NCBI GenBank assembly: GCA_973895155.1
Contig: OZ316897.1
Span: 10,129,832-10,193,831, forward strand
From: Marsupella aquatica
Lineage: Eukaryota; Plantae; Marchantiophyta
Direction of reading: 5' to 3'
Length of the DNA stretch: 64,000 nt
In this document: positions 1 through 64,000 of the stretch, in pieces
Layout of the letters: each line of letters opens with the position of its first letter
Numbering within the stretch: position 1 is the stretch's first letter
Notes under the pieces: generated by a model
What the model was told of the DNA's origin: nothing
What the model saw: the letters and a program-made list of their open reading frames with translations, nothing else
Database searches by the model: none
Position numbers and translations under genes: made by a program

Positions 1-581
1 TGGAGCCAACAATCCCCAAACCAGGTTGACACTCCGTACACGTAGCCGAACCTAATTACAACAGTCTACCTGCGATCTATCATGGGGTACAGATTTACAG
101 CGCTAGACACCGGTAACTAGTGCCACCGCAACAGACACTCGTGGTCCAGGGTTTTTAAATCTAGTCAAACTAAGATACAATAGATAAGTTTTATGAAAGT
201 GAGATGCTGCAAAACGGAGGAATCTGTGCAGTTAGCATTGCCCATCTCACGAGAAGGAGAGATAATTGAAGGGCGGTGCCATATTAGTTAAACAGAGAAA
301 GTATGCAAAGGCAGAGCAATCCACTAGAGCCAATGGAATAGGGTAATGGCTCTTACGGCCTTTTTTAGACATTTGATGATCAACCATCAACAAGCGAGTT
401 CATTCTCCTTCCCGTGCCCCTTTGGGAGTCAGTTGCCTTCAAATTCATTCAATGCGAACATCTCTCTTACTCAGAGGCATTTTCCTACTGCAGCTCTGAG
501 CCTAAGCAGTGGGACTTCTGAAGGTATTCTTTCAATAAGCTTACAGTCTAGGAGCGTATAAAATAGTCAGTCCGGACATAC

Positions 582-775
582 CTGACACTTAAATCGTACA
601 CAGCCTTCTTCAAGCCACGATTTTCCTTTTCCAGCTGGTCCAGTCGTTGCTTCAACTGCTTATTTTCTTTGAGCACCAAATCCAAATTACTCTTGTAATA
701 TGCTTCAGATCCCGAAGCCTTCACACTCTGCGGTGCACTTGAGAGGGAAAGCCTGGAGGCGGACGGCGAGGCCAT
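582..775 (-). CDS. First coding exon of a multi-exon host gene; N-terminal coiled-coil segment (downstream exons not resolved)
   Basis: ATG at 775. Heptad-like peptide YYKSNLDLVLKENKQLKQRLDQLEKENRGLKKAVYDLS, followed by a canonical donor CAG|GTATGT at 582/581. Confidence 0.7.
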
Positions 776-816
776 CTCCCTCTAGCTCTCTTCTTCGGTG
801 CACAATCAAGCTTGAG

Positions 817-978
817 GATCAAAATTCTTCAACTCATTGAGGAGCAGGACGACCCACAAGTCTCCATCTCTTCTGATTTATAAAACTTCGGCGCAGAGAT
901 CAAAATTCTTCAACTCATTGAGCAGCAGGACGACCCACAAGTCTCCGTCTCTTCTGAGCTATGAAACTTCGGCACAGA
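817..978. repeat. Tandem duplication, 2 x ~81 bp, just upstream of the minus-strand gene
   Basis: gatcaaaattcttcaactcattgag...acttcggc(g/a)caga starts at 817 and again at 898. Confidence 0.9.
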
Positions 979-1673
979 GGGCCATCCCATCACTTCCGCA
1001 TGACACTGCTTTCCTCTCCAATCACCCGCATCTCACTCAATGTCCTATCCGTTCCACTAGTCGAATTCACGCTTACTCAATTCCTCCACCTGCACTTTTC
1101 GAAGTTCTTGCATGAGTTGAGATAATCATCTACCAAGATCAGCTCATGGATTCCGAAGAATGTAAAGAAAAAATTCAGTCAGGAGAGGCAGACTCGACCT
1201 CCCGACTCCTCACCGCTCCATCCATCCCTCAATTCATCGCTAATATTCTTCACGAGAGCTCACCAACGTCGTAAGCTCCCACAGTCCCACCCATTCCATC
1301 CCTTGCACGAACGAAGTGGCGCCCTCATTTACGTCCATGCGTATGCAAATGATGAAAGATATGATGAAAAGATAAATGGAGGCGATCAGAAAAGAGAAAT
1401 GATTCCATGCGGGTCATTGTCTAAAATCAGCAAGGTGCACTCATTGAATCGGAATTGCTATGATCAAATATTCCTGCCGATGTCGTCTGTCGATGAGTGA
1501 ATTGGTACGCTATTAATTCGTTCGATTTCTGCACTCAAGCACTCAAGCTAGACACTCCACTAGCTCCTAGTAGTGTACTCCTACGCCCCCATCTACTACT
1601 GCCTTAAAGTTATTATAACATTAAAGCACGAGAGTCAAGATCGAGGCAGAGAGAGGGAAGATCGAGGCATATT

Positions 1674-1894
1674 AATGACTCCATCCCCTTTTTTTTCCTT
1701 TTTCTTTAATATTCCAAAGTTTTATTTCAAAAACAGAAATTAGTTCGTGGACCCCATGTGTTTTGAATTGAATGAGATTGAAAAATGACTCCATCCCCTT
1801 TTTTTTGCCTTTTCCTTTAATATTCCAAAGCTTTATTTCAAAAATAGAAATTAGTTCGTGTACCCTATTGTTTTGAATTGAATGAGATTGAAAA
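1674..1894. repeat. Tandem duplication, 2 x ~110 bp
   Basis: aatgactccatcccctttt...gaattgaatgagattgaaaa occurs twice in tandem. Confidence 0.9.
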
Positions 1895-1989
1895 GTAGAT
1901 AGTTATTGATATAATAAAATTATGTGCTAAAAATTAGATAGTTATTGATATAGATAAATGTGTTATACAGTATGACCAATAGAGATTCG

Positions 1990-2467
1990 AACGGATATCT
2001 GGTTTTACCAAAGTGGCCGACCCTCAAGCGGCTCATTCTCCACGTTATAGTGACAAACATGGACACAAGTTTAGGTCTACTTCGAGCGTTGATAAAGGCG
2101 ATGCCCACACTCACAGAGGGGTATGTTCATGAAAGCAGTAGGGTCGACACTGGAGAGTTCTGCCAACATCTGAAGCCGTTTTTCTCTCCAATGCCTGAGC
2201 TGAAATTTGACGGTTGGAAGAAGGGCTTGAAGTTTGGCTGCTTCAGCTTCTAGTTCTCTCAGGAGATTACTCATCTTCTAGCTAATCTGGTAACAAACAT
2301 TTCACCCGTGAAGTTCTTTGGAGGCCTCGCAAGTTTTCTTGAATGTCAATTGGCCGGAAATGCCATCGGTTGAAGCTGCTCAAACAGACTCAACGTCACT
2401 ATACGGTGCCTTTAGCGTTACTTGTTCCTAGGGATGACCGTAATCTTGCAGAGTTGTAACATTCGAG
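1990..2467 (+). pseudogene. Degenerate LRR-like (F-box/LRR-type) gene fragment
   Basis: Recurring LRR-like motifs PKWPTLKRLIL, AMPTLTE, NWPEMPS, RNLAEL across frames, with stops and frameshifts. Confidence 0.3.
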
Positions 2468-3104
2468 GTATCAATTGTATGGCGCTTTGTCCCCAATGAG
2501 GCAAATTTGTTTTCAGTGTCATTTTGCATAGTGATTTTCCTAAGACTGGCACCCATAATGTGGATGAAGCACTTCTAGAGCATTTCTTCAATTTATGCAA
2601 CTGGCGAAGAAATTTGGCCAAACTAAGGTTTGTGGGGACAAGAATTTATTAATGTAGTTCGAAAGCTCTACGTATGAAATCAGAGTGCAAATGTTTATCT
2701 AGGTTAATTGTGTATAAAATCAACGGAGCGTGTGTTGTATTAAGAGATCTCTTAAGTTCACTGTGGGCCTCATGACCTCGACGTCCAAGTTGTGAGATTC
2801 ACATAAAGGGAGAAATTGGAACCCTTCCAAACTTCAAACTAAAATAGAAAGAAGCAATCATATTGTTGTGATCTACCTACTTAGATTGCAATTGTGGTGG
2901 TTCGATAGCTTTCTTGCTTGCCTTCTGTCGCACTGTCCACGAGCATGCGTCATAAGCTACCATTAATACTTTGCAGGTTCAACAGTAATCAGCGACCTCT
3001 GCTTGAGCAGCTTCTACAATCGGAATTGAGGCAACTATGCATGTAACCACCACTCGTTTGTCGTTGTCTTTCTAGCCAACTTTCCTAGGCATTTAGATCT
3101 TATA

Positions 3105-3378
3105 ATGAGCACCACCGGAGGGAGACATTTTTGAGTCTTCGTTGAATTTGGAAGAATCGCATTACCAATTGGGATTTGATGAGGGGTTCAAGGATGGTGT
3201 CGAGGCTGGCAAGGTGGACGGGAGAGAAGTAGGGTTGAAGAACGGATTTCAGGTGGGCTGTTGTGGCCATTGACTCAAGTGCTTTCTTGCCTAGGGCTCA
3301 ACAAAGCATAAAGCAGTTCGAAGAGAAGTTGCTAGGATACCCTTTGTGTGATCCGGAGGACAAGCGAGTGCAAGATAT
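3105..3378 (+). pseudogene. LTO1: LTO1/ORAOV1 (Yae1-domain) pseudogene fragment
   Basis: GDIFESSLNLEESHYQLGFDEGFKDGVEAGKVDGREVGLKNGFQVG (deca-GX3 motif), then in another frame IDSSAFLPRAQQSIKQFEEKLLGYPLCDPEDKRVQD. Frameshift right after the ATG, internal deletion, 3' truncation. Confidence 0.85.
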
Positions 3379-3619
3379 ATAATTAATTACTTAATTGAAC
3401 CAGAGTGTGGGCAGTCGGTTATTTGGGGTTAAAAAAGTGGTTACGAGTCTATGATTACTTCAACATGATTTTGTTACCTAGAGTAAATAAAATGGTTACT
3501 TTTAAAATAGTTTTACATCAAGTTTTATGGCACGGCGTCCTTGATTTTACCAAAATCATGCCACAAACATGAATGTTGAAGCAAATTTTGTTTTGTAAAC
3601 CAATATGTACTTGTTTGCA

Positions 3620-5332
3620 ACACATCTCGATGATGTGGCGCGCTGTGGTGCTAGGAAGTTTGGAAGGGACCTCCGTAAATAGCCCCAAGAAACCCCACCC
3701 CAAGGACCAGCCTAGGAGCAAAGGGACTAAACCCAGAAGCAAAGCAAAAGAACACCGGCACAGGCAGTAGCAACACCAAGACCCAAGAAAACAAAGCTCC
3801 TTGGCCCCTAGGTCAAGACTTTTGGTAGGGAATGAGTCCTAGTTAACCATTTGCTAATGGCTAAAAAATGAATTCATCTACAATCCCACATCCAGTGCAC
3901 AAAATGGCAGTCCCACTAGATTGGCCTAGGGTGAGAGAAAGAAAAGTCTCTAGGATTAAATAATCCCACCTGGTGTGTAAATTTCTGCACGTAATAGACA
4001 TAGACCTTCTCTTACCTGGTTGCTTTACAATTGTGATTGGAACAGAAGGTACTGCCACTGCAATCATGCCAACCTCTGCCCAGCTAAGGGGAGGTGGGTC
4101 AGACCTTTCAAATCCTTCAAATCCTCCATATCCTAGTTTGTTCTTGCACGGTTGTTGGTTAAAGTGTTGTTGTGTCGGTCCATGGCTCTAGTCACCATGG
4201 TAGCAAGTCCATCTTGGGCCTTAGTGATAGCAAGTTTTGTTTTGGGAGTCTTTGTCTGTTGCCTCGTCTGCTGTAGAAGAATGTCAACATGCAGCATGGC
4301 GCTATTGAGAATGAGATGCAAAGGTAATCTAGCAGATCGAGGGGACATTGAAAAATTTGGGGCATCTTTCAAGCCAAAGAGTATTAAGCATTTCAACCAG
4401 CAAAAGCATGTGCCCTGGATTCTCTTCTAGGTCTGGATGGCAGTGTCAATCTTACCAAAAAGTGAGAAACCAGCAGCTTTATCAAAAATTGTACTGTGGG
4501 CAACATGTTCAAGGAAGGCCCGCCTTTGAGTGATCGTCGGGCAGTCTTTGAACATGTGAGCAGAACTCCAATCTCATACAACTACAATTGGAATGTTCAA
4601 TGGCCATTATTGAAGCCCCACTTTAGAGCGCGAGAATGAATGAAAAAGCCAGAGTGTAAAACTTTCCAAATAATAAGCATAGCTTTAGGTGCACTCCAGC
4701 CTCTCCACAAGTGTTTCCATCGTTGGTGCCACATTGTGGTGGTGTCAAGCAAGTGCCATTGGCGACTGAGATTGAGGATTGGCATGTTGCAGTCTCTATT
4801 CATGTTGGCCCAAATATGTGTGGGGAGATTCCAGCCATGTTGTTCACTGTTGCCCGACTCCCAATTCCACCCTATTTTTTCCTTGGCTCACATTGAGGAT
4901 ATTCAACAAGTTATTCAAGGCAAGCATCTCCCTTGGCCTGGTTGTCCTAAGCTTATGTTATCTTGCATCTCAGCCACAATCTTCCACTGGCCAACATGTC
5001 TTCTGATCAGGATGCATGTCATTTATAGTTTTCACCTAACCTCCAATTCGCAAGACTCTTCAACTGCTTGTAGTTGTCTTGGCTTGAAAGTTGTAGTTGT
5101 CTTGTCTTGAAAGTTGTAGTTGCTTGTCAAGAAGATGCAAGAGTTGGTCAATTGAGAGAGATTGAGGCAATGTACTGGCTGAGGGTATGAACATCAGATT
5201 ACTACAAGCTCTATCCCATCCGTTTGGCAAATAGTTCAACATGGGGGCATTGGGGATTCAAATTCCCAGGTCAAGCAGCAAAGCAACATCCACATTCCAC
5301 CTTCTTCTCTCCTCGTGGGGCCCAAGGCTGAG
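3620..5332 (-). mobile_element. Highly degenerate element remnant, possibly LINE ORF1
   Basis: Broken minus-strand peptides (WKVLHSGFF, NMLPTVQF). The LPTVQF block resembles LPTIQF at ~53860. Boundaries approximate. Confidence 0.3.
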
Positions 5333-7855
5333 CGTCCACCTGATTAGAGCATGTGAACTTTTTGTGCTTTTAGGGACTTGGTCATAACATTGTATTTTCA
5401 TAGGTTGGTTCAATCTCTCTTAACCCTATTCAATTTTCATTTAAATACCAAATTACACTAAGTTATTCTTATTTAAAACACTAAGCCATCACTTTTGTTC
5501 ATTTACAATTTATTGTATTTGTGATCAGGCTCATACATAACTTTCAACTAAATTCAACGCATCATTTTTATCTCCACAACATACAACTAAGCATTTTCAC
5601 CACAACAACATCTCATCGATCATTTCCATCACAACAAAATAGTCCAAACTCATCATTTATTTCTTTTATTCTCAAAAGAAGAAGTTTTGGTTCGGGTTTA
5701 CAAAAATGTTTATTCGGTTGCTCATCCTCTAACTCAGGTCTCCATACTAAACTCAGTTCAGGTCAACAAGTTAGGTCTTGGTCTCAAGCTCGTCAATGGT
5801 TTCCCCCAAGCATTTTGAACACAACTTCAGTCTCCGGCGAGCTTCCTTCATGTCCTCGTTCTTCTTGCACTCTTCCTCTTGACCCTTCTTCCTCCTCTCC
5901 TCAAGCTTCCAGTCCCACAACAAAAAAACCTACGGCCGGTAACCTCAAACCCCATGGCAGCGGACAATCCATAGTCTAGAAATGGACCCAATCACCGGGT
6001 TCCATTCATCAAATGAAGTCAATTTCCTTATTTCAAACTCTCTACAAAAGCTCCACAACATCAGAGCCATAGTGGTCCGGGTGATCCATAACTCTAGATG
6101 GAATTTCTTAATTAATTCCATAAACGGCTCATTTTTTCCCTCCTTGTAGCACCTTAAAGTCAAAATCAGTAAAAGGATAAAGCTTATGAAATGCCACTTT
6201 TTAAGCTCCTTTCCTTGTTTTCTGTCTTTACAATCCACTTCTTAGAGCTTTCGTTCCTTTGTGTTCAATCTTTTAGCTTCTGAACCTTAGCCTTATCCAG
6301 TTCTCTTTTCCAGGCTTGATTTCATGCCCACTCTTTTCCTGAAATTACTTTATTGTATTCAGCCAGCTTCTTTTTGGATGTCCCAACACAGTCTTACTTC
6401 CCTTCACCTAGCTTCAATTATTTTTCTTTGGAAGCTTTCAGGTAATAACAAAGACCCTCTTAGCACCTTCGCTCTTCATTCATTAATCGTCCTCATCAGG
6501 GACCTTATCCTCACTTGATTTGCACGCTGTTGAAATGTCACTGTCTCTGCTCCCCAACTTCTTCCCTTCTTACAAAATGATCTTGATCACCACTCTTCCA
6601 CTTTATCACAACCTTTGACACCCAAAGTTCATTCTTGAAATCAGCCGATCCACACCTCAAGCTTAGCACCACTCTTATTCACTGTCATTTCTTCTTGCAG
6701 CTTAATCAACAGCGGCGCCTCTTGACCCAAAACTTCAGACATCGAAGAGTAATGCAAAAATGCTGGATGTTTGGAACCAATCGTAATATCTGATCTGTTA
6801 CTCTGCGATCATTTATCCCCCAAACACTCTGTCCATCCACATTTCTCAATACTGACTCTCGCGAAATATCCAAATCTTCAGAAATATCCCACAAAAGCAA
6901 GCCTCGCACACACAAGATCAATTGATATGTTGTTAAACTTGAACTTCATCACTAGTACATGTGCATCCAGCACAAGATGCAGCTCTGTGACTCCTGGGAT
7001 GTCTACAAGGATTTGATGCAACTCTTCGAAGAAGTCCACCTCCCGCGAGCTGCTCACTTAACTCTCCCTGCCTTCATCACAGCTCTCAAGTTCCATTCCA
7101 TCTCTTCCACAACAATTCCTATTCAGCCTCCCGATTCTTGTCCGCTCCTTTCCTTCTATTCACTCCAATACTCACCATCGTTCTCCTTACATTCCCTCTT
7201 TTTTGCTGAAGTTCCGTTTTGAACAGTTGAAAGCTCTTTGGCTGTCTTCTTGCTCAACGTTCCTCTTGGCTTACTCTCCGTTACCGCCACTCTCTCCCTC
7301 AATTCCCTTGTTCATTTGAAGGCTCTCCACTGATCGCACATACCACACTTCACTCTCAGTCCATCAATTTTCCACTCAGCTCTTGCCTGGCTCTTCCCTT
7401 CTGCTATCGTAACTCCCTATCAATTCAATTCTTCCCTCAATGGCTCTCCTGCTCGATGCGCATACTCACATACCTCAATTTCTCTTCCTCCCTGGATCAC
7501 TTGAATTCACATCATTGCCCACCTCCATTCCCGTTCGCATCCCTTTTCTCGCTTCCTCCTTCCTGTCAACTCCTTCCCGAGAATCCCCTAATGTCCTTCG
7601 CGCCTCCAAGTGCCATCTCCAACATGCCCTTATGAATTCAAATCCTCCCAGGCCGCCACATGTCACTTCCACAATAAATGCCTCAAATTCCTTAAGCCTA
7701 AGCTTCAACTTTCACTTATTTTTATTCCTCTTTTGTCTTATTAACCTTTTTCCACTACAACAAAAGTCACACCCAAATTGCATTCCTTCACCAAATACCT
7801 CCAACTCAAAATTAAGGCCTTCACTTCCCCTTCTCTATTATCCATCCCGACGACA
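5333..7855 (-). mobile_element. Solo-LTR-like repeat, family copy A (~2.5 kb)
   Basis: Both ends align with 25181-26754 (ttagggacttgg..., aaactcagttcaggtca, ggccttcacttccc...cgacgaca). Minus strand starts TGTCGTCGGG. No TSD match. Confidence 0.75.
6712..7053 (-). pseudogene. PAPS: Nuclear poly(A) polymerase fragment embedded in solo LTR A
   Basis: REVDFFEELHQILVDIPGVTELHLVLDAHVLVMKFKFNNISIDL / LWDISEDLDISRESVLRNVDGQSVWGINDRRVTDQILRLVPNIQHFCITLRCLKFWVKRR matches the canonical PAP catalytic region. One frameshift. Confidence 0.9.
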
Positions 7856-9189
7856 GCGGGTGCTATACATGTATTCAGGTGCTTGTTGTTTGCTTTGAGG
7901 TTGTGTGATCATTGTTGCAATGGGTACACATAGGTCCTTTCCATCTGCTAGATCCATTTGGAGCGCTACAAATTAAGGGATTGCATGGTGCCTGTAGGAA
8001 TGGCACTTTCTCGAGTAGGAGTCTGGAGTTTGGAGTTTGGTATGGTATCCAATAGGGTGTTTTGGGACGATAGTGAAACCTGATGTGTCTATGATGCCTT
8101 CCTTGGTGGGTAGTACAGGTACTTGTACTCTCATTTGCCATGACACTAGTCTCCAAATTGCCAATTGGAGCAGTACGTCCCCTTCATTGTTCTCCCATTG
8201 CCCGTGTTTGTATTGCCTGTAATCGCCTGTGCCCGTATTACAAACATTGAAATTGTGTCTACGCCTCAGCACCCCTATAGCATAGGGGTTGATGACTATT
8301 TTGAATTAGAACTACAAATTCAAAAAATGAGGATTCACAAGCAATGGATCTCTGAGTCCATCGATTCCTCTGTTCTTTTGCATTTTTGCATAGAGAACCA
8401 ACTGAATGTGATGCTTTGCCCAAACAATTCCTTGAGTGGCAGTAGGGAGTTTCCTTATCGTCATCAAATCAAACTGAGATTGACATTCTTATCATATCCA
8501 TGCTTGCTTGCACCATTCAATCTGCTACATTCCTACTTGGAGTTGCAGCCGACCTCAAGAAGTGCTTCCAAAAAAACTAGAAGTGTGACAACATTCAATA
8601 TCCTCCTCCTAGCAAATTTGATGGCAGCGCCTTGCAATGGGTCAGGACTAGGGGTGACATACTCTGCTTGGATTCCCAGAGATTGGCTCAATGATTTCAT
8701 GTGCAAGTTCATGTGGGGAGGGAAGTGAGGAAAACCTTCCACACACAATTTATAGTAAGAAGATCAACAGACCATAAGATTAATCAATCAGGGCAACTTG
8801 AAAAGATTGTTTCTAGACCCATTTCCGGTATAACTACTACTACTTTGGGCCAGAAGACAAGCGACATTGAAAGAATGTCATGGCAACATATTTCTTAAGA
8901 AACTGATCAAAAGAAAGGGGCGTCTACCCTTGAAACTCAGGTTCTGTTAATTTTTGACAGTTGTAAGCACGGACAGCATGAAGGACAAATATTTTGCCAT
9001 ACTTTGCTTCAAGTATGAGGGTTGGGTGAATAATGCCTGACAGAATAGTGTATTTGATTTTGCTTGTGAGGTTTTGTCCAACTGAATCCTATCAAATTGG
9101 TTTTTAACCATCCATATTCCTATGAGGGCACTCCATCAAGCGTGGTTGTTGGTGCAACTTCATTGCAACCCATTTTGTGCAGCATAAGG

Positions 9190-10460
9190 ATGCTATTAAT
9201 ACTCTTGCATTGGTTACATAGGAACCACAATGACACGAATAGCAAAGCTTGCCACGGGTTGAACGATACTACAACTTATGCATCAAAATGTCACATAGTT
9301 AAATGTATTTCTTTGAAAATGAGGGGGAAAATAGAGAGATATTTGAGAGATGGCATGTCACCAAAGGCTATCATACGGGTACAATTTGATGAGGTTGGTG
9401 TCAAATGGCAAAAAGAGCACCTGGATTTGGATGCAAACAAGATCTTTAATAGAGATATATGTAGCTAACACCAAAAGATATATGGATATCCAATGAGGGA
9501 AACAATGCATCAGAGGCAACCATTTTACACAACCAACAATGCAACTAGAGTTCAGAATTGGGTCCATCAAAATGATTCAAATGTCATCACCAGCCCCAAT
9601 TAAAAATCAAGGGCCAACTATTCATATTAGCCTGGTTCACAAATGGCAAATGAAAGCAACTTGACATATATTTTGCTAGGACATGATGGTGTAGTGGGGT
9701 TTGATGCAACATTCAATTGGTACTAATCACTTTTGGGTACATGTATGATCCAGAAGTTGCACCTATTAATTCCAACATTCATGTGACCATTAACTTCTCA
9801 TCAGCATAATGTTTGATTGATGTGGTGTGGTTCATTGCTTTTGTATAGTTTCCTCTTTATATCATACTAGTGATGTTCAAAAAATTTCATAATGCAATCT
9901 CGGTTTTATTTGCGGTCCTTCAAACCTATAAGGTAGTGCAAGTCATGAAGGTATTGTTAGCATTCAAAAAAGCTACAGATGGCAAGAGAAGAAATGGGCA
10001 AGCGTAGCTTCTGGAAGCTTAATTGTTGCAGATGAGAAGCACACTGTCATTAATTAGGTAATTGCATTTATTCATGCTTGGCTTTTGACTTGCCTGCATG
10101 CGTCTAAAATCATTGCATGACATGGAATGTCTTGTATAGCTTCACCTGCGTAACATCAGCTTCTTGCACCTTTGCAACACCATGTTCTCTCGTGTGTTCC
10201 TGAATATGCCCATTACATTTTGTAGGGAGGGCCTAGACAAAGATGTTGTGCCCCTTTGCAAAGGCTTATATCAACACATACCTTTGAGGCATTGATCATG
10301 CATTCTAATGGAAATGGTAAGTTTCGCAAATTTGCATTGTCATTGTTTCTATTTCACTTGATCCCTCACCTTAATTTCATGTCAATAACTTACTATGTCT
10401 TTCAAATGCAGAAGCTTGTTATCATAGTCATCCATCTCCAATGTGATAACAAACCTTAGG
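9190..10460 (+). pseudogene. Mutator-like (MULE/SWIM family) transposase pseudogene with intron-like gaps
   Basis: HRNHNDTNSKACHG...ISLKMRGKIERYLRDGMSPKAII, then RVQNWVHQN, HKWQMKA, GHDGVVGFDATF, GTNH, FPLY: the motif order of plant MULE DDE domains. Many disablements. Confidence 0.7.
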
Positions 10461-10629
10461 TTTGGAAGAAAACTTAAAACATGAGATTTGAAATAAGAAC
10501 ACCATCAAAACAATTAATAATAACACTCATGTACACCAAATCATAATAGTAGAAATCATGGAATTTATATGTTTAAAATAAATTCTAACAACTCTCTAAT
10601 TGCAAATAAATTTATCTTTATCACTAATG

Positions 10630-11500
10630 AAATTAATTTGTGGACCCCCATGTTTCTTTGCATAATTCTGGTGTTTTAATTTTTCAAGTTGCTTAGTGGA
10701 GTTTGTGAATTAACAAATTAATGCATCCAAGGAATGTGTTTCTCATGACCTCAAACTGGTTTTTTGGAGCATACAATTTGGTTTTGACATACAAAATAAT
10801 TATGTGTGAGAGAAAATTATATTTTTTATTTACGGAAAAAGTGTTTGGATACATTTTTCTGAAATCCAGACTGTGATCTATCTACCTATGCCTAAGATGC
10901 CACTCAGATGGCCTAGAATTTTGCTTTTGATAAAACTTCGTCAATAGTTGACATTGCTTTGTCAAAATACAACTATCGTCAACTATCATATTGTCGTCAT
11001 TGCTTGGAGTAAGGATGTCAGTAATTAGTCCGTCTTTGTTGCTTTTCTTCAGATGCTCGATCAACGTCTCTGCTTGTAGTCTCTTCAAGTTCACCAACAT
11101 ATCAACAAATATGAGATTATATACGTGCTTGAGTGTAGTGACTTCCATGATGTGAGCTCCCTTGTGTTCTGAATATACTCGTGCGTGAGCATCTATAATT
11201 GCACGTTTAGGTTGCAATGGAAATTAAGTTAATAAACATCATGCGATATGATTGGATTTGACATTTAAGCTTATTACCTATTGCTGGCCTATCATTGTAG
11301 AGGGCCCTCACATTGGCAAAAAAAAATTGAATTGCTGATTCATTAAATTTTGATTACAAGAGTTGGAGAAGGATTGGAGTGGTGTTATTGCCGTGATGTT
11401 AATTAGTTGTAGTGGCTGGTGTGGTTGCCTCTTGTGGATGCACCTAGGAGGATTTGCTGACCTTGCTCTACTTGCTGGTTCACATCTGCTCCACCACAAG
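10630..11500 (-). mobile_element. Dispersed repeat homologous to 31491-32780 (decayed TE-associated gene)
   Basis: KGAHIMEVTTLKHVYNLIFVDMLVNL..GLITDILTP vs KGAHLTQVTRLGPVFNMPIDMLVTL..GLITNVPTP. WWSRCEPASRAR vs WWSRCQPANRAR. Shared ggggtccac..atccaaggaatg distal block. Confidence 0.75.
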
Positions 11501-11791
11501 CAAGCAAAATATTCTAAAATCAGGTGATAAGATATTTCCAACAATGTGCATCAATGACTTGTTCTAACTCTACTCAACATGAAGTAGACAAGTCCAGGTG
11601 TGAATACATTATTTATGTCCAAGATGACCTTGCTGACTACTATGCATTCTTGGCTTTTTATGACCAGTAATTGTGTAGCCAAGCATCAAAGAAAACTATG
11701 GATTTTTGATAGGTCTTGAGCCTTGAGACAGATTTGTTTGTGTGGACTATGTTGTTGACTTTGATGAGGCGGTGGTTGGAAGTTAGTTATT

Positions 11792-12012
11792 AAGAAATAT
11801 GGCTACAAACCAAACCCCATCACCTACAACACAATTATTAATGCGTACATGAAAATGTCAGATAGGAGTCAACTTGATAAAGATACTTGAAATCTTTGAA
11901 AAATGCATAGAGAAGTGATTGATCAGATCAAATTAAGTTCAATTCCTTGATTGCTATGTGTAATCAAGGAAGTTTATGGGAAGAGTCTTACAGAGTATTT
12001 GCTAAAATCCAA
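11792..12012 (+). pseudogene. GUN1: P-type PPR gene fragment, GUN1-like
   Basis: KKYGYKPNPITYNTIINAY...LEIFEKMHRE...KFNSLIAMCNQGSLWEESYRVFAKIQ: about two PPR motifs resembling the GUN1 segment PNLVTYN..ITFNSLLAVCSRGGLWE. Frameshifted. Confidence 0.65.
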
Positions 12013-14445
12013 CCTCAAGCACTTTATCGAACGGTCGATATTGGAAGGTCTAGAGGACACACCGAGAGTCTATTGCTTAACTATTTTTGGTGGTTACTTA
12101 TTTTAAAGGTAGTTATTTGTCTACCCTTTCATATTAAACGCTGACTTATTTGATTGAAATTGAATGTAAAAAACTATTATACACGTAATAAGTATTTTCA
12201 ATTTACAAAAATTTATAAGGTAAGAATTATGATTAGTGTCTAAAAAAATTCATCTCATCTTTTGTGGTTTGGTTTTTTTACACTTGGGGTTTATCACATG
12301 GCAACCATGAATTTACACAAAAAATGTCTCAAACATGATTTGGGCAAAGATTTCTCGTTACAAAAATGTTTGTCATTATCCTTGCTGATGTGGCACACTC
12401 TGGTGCCAAGAATTTTGCAAGGGAACCCTAACCAGGGCCGCTTCATAATCTGCTAGTATTGAAATCATTGACTAACTCTATTATTCATTATTTATTTTTG
12501 CATTTAGATTATTTGCATATGCTAACTTAATTGTTGTTCTATCATTATCATTGTGGATTATTGAAAAAATATATGAGAAATAGAAAGCCGATATGATGAA
12601 CACATCTTCTATATTTTTTTTCAAAATTAAGTGTTCAACTCATATAAATCACATGATAAAAAAGGTTTTGAACGCCAAAAACATTTTTCTGCTATAAGTT
12701 TATAAGTCATATGTAAATTCACAATTATTTCTACATAATTGTATCTATCAAATTAATCTTCAAAATATTTTATTATGTTCAATTTATTATGCCAACAAGG
12801 TGAATATGGACCAAAACCTCTCATTTGGCAAATGGTAGCACAAATATCATACTATTTAAATAATTTTGGAGGATAATTAAATACTAAAAAACCATGATGT
12901 ACATTCATGTAAATCATTTGACAAAATATAATCATGCACCCAACTTCCAATTTAATTGTTTAATTGCATCAAAAATTATGTACAATTTTTTCATTTATTA
13001 ATAATATAATATATATTTTATTTTTGCACTTTACAATATTTATCACAATATTCTTCTTTCAAAGTTTTTATCTTTTCAAAAATGTTTTTGAGAGATATTT
13101 TAATTTATATGTGTATTATCCATTACTTGTGAATTTTTTCCAAAGAGATCTAGAAAAAATTGACTTTCAAACATGTGCTTATCTTCCAGGCTTATCTTAT
13201 GATAGCATTTCGTAAGAGACAATAGACAATTTGATCTAAAAGAAAATACTTTATTTCATAAAATAATAAAAATCCTTCATTCCAAAAGTATGAAAGAATA
13301 ATCAAGATTCTTTACTAATCATGTGTTTTGAGCAAAAATAATTATTTCATGTTGTGATAAAATATGTCATTCCAAGAGCACGAGAGGAGAACTTAGAAAT
13401 ATAAAATCTTCATTTTAAATTATTTACCTCAAAAGGTACATAAAATATTTTATAACATTCAAGTGAAACAAGAGAAAATAATTAAATTTTTTTGTGAACA
13501 TCATAAAAGAAAAGAAAATTCAATAGCATTTATGAGCTTGTTATACTATCAAACAACAAATAACTAGCGTGTACAAACACTAAATAAATATTTTTTTTTT
13601 GTGTCGCATAGACAAATCTTATTGTTGTTATTTGATGTCAATTCATGAGATAGTAGATATTTCCGTTTCCCATCATCTTGCTATAAGTAGCATCCATACG
13701 CGGTATCAATATACTCATCAATATATACACTAAATCAAAATCAATCAGACATAGAAAAACATAATTAAATCTCTATCATGCAAGTTTCCAATGATGGACA
13801 AAGAGATTCCTTGTAATACAATATTTTAACTTTAAAATGAAATTTCACATACAACCCTAAACTCATATCCCATCACTATCTCTCTCTATTTGTCGCCATC
13901 ATTCTACTCGCCTCGTATATCGACCCTAGTGTCCTCACTGGTCTCGTTTCTTGTTCTTGACTCCCTCGTGCCCTAAATTCACCATTTCTATATACTTTTC
14001 TTGCTTGAGTTGAACCCCTCACTTCCTTCATTTTCTACGTGCACAATGATTTTTCCACACCCTAAATACTGGTCCCTAAAATTGATATTTCGCTAATTTC
14101 CCTAGTGTGGTCGCCAATCATGTCCAAGGAACCATTTAAGGCGGTGTGAAAAAGATATTACATTAATGTTATAGGGACTTGCTAAACCACTTCCCTCAAC
14201 ATCTTCTTTCAATTAACTGAACTACATCCAAGTCCCACCAAAAATGATTGTTTGACTTTCATTATTTCTATCATCCAACATACTCAATAATGTCTTTCCT
14301 AAAGATAATCTCAATGATAGGGTTCCATTCTCCAAAGATAACTAATACTCTCAGCTTATTCATTCCATTCAGGATTCTAAAAAAACAGGCATAAATGGAT
14401 ATAAGATACCCTTATTATGAGTCAAAAACTTCTTATTGTGAGAGT

Positions 14446-15230
14446 CCACCACGTCCTCTAAAGGTTCGTTGAGAGTTATATTGTGGACGTTGGTTATAGA
14501 AACTCCCCCTGTTGTGGGTGTTTTCTCCAATTGCTATTCTTAGTGCGTTTAATGCCTTGCCTCGATGTGGATTGTTCATCATTTTCTATGTTATGGGTTT
14601 CATTCTTTTGTCCTGAGGGCATTGTGCCCGCAGGTCATTTTCTAGAGTTTACGAAAAGAAGTTCTTGGTTTCTTTCGGTGACTAGGAGGTGGGCTATGAG
14701 CTCGGAGTATTGCCCGAACTTCATGTTTCGATACTGTGTTGATAGCCACATATTCAATGAATGAAATGTCGACAAGGTCTTCTCTAGCAGATCCTTGTCT
14801 GTAACCGGCTCGCCACATAGTGCGAGGGTTGATGTTATTCTAAAGAGTTTGCTATTGTAGGCTGAAATAGAGGTAAAGTCTTGGATTCGCAGGTTTAGCC
14901 AGTCTTGCCTGGCTTTAGGAGTTCAACCAATTTTTGGTGGTCGAATCGGGTTTGGAGCGCTGTCCAAAGTTCACGAGGGGTTGAGAGGTGCATGTATTGT
15001 CTTTGTAGGAATCTATGGATATGGTGTCTAAGGAATACAAGGGCCTTAGATTCGTTGGCTTTAGTTAACGGGTCTGGTTGGGGTTCGCCAGCTAGTATAG
15101 GTTGAGTCATCCCTATAGCTGGGAGTAGGGTTAGCGAGGTTAGGTTTTCTTTTAGGTTCATGGACCATTCTAGGTAGTTGCCGCCATCTATTTCTAGGGC
15201 GGGGAAGGTGAGTTTCTCGAGGTTGGCCAT
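14446..15230 (-). pseudogene. gag: Truncated, frameshifted copia gag
   Basis: MANLEKLTFPALEIDGGNYLEWSMNLKENL..., nearly identical to the gag at 37695-38204. Confidence 0.9.
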
Positions 15231-16094
15231 CTCTAAGGTCCTGGTGTGCAGCGGTGGTGTGCGTCTTGATATATAATATATATAGTCAAAAGACAATGCA
15301 CATTTGCCGCATGCAATGGTGGAGGAAGGGTTGAGGAGAGCAATCTAAGTCGTGGGCGAGTAAAGTAAGAATGTTTGGGTTTTTGCAGAATTTAGGGTTT
15401 ACACTTATTAAGTTGGGTTTCTTTGTAAATGTATAACTGCAAGGTTTCCTTTGTAATCGCTATTTCCTTTGTGAAATTGTGCAGTTATCAGGTTGTGCAC
15501 TTAGGGTTGCAGTTATGGGTGATTGTTTACTCGTGCCCTGGTTAAGTGCACATGTGGCTTTGTTAAGTTAGGTTTGCTTTATTAAGGTTTGCAGTTAGAG
15601 AGGTTTATGCGGTTATATGCGGTTATGTATCATGCACTTATCAATTTGGTCTTGCTTCGATGTTCTCACGATGGTTTTGGGCTGTTGTTGCTCTTTTTTC
15701 TTGTGTCCGCTCGTGACCTCTACTCTTGGGCTGCTCCCTTCGTTGTCTTCGATCACTCCTTCCTTTTTGCACAATCGTTTTGCCTCGAACCCCGATTTAT
15801 ATTTCTCCCTCGTGCCTCTTCATTTTGCTGCTTTTCTGGAAACTCGTTAATACATCGGGGGGTTTGAAGGCTCGCTTCATTTTCCGTTCGACATTAAGGA
15901 GGAGGATTCTCAATCTACCCTTGTTTTCTCTTGTTTCTTCGTTTCTCCTTCTTCACAGGTCTGTTGCTTGCACCGTCTACGATTTCGATTCGTCCATCTA
16001 GCTCTTAAATGACGAACAAAATTTTCCACGCTCTTGAATCGCTAGGGTAGCTAAACGACGTAAGGAAGAATTCTCTGCTCCGCTCATTGAGCTT

Positions 16095-16108
16095 TCGTGC
16101 TGATAACG
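16095..16108 (-). promoter_or_regulatory. Primer-binding site, half-tRNA-Ile type
   Basis: CGTTATCAGCACGA directly after the LTR on the minus strand; complementary to the tRNA-Ile anticodon arm. Confidence 0.8.
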
Positions 16109-16222
16109 TGTGAGAGTATGAATGAAATGAATCATGTATAGTCTGTGGCGGTTAGTACATGTAGTGGTGCCGGTCCGGTGACTGGCTGATCCGGTCGTCC
16201 GGTCACTAGGTAGAGTCTAACA
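16109..16222 (-). repeat. 5' LTR (114 bp)
   Basis: TG...CA termini; shares the ggtagagtctaaca end with the LTRs at 33137 and 39475. Confidence 0.9.
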
Positions 16223-17147
16223 CTTATCACTTTCATCACTCTTTATTATTGTTCGCTTAACATTTACTTTCTTTTGTAATTTTAAAACTTAATAATATAT
16301 TAACATTTATCTTTTCATGTTTTTATTAATCTTTGTGGAAACATTTTCTTTTCTAACCTAATCTTATCTTAGTAAATAGTAATCAACTTTTGTTCAACTT
16401 AATATTTTAATTCAACTTTCATTTATTCTTATAAGTTTTGGTGAAAAATTACATCAAGTTGTATTGGGAAGTCGTCTCTAGCTTTAGGCTCTTAATTCCT
16501 TGGCTCTCGTTGGGTCTTCTAGGCTCAGGTTCAACATAGATCGTAATCAAGCTCTAGGAACTGGTTTCCATAACAAGTCATTAGTCATTTCCCTTGACAT
16601 TCAGAGTAAAGTCTCATTTGTTGGCTAATAAATATCCTAACTTTGGCAAATAAATATGTTTATGTCATTTATTTGGCTGCCAAAGTTTCACTTGTCCTAA
16701 CTTTGACAAATAAATGTATTTCAACAAATTTTCTTAGCAAAAATATCATTATAATAATTGACCGCCCTAACTAAATGATTTGATTCGCATTATTTTCCTT
16801 TGTTCAGATTTCTTGTATCTTAACAATTGGAATGATGTCAGCCTAGACAAAATCAATTATCAATAATTCCAATCTTATGTACTATTATATGAATATATAT
16901 TTTCTCAATCTACTATTTTACTTGGACACACATGTGACCCCATATTTTTCATTAATTGCAGAGCCCATGTAATTACTTGTTTATTAATGATTTTTTTGCC
17001 TTTTATGTCAACTTCATTTAGTAGTGGCTTTGAAGAAAAAGACTATTTGTAGATAATTCAATTCAAGTAACAAAGTTATAGGGAAGAAATTCAATAAACA
17101 TTTGAGTACTTAAATGAAAAAATGACTTATTGATAATTGTATTAATT

Positions 17148-17881
17148 CCTTGGAATGGTTTTTTTTATAAATTTTAATACCGTGAAAGACCCCACGGATA
17201 GGGGGAACAACAGCCCTTAATACAGGGACAGCAACAGCACACTAGCGAGCCACAAAGAGAGCCCAAAAGCACAAAAGAGAGCATCAAAGCCCCAGGGAGA
17301 GCCCCCCCTCAAAGAAGGGAAATAACACCGATCAAGAGAGCACCCATGCCCTTCCCACAGCAGCCCCCCAAAAAGCAGACCCCTCAATCAGCAACGCCGC
17401 CGCTAGAGGGCACCAAGAGAATCCTGTCCCCACCCCGTCTCAGCCAGATTTGCCTCGTTCCCCGCAACCATTCCTGAGCCCGGTTCAACCGAGAGCGACG
17501 CCGCCCAAAGCGTAAACCAGCCCCAACCGCATGGATGTGATTGGCAGTCTCAGCAAGCATCAGGCCCAAGTCAAATGAACGTCCCACCTTGTCAGAGAAC
17601 ATATGTTCATTTCTTCCCAGCCAAATCATCCAGAGAGTCTGATATACACAAAAGATCCTAGCAGTGTGAATAGGCTCCGGTCCTGTTGATGCATCAAGAA
17701 TAGCCAGCAGACCACCTCCAATGGGTAAGCGAAGCTCCGTCAAAATCCTGTCACACATCCTCCAGCAACATGAGGCATGGGAACATTCAATGAACAAATG
17801 TTGCATCGTCTCCAAGACCCCACAGCAAAGCTTGCAATTCCCAGTACCAGCCTGGATACGGAGGGCCATATAGTAAAAGTA
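17148..17881 (-). mobile_element. 5'-truncated L1-like LINE (zf-RVT region + 3' UTR)
   Basis: CKLCCGVLETMQHLFIEC...LWMIWLGRNEHMF. 17-bp TSD tgataattgtattaatt at 17131-17147 and 17882-17898. Confidence 0.9.
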
Positions 17882-19571
17882 TGATAATTGTATTAATTGA
17901 GGATCATATAGTAAAAGTTGGGGGAAATTGAGTTTGTAATGGTTATCAATTTCCAAGATGGTCAATATGCGGGGACACATCACCAAAGATCATATCTTTG
18001 GGTTGGGCCAAGTTTAAACTATCTCAACACCATAGTTTCCCAACCATGTATCCTTTAATGAGTACTATTTTGTGTGATTTGAAGCAAGATGTTTTTTCTT
18101 ACTAGTATATAAAATCAATTGATGCATTTCCACGTATATTACAAACACAAAGTTTAATCTAAACAAGACCACATATGATGTCAATAGGGGCTACATAGCC
18201 AAGATGACCATATACCTAGTCTGAGTATAAAATTTGGGTGATGAGCTTTGGTGGTGGAGGCAACTGAGCAATCCAACGATACAAGAAGGGCTACTTTTAG
18301 TGAAGCCATAGCTCCTACCCTCTTACTCATTTACCATGGAATTTATTCACAAGCCCTGTCAAACTCTAATTCCAATTCTAATTCTAAAATTGTTAGATGG
18401 TCTACTTCAACGGGATAGTTAAAGAGTAGCAATTCTTCAAGCAATCAATCACAAAAAGAATAGATTTTATGTGTTGACCACAACTGATTTTTTTCATGGT
18501 CAACCCTTGCTACTCTTGTGAATCATTGATAGTCTAGATTGTTGAATTCAATGAATAGACAATCTTCAAAATCCTTCTAGTACATGCGTTGCTTCAATAT
18601 AATTTATGACTACATTCAATGACGTTAACTGATCATTATATCTTGGAAAATTAAATCTAACATACAACCCCTTAAACTCTCAAGAATCTCTTCAAATCCA
18701 ATTAGCTAGCTAGCATCCTGATCTCATTTGTTTTAATAGACCTAGAAATTTGTGAAGTTAATAGAGGGAAAAATGGAAGAAAAACTCAATATTTAGTGGT
18801 TAAAAGGCAATGGGGATCATATAAGACCAACTAGCTAGTTATGGACCCCAATAAGGGGTCTCTTGAAAATTCTGTGGCACATGAACATGCCACATTAGTG
18901 CGGATGTAGACAAATAGGAGTAGACATGTTTGTGAGAAAAATTAACCGCCCCTAGTATGTTGTGTTTGGGTCAGTTTTGCCGTAACATTTAGTGCATCGT
19001 GCCATCAAAACTAAGAGTTAAAACAATAATAAAAGTAACAAAAATACAAAGGGTGAGATGGATCTTCTCTTAAAAACATAATTATTTTTTAACATTTGCA
19101 TTTTTGTCATATTAAAATTAATCATTTATAAATTGTGTTTTCATTTTTTATTGAATTTTACTAATTGGATATATCAGTGTTTGAGAAAGGGAAGTTAAGT
19201 AACTGTCCAACACTCAATTCAATGGTGGAAGACCTTAGGTACATGCTGAAGGATAGTATGTCTCCCTCACCTAGAAGATTGGAGCGGTCTTGTCCTACTC
19301 AGAGAGAGGAATTTGCTTTTACCTGGAGTGGGCAACAACATCAATTAAGAGGCCTCAAGTGGGGAGGGCGGAAGTGGAGTGGAGTGGAGTGGAGTCGAAT
19401 CTAAGGAGTCATGGGCAAACTCAAACGCCCGTTGCAACATCTTGACAATTTTACATTACAGCACCACACTTGTTCTTACCAAATTTTTAAGTTCAACTTT
19501 GACTTGTAAAAGTCAACCGCAGAGTCCACAAAAAACAAATTTGTCTTGGGGTTCAAGGCATATAAAAAATT

Positions 19572-19734
19572 CACGTTCCTTTTGATGCTAGGCTATGCAA
19601 TTGCAGGTCACAAGAGCCAAGGGATGCACAATATCCAGCAAGGTCCTCTCGGACATAGATAATGCATTTGCACACGGGCTCGCCTATGTCATGCTGAGTA
19701 TGGTCACCAACAGGTCATTGATCCGCATTGTTGG
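19572..19734 (+). pseudogene. Pif1-family helicase C-terminal fragment (continues at 31464-31490)
   Basis: MLGYAIAGHKSQG/CTISSKVLSDIDNAFAHGLAYVMLSMVTNRSLIRIVG corresponds to SF1B motifs V-VI. The frame resumes as GNLSPHDFR after the nested insertion. Confidence 0.8.
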
Positions 19735-20943
19735 TGTCCAAGGAACCGTTTAAAGTGGTTGAAACATGGGCTTTCTAACTCTTAGTGACTCAATTTACAT
19801 TTAACATCAATTCATATGACCAATTCTCTTAATGTTGTCTGAAATCTCATCAAAAGGCTCTACTTAACATTAAATCTTCTTTTGTGTTTAACATTTTCAA
19901 ACTAGCAATGTTATTCTATCCACTATCTTACTTCTTAATGAGTCCCGTTAAGGTGTTTTTCTTAAATAACAGATGATTTGACTAGAAAGTTTAAATTTTC
20001 TCCAAAATGACAACTACTCATTTAAATTATCAACTCCAACAATAGGTAGAGAACATGGAATAGTTGCAAATCTATTCATTTTCTACCAGATCCTCTGGTC
20101 ATTGTGGTTAGGACGGAATGTGCATGAGTTTCAAGCGAATGGCTACAGGAAATTTGATCTATGATTCATATTATTGGAGGCAATCGATCATGTTACTGTG
20201 GTGGGCTTGAGCTTGCCCCTAGGCAGGCAGCGCACAAGAATGATGCGTGTTAAAGAGCTTATTAATCAGGAGATCAAGAGTGGTGTGGCTACGTAGTTGT
20301 CAGGTTTGGATCACATCTGGCTGAGGTCTTTTTGGATCTCAGGGACAAAGTATATTGTCGCCTTGGTTTATGGTTGATGGCTCGGGCATTGTGTGCATTG
20401 TATAGCTGGTTAGTTTGCCTTGCTCTATATTGGCCCTTGGAGGGCTCGAATACAGGAGAGTTGTGTATAGCTGGTTAGTTTGCCTCAAGTGATAGATATT
20501 GGCCCCCTAAATTCTGGGCGTGCATGATATGCTTGGCTTGCTGTTGGCCCCTACTGTTGATTTGGGGCAAACACAATCTGCATCACTGGCTGTCCTTCAT
20601 ATTGGGCATGGCTATTTCTGGTTTTTCAGTGCTGTGGGCTATATCCCCCTGCCACGGGGTCTTTCATGGTTATATTCCTTGGAATTTGTTTTCTTTATAA
20701 ATAAACCACGGAACCTCACGGAAAAGGGGAAACAAGCAGCCCAACGAGGGCATCAGAAGCACATAAAAAGCCAAACGCAGCCCAGGGCATAACCCTAAGG
20801 CACCACATCACACCGCCCCACACATCACACCGCCCCACACAGGGGAAAGCCCCCCAAGCACGGGGGCCAAAAGCCAGACACCAGCCAGGAAGCATAAGCC
20901 CACCTCAAAGATCAACAATAAAGCCACTACGACGAGAACCCAA

Positions 20944-23900
20944 CTAGCACCTACGCTGGGATGCAATCCAGTCCCTAGCTGCAAACAGACGCAACTGTTT
21001 CCTACCGTAGGGAAGTCCCCTACCCACCGCATAAAGATCGATTGCCACCTCAGACAGCACAAGCCCGCAGTCAAAGGTCCTAGCAGCCCCCACGTAGAAC
21101 ATATGCTCATTCCTAGCCCTCCAGAGCAACCACAGAACCTGATAAATGACAAACAGCTTGACACAATGAACGGGGTCCTTACCCCCCGCATCATCCAAAA
21201 GAGCAATTAAACCCTTGCTAACAGGCAGGCAGAGTGACGGCACTGTCAGTAGACACCTCTGCCAGCAGCGCACGGGCAAATCTACAGCCAAAGAACAGGT
21301 GCAAAATAGACTCCAACTGCCCTCCGCACAGCTTACAATCGCCATTGCTGACATCAATCCTGAGTGCCCGCTCGCCTGTGAACAAACCACCCACAATAAT
21401 CCTCCATAGGAAGGTCTTGGCATGAACCAAAAGATCAGATCTCCATAGCCGCATCCACCCAACATTCCATTCCAGCTCCGACTTGGACACTGACCAGATG
21501 CGATTCAGGCGGGCAATAAGTGAAAGCCTGGGCCTAAGGAAGTCATATATCCTGTAATTAGCAATTTTGAAGTCCTTCAAAACCCTGTCATTATCTGCCC
21601 ACCGCCACTGTTTAGCCGTGGATACCCTGTCAAGACTGCACGAGTGTAAGCTCCATATTTTCACCAGGAATTTCATGGCTAGCCCTCTAAGATCTGCTGT
21701 GAATCCCCTCAAATGGTGCCAGCGTAGTGGAAGGTCCTTCCAGCAGCTTCCTTCCAGCAGCTTCCTTCCTTGCACCAGCCATCCCTTATTACTCCAATAC
21801 CCAGTCTCCCACAGATTGTTGCAATCCCTGTGATCTCTAGGTTCGGCAAACAGTTGAATTCTACTAGGCAGCGCAGGGTATCCTGAATACTCCAGCATCC
21901 CGGGATCCCTCCCTCACCAGGGACAAAAGAGAGATGTGCTCTCACCAAGGCCCACGACTTCCAGAGCCCTGAAGTATAAGGAAGGCCTCCGCCAGTTCTC
22001 GGTGTGCAGAGGAGCAACCTATCCAGGAAAGAATATTTGTTCCTGCGGATAATCTTATAATTCGTCCATCCCATAAGCTCCAAATTAGCAGCCAGCATTC
22101 GGGACCATTCCGTTTCTGGGAAGTTGAGTGCCTTGATGAACCACTGCGCGAGTAAAGCTTCCGAGTGACTCTTGAATTCTTTGAACCCCAGTCCACCCTC
22201 TACCTCGGGGAGAGTCAGCTTGGACCATGCCACAAGCGGGATCTTCTTCCCACCAGCCGGATTATAGCCCCACAGAAAGTCTCGGCTGAGAGCAATAAGT
22301 TTCTTGGTAAGGCCAGCCGAAGCTTTAAAATGCATGACATGATAAATCGGGATGGCTTGCAACACATGCTTGACTAACAATGAGCGACTAGTGAAAGACA
22401 GAAGCTTGTTGGTCTAGGAAGACAGACGAGCGGCCACCTTATCCAGACAAAATTTATGGAGCTACTCCGTATTCAAACCACTCCCTAGAGGAGCCCCCAA
22501 ATACTTTTGCACTTCACCTGGCCCACTCACCAAACATTCAGAATCTGTGAGCCACCCAGGGATGCGTTCAAGGGCCAAAGGGATCACTATTGACTTCCTA
22601 AAGTTCAGTCGAGCTCCAGTTGCCGTCTCATAACATGCCAGGGCTGCCTGGGCCTGTAATAAAGCAGTCTCCTTGGCAGGGATGAACATCCCCACGTCGT
22701 CCGCAAATAGTCGGTAGCACATAGAAAATCCCTTTGAAATCTGAATGCCGCTGAGTCTACCCGCCGTCATCTCCGCCTCCATAAAATCCATAAGCGGTTG
22801 AGTGGAGATAACAAAAAGCAAAGGGGAAAGGGGAAAGGGGGCAGCCCTGTTTGACTCCACGTCTGAGTTCAATCGGACCTGCGCAGCAACCATTCACAAG
22901 AATAGTCGAAGAAGCCAGTGACAACAATGCTCTCACTAGTTTGATGAAGTGCCCGCTAATTCCTAGCAATTGCATCCTCTCCCAAACATATTCATGGTTT
23001 ACTCTATCAAATGCTTTTTCAAAGTCCAGTTTCAAGAAAAGGGACGGTTGCTTCTTGTTGTTAACCCAATCACATGTAAGCCATGCCAAAGAGATATTCT
23101 CCAAAATGTGGCAACCCGGGATAAAGCCGGTTTGCTGAGGGCTGATGATCTTATTCAGAATCGGTTTGAGTCTCAGGGCAATGATCTTGGCAATCACCTT
23201 ATAAATTGTGTTAAGCATTGTAAGTGGTCTCTAGTCTTTCAGGAATCTCTTATCTGGTTTCTTGGGGATGAATTTGATTAGGCCGTCCTTGATCCCGCAG
23301 TCGAGCTCTCCCGTCAGCCAAAAGTCCTGAATCATGTTCACTAGATCCACGCTGATAAAGTCCCAACAAGCACGATACACCTCTGCAGTAAGTCCGTCTG
23401 GACCAGGGGATTTGTCACACGGCAACATCCAGATTACCTCCTTAATCTCCTTCATGGATGGGAGTTCCTCCATTCTCTTAATCTTTGTGGCTGACAGTGC
23501 AAATCTAGTGTGTTGCAGTAGCCTACATCTTTCCTTGCACTGCTCAGCCATTTTGGCCTGCATGGGATTCGGGGGACAGTAAAGCTCAGTGCACAACTTT
23601 TCTACCTCCTTAAGAATCAAGCCAGCGTCCGTGATCACACTCCCATCGTCACGTACAAGCTTGGTCATGGCTTCTCTTGCTCTCTTCGCCCTTACTGTAG
23701 CAAAGAAAATTTTTGTCGACTCATCCCCTTCTCCGAGCCACTTCACCCTGGCTAACCGGCAGCCACTATCGGCCTCCTCAAACTCGGTGGCGTGCAGTGA
23801 GTCCTCTGTTTCAATAAAATAAAAAATTCCGCTTCCGTTGAAGAGTCGATCAAGGATGTTTTGAGCATTCTCAATTGTTCTCTTAAAAAGGCTGTTTCCT

Positions 23901-24848
23901 CTTCTGCCTTCTTGGGTTGAGCCTGCAAAGTTTTGTATGTGCGTCGCAGCGCCTTGCTAGCCCTGGCAAATCGGCGATGAGGCTCCTCTACCCCAGTGCG
24001 CCCTTCCTCCCAAGCAGCAGCGAGTTGCTCCACGTCCTCTTTACACCTTAGAAGAGCAGGGTTGGCTTTGAAAATTCTGTATCTGCCTCGAGTACCTCCT
24101 GCTGCAGGCCCAGCTAGGCGCACCTTCAGCAAGACCGGATCATGGTCTGACAAAACTGAACCGCCCTCATGATAGAGCTCCACAATTTCATCGAGCCACC
24201 AGCCCTGCTTGCTAATGTAAAATCTATCCAACCTTGACTGCACAATTGCCCCAACCGCATTCTCCTCCAAGTGTATTTGGAACCTTCAGCACCCCCTTTG
24301 AGCACAAAGGCATCTTCCAGATCCAGCCTCACCTTTAAGAACCTCCAAAATTCTGCTTTCCTGCCCCCAATCAGTGGTGAGACTCCCATGGCATCTCCCC
24401 GGTTCTCTATCATGTTAAAATCACCACATATAATCCATTTAGCCATTGGTAGGCCCAACTTGAGATCGTTCCACAGCACAGACCGCAGTCGTGACGAATT
24501 AGGTGCATAAACCAAAACTACTCCAAAGGTGCTTCCCAATATCTCCATCACTGTCCATACTGCTCTTCCAAGATCTAACGTGCCTGATGCCACCACCTTA
24601 AATTTCGGGTGTATGAGTAGCGTTGTCCCTCCCCTGCCTTCATCCGGTGCAGATGAGAAGTGCTGATACGAGGGAAGAATGGCTCTAAGAGCCATGTCAA
24701 GATGAAATTGGTCAGTTTTAACTTCCTGCATTGCCAAAATGCTTAACGGTGCCTTCAATGACTTTGCCCAATTTTTCATGACATGCCTGCGGTTAGCCTC
24801 GCAGAGGCCGCACACGTTCCAAGATGCCAACACAAGCATTTTGCTCAT
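20944..24848 (-). pseudogene. LINE ORF2: AP-endonuclease, reverse transcriptase, zf-RVT; multiple stops and frameshifts
   Basis: LASWNVCGL, MQEVK, GDFN, SRLDRFY, SDHDP, KSPGPDG, LKLDFEKAFD, GVKQGCPLSP, LFADD, KYLG, CKLC..ESILHLFFGC. Confidence 0.95.
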
Positions 24849-24901
24849 CTGGTCCCCTAGCAACGTGAGCGAGTGAGTACCTCCTTGTTCCCCCCAGAGC
24901 A

Positions 24902-27900
24902 CTAAATACGGGCTCGTCCGCCTGGCGACCTCCCCATCTCCAGAGAGCTCACCCCGCCTCTAGGTGAGACAGCCACCCGCAGCAGAGTACCTTCCCCCTC
25001 CCGCCGTGGAGTCTTGCCCCCAGTCCCGCTTCCGCCCAGTTCCCCCCCTCCCGGGTGCGCCATACCCACCAGCTCCCGTGTCACTTGTTGTCCTACGTCC
25101 GCATCAGACAAACAGCATCGTGAGAAGTTAAGTGATCATTGTTTTTTAGCTTCTCCTTTTAATTTCTCGCTAGCATCCGTTGTCCGGTGACCAGTTTAAA
25201 GCGTTATAAAAGTAGACTTTTTAATTCTTTTAGGGACTTGGATTTATCATAGTATTTTCTTAAGTTAGTTTAATCTTTCTTAAACCTAATCAGTTTCCAT
25301 TTTAAATACAAAATTACACTAAAATATTTTAACTTAAAACACTAAGTTTCTACTTTCATCTAAATTCGATGCATCACTCACATTTCCATAACAATTAAAC
25401 ACTTTTACCACAAGAGCATTTCATCATTTCGATCACATAAAATAATCCAAACTCATCTTTTTATTTCAATCATTTTCAAAATATGAAGTTTGGTTCGGGT
25501 TTACAAAGTGTTTTTTGGTGACTCATCTCCTAACTCAGGTCTCTCCACTAAATTCAGCTCAATCATCAGGTCAGGTCTCGGCCTCAAGCTCATCGATGGT
25601 TTCCCCCAAACATGTTGGACACAATTTTAGTCTCCGCCGAGCTTCCTTCACGTCATCGCTCCTCTTCTCTCCTCAAGTTTCCAGTCCCAAAGCAAAAAGA
25701 ACTTACGGCCGCTATCCTCATATCCCATGGCAGCGGATTGTCCCTAATTTAAAAATGGTTTCTATCACCGGATTCCACTCACTAAATGAATGCAACTCAA
25801 TTAACTTAAAATCCTCTTTAAAATTCCACAACATCAGATGTAAAGATTTACAAGTAACCCACACTTCTAGCTGAAACTTCTTGGTTAATCTCATGGAAGA
25901 TCACTTCTTCTCCATGGTCCATGACAATTAAATTTAATCCATTGCTCCTGGCCTCCATTTTTCACTTCTTTCTTCTCGGAACAAAATGTTGTTATGAACT
26001 AAGGAGTTATGGAACCTCTTGCAGTCGAGCTCCTTTTTATCACCAGATCAACTACGATGCCTCCCGAATTCTTTTCTTGATCTCAGTATCTCATCTGCTT
26101 CGCCTTGTTTCAACCGGCTGTTACTCCTTCTTTCATCTATTAACGCACGACCTCTCCCTGGAGTTTTTTTTTATGCTGTCATGTTCTCCAAAGAATTTTC
26201 TTCAAAACAAACCACGAAATCCCAACACCTCTATCTTCTTCTCATTTCACAGCATCACGCCAGCTTCACCTTGTTCACCCGAAAACCTCCCAACAGCTTC
26301 AACGTTCGGCAGCACGCTTCCCTTGCCATTCTCTCTCCAAAATCTTCCAAAACTACCGTGTGCCTCAGCCCTCACTCGAGAATTCCTTAAAACTCATCCT
26401 CGCCACCACCAACATTCATTGCCACTCTCATCAATTCTCGTTTTTCTCTCTTGCGTGCCCAACTTCCCGTTGTCTTCGCCTTGCAAACTTCATTCTAACC
26501 TCCGCCTCAACTGCAACAAGCACAATGTCCTTATGGAATTTGAATCTTCTCAGCCTGCCACGTGTCTCTTCCACAATAAAAGCCTCAAATCCTTAAGTCT
26601 AAGCTTCACTTCTCTCTTTTTAATTCCTATTCTGTCTTATTGAACTTCTTCCACAACAACAAAACTCACACCCAAACTGAATCCCTTCACCAAATATCTC
26701 CAACTCAAAAATAGGGCCTTCACTTCCCTTCCTCTATTATCCATCTCGACGACACCGTCGGGGGGGGGGGGGGGGGGGTCCTAATCTCCTGCTTCCGTGC
26801 ACATGCCTTAAATTTACTTTTAGAGATGTAAGCTTCGTATTTCGATATTTCCGCATCCGAGTCCTCATGATAGGAGAAGTTCTCGTTCCTCTCCACCTCC
26901 GAAAGAGAGCCTGGTAAGCGAGATATCATTGCAGCACTCCCAATGGGAGATGGAACCGGCCCAAAGCACACTGCATTTGCATCGAGAGAAGGACTTCACT
27001 CTTCCCAGTTGTTGTCCTTGCTCCAAAGGACCATCAGGTACCATCAAAGCCGACGATGTCATAACCGGCCCGACTATAGCCAACCTGTCCCCCTCAACAG
27101 AAGCGCGCACCGTTGGTGTTGCTCTGATAATTGCCATAGTTCTTGCTGCGCTTGCCAATAGCACCTCATTTGGGCATCCCCCACTCTCAGTAAGGAGTTG
27201 CTCCACTTGCACTATGTTAGCCACCACTGATTGTGGCATCGTTCCACGTGGAGGAATACCTCGTGCCTCACGAAAATCCTTCCGAGCCGCGGCATTTTCC
27301 ACTGCTCTTCGCACCTCCTCCACATCGGCTTCTAATTGATGCTCGTCATCTCATTCTTTCGGGTACTCCTTCTTAGCCTCCGTGGGGGGAATTTTGTCAA
27401 TTCCCTCTTTGCAGCTGCGTGCCAAATGCCGCTTTTTATTACATTTGAAATAGTGGTAAGGTATGTTACAGAAGGTAATAGATTGCCAAATCACTATATC
27501 TTTGCGTATCCGGATTCTAACGCTAGCCGGGACTTCCCTATCAGAATCCCACAGGATACAGGCTCTATCATGCGGAAAAGAGCTAAATTCATCTCCTTGT
27601 ATGTAGTACAGCAGAGTTCCAAGTGAGCTTGCGATTTTCCTCCTCTAGCCTTCCAAGACAAGATCACGAAATGGGATTTCAATCCAGATGGGAAGTTTGG
27701 TAAAGGACTCATTTTTGATATCAAACGATGGGTCCCACGGGAATGTGTACACAAACCGATGGCCCATAAACCACGGGGCACAATTAAGAGCCATGTCTCT
27801 GTGATCAGGATGCTCAAAGACAATAAGATAAAAGCTTTTCCCCACAAATTTAACTTGTAGAATCGACCAATTCCCTTGGTTAGTCATCTCTTCCTCCACC

Positions 27901-28602
27901 CAGGACCTGAATACCGGCAGCAACGGAGGTCTATCCGTAAAGAAACATAGAATCGCACAGTTGTATAATTGTTTAACATTCATAGTGGCTTCGGCCATAT
28001 TCCAGTCCACCGTAGCATACAATTTCTTGTCTAGATCCCCCTTTCAGCGGAGAGCAATGTCACGCAAGATTCTGGTGCACTCCTCAGACTCCTCCTCTGC
28101 CTCTCCTTCCTGCCTCATGCGCGGAACCGGGATTTTGCAGAGCTCTCCCAACATTCCTTGCAACAACGGGCGTGGGCCCAGTGCTGAGCACAGCCCCTCG
28201 CCATGGCTGATCCGGTAGTGCTTCCCATGGGTTCGATGAATTGCCTATTTCAAGCACCATTCGGTCCGCCCAGCTCTATTGCTTTGAAAGTCCAACCGTA
28301 GCTCGTGCCCCTGCATTCCAATTGAGTTCCCACGCTCCATTTGCGCCTCGCATAGGCACGTCCCCACTTATCCGGGCATCTTGAGCCAAGAATCGATCCC
28401 TCGGATTCCCATTCTCCTTGCACAACCTTCCGTGGCCACCGTCGTCCTTGTTTCTGTCACTACCCCCAGTCCTTGCTTCTTCCATCAGCAAGTCGCAAGC
28501 CGGATCACCAGATGCGTTCCGAGGTTCCACCGTGCGCCGACCCCCGCGCACGCCTCTGAGCCGTGCAAGAGGCTCCACCAGTCCATAGTATTCCTCCGCC
28601 AT
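24902..28602 (-). pseudogene. LINE ORF1 (DUF4283-like + knuckle), disrupted and interrupted by solo LTR B
   Basis: ILCFFTDRPPLLPVFRSWV...APWFMGHRFVYTFPWDPSF...LPIWIEIP. Degenerate knuckle YFKCNKKRHLARSC near 27420-27455. Confidence 0.85.
25181..26754 (-). mobile_element. Solo LTR copy B (1574 bp)
   Basis: TG...CA termini with a perfect 4-bp TSD CCGT (25177-80, 26755-58). G-box GACACGTGGC near the minus-strand 5' end; AT-rich/AATAAA block near the 3' end. Confidence 0.88.
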
Positions 28603-31490
28603 CTTCTTCCTTACCTTCTTTCACTACCTTAAAGAATTTTGCCCCTCAGTACCTTCATCCAATGTGTGATACCGCAATGCTTATCTGCCACTTATCCACC
28701 ACTGTTGCTCGCAAACCCGATTCTAGCCCGCCACGGCCTCCAGTCATGCGCTGCACATGGGGCATCTCAACATCGTTCAACTATGGTGTGTCTAAGCACG
28801 ATCGTAGCAAAGCACCCATACGAGTAGTCCGCGAGGATCCTATCAAGACACCACACTACACTCCACCCTCGTCCTTCTGAATTAGTCCATGTTCTTGACT
28901 TCTTCACTAAAGTTGCTCTCTTCAGAAATAGTATTCAACCACCCACGTTGCATCCTAGTTCAATCGTGCATCGTAGCTCTGCATTGACGGGAACTTTACC
29001 CAATCGCAGACGCGATTGTAGCACAAGTGCCTTGTATCGCCTCCTTCAGACCGGTTCTTAGTACATAAGGTGTGCCTCCTTATCAAGACCCCACCAGCAC
29101 TTGTAACAATTTGAATCCCTCTAGGAAGCTCCTCGTCTCACTTCCCAGTGCTAAACTCTCTGGAATCTGTCACCCGCACATACCGCACTAATCCACTTTA
29201 AGACCTAAACCTTCAATGACGGGTTCCCAGATGTGGAGAGATCGAGAAAGAGCAAGAAATGCTTCATTCCCTTTCATGGTTATATTAATAAAAGAAAACA
29301 AACTTCAAGGAAATTATCAACTCTTCTTTTTATCTTTTATTTTCAAACATCATTTATGTTTATTTGATCACATTCTTAAGGATTTCACACCATTTGCAAG
29401 TTTTTTTTTGGTTTTTTGAAAGACCATGCATTTTATCCACAAAACATTTTTGTTACAATCAAAACTTTCAAAAATACATTTTATTTGTAATAAACCTTTT
29501 TGAGTCTTAGGATTTACAGCATTTTGAAGTTTACTATTCAACTCTTTTGTCGGTCTTTCATCAGCAAGGTCTCAAACTCAGTTCAGGTCAGGTTGTCAGG
29601 TCTTCTTGCTCAGCTCAAGCTCAGTTCATTATCATCCCTTTAGTCTCCTCCTTTCATCCCTAATGTTCTCTTTACAAAAACTTCCCACATCACACTACTC
29701 CTCTACAAAAGTGGTCTCAATAACCAGGTTTCACTCATCAAAATTAACCAAAAATTCTGGTACATTTTTCCTATTTGGGTTCCTAAAAACCAAGGTGAAT
29801 TGACGGGAAATAGAGATCCACATTTCTAATTGTAAGCTCTTGATAACCTGCATACTTGTCAACTCTAATTGTCTATATATGGTCTCCTTGAGATATCTCA
29901 TACACAAACTCATCCTCTGTCGTGCTTTGGTCCAATTATCACATACCGCGTGCATCATACCCCATAGCTTGAACTACATACTTTTCATGAAACAATGCTC
30001 TATTCTTTCATCATTTCAGCTAAAATTTAACATGCCACCTTCAATCATTGTTGCCTGACTACTCCCGCTGCCATTTCACTTCTCTAAATCCGACAGCCTT
30101 GCCACTCTTGTCTATTTTTCAGCATTTGAATTTCATAGTCCTCTAAATGCGCCTCAATCTCTCGGATCTTCCTCCAAGATGCCATGACAACCTCTGATCA
30201 TTTATTGCTCAATCTTAGCCTTTGTGACCTCTACTATCCAATTTCTACCGCAACGTCCTCATAGCCTCCTCAGTCTCTACGACCTCCACTATCCACGGAT
30301 CTCTTTTCCACAATCAAACACTACGCAACGTCCCTAATCTCCTCAATCCCTAGAATTCTCAGTTCCAAAGCAAAAAGTTATCAGTCCACATTCATTTCCT
30401 CTAATCTTCTCTTATCAATTCACACAACGGCCTTCCAAACGACTCCTTTGCCTGCTGCTTCTCCGAGAAAATATCTCTCTTTGAACTCTCTCCGTGAAAC
30501 CACAACGAACAACCGACTCTATCTCTCAAGTTTCTCTCAAACTTTTACAATTTCAAGAAACCTTCAGCAATTTTAATTCATTCTGCCAAAAATTTCCCTC
30601 TCACTACCATCGACCTTCGCTGCTGCAATTTGCCTTACCGACCTTCAGTGCTGCATTTCTTTGTATTGACCTTCACACCTTGCTGTCCTTCAAAGCCCTT
30701 GACTCACCCTGAGCATTCTTCAGAAATCCTTAATCACCATAGCATCCTGCTTTAGAACTCCTTTTTGCCTTCGATCCAATTCCTTCACATTAACCACATC
30801 AACAACTCATCATAGCCCTTTGCTCCTTTTCAGTTTTCTCTCTATACCCACCATAGCCCTTGAATCTTTACAGGAAAACTCCCCCCCCCCACACACAATG
30901 ACAATGCTTCTTGGACTTATCAAAATCCCCATAGCCCTTCATCTCTCGTTTGCCTTCCTTCTCCAAAAACTTTCCAACAGCCACAATGACAACGTCCATG
31001 TGCCTTCCTTCAGCAGCACCTATTTTACATTTCAACACTCGGATTCCCTCTACCCTAAGTTGCACTCAAATTCCCTCAGCCACTAAGCGCGCTTCAAACT
31101 CTTAGATCAACTCCCCACACACACAAACAACGCACACTTAAAAATTGTCTCAGGCCTTTGCTTCATGCCTTCTTCACCCAAAAGACCAATTCCACAACAA
31201 CAACCACGATGCATGCCCACAATAGCTCAAACTGCCCCTTGTGCCCAAGTTCTCAAATTGCCCCTTATGCCACGTGTCTCAACCAGGAAAACTCCCCAAA
31301 AAAACTTTCTAACCCTTCCTTTCATTTGCCTTCTTATTCCTCTTTTGTCTCATTGTTTCTTTCTTTTTTCAATTAATTCCCCTCTCAAACACAAACCACC
31401 ACCAAGTGTCTTCAACTCAGGAATAAGGTTTCCACTTCCCCTCCTTTTTTTGGCCCAACGACATCGGGAACCTCTCGCCGCACGACTTCA

Positions 31491-32780
31491 GGGTGTTTTG
31501 CTCACCCGTCCATGGTGGAGCAGATGTCAACCAGCAAACAGAGCAAGGTTGGGAAAACCCCAGGGAAAACCTCCCAGGTGCATGCACGGGAGCCAGCACA
31601 CATGGAGACCAACCCCACCACCTGTCATGGCCAACATCACGACGGTAACACCAATCCACTCCATCTCTGACTCTCTTGATAGCTATTTACTTCAAAATGG
31701 AAAACCAAACTAGACAAATAAATAAAAACTACTCGTACAATAATATGTTTGTCTTAACATAAAACAAAACACTCTCTTGATAGCTAGTCAATTCAAGATG
31801 GAAAACTTAACTAAACAAATAAATAAAAACTACATATATGATAATATGTAACTTGTCTATAATTAATATGCTCCATCGATACAACATCACACTAAAACTA
31901 ATGTTTTTCCTAACACAAAACAAAAGTATGCTACTACAACAACATTCACTAACACCAACTAACATTTTGTTGTTTTCTCACTACAGCCCGTGACAACAGT
32001 CGAGTTGCCACGCTTGATCATGCATGAGCTCCGTACAAGGGACCACAAGCCTCAACTTAACAGCCCCATGGCTAGGAAGATCGAGTACGCAAACGGTATG
32101 GGAATTGAGACCTTGGAATGGGACTGCAACATCAACAGAGGAGACATGTAAAAGTTGATAGACAACTGCAAGAAATTTGTTAATGATTTCAAAGAAATAT
32201 ACAACGATAGGCCGACAACAAATAAAAAACTAAAAAAACTAACCAAATCCATTGCAACACGTTCAACAATGATAACCTATTAACTTGACAACCAATCAAA
32301 AGGTAGTCGTGCAAAAAGAGGTGCTCAGATTCATGGCAGTCCCTTTTGACAAAGACCAGCTAACCAAAAAGGAGACAATGCATGAATACATACAGAACAC
32401 GAAGGGAGCGCACTTGACCCAAGTGACAAGGCTGGGGCCTGTGTTCAACATGCCAATCGACATGTTGGTCACCTTGACCAAATAGCACGCGCAAATGCTG
32501 ACCAACCATCTATAGAGGAGTAGCGAGGAAGGTCTCATCACCAACGTCCCCACTCCGAACAGGGACGAGACCATGACAGTGGGCGCTTCTTTGAAGCACA
32601 AGTACAATACCACCTAGAGGGGGCTAAGGCACTCTTAGGTAGACCAGGATTCAAGCTTCATGTATCAAAACACTATTTTGCATAAATAAAAATTTCACTT
32701 CTTTGTTCCAAGACAAAACAACTTTACTTGATCAGACACCCATTCCTTGGATCAACAAGGGGTCCACGGACTAATTCAAG
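31491..32780 (+). mobile_element. Decayed TE-associated sequence downstream of the Pif1 fragment; homologous to 10630-11500
   Basis: Peptide and nucleotide similarity to the 10630-11500 copy. Acceptor-like ctacag at ~31986 followed by a broken reading frame. Confidence 0.65.
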
Positions 32781-33136
32781 CTATAGGAGTTGTAATACAT
32801 GCAACAAAACTTTGTGCAAAAGTAGTACAAAATTCAGGCCATGTCCGACTTGATTTTACATAAATTAAGTTAGCTAGGGTGGTATACAATACAAGGGTTG
32901 TGGGGAATGATTAGAGGGAAGTGTGTGTAGGACTGTAACTTTGGTTTGGCTAACAACAATGCTATTAGCTGTGGTGTTCAACAATGATGAATATTAGATA
33001 GATGGATACATTTGGCACGGGGATGTAGTGAATATGATGTGGAGTTAGATGTTGTTAGAAGTCTCGTGCAAGCGATACTTGATCCAAGATGTAAGAATGC
33101 AATGAGGGTGAAGGCAAAAAGCAAGAATAACATCAT

Positions 33137-33241
33137 TGTGATAGGATAATGAATAGTAACCGTGTATAGAATGAGTAGGGTCATGGTACATATAGGTGTG
33201 TCGGGTGACCGGTTGGTCCGGTCAATGGGTAGAGTCTAACA
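33137..33241 (-). repeat. 3' LTR (105 bp)
   Basis: TG...CA; matches 39475-39579 except at 2 positions. Confidence 0.97.
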
Positions 33242-33250
33242 CTCCCCCTT
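33242..33250 (-). promoter_or_regulatory. Polypurine tract
   Basis: AAGGGGGAG abutting the 3' LTR on the minus strand. Confidence 0.9.
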
Positions 33251-33542
33251 GTCTATATAGTGACAACTATGTAGACAACATAGACTAGACCTATCATACC
33301 ATGCTAATAGAGTATACATTATATGAGTACAAGCGAGGTAGACTGTCTCATTAAAAAACCTTTATCAACTCTAGTTAAATAAAAACTCTATTGGTGTAGC
33401 AGAGAAAAAGTCTGAGTGCTAAAGGAAAAGAGTGCAGCCTAACAGTCCTCGTCGTAATAAGTATCAATATTATATAAAATCAGATGCTATAGTAAATCTA
33501 GCTTCAACATCTGTCTCAACTGTAAGTCGTCAGTATCATCAG

Positions 33543-36500
33543 TCATGGTGTAGCAGCAACCTCCACGGTCATCATGTGTCGCACGCTTTGCAGTCCAATC
33601 GCTTGGCAGTGTCGATGATGAATAGTTGGCGATAGTGATTTGGTGAAGAGATCCGCACAGTTGTCTACACTTGAAATCTGTAAAATATTGATCTTTGTTC
33701 CATGTAACTCATGGGTGTAGAAGAACTTCGGAGCTATGTGCTTCACTTGATCGCCTTTGATGAATCCTTTTGTGATCTGCTGTATACATGCTGCCTTATC
33801 CTCAAAGATATTAGTAGGCTTCATTAGTGTTGGCAGGCCGCATTTAGTATTGGTGTGATTTATAAAAGATCATAACCACACGGCTTCGCGACTAGCTTCA
33901 TGTAGAGCTAAAATCTCTGAGTGATTCGATGAGGTTGCTGTTAGGGTCTGTTTCACGCTTTTCCAAGAAAAAACGGTACCCCCTATAGTAAAAACATATA
34001 TGATTTGGGATTTTGGGGTGTCAATGTCGAAAAGATATCCGACATCTGCATATCCTGTGAGTTTGTGGTTTGCACCGAATGGGTAAAATAACCCGGTATC
34101 AATGGTGCCATGCAAGTACCTAAATATGTGCTTAAATCCGTTCCAGTGTCTGGCTGTGGGGGTTGTACTGTGCCTATCTAGTAAGTTAAGTGCAAATGCA
34201 ATGTCTGGTCGGGTCTGATTTGCTAGATACATTAATGCTCCTATCGCGGAAAGATATGGAGTTTCCGGTCCTAATAGTGGTTCGTGTTCTTCGCGTTTGC
34301 GAAAAACATCAGTGTTGTTTTCTAATGAACATACCACCATTGGAGATGTTAATAGGTGTGCTAAGTTCATATTGAACTATTTTAGGATCTTTTCAGTTTG
34401 TGTTGTCTGATGGAGCATCATGCTAGTGGGTAAGATCTCTAGTTGTAAACCTAAACAACAGTTTGTAAGGCCAAGGTCTTTCATCTCAAATGCTATTTTG
34501 AGATGGGTAATAGTATCTTCTGTAATTTGGGGTGTCCCAAATATGTTTAAGTTGTCGACATAAATAGAAACAATGACATATTCGTCATCCATGTGTTTAA
34601 TAAATAAACATGGAGTAATTGCATCATGGGAAAAACCCATGGAAATCATCTCATCAGTGAATCTTTGATGTCATACTCTGCCACTTTGTTTCAAGCCATA
34701 TAATGCCTTCAACACGCGGATAGCTAGTCCACGACGAGTATGCCGTATGGCTGACACAGGGGTGTCATTTTGATGAGTTACATGTGTAGATGACACACGA
34801 GGTGTAACTTGATGTGTTTGGTTGATAATCTTATATAAATATGGAATATGCAATGTAGCGCCTTGAGTTAAAGCTCGACGACGTTCCTCCAACTCGAGAG
34901 ATGATCGCATGTATAGACAAGTGTCTAAAGTTCCATATAGATATGCGGTCGCGACATCTAGTTGTCGCATCTTAAGTTTGTAGAAAATGGCAAATCCGAT
35001 AAGGTATCGAAATGTTGTGCTGTCCATAACCGGTGAGTAAGTTTCATCATAATGGATTCCCGGTTGTTGGGTAAATCCTTTCCCTACCAGACGTGCTTTG
35101 TGGCGTACAATTTGGCCTTTATCATTTCTTTTGCGGACGAAGGTCCACTTGTAGCCAATGAGATGTACGTCTCTCGGTGTTGGCTCAACTGGGCCAAAAG
35201 TGTGTCTGCTTAGTAGGGAAGCTAATTCTCCATTGATAGCTTTTTGCCATTCATGCCAATCTGGTCTGTTTTGGCATTCTAAGATGGAGATTGGTTCAGG
35301 TGTATCGTCATTGATATGTGTTGCCACCATTAATGCAAAAGCATCATCTATTGAAGTAGTAGTTCTATCCCATATCGCACCGGTGTGTGCGTAGTGGATA
35401 GAGATCTCTTCATGAGTTGTAGAATCAGCATGATCTACATTAGGTGAAGGAGGGATAGATGAACCATGCCTTCTTGGTTGTTTATCTTTTGATCCCAAGG
35501 GTCTGCCATGTTTGGCACAAGGCTGGGATGTACTTGCTGGCTCACTTGATAATTCGATGCGAGCGGATGCTCTCACAGCTGGAATATGTGAGCGGATAAC
35601 TTGTGATGTATCGACAAAAGCGTCGGGAAGTTCTTCCACAATCTTGTGGAGTTGCAAAATTTGCTTAACTTCTTTCTCCCCTTGATTTGTTCTAAGGTCT
35701 TGCCAAAATGGCGAATGTCTCTCCTACTCCAAAGGTGGTTGTGGGTGTTCAGGGGTTATTAATGGTGGATAAATATGCTCATCAAAATGACAATCTAAAA
35801 ATCTGGCTTTAAAAATATCGCCCGTTGTAGGCTCCATATATCTGATGATGGACAGTGAGTCAAATCCGATATATATCCCCAACTGTCATTGGGGTCCCAT
35901 CTTGGTTCGTTTGGGTGGAGTAATGGGGATCATTACTTGACATCCAAATGAACGAAGGTGGGATAGATCGGGTTTGATACCGTTAGCAATTTGGTATGGG
36001 CTATAAGTATTAAAAGCTGATGGGCGGTATTGAATTAATGCGTTAGCCTGTAGTATGGCATGTCCCCATGCTGAAACAGGGAGTTTCGACTGCATTAGTA
36101 ATGAGTGTGCAATTAGCTGAAGGCGTTTAATGACAGCTTCAGCTAATCCATTCTGGAAATGCGCGTGCGGTACAGGATATTGTACATCAATACCTAGTGA
36201 TGTACAGAAGTCGTCAAATGTTTTAGATGTGAATTCCCCTGCATTGTCCACCCTTAGTGTCTTAATGGGGTGATCGGGAAATTGTGCCTTCACGCGCAAG
36301 ATATGCGCCAAGATGTGAGGCATAACCATGTTCCTCGTTGAAAGCAAGGTCACATTTGACCATTTGGTTGATGCATCGATCAGTACCATAAAATAGCGAA
36401 ATGGTCCGCTCGGTGAGTTAATGGTCCGCAGACATCCGCATGTATGATGTCCAAGAATTTTGGTATCTTGGTTGATAATTTTGATGTCGTGGGCCTTGTT

Positions 36501-38204
36501 ATTAGTTTGCCGCGTGAGCATGCAATGCATGGAGTGCTAGCTGGAATGTGGTGTATGTTAGTTGGAATGCCTCGTGAGTTCTTAATAATTTTTCTTAGCA
36601 TGGATTGACCGGGGTGGCCAAGGCGTGCATGCCAAAGCGCGGGCAATTCACTTGGTTGTGCATTATTATGCAAACATTCAATTTGAGTTACGTAAAACCC
36701 GCATGGGTACGAGAAAAGAGTCTCTTTAATGATTTTCCCCATAGGGGTATTTTCAACCAAATGGATTACTTCTTGGTCTTTTGTATCGCCTGTGTGGACG
36801 TGTAGTCCATTTGCTCGTATATCCCTAAAGCTTAGAAGATTACGGGTTGCATTTGGGGCAAAGATAGTTGATTCTATCTGGATTTCTGTACCCTGTGGAA
36901 GTCGAATAGAAGCTGGGCCGAAGCCCTCTTCTATCTGGCTTGGACCATTGATAGTGGTCAGTAATCTACTTGAAGGTGTGATCTTGTGGAAAAGAGTTCT
37001 ATCCTGAAGGATAGTATGAGTAGTCGCACTATCAATAATGCATGTGCTGGGACTATTTAGGTTTGGGGTTGTGGAGCTACTCACCACTAAATGTGCCTCG
37101 GGTTGCTCAGGTGTGTCTGAAAAATCTTGAAATAAGTCTCTGGATTCCATAAACGCCCCGTGGGTCTCACGAGGTGGTGCCCTTGGGTTTTGGCCATCTT
37201 TTAGAGATTGTTGGTATAAATCTCTAAGATACTGTGGAATCCTATAGTTGCGGGCCAGATGGTTGATCATGCCACATTCGTGGCATCTTGGTCGTTCTCG
37301 TTGTGGTCGAGGTTGAGGCCAATCACTTTTGTGGTCATTTTGGTATCTCCTTCCACCTCATCCGTGTCCACGATCGCGTGTGAAATTGTTGCAAAAACTC
37401 TATTGTTGTGGGTGCCCGTTTGGGCGACCTCTAAAGGCCCGTCGAAAGGCACCGCATTGCTGGTGTTGGTTGAAGAAACTTCCCCTATTGAGGTGTTTCT
37501 CCTATTACCATTCTTGGCGCGCTTGTCATCCTGCCTTGATGTGGAGGGTCCAGCGTGGTCGATGTGATGGGTTTCTCTCTCTAGTCCTGGGGGTAGTGTG
37601 CCCGCAGGACGTTTCCTAGAGTTAACTAAAAGGAGCTCTTGGTTCCTTTCTGTTACTAGGAGGTGGGCGATGAATTCTGAGTATTGTCCGAACTTCATGT
37701 TCCGGTACTTGGTTGATAGTAGCACGTTAAAGAGTGGAATGTGGACAAGGTTTTTTCTAGCAAGTCCTTGTCTGCGGCTGGCTTGCCACAAAATGCAAGG
37801 GTTGAGGTGATTCTGAATAGCTCACTATTGTAGGTTGAAATGGATGTAAAATCCTGGACCCGTAAGTTTAGCCATTCTTGGCGGGCTCTAGGTAGTTCGA
37901 CCAATTTCTGGTGGTTGAATCGAGTCTTAAGCGTTGTCCATAGCTCGCGAGGGGTGGTGAGATGCATGTACTGTCTCTGTATGAACCTATGGATATGGCG
38001 TCTAAGAAATACTAGGGTCTTTGATTCATTGGCCTTGGTTAGAAGATCTGGTTGAGGTTCGTCTGCTAGTATGGGTTGAGTTATCCCTATAGCTGGGAGT
38101 AGGATTAAAGAGGTCAGGTTCTCCTTGAGGTTCATAGACCACTCGAGGTAATTGTTATCATCGATTTCTAAGGCTGGGAAAGTCAATTTCTCCAGGTTGG
38201 CCAT
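33543..38204 (-). pseudogene. gag-pol: copia gag-pol polyprotein with several stops and frameshifts
   Basis: Knuckle CHECGMINHLARN, protease IIDSATTH, GAG-pre-integrase LWHARLGH, integrase RVDNAGEF/QNGLAE, RT KARLV/ALYGLKQSGR/IYVDN, RNase H FEDKAACI/ADLFTKSL. Confidence 0.95.
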
Positions 38205-39460
38205 CTAGGGATGCTATGTCTCTAGCTTTCTAAGTTCCTTTTAATGGTAATTGAGGCTTATGTACTAGTACGTATAGTAAAAGTCGACAAAACACATTTA
38301 TGCGGCATGCAGGGTAGGTCTGGGTGAAGAGGGCATGCAAATCTGAAATTCAATTTTAGGTTTTTCACTTAGGATTTAGGTTTTCCTTGTTATTTGGTTA
38401 ACTACAATGTTTCCTCTATATTTGCTCTTTTCTTTGTTAATCAATTTATCGATGTTTTGCCGTTCATTTTTGCTCGTTTTCTCCTCCCACGGTCGGCTGC
38501 CCTTGTTCGTTGCTTTGTTCTCCTAGTGCACTTGGGCCTTCAATTCCGCTTTAGGTCTCTTGTCTCCCCGATTCTCCTCCCTGCTGCGATGTTTTCTCTT
38601 TGGGTTCCTCCTATTCAATCTCGGTGCTTCGTTCTTGGGTTCCAGGCTCTTCTAGAATTTCTAGGATCGTGGGCTCCAGGCTCGTGCTTCTTCAATTTCT
38701 GAGGTTGCCTTTTGTTTCAGCCTGGCTCTTCTTTTATTGCTGATTGTTGCCTCCTTCTATTGTCCTTATGGTTGCTCTCGAGGCCTCACAGTTTCCTATG
38801 GGCGCTGTTACTCATTCTTCGTGTCCTTTCAAATCTCCTCTTGCTGCCTGGGTTTCGTGGCTGCGATTGCTGGCTATCCAATTGGCAATTTTGCTTCCAT
38901 TCTTTCTCGATCCTCCATTGAAGGCTGGGTGAAGGATTGCTGTTGCCCAGATACTGTTGTGTTTCAATCAGGGGCTGTCACTAGATCCCGGGAGGCAGAT
39001 TTTGGTTTCTTCTCAGGTTCTGTGTTATGGGAATTGGGGCTGATTCTTTTATCAATTTGCTATTTCTATCTCCTTGTCAATGTTTCATGTCTCTCTCGCG
39101 CCTGTCCTTTCTCTATGAGGTTTCCTCTTCTTAATCCTTGGAACTTTCAATTCTTTTGGTTTCTTCAATTGCTCTCGTTGCTGCATTCTTCAATCTCTCT
39201 AGGACTTTTCAATTGGCATTGGGCGCCTGCAGGGTCCTTTTGGGTTTCTCTTCGAATCCTACTTTGTTCAATCCTCAATTTTTGATGCTCTCCTTATCAA
39301 TTTATTTCTCAGCATGTGGCTCCTCATTGTGTTCTCGATCCGTTTTGATCCAAAGCAGTTGAATGTTCCTTATGGTCTCTTTTTCTATTCAATGCTTTCT
39401 TTCAATCTCCATAGCCCTTCGAAAAGAATTCATGGCCTCCTTGCTCAGCCACGGAGAGGC

Positions 39461-39474
39461 TCATGCTGATAACG
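39461..39474 (-). promoter_or_regulatory. Primer-binding site, half-tRNA-Ile type
   Basis: CGTTATCAGCATGA directly after the 5' LTR. Confidence 0.8.
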
Positions 39475-39579
39475 TGTGATAGGATAATGAATAGTAACCA
39501 TGTATAAAATGAGTAGGGTCATGGTACATATAGGTGTGTCGGGTGACCGGTTGGTCCGGTCAATGGGTAGAGTCTAACA
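39475..39579 (-). repeat. 5' LTR (105 bp)
   Basis: TG...CA; adjacent PBS and TSD. Confidence 0.97.
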
Positions 39580-40313
39580 ATCATGAATACAAATTCTATT
39601 CATGAATTAATGTTAACAAAGAAGTGACAATTCAACATTTGTTTTCCTGATTGATGGCATTTTTCACTTGATCAATTCAAGAAAATTTGGGAAGTGGATA
39701 GTTCATTTTAGGTGAAAGAACATATCTGAAGTGTGAAAATGGATGGGTGTCAAGTGGTTGAATGCTGAGAAGATTTTGTGGGAATGGAACATTGAACTAA
39801 AGAAAGATAGACATCAAAAGGAGGTTGGAGCAATAAGCTCAAAGAAATTTAAAATAAACTTTTGTCTTGATTATTTTGGGAAGAGGGAAACACGTACATT
39901 CAAAAGAGGATGAGACTTTGCCCAACCTCCATTGAAAATATCATTGATGATTGGAAGTCAGGATTGTGCTTGGCTTGTATGTGACAAGATTTGCAAACTT
40001 TGAGCTCTAGATAGAATGAGTGTCCAGTAGAGCTTATGTAAATTCAAACTTCAAAATTTCTTTCCAATAAAGAATAAAATTTGAGCTTATTCTATTGATG
40101 AAAGTTTTATTGGAATGCAAGGGTTGATAAATTATGCATTTAAGAAGTTTAGCAATGCATGGATTACTACTAAAACTTATGATTGAAATTTTAATTGGTT
40201 TTGTTAATAGACTAGGAAAGAGTAACATAATTTATAAAACTAAAGGTGAATGAACAAGTCTAAAAAATAGACAATTATCTACTCACCACATCAACAAGTT
40301 TCTCAGACAATGT

Positions 40314-40778
40314 TGTCATGTGGACTTAAAGTAGAGGTTTGCTCGAGGAAGCTACTCGCTTCTCGTTGCAATTGAGATGAATGACAAACGCTTTCTGGAG
40401 CTCACACTTCCTCTCTTTTATTTTTAATTAAATTCTCAATCAGATTACAACAGTTGCCCTTGGATCAGCCACTTGTGAGAGTGTGGAGCTGTTGGTCCCT
40501 ACGTTGGGCGGGATGTTGGGCGGGATGTTGGGCTGCTACCTCTGAGCTCTCTCATCAATATTGAACCTCTCAAGTAGCTAGTCTTGGTTCTAAAACTACT
40601 CAAAACACCCACCTCCTAAAGCTCACACTCACAATTTCCAATCCTTCTCAAAGCTCACACTCAATCACCAATCTTCTTCTAAGCTCACTAGCTTCCACTC
40701 AACTAGAAAGCTATCTCCAAGCATCAACCTCACAATCGATAACAACAAAATCAGTCCTCAAAAGTGGGGGTTTTAACA
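40314..40778. mobile_element. Probable solo LTR (465 bp)
   Basis: TGTCATG...GGGGGTTTTAACA flanked by 4-bp ATGT (40310-13, 40779-82). Internal short repeats (gttgggcgggat; aagctcacact x3). Confidence 0.55.
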
Positions 40779-41677
40779 ATGTTAGTAAAAAGGGAAAAGG
40801 AAAAATGTATATTGCTAGAGAGGGAAGATCCTTAGCAAAGTATGACCTAAGATTTTACATCAATTATGTTTGGGAGTAAACTAGAAACCTTGTATTTCAA
40901 TATATTCTAACAATGATAGCAAAATTTGCTAGCAACAATTGTAATCTAATGTAAAAAACCCAATCAATTATATGCAAAGAAGAATCCAAATCATTTTATA
41001 ATTGAGTTTAGTTGAGAATAAGCAAATAATATTTTTTCCATCAACAAATACATAAAAATCATCGATTATCTTCATAAGTCATTTTATCCACACAAAACAT
41101 CAAATATTATAAAGATATCGACTCTCCTCAAAAATCATCTAATCTAGAATGAACATCAATGAAACTCTCAGAAACCTGAATTCTCTATGCTTTCGTGGCT
41201 ACTAGATACTTCACTACTCTCGGATCTCAATGTCCACTCAGCCTCCTCATCTACAAATCTTGAGGCAAGTGTGACCTCATTATCACTCAAAGGATGTCTT
41301 AAAAACTTTCTATTAGATCCCCTCAATAGTCGACACCCCTTCATTTCCCAAGTCATAATCAGACTATTGTTGACATCCTTAAAACCCTTCTGTATATACT
41401 CAAGGACGTCTCAAGGCTTCTTAGGAGTATCAAGCAACGCCGCCTTAATCCTACAACGTAGTTTGAAACGTTCCTCTTGCTTCCATTCTAAACTCCCTTC
41501 CTTGTGAGAATTAGGCAAGCTTCAGTACAGGCTCAGATCTAGGAATTTTTTGTTCTTCAATAAAGTCTATAAATAGCAAAGACAGAGATTCAATGACAAA
41601 GCTTATGATCATTACTAAGAATCTTCCTTTGAAGGGGATGGAGTCCAGAGATCATCATCACCAAGAATCACATACAG

Positions 41678-42830
41678 TGTCATTGGGTCGGATACTGGAG
41701 TAGAGGAAGAGAATACCTTTTTTCTGAATTGTAAATGCTTGATGGTGGTTTGCGTTTTGAGAGGGGTTTAAGTTGAAGAAGAAAGGAGCAATAAAACAAA
41801 AGAGGGATGAATGTATTTTTAAGGACTTTGAAAGGCTTTTGTGGCATGTTTTCCTGTTTTGACACATGGCAGCTTGGAAGAATTCAAATTTCATAAGGAC
41901 ATGGCATTTGAGGGGCAAGGAAGTTAGAGATGACTTTGGGGACTTGTGGAAGGGCAGCGGGGTTGATTTTTTTGTGTGGAGGATTGAATCATGAACGGCA
42001 AGGAGCGATGGGCGATAGTAGAGGAAGAAGAATTTGAACAGAAGGGATGATAAATGCTTGAGGATCCTTGGGGATGAAAGAAAAAGCTTAAGGCAGAATA
42101 AATGAGAAAGGATCGCGAGTTGTCATGGAATTTTTGGAAGCAGATCAGAAGCTATGGAAAGGAGGCAAAGGATCGGATGGAAAAGAGGCAAAGGATTGGC
42201 TGAAAAGAGCGAAGGGCAAAGGTAGTGAAAAAGAGGATTCAGACAAATTGAGAAAAAGAAAATCTCAAGGTCGCCATTGTATTGTCGGAGAAAACCCAAG
42301 GGAAAAACAGGAGTTGTAAATTGGAGGGCTATGGTGATAAGAAGACCAGGGGAGTGCTTGATAGAAAAGGACGTGAGTGCTTGGCAGGAGGGAAAATGAG
42401 TGCCAATGAGCGTTAGTGCTTAAGGGCAAAGAGAATTCATGTGCGAATATAGAGAAGAAGTGCTAGAAGCGGAAGTCAAGGGGTGATGAGGATTTTTGGC
42501 TCAAATGGAAGGATGAAGGGAAAAATACAAAGCGCATTGTTGAGATTCAGGGAAAAGATGAGGAGGCGACGAGTTTTGTTTGGAGGAAAGCTATGGTGTG
42601 TTTTAGAGAGGAAACCTGAGGCCTAAGCTTTTGTGTGTGTGAGATTGAGGTTAACAAGAGCTTGAGTTATGAAGGGATTGGGAAGCACTTCCCAGAGAAG
42701 TCAAAAACAGGAAAGGGAGAGTTCGTTGGATAAAACTGAAACAAGCTTTGAGGTGAATAAGGATTGAAACAAAAGAGGAAGAATAGACTGAACTCTGGAG
42801 TTGAAGAAAATGGAGAAGAAATTCTGTGAC
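41678..42830 (+). mobile_element. Truncated copy D of the long solo-LTR family (opposite orientation)
   Basis: Starts TGTCATTGGG and aligns with the reverse complement of the copy C/B ends (ggtggtttg..gagagggg; gacacatggc..ttcaaatttcataaggaca). Right end approximate. Confidence 0.75.
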
Positions 42831-42849
42831 AACGAGCTCAGGGGATATA

Positions 42850-43700
42850 ACTTCCGATATAACCTCCAGCATCTGGTCATATTCTCCAGTGTGGAGAATC
42901 GCTAGAAGGCCGTCATCAGCAATAAAAGGGTCCATTGCACTAAAAAACGCCCTTGAAAGAGAGTGGTCAGGCTCGTTCCATTCTGGTACTTTTTTGTCAA
43001 GTAGAGTTGGCCTCAATCCTGTTGGCAAATATAAAAATCCAGCATAGACACCAAATGTTCTTAAACCTCCTTGAACTACCCCCCTTTGACAAGACCCGGC
43101 CTTCACAAGATTTTTCCTCCAAGACTCCACTTGGCCAACCCACAATGGCTTCTCTGCTCGCTTGAACACACTTAAAACTCTGCCAAGCTCAACTCCACCA
43201 GAGTGTTTAAATTTATTTCCCTTGAAGTCTCCCACGTTCTGTTGAAGTCCATCGGCAGCAATAGTTTCCCTTAATGAACCACCCAAATTAAAAATGCAAT
43301 GTTTCTTCTTCTTCCGCGCGCTCGCTGCGTCGACTGGAGGAGCACAGTTAAGAGCATCTAGTGTTCCCGATCCTTCGGGCACCTCCTCGTCTCTTCCACC
43401 ATTGACATCTTGAGATGGCTCGGGTGTTGCATTCCCCGGATTCCCTGAGACCAACCCCGCATATGATTTTCAAGACCCTACAAGCGAAAAAAGACTGGTT
43501 AATAATAGCACCCGACGCTAGCCAAATTTAAAATGCATAGATATTCCAAATAGAAACAGTCTAGAATCTGGACTCACTCTTTTTGGTCTCTTTCTGAGAT
43601 CCTGATGGGGTTGTTTCCTATTTGGCTTTTGCTCTGGGTTTCTGATTACTTGCGACTTGAATGAATTGTGTCTCGCAAATGCTCTGCAGTTCTATAGCTG
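42850..43700 (-). pseudogene. Multi-exon gene remnant truncated by copy D; possible amino-methyltransferase-like segment
   Basis: Donor GTGAGT ~43578, acceptor ttgtag ~43478, and a ~200-aa open frame containing VYAGFLYLPTG..VPEWNE..FIADDGLLAILH. Confidence 0.4.
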
Positions 43701-45470
43701 ACAGATCAATCTGAGTATCAATCCCTTGCTTCATTTCCGACAAAATGTTTCTTGGATCATCATAAGATTTTGCCTGATGTGAGGAAAATTATTTCTAGTA
43801 ACAGGAAATTGTTTGCTGTTTCCTGTCATGGTGTAAATCCTCAGTTTTTAATTTCAAAATTTGAATCCCTTTGAAACAATTTAGACCCTTTTCCATTCCT
43901 TGTACAGTCTAACGCTATAGCCACAATTCTACATACTAGTGATAACAAACATCTCTATTGAAAAATGGCCTTTCATCTTGCTGTCTAGGAAGGGAGGCTT
44001 GGACCACCAGAATTTTGCATGCTTTGCAACTCAGGATAACCAGTACAGGTTCATTGGCTGGGAATACAACGGGACGTGTGTTCACTTATATTCCAATTAT
44101 TGAAATCACCAGAACCTACCCATTCAGACTTCTTCAAAACAGAAGAAGCTTTTTGTGCAGCAATTTCGAACCTGTCTATGGTCCCTTCAGTACTAACAAT
44201 TTTGGACAGCATTGCTGTGGTTTTTCAGTGTAATCATTCCTGTGGTTTTTAATTTGCCATGTTCCATTGTATAAGTTTCGGTTTAAGCATTCACCAAATT
44301 TCGCGGCATCCTCCTGTCCAGATACCAATGTGTATGCTGGCAAAACTTGCTTAAAATCCCGGGTGACCAGATGATTTTACACGGAGAAACGTCAATCTGT
44401 GAGTAGCCTGGACCCTAAAACAACACCGCCACCATTATCCAGACTCACAAACAACATTCAACATCCATCCCCCCAAGTCCTCCTACGTTGGGAACAAAAT
44501 TGAAAATATAGCAGCAACTGCAGGTAGAAATCGAAGAACAAAGCTCCAATTTCTTGTCCTTGTGGCCCCATGATCAATATAATGGACTGGAGTTGCAGTA
44601 TTCACATGCGCAGAGGATCACTTTTGATTCGCTTATAAGACCACGGATGCCCGTTAGGTCCAAAACATCCTTGGTTGCAAGAACGAAAGACCATTCAATT
44701 GTTTTTTAACTCTCGAATTCAAGTACTTCCTTCTCTTCACATGCACAACAAACCCCAGATATCAGACAATTCCGTCGAAAGTGTTGCTTCTCTCTCAGAT
44801 AGGTCTGGGTCGTGTTGATGCAATTGTGCATACTACAGATTCCTGTTTGACAAGGAACTCTCATGGGTCCCGAAGACCGGGAAGGAAAGCTGCACCAGAA
44901 GACAGGTGGCTGAAATGATTTCAGCCAAAAAGCTAAACTTGCATTTTGGATGCGCATTGCAAGTTGAAAGCCTTTAAATACCTCCGGGATGACAAAAAAA
45001 CTATGAGATTTTAGCTCTTTCCATTCGCTAATGAATCCCCTCTCAGAACTCCATGATATGCGTTTCGTGTTACAGTTTAGTAGTTACAGCGATATCCTTC
45101 CCACCGTCCTGTCTAAGTTCGTACTGTGAAATTGTCAATGACCGGACGATCTTTCTTTGTGACTGGAGTATTTCTCCCCTTGGCTGTACTATGACCATTA
45201 TCATGCCTGGCGCACCGGGTGGTTCACTAAATAGGCAAAGAGGTCGATCCTAATCCAGCTTAAGTCTTCTCAGCACAGAACTGTAATCTGCTAAAAGTTC
45301 TCAACATGTTGATGCTCGATTTGTGAGTCCAGTTATCATCACCTAAGAAAGAGTGTGATGCCTTGATAACTCCACATCAATTGATAAAATCGAAGCTTCG
45401 AACTTGTCTTCCCTGTCAGCAAGGCACCGTCCACAATACCATTCGCTTCCTGAAATTTGTCTCTGTCCGC

Positions 45471-47066
45471 TCACAAAATGTCAAACCCGCTTTCAAGTTC
45501 GACCCTTACACGTCCTCTAGAGGATGTACCGAGAGAGACTGCTGGGTAGTAAACTTCACTCGGAAGATTGTCCCAACAGATACCAAAATCATTATCATCG
45601 ATCGAGAGAGAACAATTGTGCTCTGATGCATCATAACTGAAATTTACTGGCACCTTCCACCTATTAAAAGAAGGAAGAAGCACCCTCCATTCGATGCGTC
45701 CACAAGTTCCTTGCGCACTAACACTCACCTCATCCCCATGAAACCTTAGCACCCTTGCGTTATATTGATCAGATAATCCCTCCCCGTCAAGCTTGGGCTT
45801 TTTGCTCGGATAGTGCATAAATCCCATCTCAGCAAACCCATTGCAACGTTTTTCAAGGATGAAACGCCACTGATGGATACCATACGAGCGCGACATTGCG
45901 GCTGTCATCACTGCTAACCCAATTCCATCTTGAGTTTTTTGGAGTACTTCCCCATCCTCGAGGGTACAGTACGATTCGCCATGCTCCCAGCCCCAGACTT
46001 CTTCCTGGAAAACCATGGGTCTTCGAAGGGCATGAAACCGAAAGGAATTAAGTATCTCTACGGCAGAAACAACTCCCAATGGCTCCACCACCTGCGCAAG
46101 CAATGCAGCATGAATCGACCGAAAGTCAATATTTGTCATCAATCGCATCACAGAGTTCCAAGACGCTTCTTTGTCCACCCGCCAGCTTTCGAAGTCATCT
46201 GTAAGGCGTGTAGACGCTTCCGTAACGTTCTCAAATTTGTCTGGATTTCTACAGAGAGTCAAGGCTTCTTTCTCATCCGGTGCAAGGAGCGACAGAAGTT
46301 CCTCTGTTGCACGGGATCCAAAATCACTTTGATAAACCCACCATCGCATCACTTGTCTGAAACGAAGGTATTCCTTGAATGAGAGCTTGCCATCATCTTT
46401 ACAATTCCCCCGGCTGTTCTTTAAAAGGTAGTCAAATGCATCCGCAGAGAGGCAGTTGACGTACATTGTGTCCGACCACTTTGAGCTCAGAATTGTGACC
46501 AATTCCCTCAGGTTCGCATCAGCCTTGTCAAACAGGGCGGCAAATGCAACGGCCTCTGTCAACATACCGGCAGCCTTTGGCAAGTTCTCAACTACGGCCG
46601 ACGTTAGACTGTGCATGAATTTCCTCGTAATCATCTCCAAGTTGGGGAGGAGGAAGAACCTCGAAGCAATTATCACTTGACAAGCGATCCCCCAACCTTG
46701 AGGTTTATGATCACACAGAGTTCCTGTGTAGAGAAACTCGAAAACGGCAAGAAGCACTGGTGAGGAAATTGCAGGCATTTCAATCTCGGAGAGACTAGAC
46801 TCTGCCATACCATTCATCAACATGCTCTTCAACACTTTCGACCTGCCTGCCAGTAGCATCCGTGATGCTCGCACTCGTTTCCCATCGTTACAGAGGAACA
46901 CCACGTCGCTAAAAGCAGGTTCGTTCACCATCTGTCGTAGGTTGAGCAGCAGTTCTGAAGAGGCCTGAACCTGTGCCCCATCTGCACACTTCACAATGTC
47001 GGACACCTCTGCTAAAGCTGAATCCGTCTCCTGTCCAGCTGGAACGACCTCCATGCCCGCCTCCAT
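45471..47066 (-). CDS. BTB/POZ domain protein with BACK-like helical region and C-terminal SPRY/ConA-like domain (531 aa, intronless CDS)
   Basis: Intact ORF. BTB motifs FSDVVFLC..VRASRMLLAGRSKVLKSML.NGMAES..VFEFLYTG. SPRY-like GIHQWRF..EMGF..YYPAVSL. Confidence 0.9.
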   Translation of the reverse strand: MEAGMEVVPAGQETDSALAEVSDIVKCADGAQVQASSELLLNLRQMVNEPAFSDVVFLCNDGKRVRASRMLLAGRSKVLKSMLMNGMAESSLSEIEMPAISSPVLLAVFEFLYTGTLCDHKPQGWGIACQVIIASRFFLLPNLEMITRKFMHSLTSAVVENLPKAAGMLTEAVAFAALFDKADANLRELVTILSSKWSDTMYVNCLSADAFDYLLKNSRGNCKDDGKLSFKEYLRFRQVMRWWVYQSDFGSRATEELLSLLAPDEKEALTLCRNPDKFENVTEASTRLTDDFESWRVDKEASWNSVMRLMTNIDFRSIHAALLAQVVEPLGVVSAVEILNSFRFHALRRPMVFQEEVWGWEHGESYCTLEDGEVLQKTQDGIGLAVMTAAMSRSYGIHQWRFILEKRCNGFAEMGFMHYPSKKPKLDGEGLSDQYNARVLRFHGDEVSVSAQGTCGRIEWRVLLPSFNRWKVPVNFSYDASEHNCSLSIDDNDFGICWDNLPSEVYYPAVSLGTSSRGRVRVELESGFDIL

Positions 47067-47993
47067 GATATCTGCCCAATTAGTCCAAATCCCGTGGAGC
47101 TGTTACTCACCTCTCTCACAAACACATTTGCAAGGAGAGATCGACGACCAAACCTCAGGTCCAAGAGACAAAAACAAAGCTTCTTCACAAAAAAGTAACA
47201 TCAAGCTATTGCAGGGTGAGTCAAATATTCCACGTCAATGCTCCTGCTCAAAGATGGGCAGACATGTAATTTCTACTCATTGGTGGTGTGTGAAGATGAA
47301 GAAATTCTCAGACGATGGGTGCGAGGTGCAGACGCAGAAGGTGAAGCTTAAATTGGCGAGTTGGTCAGCGTTTATCAACAGATACGGTAGCTTCCTGGAT
47401 AGCTAAAATAAGGTCTCCATATGGAAAGCGAAATAAGGGAGAAGGACCTATGAGCCCTCCGTTACTCTTTCGCGTGAGAACTCAGTCCCAATTGCAAAAT
47501 GTTGGAGCCTACCGTACCAGCAGCAAAGGTCATACCCCAGCGAAAGCAATCAGCCAAAATCGAACAACCGTCCGATGAGATTGTCCAGATAGTCTAGAAG
47601 CAAGAGCTCTGGAAGTAACGAAGTTGTACTGTAAGCTGCTGCAAGTTGGAATTCATCGCCACAATAGCAGGAGACAATCCCTTTCCATTCTGCTCTTCAA
47701 AACGGAAGCACCGATGAGTTGAGCGGGAATCAACCACGGGTCTGCAAAGTTCACCATGCGCACAAGTTCATTGCAAGCTCCAACTAATGGATGAGAGAAG
47801 GTAATGAAAGCGGCTAATTCAATCGATCGGTTCTCTGCGCCACCAAAGGGCTGGAGAGATCATTGTCTTGCTGCGCCGACAAATTTCCAACGACAATTTA
47901 CAAAAGCGAGCTCAATAGAGAGGCAAAGTACTGTATCATTTATTACAGACGAACGTCAAGATCGGGGCTAATCAATGAGAATCGTGAATCAAA

Positions 47994-48120
47994 GTATCAG
48001 TCCCCATCAACACGCCCTCTTGGAATTGATTATGCCAGTACCGTACCGAGAATCGAAGTACTGTATCAGTCCCCAACTCCCCATCAAGCCCTCTTGGAAT
48101 TGATTATGCCAGTACCGTAC
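47994..48120. repeat. Short direct duplication (2 x ~55 bp)
   Basis: tatcagtcccca...gccctcttggaattgattatgccagtaccgtac occurs twice. Confidence 0.85.
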
Positions 48121-48224
48121 ATCAGTAGTAGGATTGTGGCAGTGAAAGAGGGGGATCCGGGGATAAGGAAGGTGTTACAGGAATTTTTTTGATAGCGAGG
48201 AGAATGCATTTGGGGGCCTTCACA

Positions 48225-48858
48225 GGCTTGGAGAATGCTCTAGGGGGGCTTTACAAGACAGTGGGGCTTGGAGCATGCTCTAGGAGGGGCTTTACAAGAC
48301 AGTGGGGCTTGGAGCATGCTCTAGGAGGGGCTTTACAAGACAGTGGGGCTTGGAGACTGCTCTATGGGGGGCTTTACACGAGAGTGGGGCTTTGAGAATG
48401 TTCTAGGGGGGTTTTACAAGAGAGTGGGGCTTGGAGAATGCTCTAGGGGGGCTTTACAAGACAGTGGGGCTTGGAGCATGCTCTAGGAGGGGCTGTACAA
48501 GACAGTTTCAAGACAGTGGGGCTTGGAGACTGCTCTAAGGGGGGCTTTACACGAGAGTGGGGCTTTGAGAATGTTCTAGGGGGGTTTTACAAGAGAGTTG
48601 GGCTTGGAGAATGCTCTAGGGGGGCTTTACAAGACAGTGGGGCTTGGAGCATGCTCTAGGAGGGGCTTTACAAGACAGTTTCAAGACAGTGGGGCTTGGA
48701 GACTGCTCTAAGGGGGGCTTTACACGAGAGTGGGGCTTTGAGAATGTTCTAGGGGGGTTTTACAAGAGAGTTGGGCTTGGAGAATGCTCTAGAGGGGGCT
48801 TTACAAGACAGCGGGGCTTGGAGAACGCTCTTTGGGGGGCCTTACAAGAGATTGGGGC
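48225..48858. repeat. Minisatellite, ~15 units of 40-41 bp with a 4-unit higher-order repeat
   Basis: Consensus ggggcttggagaatgctctaggggggctttacaagacagt; unit variants recur every fourth unit. Confidence 0.97.
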
Positions 48859-49051
48859 TGCTCAGTGCCTCTACATGGCCATTTCCTTGCACTAAAGTTA
48901 AAAAAGACCTAGCCAAAATGTGGCTGTTGGATGTCTCTCTATCCAAATCAAAGCTGATGGCCATCTCATTGCACAAAAGTTGAAATTTCTGGGCCAAAAT
49001 GTGTCAAGTTTGGAAGTTATTAATACAATTGCCTGACAAGAAGCTGCCATT

Positions 49052-49170
49052 TGCTCCAGTTTTGACAAGAAAAACATGCGCAGATAAGGAAAAAAAAAGG
49101 GACCCACACAGCCCCCATGCTCCAGTTTTGACAAGAAAAACATGCACAGATAAGGAAAACAAGGGACCCA
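49052..49170. repeat. Short direct duplication (2 x ~55 bp)
   Basis: tgctccagttttgacaagaaaaacatgc.cagataaggaaaa...gggacccac occurs twice. Confidence 0.85.
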
Positions 49171-49457
49171 CTGAGAGATGACTATGGTAGGTTGGGTGAT
49201 GGTTTTGCTTGATTTTGCTTTATTGTGCCCCATTTATGTACAGTGAAGTGTGGCCTGTTCTCACATATGAATGGCTAGGATTGCATCTCACACTTCAAAA
49301 AAAAGGAATTGCTGCCCACTAGTTCTTGTAAAGCCACCCTTGGGGAGTCACTAGTGGTTTTTAATTTTTTTTGTTTTTGCTTACATTGATATTTTGAGAT
49401 TTCTAAGACTCCAAATGGCTAGCGCTCGATTCGAGTTGGTATCGTATTGCAATCGAC

Positions 49458-49660
49458 GACTCATATGAGCTGCTCCATTCGTAGACCCTGATTTTCCAGT
49501 AGTATGAATTGACCCTCAACCGGTCAACCCCTACTAAACACGTGGTACAGTACATATTCGCAACGCTCGACTCATACGAGCTGCTAGACCCTGAATTGTC
49601 CAGCAGTATGAGTTGACCCTCAATCTACTAAACACATGATACAGTACATCTTCGCAACTC
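49458..49660. repeat. Tandem duplication (2 x ~100 bp)
   Basis: cgactcata.gagctgct...agaccctga...gaccctcaa...ctactaaacac..tacagtacat.ttcgcaac occurs twice. Confidence 0.85.
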
Positions 49661-49773
49661 TGACAACACTGCAATTAGACAACTCAAATTTATTGATGGG
49701 GCCCCAGAAATGGCCCCAAACCGCATTGTGACAATGTGACCCCAGAGCTATGGTCACGGGCCTGGTGTCAACT

Positions 49774-51600
49774 ATTCAGAGAGACAAGTCGACAAGTCCC
49801 TGCATTGTTATTCAATGCACCTCGATTCTCTCCCAGAGCCCAATACTCTTTCCATTTTTGTGTCTCACTGCACAGTAGTGCAGTTTCAGGCCAGCCCCAT
49901 TTTTGGATCCCGGTTCAGTTTTGAGGAGGACACAGATTTTTGAGGAGTTCTAATGCTTGACATTTTTAACATATTCAAAATTGACATAAAACTATAATAT
50001 CAGTTTCTAAAATATCAATATATTTTTTAAAATAAAATATTAAATGGTAATGAGTATGGAGAATTGACGCATAGGAGTAGTGTGTGACCTAGTGGTATTG
50101 GAGGTCAGTTGAGACTACGAGGTGGTGTATTCAAGGCACATGACATGCAACTTTTCTTTTCTTTGATTGAGGGCATGGAAAGGAATGAAAGTTAGAGGGG
50201 TGGGGGGTCTAATTGTATTTGAAAATGGAAATGGTAAATGAAATATATATGAGGGGTTCAAGTAATTTTGGGGATAGAAAAAATAACAAAGGAGACACCC
50301 ATCAAAGCCAGGCATAAAAATTAAAATAATGTCCAAACAAATTGGACTTGGGGATATGAACCAAGGATGCGCCATATAGCAGCAACAGAAAAGTTGAGGA
50401 GACATGATCACATAAAAAACCATTTATCTCCTAAATCATTCATGGTAAGCACACATCTTATTGTATAAGAAGCAAAACTTTATTCATGAAATTTGTTTTC
50501 AAATCAATAGAAAACCTAGAAGCCAATGGCAGTCTACCACCCTACAATTAATCACTCAATCACATATCTTTTCTACATACAAGGTTGGAAATAGTCTAAG
50601 TTGGCTACCCTGGAAAACAAGTCTACCAAAGGTGCTGTGCTTGACACATTTGTCAAGACACTCAACGAATTAAGACCCATGATTGCACCAATTCCTTGCA
50701 AACTTTTAAAAATCTGTCTATTGGAGTACACTTCTCAATCCTGGCCCTGTTGTCTTCTCTACCACACACTTTTGGACTCGCTTCATAGGGGCCTTCTGCT
50801 GGGTTGGTTTTTGTGCCTTTTTCAAGGCGCTTTCTTTTGTCTTACTGGTTTCTCAGCTTGTTGCACAAGGCCTTTCTTCTCCTGTGAACACCACCTCTAA
50901 TATTGTTTGCCTTTTGACTTCTAAACTCTTTTGTTGGCTTCTCACGCTAACCTCTTTTGTTGGATTCTTCTAAAACTGAAAGCAACTACCCCACCAGGAA
51001 CATGATTGGCACCTCACAACAATGGGCAGGTACAAGAAATTAACAAAATAGGTTAATTTATCTCCCTGGCTCTCATGGGTGTTTCCTTTGTTATTTTTGC
51101 TATCTCCAAATTACTTGAAACCCCCATATATATCTCATTTACCATTTCCATTTTCAAATACGATTAGACACCCCCGCCCCCTCATTCCTTTCCATGCCCT
51201 CAATCAAAGAAAAGAAAAGTTGCCCATCGTGTGCCTTGAACACGCCACATCATAGTCTCAACTGACCTCCAATATGACTAGGTCACACACTACTTCTGTG
51301 CATCAATTCTCCATGCTCATTACCATTTACTCTTTTATAATTATTTTATATTTTATATTAACAAATATATTGATATTTTTTAAATTGATATTATAGTTTT
51401 ACATTATTTGTGAATAAGTTAAAACCATCAAACATTAGAACTCCTAAAAAATCTATGTCGTCCTCAAACTGAACCGGGACCCAAAAATGGGACTGGCCTA
51501 AAACTAAAGTGAGACACAAAAATGGAGAGAGTATTCCGGTGGACTATGGGGGAGAATAGAGGTGCATTGAATGACAATGCAGGGACTCGTCTCCCTGAAT
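49774..51600. mobile_element. Non-autonomous Mutator-like element with ~550-bp TIRs
   Basis: 49774-~50325 is the inverted complement of ~51053-51600. 9-bp TSD GTGTCAACT at 49765-49773 and 51601-51609. Confidence 0.92.
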
Positions 51601-53399
51601 GTGTCAACTGCAGTGTTATCAATTCAGCGATGGCTTTTGTCTTCAACTTGGTGTTGAGGATGTGTCATCCTCTTGAAGTGGCTGGAAACTCATTACTAGG
51701 TGAAAAGCTCACACATGATGTAATAATATTGCAGAACTTTTAAATCTATTGACGCCTTCTACCGCGAGATATGGAATAGAAAGCATTTACAGTAGCGCGG
51801 TCTTCAGATGTTTGTAAATTGTAATCCAGTCAAAGGATAATGGAGAGTTATGAAACCTTCCTGGAATCCGGACGTTGGCAGAGTCCCAATTGCAAATGGA
51901 TCTGTCTCTGCGGTAACTTGGGATGACATTCATGTCCACGATATGGACATTGAGGACGTACAAGAACATCGGCATTCCGCTTAGCCTTCCTGTCCGTGAC
52001 GCTCCTTAGCTTCCAAATTTTCCTGTTACCGTTGTTGATGGCGAGCTGATGGCAGTGGGCACATGATTCGGAGGTTCACGCCTTGTTCGAACCAGAGAGT
52101 TTTGTACCTTGAACACACAAATTTAATGGGGGAATCTGCACAACTGCGATGGAAGGGACAACCTTTTAGGTTTCATGCAACAGCGCCATCACTTGTCGTG
52201 AGGCCACTTTTCTGAAATGATTTCTCCTGAGAGATTGACCAAGACACTCATGGTGTCCATAGGCCCAGTTTGAACTGATGGACACTTTTTGCTTTGTTGT
52301 TCCTAAACTCGTCACATTCCGGCTAAAAAAATGGGACCAACTGTCCTATATTTGCCTGTATTCCCTGGACGGTCCCGAACTCTCCCTGACCCCCTTCCTG
52401 ACCCGGTCCCGGCCCACATGACCGCGACCTCAATCTCGGATGACCGGGCGGTCGGGATGACCGGGTGTGATGGATGACAGGTCTAGACCCCTCATTTGCC
52501 GAGCAAATCCAAACCGGGTCAATATGATTGGGACTAAGTAGGACACTTATGGTGTCCACGGCTTACAGTTGGCTTTTGTGAATGGAGAGCTTTTGAAAGA
52601 AGTGTAAAGCCATGTGTTTGCCTTTGCTCTTCCTTTATTAAATAGGGGCTCCAGCAAGTGAACGCAATGGGGAGGAGTGGTCTGAGTCTGATCCAGCTTT
52701 CACACTCACCGAGTCCGCTGTCAACTGAACGGAATGGGGTCGTTAGATTTCGTGTCCTGGGCAGGTAGCCACTATGACGACAGCCTGGCCATTGGATTCG
52801 CTCAAGTGGGTGGCGACCTCATGGAGTCATCCCTCGATATGGGTGGCAAGCTCTCTTAATTAATTAATTTGGCATGCATTATGGTCTGTTCAGTCAGTAT
52901 GTGAGGATTCTCCCAGGATCTAAAAGTGAGTCAGGAGCCAAGTATGGCTGATCATACCATGTAGGTACTAAGGAGGACTGATCGTCTGATCGAGGACAGA
53001 TCAGACAAGAAAACATTTTAAAAATGCCCGTTGGTCTGTAGATGAGGACTATTGTCACAGACTCTAAAAGTGGGTCAGGAGACAAGGATGGCTAATTATA
53101 CGTAGTAGGGACTGGGGAGGAATTAGAGGCAAAAAAACATTAAAAAATGCTCCATGGCCTGTGGAGTTGGATCGAGAGTTGGATGTATGGCACATGACGC
53201 ACTCAAGTAGTATGAGGAGGTGGGAAGGCAAGGGATGCTTGTGTGTCCCTATAACTTCACATCAAAATATATGGTGCAGGACATCCCTTGGTATCATGAT
53301 AAACCTAGTTGGTTTTTTTAAATCAATGAATGCACACCTATATTAGCACATTTGGATTGGGGGGGGGGGGGGGGGGCGGGCGGCGGTGCTTGTTGGCAG

Positions 53400-54200
53400 G
53401 GGTAGGGCAACTCTGGCCAACTCCAAATCAGGAATGCTGGCGAGTAAGAGCATTGCCACAGGCTGTGGGGAATCCCCAGCCAGTAAAGACTTCAGTGAGA
53501 GGTGGTTGCTAAAACTTTTTCAATCCCCACCAGATCCTGGAGGTCGAGCTCCACACATGCCAGAAGACACCTCTGTGTGTAGATGGCACCGACCCTCCAA
53601 TCTCCTTTCTGCAGACGCAATGGTGGCAGGGCTCAATCTTGGAGGCCTTTTAATTACCCCACCTTTACAACAGTGTGGTTTTGTATAGTTCATCACAAGG
53701 AAAGATGGTTCCTTCATCTGGTCTCTCTTTGGGATGGGAAAAATCTACTTCAATAATGTCCTCAAGAAAACTCCTTTTTTGGTTGTCAAGAAAACTTACT
53801 GGTGTAAAACTAACACTGCATGTCGCCCATCCTTGGAGCTTAAACTCAAATTGTATTGTGGGCAAAAGGAAGGTTGAGGCCTCACTAAAAAGTCTCAATG
53901 ATCATAGAATTCAGGTTTCGACCCACCGTACTATGGTGGAAAGCACACTGGAAAGAACCGACAAATCTGGTTTGAGTTGCTTATTCTTTGAAAAGGAAAA
54001 GTACAGGCCTTTTTGCAAACTCCACAACCACTGTAGTTTGCAGGCAGGCCTTGAGTAGTGTTTTGAGTAGGTTTTGAAGAAGCCCAACGTAGTTACCCAC
54101 GTTTAAAAAAAGCAAGGCTATTTGGAGGTTCAAGAATAGAGTAGGAACCAAAAGAAATATATCTTTGGCAAGTTTGAACAAACCACTTTGCAGTTGTACT
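53400..54200 (-). mobile_element. Degenerate element remnant, possibly LINE ORF1
   Basis: Broken peptides FKLAKDIFLL and LPTIQFEF; weak similarity to 4400-4700. Confidence 0.3.
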
Positions 54201-54306
54201 TACCAAGGGTAATATAGAGGTTGAATAATGGAGTAAGATTAAAGTCATAAGTCAACATTTTCATACAAATGCTTAAAATATTTCAACTCATGGAAAATAT
54301 TATCGG

Positions 54307-54720
54307 AGGTTCAACTTTTTACTAATTTGTCCCCCAAACTACTCAATATTACTAATATACCCAACTAAATTATTTATCAGTTTGTGCCCCCCCCCCCCCC
54401 CAAAAAAAAATTGTATACTGGTTAGTATTAACTTGAGACCAAGTTCCCATTGCCATGTGGCCAGGCATCATTGGCTAGCCTTAACCCACCTTCCCCATTG
54501 CAGGGCCTATGACTGTGCCCCGCAATGGGGAAGGGGGACCAAGGGGGGTCAGGCGGGTTAAGGGTTGCCAATGGCAACAAGATCCCGGTCACGAGTTACT
54601 ACTAAGGTTCCCGTATGCAAAATGTGGGGGAGGGGGGGGGGGTTGATAGTTAAATTTATTATGGGGGCACATTAGTAATATCAGATAGCTTGGGGGACAG
54701 ATTAGTAAAAAGCTGATCCC
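54307..54720. mobile_element. Foldback/MITE-like element (~410 bp, nearly entirely palindromic)
   Basis: tttttactaatttgtccccca / tgggggacagattagtaaaaa; polyC/polyG; central ccttccccattgc.gggc / gccccgcaatggggaagg. No clear TSD. Confidence 0.8.
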
Positions 54721-55171
54721 AAGTTTCACATTGGCAACTCAAAGATTCACCTCCCTTGCCATGTGTTACCTTTTTTTGTCAAGATGAGACAATCACAAAC
54801 GAGATCACAAAACTTGTTGTGATAAATTGGATGGTCGAGAAATGTTTCAGCTCTTTCTTGACTTTGTAGCCAAACTTTTTTGAGTAAGCAACCGCTACTC
54901 AAAGACAACATGCACATGTGCAACGTATATCCAACAAACACACAAGTATTTGGCACAAGAGATACAAGTCATGGTCCACCTCTCCAGATATTATGTCCCT
55001 GGGAACACACAAGATAACTCTACACCCGTTGACCATAGTGAGTCTCCACATACTAAACTCTCCCTATCTCTTAAATAGCTTTGTGACAATAAGCCTAAGT
55101 TCCAGTCACTAGCTAAGTCCAGCTAGAAATTGAATATAGTAGTGACACATTTAATTTCAACCAAGTACCTG

Positions 55172-56469
55172 ATTATGATATTCTGGACGATGGTTCCTGG
55201 AAAACTCATTAATGACTCTTGAGAGGACCCACCAAGGGCCCACTCACTCCTATTCCCATAGAACAAATAAATTTGGTAAAATGCCTTCCTTGTTAAGTAA
55301 CTTCTCAAACAGAGTTCTCAAAAGGCAATTGACAGAAATACATAGTTCCCTGACAGAACTGAACCCCCATCTCTTAACCCAACCCAACACAAACCCATCC
55401 GTTCACAGTCTAACCCCCAGTAAACCCATGACGGACACCGCGGCCATGATTTCCATGGTTGTGGTCGCTGCAGCGTTCACGACTGGTTTTCGCCCTTCTT
55501 GAAGACATCCCCTGACATGTCTTCATTAAAATTTTGTTGAATACATGCAACATTATGTCTTCGTTCAAAAAATGGAAAATGAAAAAGCGGACACAGTTTT
55601 GGCGGCATCATTTCTCAGTTCTGCAACATTTTGATCCGTCGACCGCATCTCCTCTTGGGTTTTCTGAATCACAGTTGTTCACTTGGTTGATTTTAGGAGA
55701 CAGTGGAGCTTGAGAAAGCATCTTTGAATGACTATGTCATCCTTTGATTGGAACTGATTGTTAGCACCGACATGCAGTTGGCAGTTGTAATGTAGTTGAC
55801 AGTTATGAGGCCAATCACTCCGTCTGCCCTTACGCCATGGTCGGGCGTTCTCGTACCTCTGTACTCGTTTAGAATGTACTCAAGCTTGCACTGCTTCTAG
55901 ATGTGATATTCTTCTCTTAGAAATGTTGTTGTTTTCCCAACCTCCTCCAATTAAATCCATGTGAGGAAGTGGTGGCGGAATCATCGAGAACATGGAAGCG
56001 GGACTAGCTATCTATGGTACTTGACTTCCAGGTTCATGTAAATTGCTTAAGGGGAAAAATGAAGTCGCCGGGCAGATGAGTATATCGCTCCAGCCCTGAA
56101 TGATCTCGAAGAATGCCATTTGAAAGAAGACATGCCACTGAATGTCTTCAAAAAGTTCACGTAAAGATCTCAAAATCACCTTGGGCGACTACGCGATTGC
56201 CGTTTGGGTTAATGGAGGGTTAGCCGGACAGAAGTGAGTTTGGTTCCGTCAAGTTCCTCCACTTTCAATTTGTTGCTCATGGAGGAGAGGACACATCAAG
56301 TCTGTTGCTCATGGAGGAGAGGACGGAAAGTGAAATGAATTCACTCTTAAGTGAATTGGTGATGTGGTAAGAGAATATAAGAGATGAGAGTGGGCCCTTG
56401 GTGGGACCTCCATAGAGCCATAAATGAGTTCTCCAGGAACCGTCGTCCACTCGTCCAGAATATTATGAT
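55172..56469. mobile_element. Non-autonomous TIR element (~75-bp TIRs, 1.3 kb)
   Basis: atattctggacga..ggttcctgga.aactcatt..cccaccaagggcccactc at 55172-55245 is inverted at 56388-56469. TSD not resolved. Confidence 0.8.
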
Positions 56470-56779
56470 TAGATTAACTATGGCTACTTAGTAACTCTAG
56501 ACCCAAGAGTTTTTGCCTATCAACACCCACCTTTTTTGGCCCCAACACTTTTTATAGAATTTTAGATTCTTCTTGCTTAGGTTTAGATTCTTTGCTAGAA
56601 ATTGGTGGCAAGTCTAGGAGGTGTATGCCTTGGAGTCAAGAACTTGTTGCAAAAGAGGTCCTGGAGTCAATGTACTAGAAGATAGAGTAAACTTAATGTG
56701 TCTTTGGAGTTGCAAAGAAGCACAAAGATATAGTGGTGTGAGTAGAAAAAGTTGGATGAGTGGGGTGAAGATAGGTGGA

Positions 56780-56925
56780 AGTTGAGTGTACATGAAGGGA
56801 TGGCAAACAATGGGTGTAAAATCAACAAAAACAATTCTCATAGAAGAAGAGAGGTTGAAGTTGAGTGTACATGAAGGGATGGCAAACAATGGGTGTAGAA
56901 AATCAACAAAAACAATTCTCATAGA
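56780..56925. repeat. Tandem duplication (~78-bp period)
   Basis: aagttgagtgtacatgaagggatggcaaacaatgggtgta..atcaacaaaaacaattctcatagaa occurs twice. Confidence 0.9.
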
Positions 56926-58229
56926 ATAACAAAAATGCAAACACAATCAAAACTCTATAATCTTTAACTAGTTCATTACCCGTGCCTTGCACAAAAGATG
57001 GTGTGGCATAAAAGATGTCAATGCATATAATGTTGTTATGCAAAGATGTCAATGTGTAAAAATGTTGTTCCGCAAAAGATTTCATTGGATAGAAGAAGTT
57101 GTTGCAAAAAAGATGTAGATTCTGATAAGCCCTTGTACAACATTAGCCCATTTTTGTTGCCTGCTTTCTCACCTAGCCATAGACCCCCATTTGCCTGACT
57201 CTGACGGCTTGCTTTAAATCTAGTAAGATCTAAGTGTCAGGGATTCATCTGAGAAAATATAAGGAATATATTTAGAATATACTTCACTCCAGGTTAGATT
57301 TGCCAATTTGAAAAAAAAAACCTTAAAAATAGGCTCACAATTACAACAAGGCTATAGGGACTAGGGTCACACAGCTAGCCCCATTCAAACGAAGGGCCTA
57401 GTCAGGGTTTTTTCTCCCTAGAGGAGCCCATCAGTTTTTTTCTCCTTCTATATGTCAACACAAACTTTTTCGGCACAAAAGAAACTATGAATTTTATTGA
57501 GAATCATCGCTAGTACTCAGTCAACAATCTTTTATATGTCAATGATCATTTATGTGGGCCATTTTTTGGTGCACATAATATTCCTGTTGACTACATGTCA
57601 TGCAAGTGCGCACACTGCACAGGCCACAAGACTGACCTCCCCTCCGTGCACAATTAACTTTAGTATCCCCTCCCACTCACACACCAACATTTCTCCTTTC
57701 AACTCTCCTCCCGGCGCTACTATTGCCAGCACTAGTCTATAGTAACCTTTTCTTTCAATTCTTCTCATCTGCTAACTTTTGCCGCCCAACTCCTACTCTT
57801 TGTTTAAACTCTTCTCCCCATCCACCCACCTTCTCCACCACCCCTCCAAACTCTAGCTTTTTCTCTCCACACTCATCCCTGTTTGTTCGTTCCACTAATC
57901 TCCCCCAACTCTTGGCTTCAATTTCAACTCTCTCTACCCTCGTGCCATCTCGAGTGTCAACTATCTGCTATACCAACAATGGGGACTGTTGCTTGAAATC
58001 TGTGTTAAATAATGCCCATGACCACTTATATGCTGCATCTCCAGAGTACATCTCCTACCATAGTCAAGTTCACAGAATTGTTGTATATGATAATGAGGAT
58101 CCGTTATTAATTATTAATTAATTCCTATAATACAATGTCCCGCCTATTTTTGCAGTGGTAGTCTTTTAAATTTGCAGTGCTAAATGTTTTTTTTTGGAAG
58201 GAACCAAAGCAAGCAGAAAACATAAAAAC

Positions 58230-58535
58230 CTGGAAAAAGGAAAAAGAGATAGGGGAGAAAATGGAGGAGGGATTATCAAGGAGAATTTGTCCCTGGGAAA
58301 AGGAAAAAGAGACAGGGGGGAAAATGGAGGGGGGATTATCAAGGAAGATTTGTCCTCCTCATCCTTCCACCTGTCAGCTACTTTGCACCAGTTACACAAA
58401 GCCCCAAAATTGGTCAATACTGAGTATACTGTTTGTGACACTGGACTCAAACTGAAGTAGTACCGGTTACACAGAGCCCCAAAAGTGATCAATAGTGAGT
58501 ATCCTGTTTGTGACATTTGACTCAAACCGAAGTTG
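58230..58535. repeat. Two adjacent tandem duplications (~63-bp and ~76-bp periods)
   Basis: gaaaaggaaaaagaga..gggattatcaagga x2; gttacaca.agccccaaaa..gtttgtgaca...gactcaaac.gaagt x2. Confidence 0.85.
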
Positions 58536-59763
58536 CACCAATTATCAATATTTGTGACAATTGCCACAAACAGAAGCAGTCAAGTGAGCCAATCTTACAC
58601 ATTTTTTTCTTGAAGGCCAAATATAGCCTCTTATTAGCCTATGCCCTAGTGCCTGCCCTTGATTTCTTTTAGGTAACAATTTCCTTTAGATAACAATGTC
58701 TTTTCTATCAGGACATCTTAGTGCAAAGACATCTTTTATGCAACATTTTTAACGCTATGCAATCCTAAACACAATCTCTTTTGTGGAACAATATCTTTTG
58801 TATGCAATGACAGTTTACACAAGTATCTCTTTCCCCAAACAACTTTTGTTATGTAACATTGGGGAAGGGCAACTAGACTCCCTACTGCAGCATCACTACC
58901 GTAACGGATCACAACATCCTCCAGGAAAATTAACCCAGGGAGATTTTGCTTGAGATGGCTTAACTCAGCATCAGTCAAGTGCGTACACATTTGTGCACAA
59001 CAATTTTTGGTGTGGACACCAGTCTGGACTAGTTAGTGGCAAAATTTCCCATGACCCAACCCATAGCATTGGGCACAGAAACTCACTACGGATTCTACCC
59101 CATGTGGAAGTATTAGTCAATTTTGGCAAAAATTAGCCAATGTTTTTTCTACTTTCCCACCTGACCACTAGGTGACATTTGTCACTTGGGGAAAAAGGGG
59201 AAACCTAAAAAAACAGACTGGTAGGGACAATAGGTCTGCATGGTACCAGGCTACTTGTTGACCTTGGAGCGCTGTAGGGTCTGGAGGGGCTGGGGTTGCA
59301 GGGGATGTGCATGGGCTCAAGGAACTGGGGGGCCCATCAAGTATTTTTCTCCACATAGAAGATTGTCACTACCACAAATTGCCAACAATGTAAGAGTGTT
59401 TATGTGAAAGTACATCTGCTGCTTATGAACACCACAACAAGTGGGAAGGACAAAGTCAAATGCTACATATATAACACTGCCAACTTTAAATTGCTACTTG
59501 CCTTTATGAATCCAAACGTGGTCTGTGCCATCCTTCATTTTGCCCTGTGGAGGGAAGGAGAAAGGTTTGCACTAGGGCGTTTCAAATATGAGAAAAATAA
59601 TGACCTCACGGGCGGCCCGCGAAAGCCCTCAGGCACACCAAAAGTGGGTACACCCAGGCCATTTTTTTTGAGAGTAGTCAACATTGAATGGGGTCACGGC
59701 GCTTGCATCTAACACTCATAATCCTGACCTCGACTTTCAACCTTTGGGGACAAAGCATGGCAT

Positions 59764-60974
59764 TGTGAGGTAGTCTGCACATTTTTTCTGGCCCTCCCTA
59801 TTGATCACTAAATCCTGGGTGTGACTGGTTGGGTGCGACATTTGGTGCCCAACCAGTCAAGGGCATTGGCCCGACCCTGGACAGTCGGGCATGGTCCCAC
59901 TCGCAAAATTAAGATATTTGAGATGCCACACTGGATCTTCAAACCCAGTCTTTTCCCCTACTGCCCGCAGTTTTATCCTGCAGGTGCGCCAGTTGGTGGT
60001 GTGCCCATTATGCGCGATGGGATCCGGGTTGGGGGCCAAATGTTTAGGGACCAAAGCTGGTCCGGGGGTGGCAGGTCTCCAGAAGCATATATGAGGGGAG
60101 TGGTGTCTCCCTGGGGGCTAAGGCCGAGCCGAAGTTGTGAGCACGGCAGTCGCGACGCTAAGGGAAACCGCCAAATGGAAATGACGATATCTTCCCAACG
60201 GAAAGTCCGTTGGAGGACTTCTTGGGGCGTTGGAAAGCTCTTGAGTAGGGCTACATCCTCCTAAGCTCAGCTGGGTCTGGGGGTGCCGTGGGTTCTCGTG
60301 GTTTGCGGGTGTTAGCTCGCCCGCTTGCCAAATCCTGCCGAACAGCAGCCTGGCCGCGTTCAATCTCCCAAGGGAGCTTGCGTTGGGGAGGCAAGGCCAA
60401 GTAGGTGCGGAGGCTGAGTTCCAAGGGTGCTCGGCCCCTAGACCACCAGTGGGCAAACCGGGAGCGGTTGCTAGAGTCGGGACCGTTCTGGTCCCGGCGT
60501 CTTGGGACAAGCTTTAGGACAAGGTACGCTATTTGGGCCATGAGCATGTCTTGAGGTCAAGGCGGTCAGTTGGTGATGGATGGGTACGAGGGGGAACCTG
60601 GGCCGCGCCCATGGAAGAAGTTGTTCTGGACGAACAGTGGGCGTGGGTTCTGGTTCCGGCTTATGGCATCAGGAGGACCTATCGCTGACCTATTTACCAA
60701 CGTCTGTTGAGCTTGAGTTAGGATGCAAGACTTGACAAGTTCTAGATCCTGAAGGGTTACTTACCGAGGTGCTTGGTTGCTTGTGCAGATAGGAGAACCG
60801 TTGAGTAGCAGTTGTGTTAGAGAGCAAGTGCGGCTTCGTATGGGTGGGGCCGCTGGCGGTGCAAAGGGGCACTAGGTTGCTTGCTCGAGGTATTCCGCGG
60901 AGGCATTCGGGCACCAAGGACACTTAGGCGTGAGTGCTGGGATTGGTGAGGGCGCTGGGTGGCGAAGTCCACCA
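59764..60974 (+). repeat. Putative 5' LTR
   Basis: Begins TGTGAGG and ends just before the PBS. The second LTR is outside the window, so the start is tentative. Confidence 0.55.
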
Positions 60975-60978
60975 CTTG

Positions 60979-60990
60979 TGGTATCAGAGC
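60979..60990 (+). promoter_or_regulatory. PBS complementary to the tRNA-iMet 3' end
   Basis: TGGTATCAGAGC. Confidence 0.92.
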
Positions 60991-61278
60991 GATTGCTAGC
61001 ATAGACACCGGGCCGGGGTTGTGCAAGTCGGAATCCAAAAATCTTAGCGGATTTTTGCAGGGACTAGTGCTTCAACGTGCCCGACGGGTTGACTGCGGGC
61101 AGATTCGGTCACTGGGAACATGGCTAAAAACACTTGATCAAAGAGTGGCAAACAGGCTCCCCCCACCGAGGGGAGAGCCCAAGTCCAAGATGAACAGAAG
61201 GAGGACGGGTCGACTTCCCTAGACAAACGTTATAAGCAGGACGAAGAAGACGCAACGGCTAAACCGTCGACCGTTGCG

Positions 61279-64000
61279 GTGAACACGTCAAGTGCAGAGC
61301 GCCGTCAACTTAAAGGGAAGGAGGTGGCTGATACTTTAGAGGATGGGTTGGATGACGATGACTCCGACGCAGAAGGAAGCGATGACGAGGCTGAAGCCGA
61401 AACAGAGGAAGAGGGTCAGGATGCAGAGGAGGAACTGATCTCAGCCTTGAGAGGGTTGAATGCGGAACCAGAGGATGATGTCAAGCTGGACGTCATCGTG
61501 GATAATTTGACCAGGCAGAACCAGGATGACGCGGGTGATACCTCAGTCCCGGGAGGTCATGGTGCTTGCAAGACATGGGGGGTATCACCAAAATTCACAA
61601 GAGAACCTAAGGACAGGAGGCCCACAAAGGAAAGACGGTTGGAGGACCGTCCTCATACAACCCGCAAGGGCCCGGCCGCTGACGACGGTCTGGGTCCGTT
61701 GGCTCAAGACCAACGACTCATCTACGAGCAGTTGGAACACAACAAGGGGGCCCAGATTAAGTACTTACTTAGTTTGGGTAGTCAGAGTGCGTCGCGTCCC
61801 GAGGGGGGAATGGTAGTTGGACGGAGTATGTTCCAAGTGAACCAGCTACCGACTCCTCCAACTTACGACAGGGCCTACAAACAAAGTGGACAAAAGTTCC
61901 TGAGTTGGCTCTCCACGATGGAGATTCATCTCCAAGCGTGCGTTGAGCGTTCCACTTGGGCTACCGCAACCGCTCCTTACCTGAAGGACTATGCCTTGAC
62001 TTGGTACAAGTCATGGAAGAAGTCGCGAGAGGACTCCTCCTTGCCGTTAACTTGGGAAAACCTGGTTGAGGGTCTCCATGCTCATGTCACCACTAAGTAC
62101 CCAAAGTGGCACGCTCAGATATGTGTAATGGAGATGAGCTTCAGGGGTGATATCCAAAAGTTCATCACTTATTACCAGAATCAGTTGGCGTGTATCCCGG
62201 CGGGACAAGAGACCCTACATACACAGCTTCACAACTTTATCGTGAAGCTCCCGCTGTTGCTCAGGGAAAAGTTGCAAGAAAAGTGTCATGAGTTCAAAAC
62301 GCTTTCTGACGCCTTTGACAAGGCCACTACGTTGGTGAATAACCGACCGGACTTGGCGAAGGTGGGTGGCAAGGGATCCGAGGGGGAAGCTGGGAAAGCG
62401 AAAGGTCCCGGGAATAAGCGTAAGCAACCTGAGGGGGCGGGGGCCGGTGGTTCGGATCCCCAGCCCCAGAATGGAGAAGCTAAGCAAAACCGGAAGGCCG
62501 GCAACTTCAAGAAAGGAGCTCATCAGCACAGAAAGCAAATAAGCAGGAAACCATGGAGCAAAGGCGGGCTGAAGGTTTGTGCTTCACATGTGGTGCCATG
62601 GGCCATCAAAGTAAGGATTGTTCCACAAAAGGTGGCAAGCCAAACGGAGATGGTGGAGGGCAGAAGAGCATTAAGGTAAGTATCGCTCTAACCAAACCCT
62701 TCGTAGCTGACAAGGTCCCTGTAGGGGATGTCCCTGACGGAGAGAGGGTGTTGTTGCGAGAGAAGATACCTAAAGTTAAGACAATGGATCCTGAAAAACT
62801 GATTTTTGTGAATGTCACTTCTAACGGTAATCCGGGTGTTGCTTTGGTGGATACAGGCGCGACCACCTGCTTCATAAGTGGGCAGGCGGCAGCTCGTCTT
62901 GGGGTGGACGTGCAAGAGTTGCTACAACCGTTAGTGTGCAAGTTTGCCAACGACACAAAGGGGATAGTGTCCAGAGTAGTGCACTTTTGTTGTTGTCATA
63001 GGCGAACAACAATAGTCATAGTCAACAACAAATTTTTGTTAGTCAGGAGATGTTTTACGTTCTAGACGGTCTAGCCATAGACTTCATTTTGTCGATAGGT
63101 TATCTCAGAAAGCACAATGTTACCTTGAAACCGGAGGGTGAGGTGCTCCATTTTCCCAATAAGGGCGGTGAGCACATCGTTGTACATGAAATTACCGAAA
63201 ATAAAGAAAGATTTCTTAAAGTAAGTAAAGTGTCGTGGATGTCTCCGTGTGTATCGGCGAAGCAATGGTGGAAAGACTTCAAGGGTGGACATGAATGTTT
63301 CTTCTTTCATCTCCACCCAACTAAGGAGGCTGCGTCGTAAACCAAAGGTCAAGTCAGCTAAGGTCAGGCCCGATTGCGGTCAAATTCCTGAAATTTTAGA
63401 GAAATTCAACAACGTGCTCTTGCAGAAGCTACCTAAAGGTTTACCCCCGCGGAGAGAAGTGGATCACCAAGTTGAGTTGGAGCCGGGATTGGCTCCTCAG
63501 GCTAAAGCTCCTTATCGTTTGAACCTGAACGAATGATGTTGAAAAATGCCTTGGAAGAGTTGATCAACCAGGGGTTCATTCGCCCTAGTAAGAGTCCTTA
63601 TGGGGCGCCCATGCTATTTGTGTCCAAAAAGGATGGTACTTTGAGATTGTGCGCAGATTACCGGGCCCTCAATAAGCAAACGGTAAAGAACAAGTACCCG
63701 TTACCTCATATGGATGACCTCTTCGATTGCCTCTCTGGGGCTAAGAAGTTTTCAAAGGTGGACTTGCGGTCTGGGTATTACCAGATCCGCATGGCTACGG
63801 GAGATGAGTCTAAGACCGCGATGTGCACAAGGTTCGGATCCTATGAGTTTTTGGTTATGCCGTTCGGGTTGTGTAATGCAACCACAACGTTCATGAAGAT
63901 GATGAATACCATCTTTCATGACTTGTTGGACCAAGGAGTGGTTGTCTTTATTGACGACATCCTAATCTACTCGAAAACGTTGGAGGAACATGAGCAGTTG
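61279..64000 (+). pseudogene. gag-pol: gypsy gag-PR-RT, frameshifted, partial
   Basis: Gag YLKDYALTWY..TWENL; CFTCGAMGHQSKDC; LVDTGATTCFI; [53 protein letters not shown]. Confidence 0.93.

Follow-up and report, generated by a model that had tools for sequence, protein, structure and literature searches.

L1-type elements in the window

The window, the 64-kb stretch of DNA analysed here, contains three copies of L1-type LINEs, two on the minus strand (E1 and E2) and one on the plus strand (E3), and E2 sits within the tail of E3 as a nested insertion (Table 1). In Pfam and tblastn comparisons E2 retains homology to ORF2 at 20974-24638 and to ORF1 at 27390-28079, broken by numerous frameshifts. 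Its ORF2 matches Exo_endo_phos (8.7e-11), RVT_1 (6e-22) and, at the C-terminus, zf-RVT (4e-11), and its ORF1 matches DUF4283 (1.2e-9). In tblastn it is collinear with ORF1 and ORF2 (1228 aa) of L001, a full-length relative from another sample. The spacing between the two ORFs is about 1.6 kb greater than in L001, and the foreign DNA found there is 77-85% identical to window positions 5357-7855 by self-BLAST. E1 is recognized by a C-terminal zf-RVT match (2.7e-4) and by 41.6% amino acid identity to E2; E3 is recognized by ORF2 homology at 20045-20272, 34% identical to E2 in tblastn. Position 17866 is where all alignments of the closest relatives of E1 start, and the first 14 nt of the adjoining filler duplicate the flank at 17905-17918. 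Apparent LINE homology past the 5′ TSD of E1 (to 18106, 25% identity) was rejected, since both the alignments of the closest relatives and the Pfam match end at the boundary.

Based on domain architecture and best matches, the copies are assigned to the plant-type L1 clade. Several hallmarks of TPRT are present, including TSDs of 17, 16 and 13 bp, two 5′-truncated copies beside a full-length one, and TT/AA-like nick sites. The 3′ poly(A) tail usual in plant L1 elements is absent from all three. While the first-pass annotation treated the copies as one family, their pairwise amino acid identities (34-42%) and upstream DNA identity at the random level indicate three deeply diverged sublineages instead. 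The best explanation, as part of a reading that we consider on balance probable, is that E1-E3 inserted independently of one another and derive from an old lineage of L1-clade LINEs in a leafy-liverwort-like genome. Twin priming as the origin of the E2/E3 pair was rejected, because the two are 34% identical at the amino acid level and a separate 16-bp TSD flanks E2. A search of the 64-kb window with a tail profile detected no further copy, so the three were not selected out of a larger set. Two matches to a pattern of an A-rich tract plus CAAGG, at 39136 and 63272, lie in unrelated sequence.

Table 1. Positions of the LINE copies, their TSDs and associated features in the window
Feature	Position	Strand	Description
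E1	17148..17866	-	5′-truncated LINE; last ~160 aa of ORF2 and ~236-nt 3′ UTR; …CAAGG terminus at 17148
Filler at E1 5′ junction	17867..17881	-	15 nt, read directly
E1 TSD, 3′-side copy	17131..17147		17 bp, identical to 17882-17898
E1 TSD, 5′-side copy	17882..17898		17 bp
E1 conserved tail module	17148..17208	-	Putative CCCC…GGGG helix, alternative CCGUG…CACGG helix, AU-rich stretch, TATAAA 16 nt before end, terminus
E2	20677..29270	-	Full-length, decayed LINE, 8.6 kb; …CAAGG terminus at 20677
Foreign DNA nested in E2	25216..26754		~1.5 kb, between ORF1 and ORF2; boundaries approximate
E2 TSD, 3′-side copy	20661..20676		16 bp; E3 sequence
E2 TSD, 5′-side copy	29271..29286		16 bp; E3 sequence
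E2 conserved tail module	20677..20733	-	TATAAA 17 nt before end
E3, main part	20037..20676	+	5′-truncated LINE (ORF2 C-terminus and 3′ UTR); E2 interrupts 24 nt before E3 end
E3, last 24 nt	29287..29310	+	AATAAA hexamer, A-rich tract, …CAAGG terminus at 29310; tail profile match
E3 TSD, 5′-side copy	20024..20036		13 bp
E3 TSD, 3′-side copy	29311..29323		13 bp

Fixed 3′ junctions

TSDs were detected by exact-word search and then checked by direct reading of the sequence. In each of the three copies the terminal …CAAGG directly abuts a perfect TSD, with zero untemplated A between them. All three TSDs begin with AA, and the base preceding each 5′ TSD copy differs from the final G of the element; therefore each TSD starts exactly at AA and every A is accounted for. 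The pre-insertion sites read TT/AA for E2 and E3 and TC/AA for E1. In these respects the first-pass annotation was accurate: it had placed the termini at 17148, 20677 and 29310, each with its own 13-17 bp TSD starting with AA, and had read two of the sites as TT/AA. It had also proposed, from an interrupted tract common to two copies, that the A-rich tract is templated. Indeed, E2 and E3 have AAAGAAAACAAA in common, and the A-rich tract and …CAAGG are templated, with a fixed element end.

Recurrence at the junction is the only observation that would place CAAGG (CCTTGG in the opposite strand) in a preferred target site. We find this reading scarcely credible. In all three copies CAAGG lies between the two TSD copies, that is, inside the TSD-bounded insert, and thus belongs to the element rather than to the target. 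Moreover, when E2 and one copy of its TSD are removed, the E2 site restored in the E3 tail matches the E1 and E2 tails in alignment, and CCTTGG is lacking there. The terminal ~11 nt could also have arisen as a fixed extension of the 3′ end, such as an old 3′ transduction, lying behind an ancestral hexamer and poly(A), in which case the internal A-rich tract would be a relic tail. In favour of this, the A-rich tract of E1 is a pure A8 run followed by 11 nt that are not A-rich. However, relatives from other species have the same succession of hexamer, 15-18 nt and end, so the layout is old, and the lack of a tail after the extension would be left unexplained; this origin is very improbable. The lineage probably begins copying its RNA at one fixed point, three copies being the basis both for this and for a family-wide …CAAGG end.

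A conserved 3′ tail module

Between copies, identity over the last 58 nt is 69-73%, compared with 44-57% in every upstream 58-nt block and with 50% (maximum 61%) in shuffled 58-mers used as a control. In E3 the last ~60 nt are split by E2 into 20642-20676 and 29287-29310. The conserved module, of about 58 nt, comprises a putative short GC helix, then U-rich sequence that ends in CRYGG, an AU-rich stretch with UAUAAA or AAUAAA, and the fixed end …YUYCAAGG. The distance from the hexamer to the end is 16 nt in E1, 17 nt in E2 and 18 nt in E3; in relatives L006 and L009 it is 15 and 18 nt, respectively. The 3′ UTR upstream of the hexamer is A-poor and U/G-rich: in E1 and E2 the A content is 5-7% at -260 to -35 and 40-51% in the last 35 nt. 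This layout fits a plant cleavage/polyadenylation signal. Against a polyadenylation site at this position, G/A is not the usual plant cleavage dinucleotide.

The conserved tail resembles that of "stringent" LINEs, in which conservation is much stronger at the 3′ end than elsewhere in the element, as in the 58-nt comparison above. The helix region is common to E1-E3 and the relatives from other samples. The consensus helix is 4 bp long, with one change on both sides (C-G to U-A in L009), and the helices are no more stable in folding than shuffled controls (z about 0), which makes the structural part of the explanation weak. A second, overlapping helix is visible by eye in the tail. Rfam searches of 16500-30000 (E up to 1) revealed neither a ribozyme nor a known RNA, and no SINE partner with the same tail was seen within the 64-kb window.

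Relatives from other samples

Five relatives have usable 3′ ends (L003, L005, L006, L009 and L011), whereas L002, L004, L010 and L012 stop too early and L001 has no recognisable tail. A-runs stand at the ends of L005 (A17), L006 (A8) and L009 (A8CA6). Since TSDs are not callable in L006 and L009, their A-runs could be target A's rather than tails; for L005, no TSD was found within 6.5 kb upstream.

A word search of proteins with the zf-RVT piece of E2 gave no match. The full HMMER protein search returned only relatives with at most 46% identity over long alignments, and an alignment query of the protein collections added one short contig. With only distant relatives found, the copies of this genome are thus absent from the protein collections. 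The exact tail pattern had 0 matches in metagenomes. A protein-profile scan of metagenomes found two distant angiosperm-type L1 elements, one with an RNase H-like extension and uninformative here.

Proposed mechanism of 3′ end formation

The hexamer, which looks like a poly(A) signal, and the A-runs of distant relatives suggest that the RNA is cleaved and probably polyadenylated at this site, with reverse transcription starting exactly from the junction. In the model that we favour, and which as a whole we regard as more probable than not, the hexamer and the A-poor, U/G-rich UTR upstream of it would serve as the element's own cleavage/polyadenylation signal, fixing the RNA 3′ end after …CAAGG. 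The ORF2 protein would then bind the conserved module, in the manner of stringent LINEs, and the L1-type endonuclease of the element would nick the target at TT/AA. Reverse transcription would begin at the UTR/tail junction, where the terminal TT of the primer could pair at most with the first two or three A's of the tail. As a consequence, poly(A) would not be copied, and the last G of the element would adjoin a TSD beginning with AA. The sequence itself shows the boundaries, the lack of untemplated A, the selectively conserved tail, the hexamer spacing and the nick-site pattern; that the RNA is polyadenylated, that the protein recognises the module and where exactly copying starts are what we infer.

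The first-pass annotation had proposed a precisely defined, non-polyadenylated RNA end. The fixed end stands; given TATAAA or AATAAA 16-18 nt before the terminus and relatives ending in A-runs, a polyadenylated RNA copied from exactly the UTR/poly(A) junction is the simpler reading. Fixed-position initiation had itself been offered there as an option. An RNA ending at …CAAGG, either through cleavage without polyadenylation or through removal of the tail, would be copied by TPRT without target pairing, as in R2, with the AA of the TSDs reflecting endonuclease preference alone. The absence of any untemplated A in three of three copies is consistent with this possibility, as are the inability of the last GG to pair with the TT of the primer and the preservation of the terminus between deeply diverged copies. 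On the other hand, the tail has a canonical AAUAAA-type hexamer suitably spaced for normal cleavage and polyadenylation, A-runs follow the tail in relatives that share its architecture, and Rfam detects no ribozyme or known RNA-processing motif in 16500-30000. Sequence alone does not separate a tail-less RNA from the favoured model; we consider the former unlikely.

Another possibility is that the elements are ordinary poly(A)-dependent L1s with tail lengths from zero up, and that three old copies happen to have no tail or to have lost it. The sample is indeed three copies, some relatives do have A-runs, and an (A)n end is found in the majority of plant L1 families (PMC3472496). However, the TSDs are perfect and directly adjacent, which means that the tails were not eroded, and zero A's are seen in all three copies despite amino acid identities of ~34-42% between the sublineages. 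Furthermore, a relaxed reader of poly(A) needs neither a conserved non-A terminus nor a 58-nt conserved tail. This possibility is therefore quite doubtful.

Comparison with known LINEs

Both stringent plant L1 elements and L1-clade families that lack a 3′ repeat are known from earlier publications. The monocot "1a" lineage (LINE1-1_ZM), with ZmSINE2/3, is a stringent plant L1 with a conserved tail of ~45 nt (Ohshima 2012, PMC3472496). Like the copies described here, it is a land-plant LINE of the L1 clade whose last ~45-58 nt stand out from the remaining sequence by much higher conservation. A short hairpin close to the end has been put forward as its recognition signal, to which the putative helix here would correspond. 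In contrast to E1-E3, it ends in poly(A) repeats. It has a conserved UCU motif in the loop and CGAG on the 3′ side of the stem, whereas here UCU is confined to E1 and E3 and there is no CGAG. Its SINE partner is known, while none was seen in this 64-kb window. According to the account cited in PMC3472496, reverse transcription of silkworm SART1 (R1 clade) depends on the 3′ UTR and starts precisely at the UTR/poly(A) junction. As far as that account goes, SART1 offers the working model of an RNA that is polyadenylated, is recognised through a structure in its 3′ UTR and is copied from a precise site, although it is a telomere-specific element of a different clade whose genomic copies retain the poly(A) tail.

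Human and typical angiosperm L1 elements share with E1-E3 the APE endonuclease, RT, TT/AA-type nicking, 13-17 bp TSDs, 5′ truncation and, right at the 3′ end, a poly(A) signal (a putative one in E1-E3). However, the poly(A) tail that they copy varies, and a conserved sequence for 3′ recognition is lacking in them. In Repbase, 224 of 233 L1 families of flowering plants are poly(A)-tailed; L1-clade families without a 3′ repeat number 9 of 233 in flowering plants and 5 of 15 in green algae (Table 1 of PMC3472496). The latter families likewise have no recorded terminal repeat, but they are only tabulated, without TSD-level junctions or a mechanism. R2 and other LINEs that prime without poly(A) also have a fixed encoded 3′ end, and in both cases target pairing may be dispensable; unlike E1-E3, they belong to a different clade and use a restriction-like endonuclease for site-specific insertion.

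Implications

In the proposal of Ohshima (2012), L1 elements of green plants originally depended on recognition of a specific 3′ sequence, a requirement that later gave way to relaxed reading of poly(A); one monocot lineage and one alga served as evidence (PMC3472496). An L1 lineage from a liverwort in which the tail is selectively conserved and poly(A) is not copied is an extra data point from an early-branching land plant, and its tail module is a concrete thing to test. A more far-reaching form of the tail-less reading, to which we give a low probability, is a land-plant L1 lineage lacking poly(A) altogether, whose RNA would end at …CAAGG and whose reverse transcription would start unpaired, guided by the 3′ module, possibly as two interlocking helices (a pseudoknot). 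If true, it would represent an R2-like mode of initiation inside the L1 clade and a living example of Ohshima's "ancestral stringent" green-plant L1, and SINE partners with the same tail would be probable. In practical terms, poly(A) is unusable for calling LINE boundaries in bryophyte genomes, and partner SINEs can be sought directly with the 58-nt tail as a probe.

Boundaries of the insertions

Three L1-type LINE insertions, E1, E2 and E3, are present in the window. Their termini had been placed at 17148 (minus), 20677 (minus) and 29310 (plus) by the first-pass annotation, and exact-word search combined with direct reading of the sequence found all of them at these positions (see table). The AT-rich tail of E3 harbours E2, which entered it 24 nt short of the E3 end, and the target-site duplication (TSD) of E2 therefore consists of E3 sequence. 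In all three copies (n = 3), no unexplained A is found between the terminal CAAGG and the TSD. Moreover, the base preceding the 5′ TSD copy is unlike the final G of the element in 3/3 copies, so the TSD starts exactly at AA in E1 and E2 and at AAA in E3, in agreement with the AA start reported earlier. Two of the pre-insertion sites (E2 and E3) indeed read TT/AA, and the site of E1 reads TC/AA. TT/AA-type sites are the usual pattern of the L1 endonuclease. At the 5′ junction of E1, a 15-nt filler separates the LINE body from the TSD. Nucleotides 1-14 of this filler exactly repeat the flank at 17905-17918, 6 nt past the TSD, as though synthesis had switched to target DNA close by during 5′ end joining.

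CAAGG is element sequence, not target. First, it is located between both TSD copies in all three insertions. Second, the window contains an internal empty-site control: once E2 and a single TSD copy are taken out, the E3 tail can be aligned with those of E1 and E2. As to a target preference for CAAGG, which the first-pass annotation had considered, no CCTTGG is present at this empty site.

Features of the window
Feature	Position	Strand	Remarks
E1	17148-17866, filler 17867-17881	minus	TSD 17131-17147 and 17882-17898, 17 bp
E2	20677-29270	minus	TSD 20661-20676 and 29271-29286, 16 bp
E3	20037-20676 plus 29287-29310	plus	TSD 20024-20036 and 29311-29323, 13 bp
A-poor UTR, E1	17183-17408	minus	-260 to -35
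A-poor UTR, E2	20712-20937	minus	-260 to -35
Overlapping helix pair	17176-17208	minus	possible, by eye; CCCC/GGGG and CCGUG/CRYGG
Overlapping helix pair	20642-20676	plus	same
Overlapping helix pair	20700-20733	minus	same
Nested DNA in E2	25216-26754		77-85% identical to 5357-7855; approximate boundaries
zf-RVT fragment	4603-4869	minus	more distant; 24-40% identity to various LINE ORF2s; no recognisable E1-E3-type tail
Copia-type retrotransposon body	34671-37270	minus	RVT_2, rve, gag_pre-integrase
750-bp stretch adjoining Copia body	37456-38206		repeat at 14480-15232, 79% identity
BTB/POZ ORF, intact, single exon	45471-47066	minus	531 aa; best matches several Calypogeia fissa paralogues, 67% identity
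Tandem array, ~630 bp	48225-48859		unit ~41 bp (self-BLAST offsets 40-41 nt)

Coding regions and the conserved tail

E2 is collinear with L001, a full-length relative from another sample (760-aa ORF1, 1228-aa ORF2). Its ORF2 carries, in broken pieces, the Exo_endo_phos, RVT_1 and zf-RVT domains, and its ORF1 carries DUF4283. Nested between the two ORFs lies ~1.5 kb of foreign DNA, probably either a solo LTR or a fragment. E1 and E3 are 5′-truncated; what is left of each is the C-terminal end of ORF2 plus the 3′ UTR. The protein collections searched contained no copies from the genome of E1-E3; the closest matches share 36-46% identity over long alignments. By the best matches of the intact BTB/POZ ORF, which are from Calypogeia fissa, this genome would belong with the leafy liverworts.

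The mutual identity of the ORF2 C-termini of E1, E2 and E3 is just 34-42%. The divergence noted earlier is thus real, but the three copies do not form one young family. An ordinary poly(A)-dependent L1 whose tails are absent by chance is a very improbable source, given zero A beside perfect TSDs in three of three deeply diverged copies. The last 58 nt show 69-73% DNA identity, whereas all 58-nt blocks upstream are at the level of shuffled sequence (44-57%, against a shuffled mean of 50% and maximum of 61%), so the tail is under a constraint of its own. By the same criterion, a monocot L1 lineage was called "stringent", with a divergence of 0.14 in the last 45 nt vs 0.57 overall (PMC3472496). 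From the conservation of the tail it also follows that the element itself encodes the A-rich tract and CAAGG, as the idea of a templated tract had implied. A tail-profile search of the window found E1-E3 and no further copy.

From 5′ to 3′, the tail comprises a CCCC…GGGG helix, a U-rich stretch to CRYGG, an AU-rich stretch, a hexamer (TATAAA or AATAAA) and the terminus 16, 17 or 18 nt beyond. CRYGG can pair with CCGUG within the loop of the first helix, a possible second helix; jointly, the two would form an H-type pseudoknot, as judged by eye. The overlapping pair is also possible in L003, L006 and L009, loci of relatives from other samples, and one position of the second helix changes between G-C, A-U and G-U (by eye). 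RNAalifold gives a consensus helix of 4 bp, in which a single pair has changed on both sides (from C-G to U-A, L009), and single-sequence folds of the tail are not better than shuffles; the structure of the tail is tentative. An Rfam search returned neither a ribozyme nor another known RNA. In E1 and E2, the U/G-rich UTR from -260 to -35 contains 5-7% A, and the A content jumps to 40-51% in the last 35 nt. Such an A-poor UTR could prevent a primer that ends in T from annealing anywhere other than at the end.

Relatives and a proposed mode of insertion

The relatives compared have an architecture in common with E1-E3 and differ from them at the end. In L005 (NCBI assembly GCA_965154635.1), the helix is followed 5 nt on by A17. 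L006 has the helix, TATAAA, 15 nt and then A8; L009, from the same Logan run, has the helix with its compensatory change, ATTAAA, 18 nt and then A8CA6. The L003 contig (Logan run) ends inside the helix region, and L011 (JGI metagenome) has an A-rich 3′ end. With TSDs uncalled, the A-runs of some relatives may be target sequence, but the A17 of L005 is very probably a tail. Judging from these A-runs, the wider lineage seems to use polyadenylated RNA, and terminal CAAGG is specific to the window copies among the loci compared.

With a hexamer 15-18 nt before the terminus and a U/G-rich UTR upstream of it, the 3′ region resembles a plant cleavage/polyadenylation signal. Based on this spacing and composition, we propose that the RNA 3′ end would be generated by ordinary cleavage after CAAGG, probably with polyadenylation. 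The conserved module would be bound by the ORF2 protein, the endonuclease would nick at TT/AA, and cDNA synthesis would start from the UTR/tail junction, the terminal TT of the primer pairing at most with the first A's. This model, which we regard as reasonably probable as a whole, would explain the missing poly(A) tail, the AA at each TSD start and the conserved module. The first-pass annotation had preferred a tail-less RNA primed without pairing; the sequence fits both readings, and we consider the tail-less RNA rather unlikely. For the start at the junction, silkworm SART1 is a known model of precise initiation, as cited in PMC3472496.

Among flowering-plant L1 families, 224 of 233 end in (A)n and 9 lack a repeat, and 5 of 15 green-algal L1s are without a terminal repeat (PMC3472496). 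Stringent L1s are known in one monocot lineage, where the poly(A) end is still there (PMC3472496); in contrast, E1-E3 have no poly(A) in their copies. A literature text search, with most subscription journals outside its coverage, found no account of liverwort LINE 3′ ends. Judged by the three copies in this one window, E1-E3 may represent a stringent-looking land-plant L1 lineage without poly(A) in its copies.
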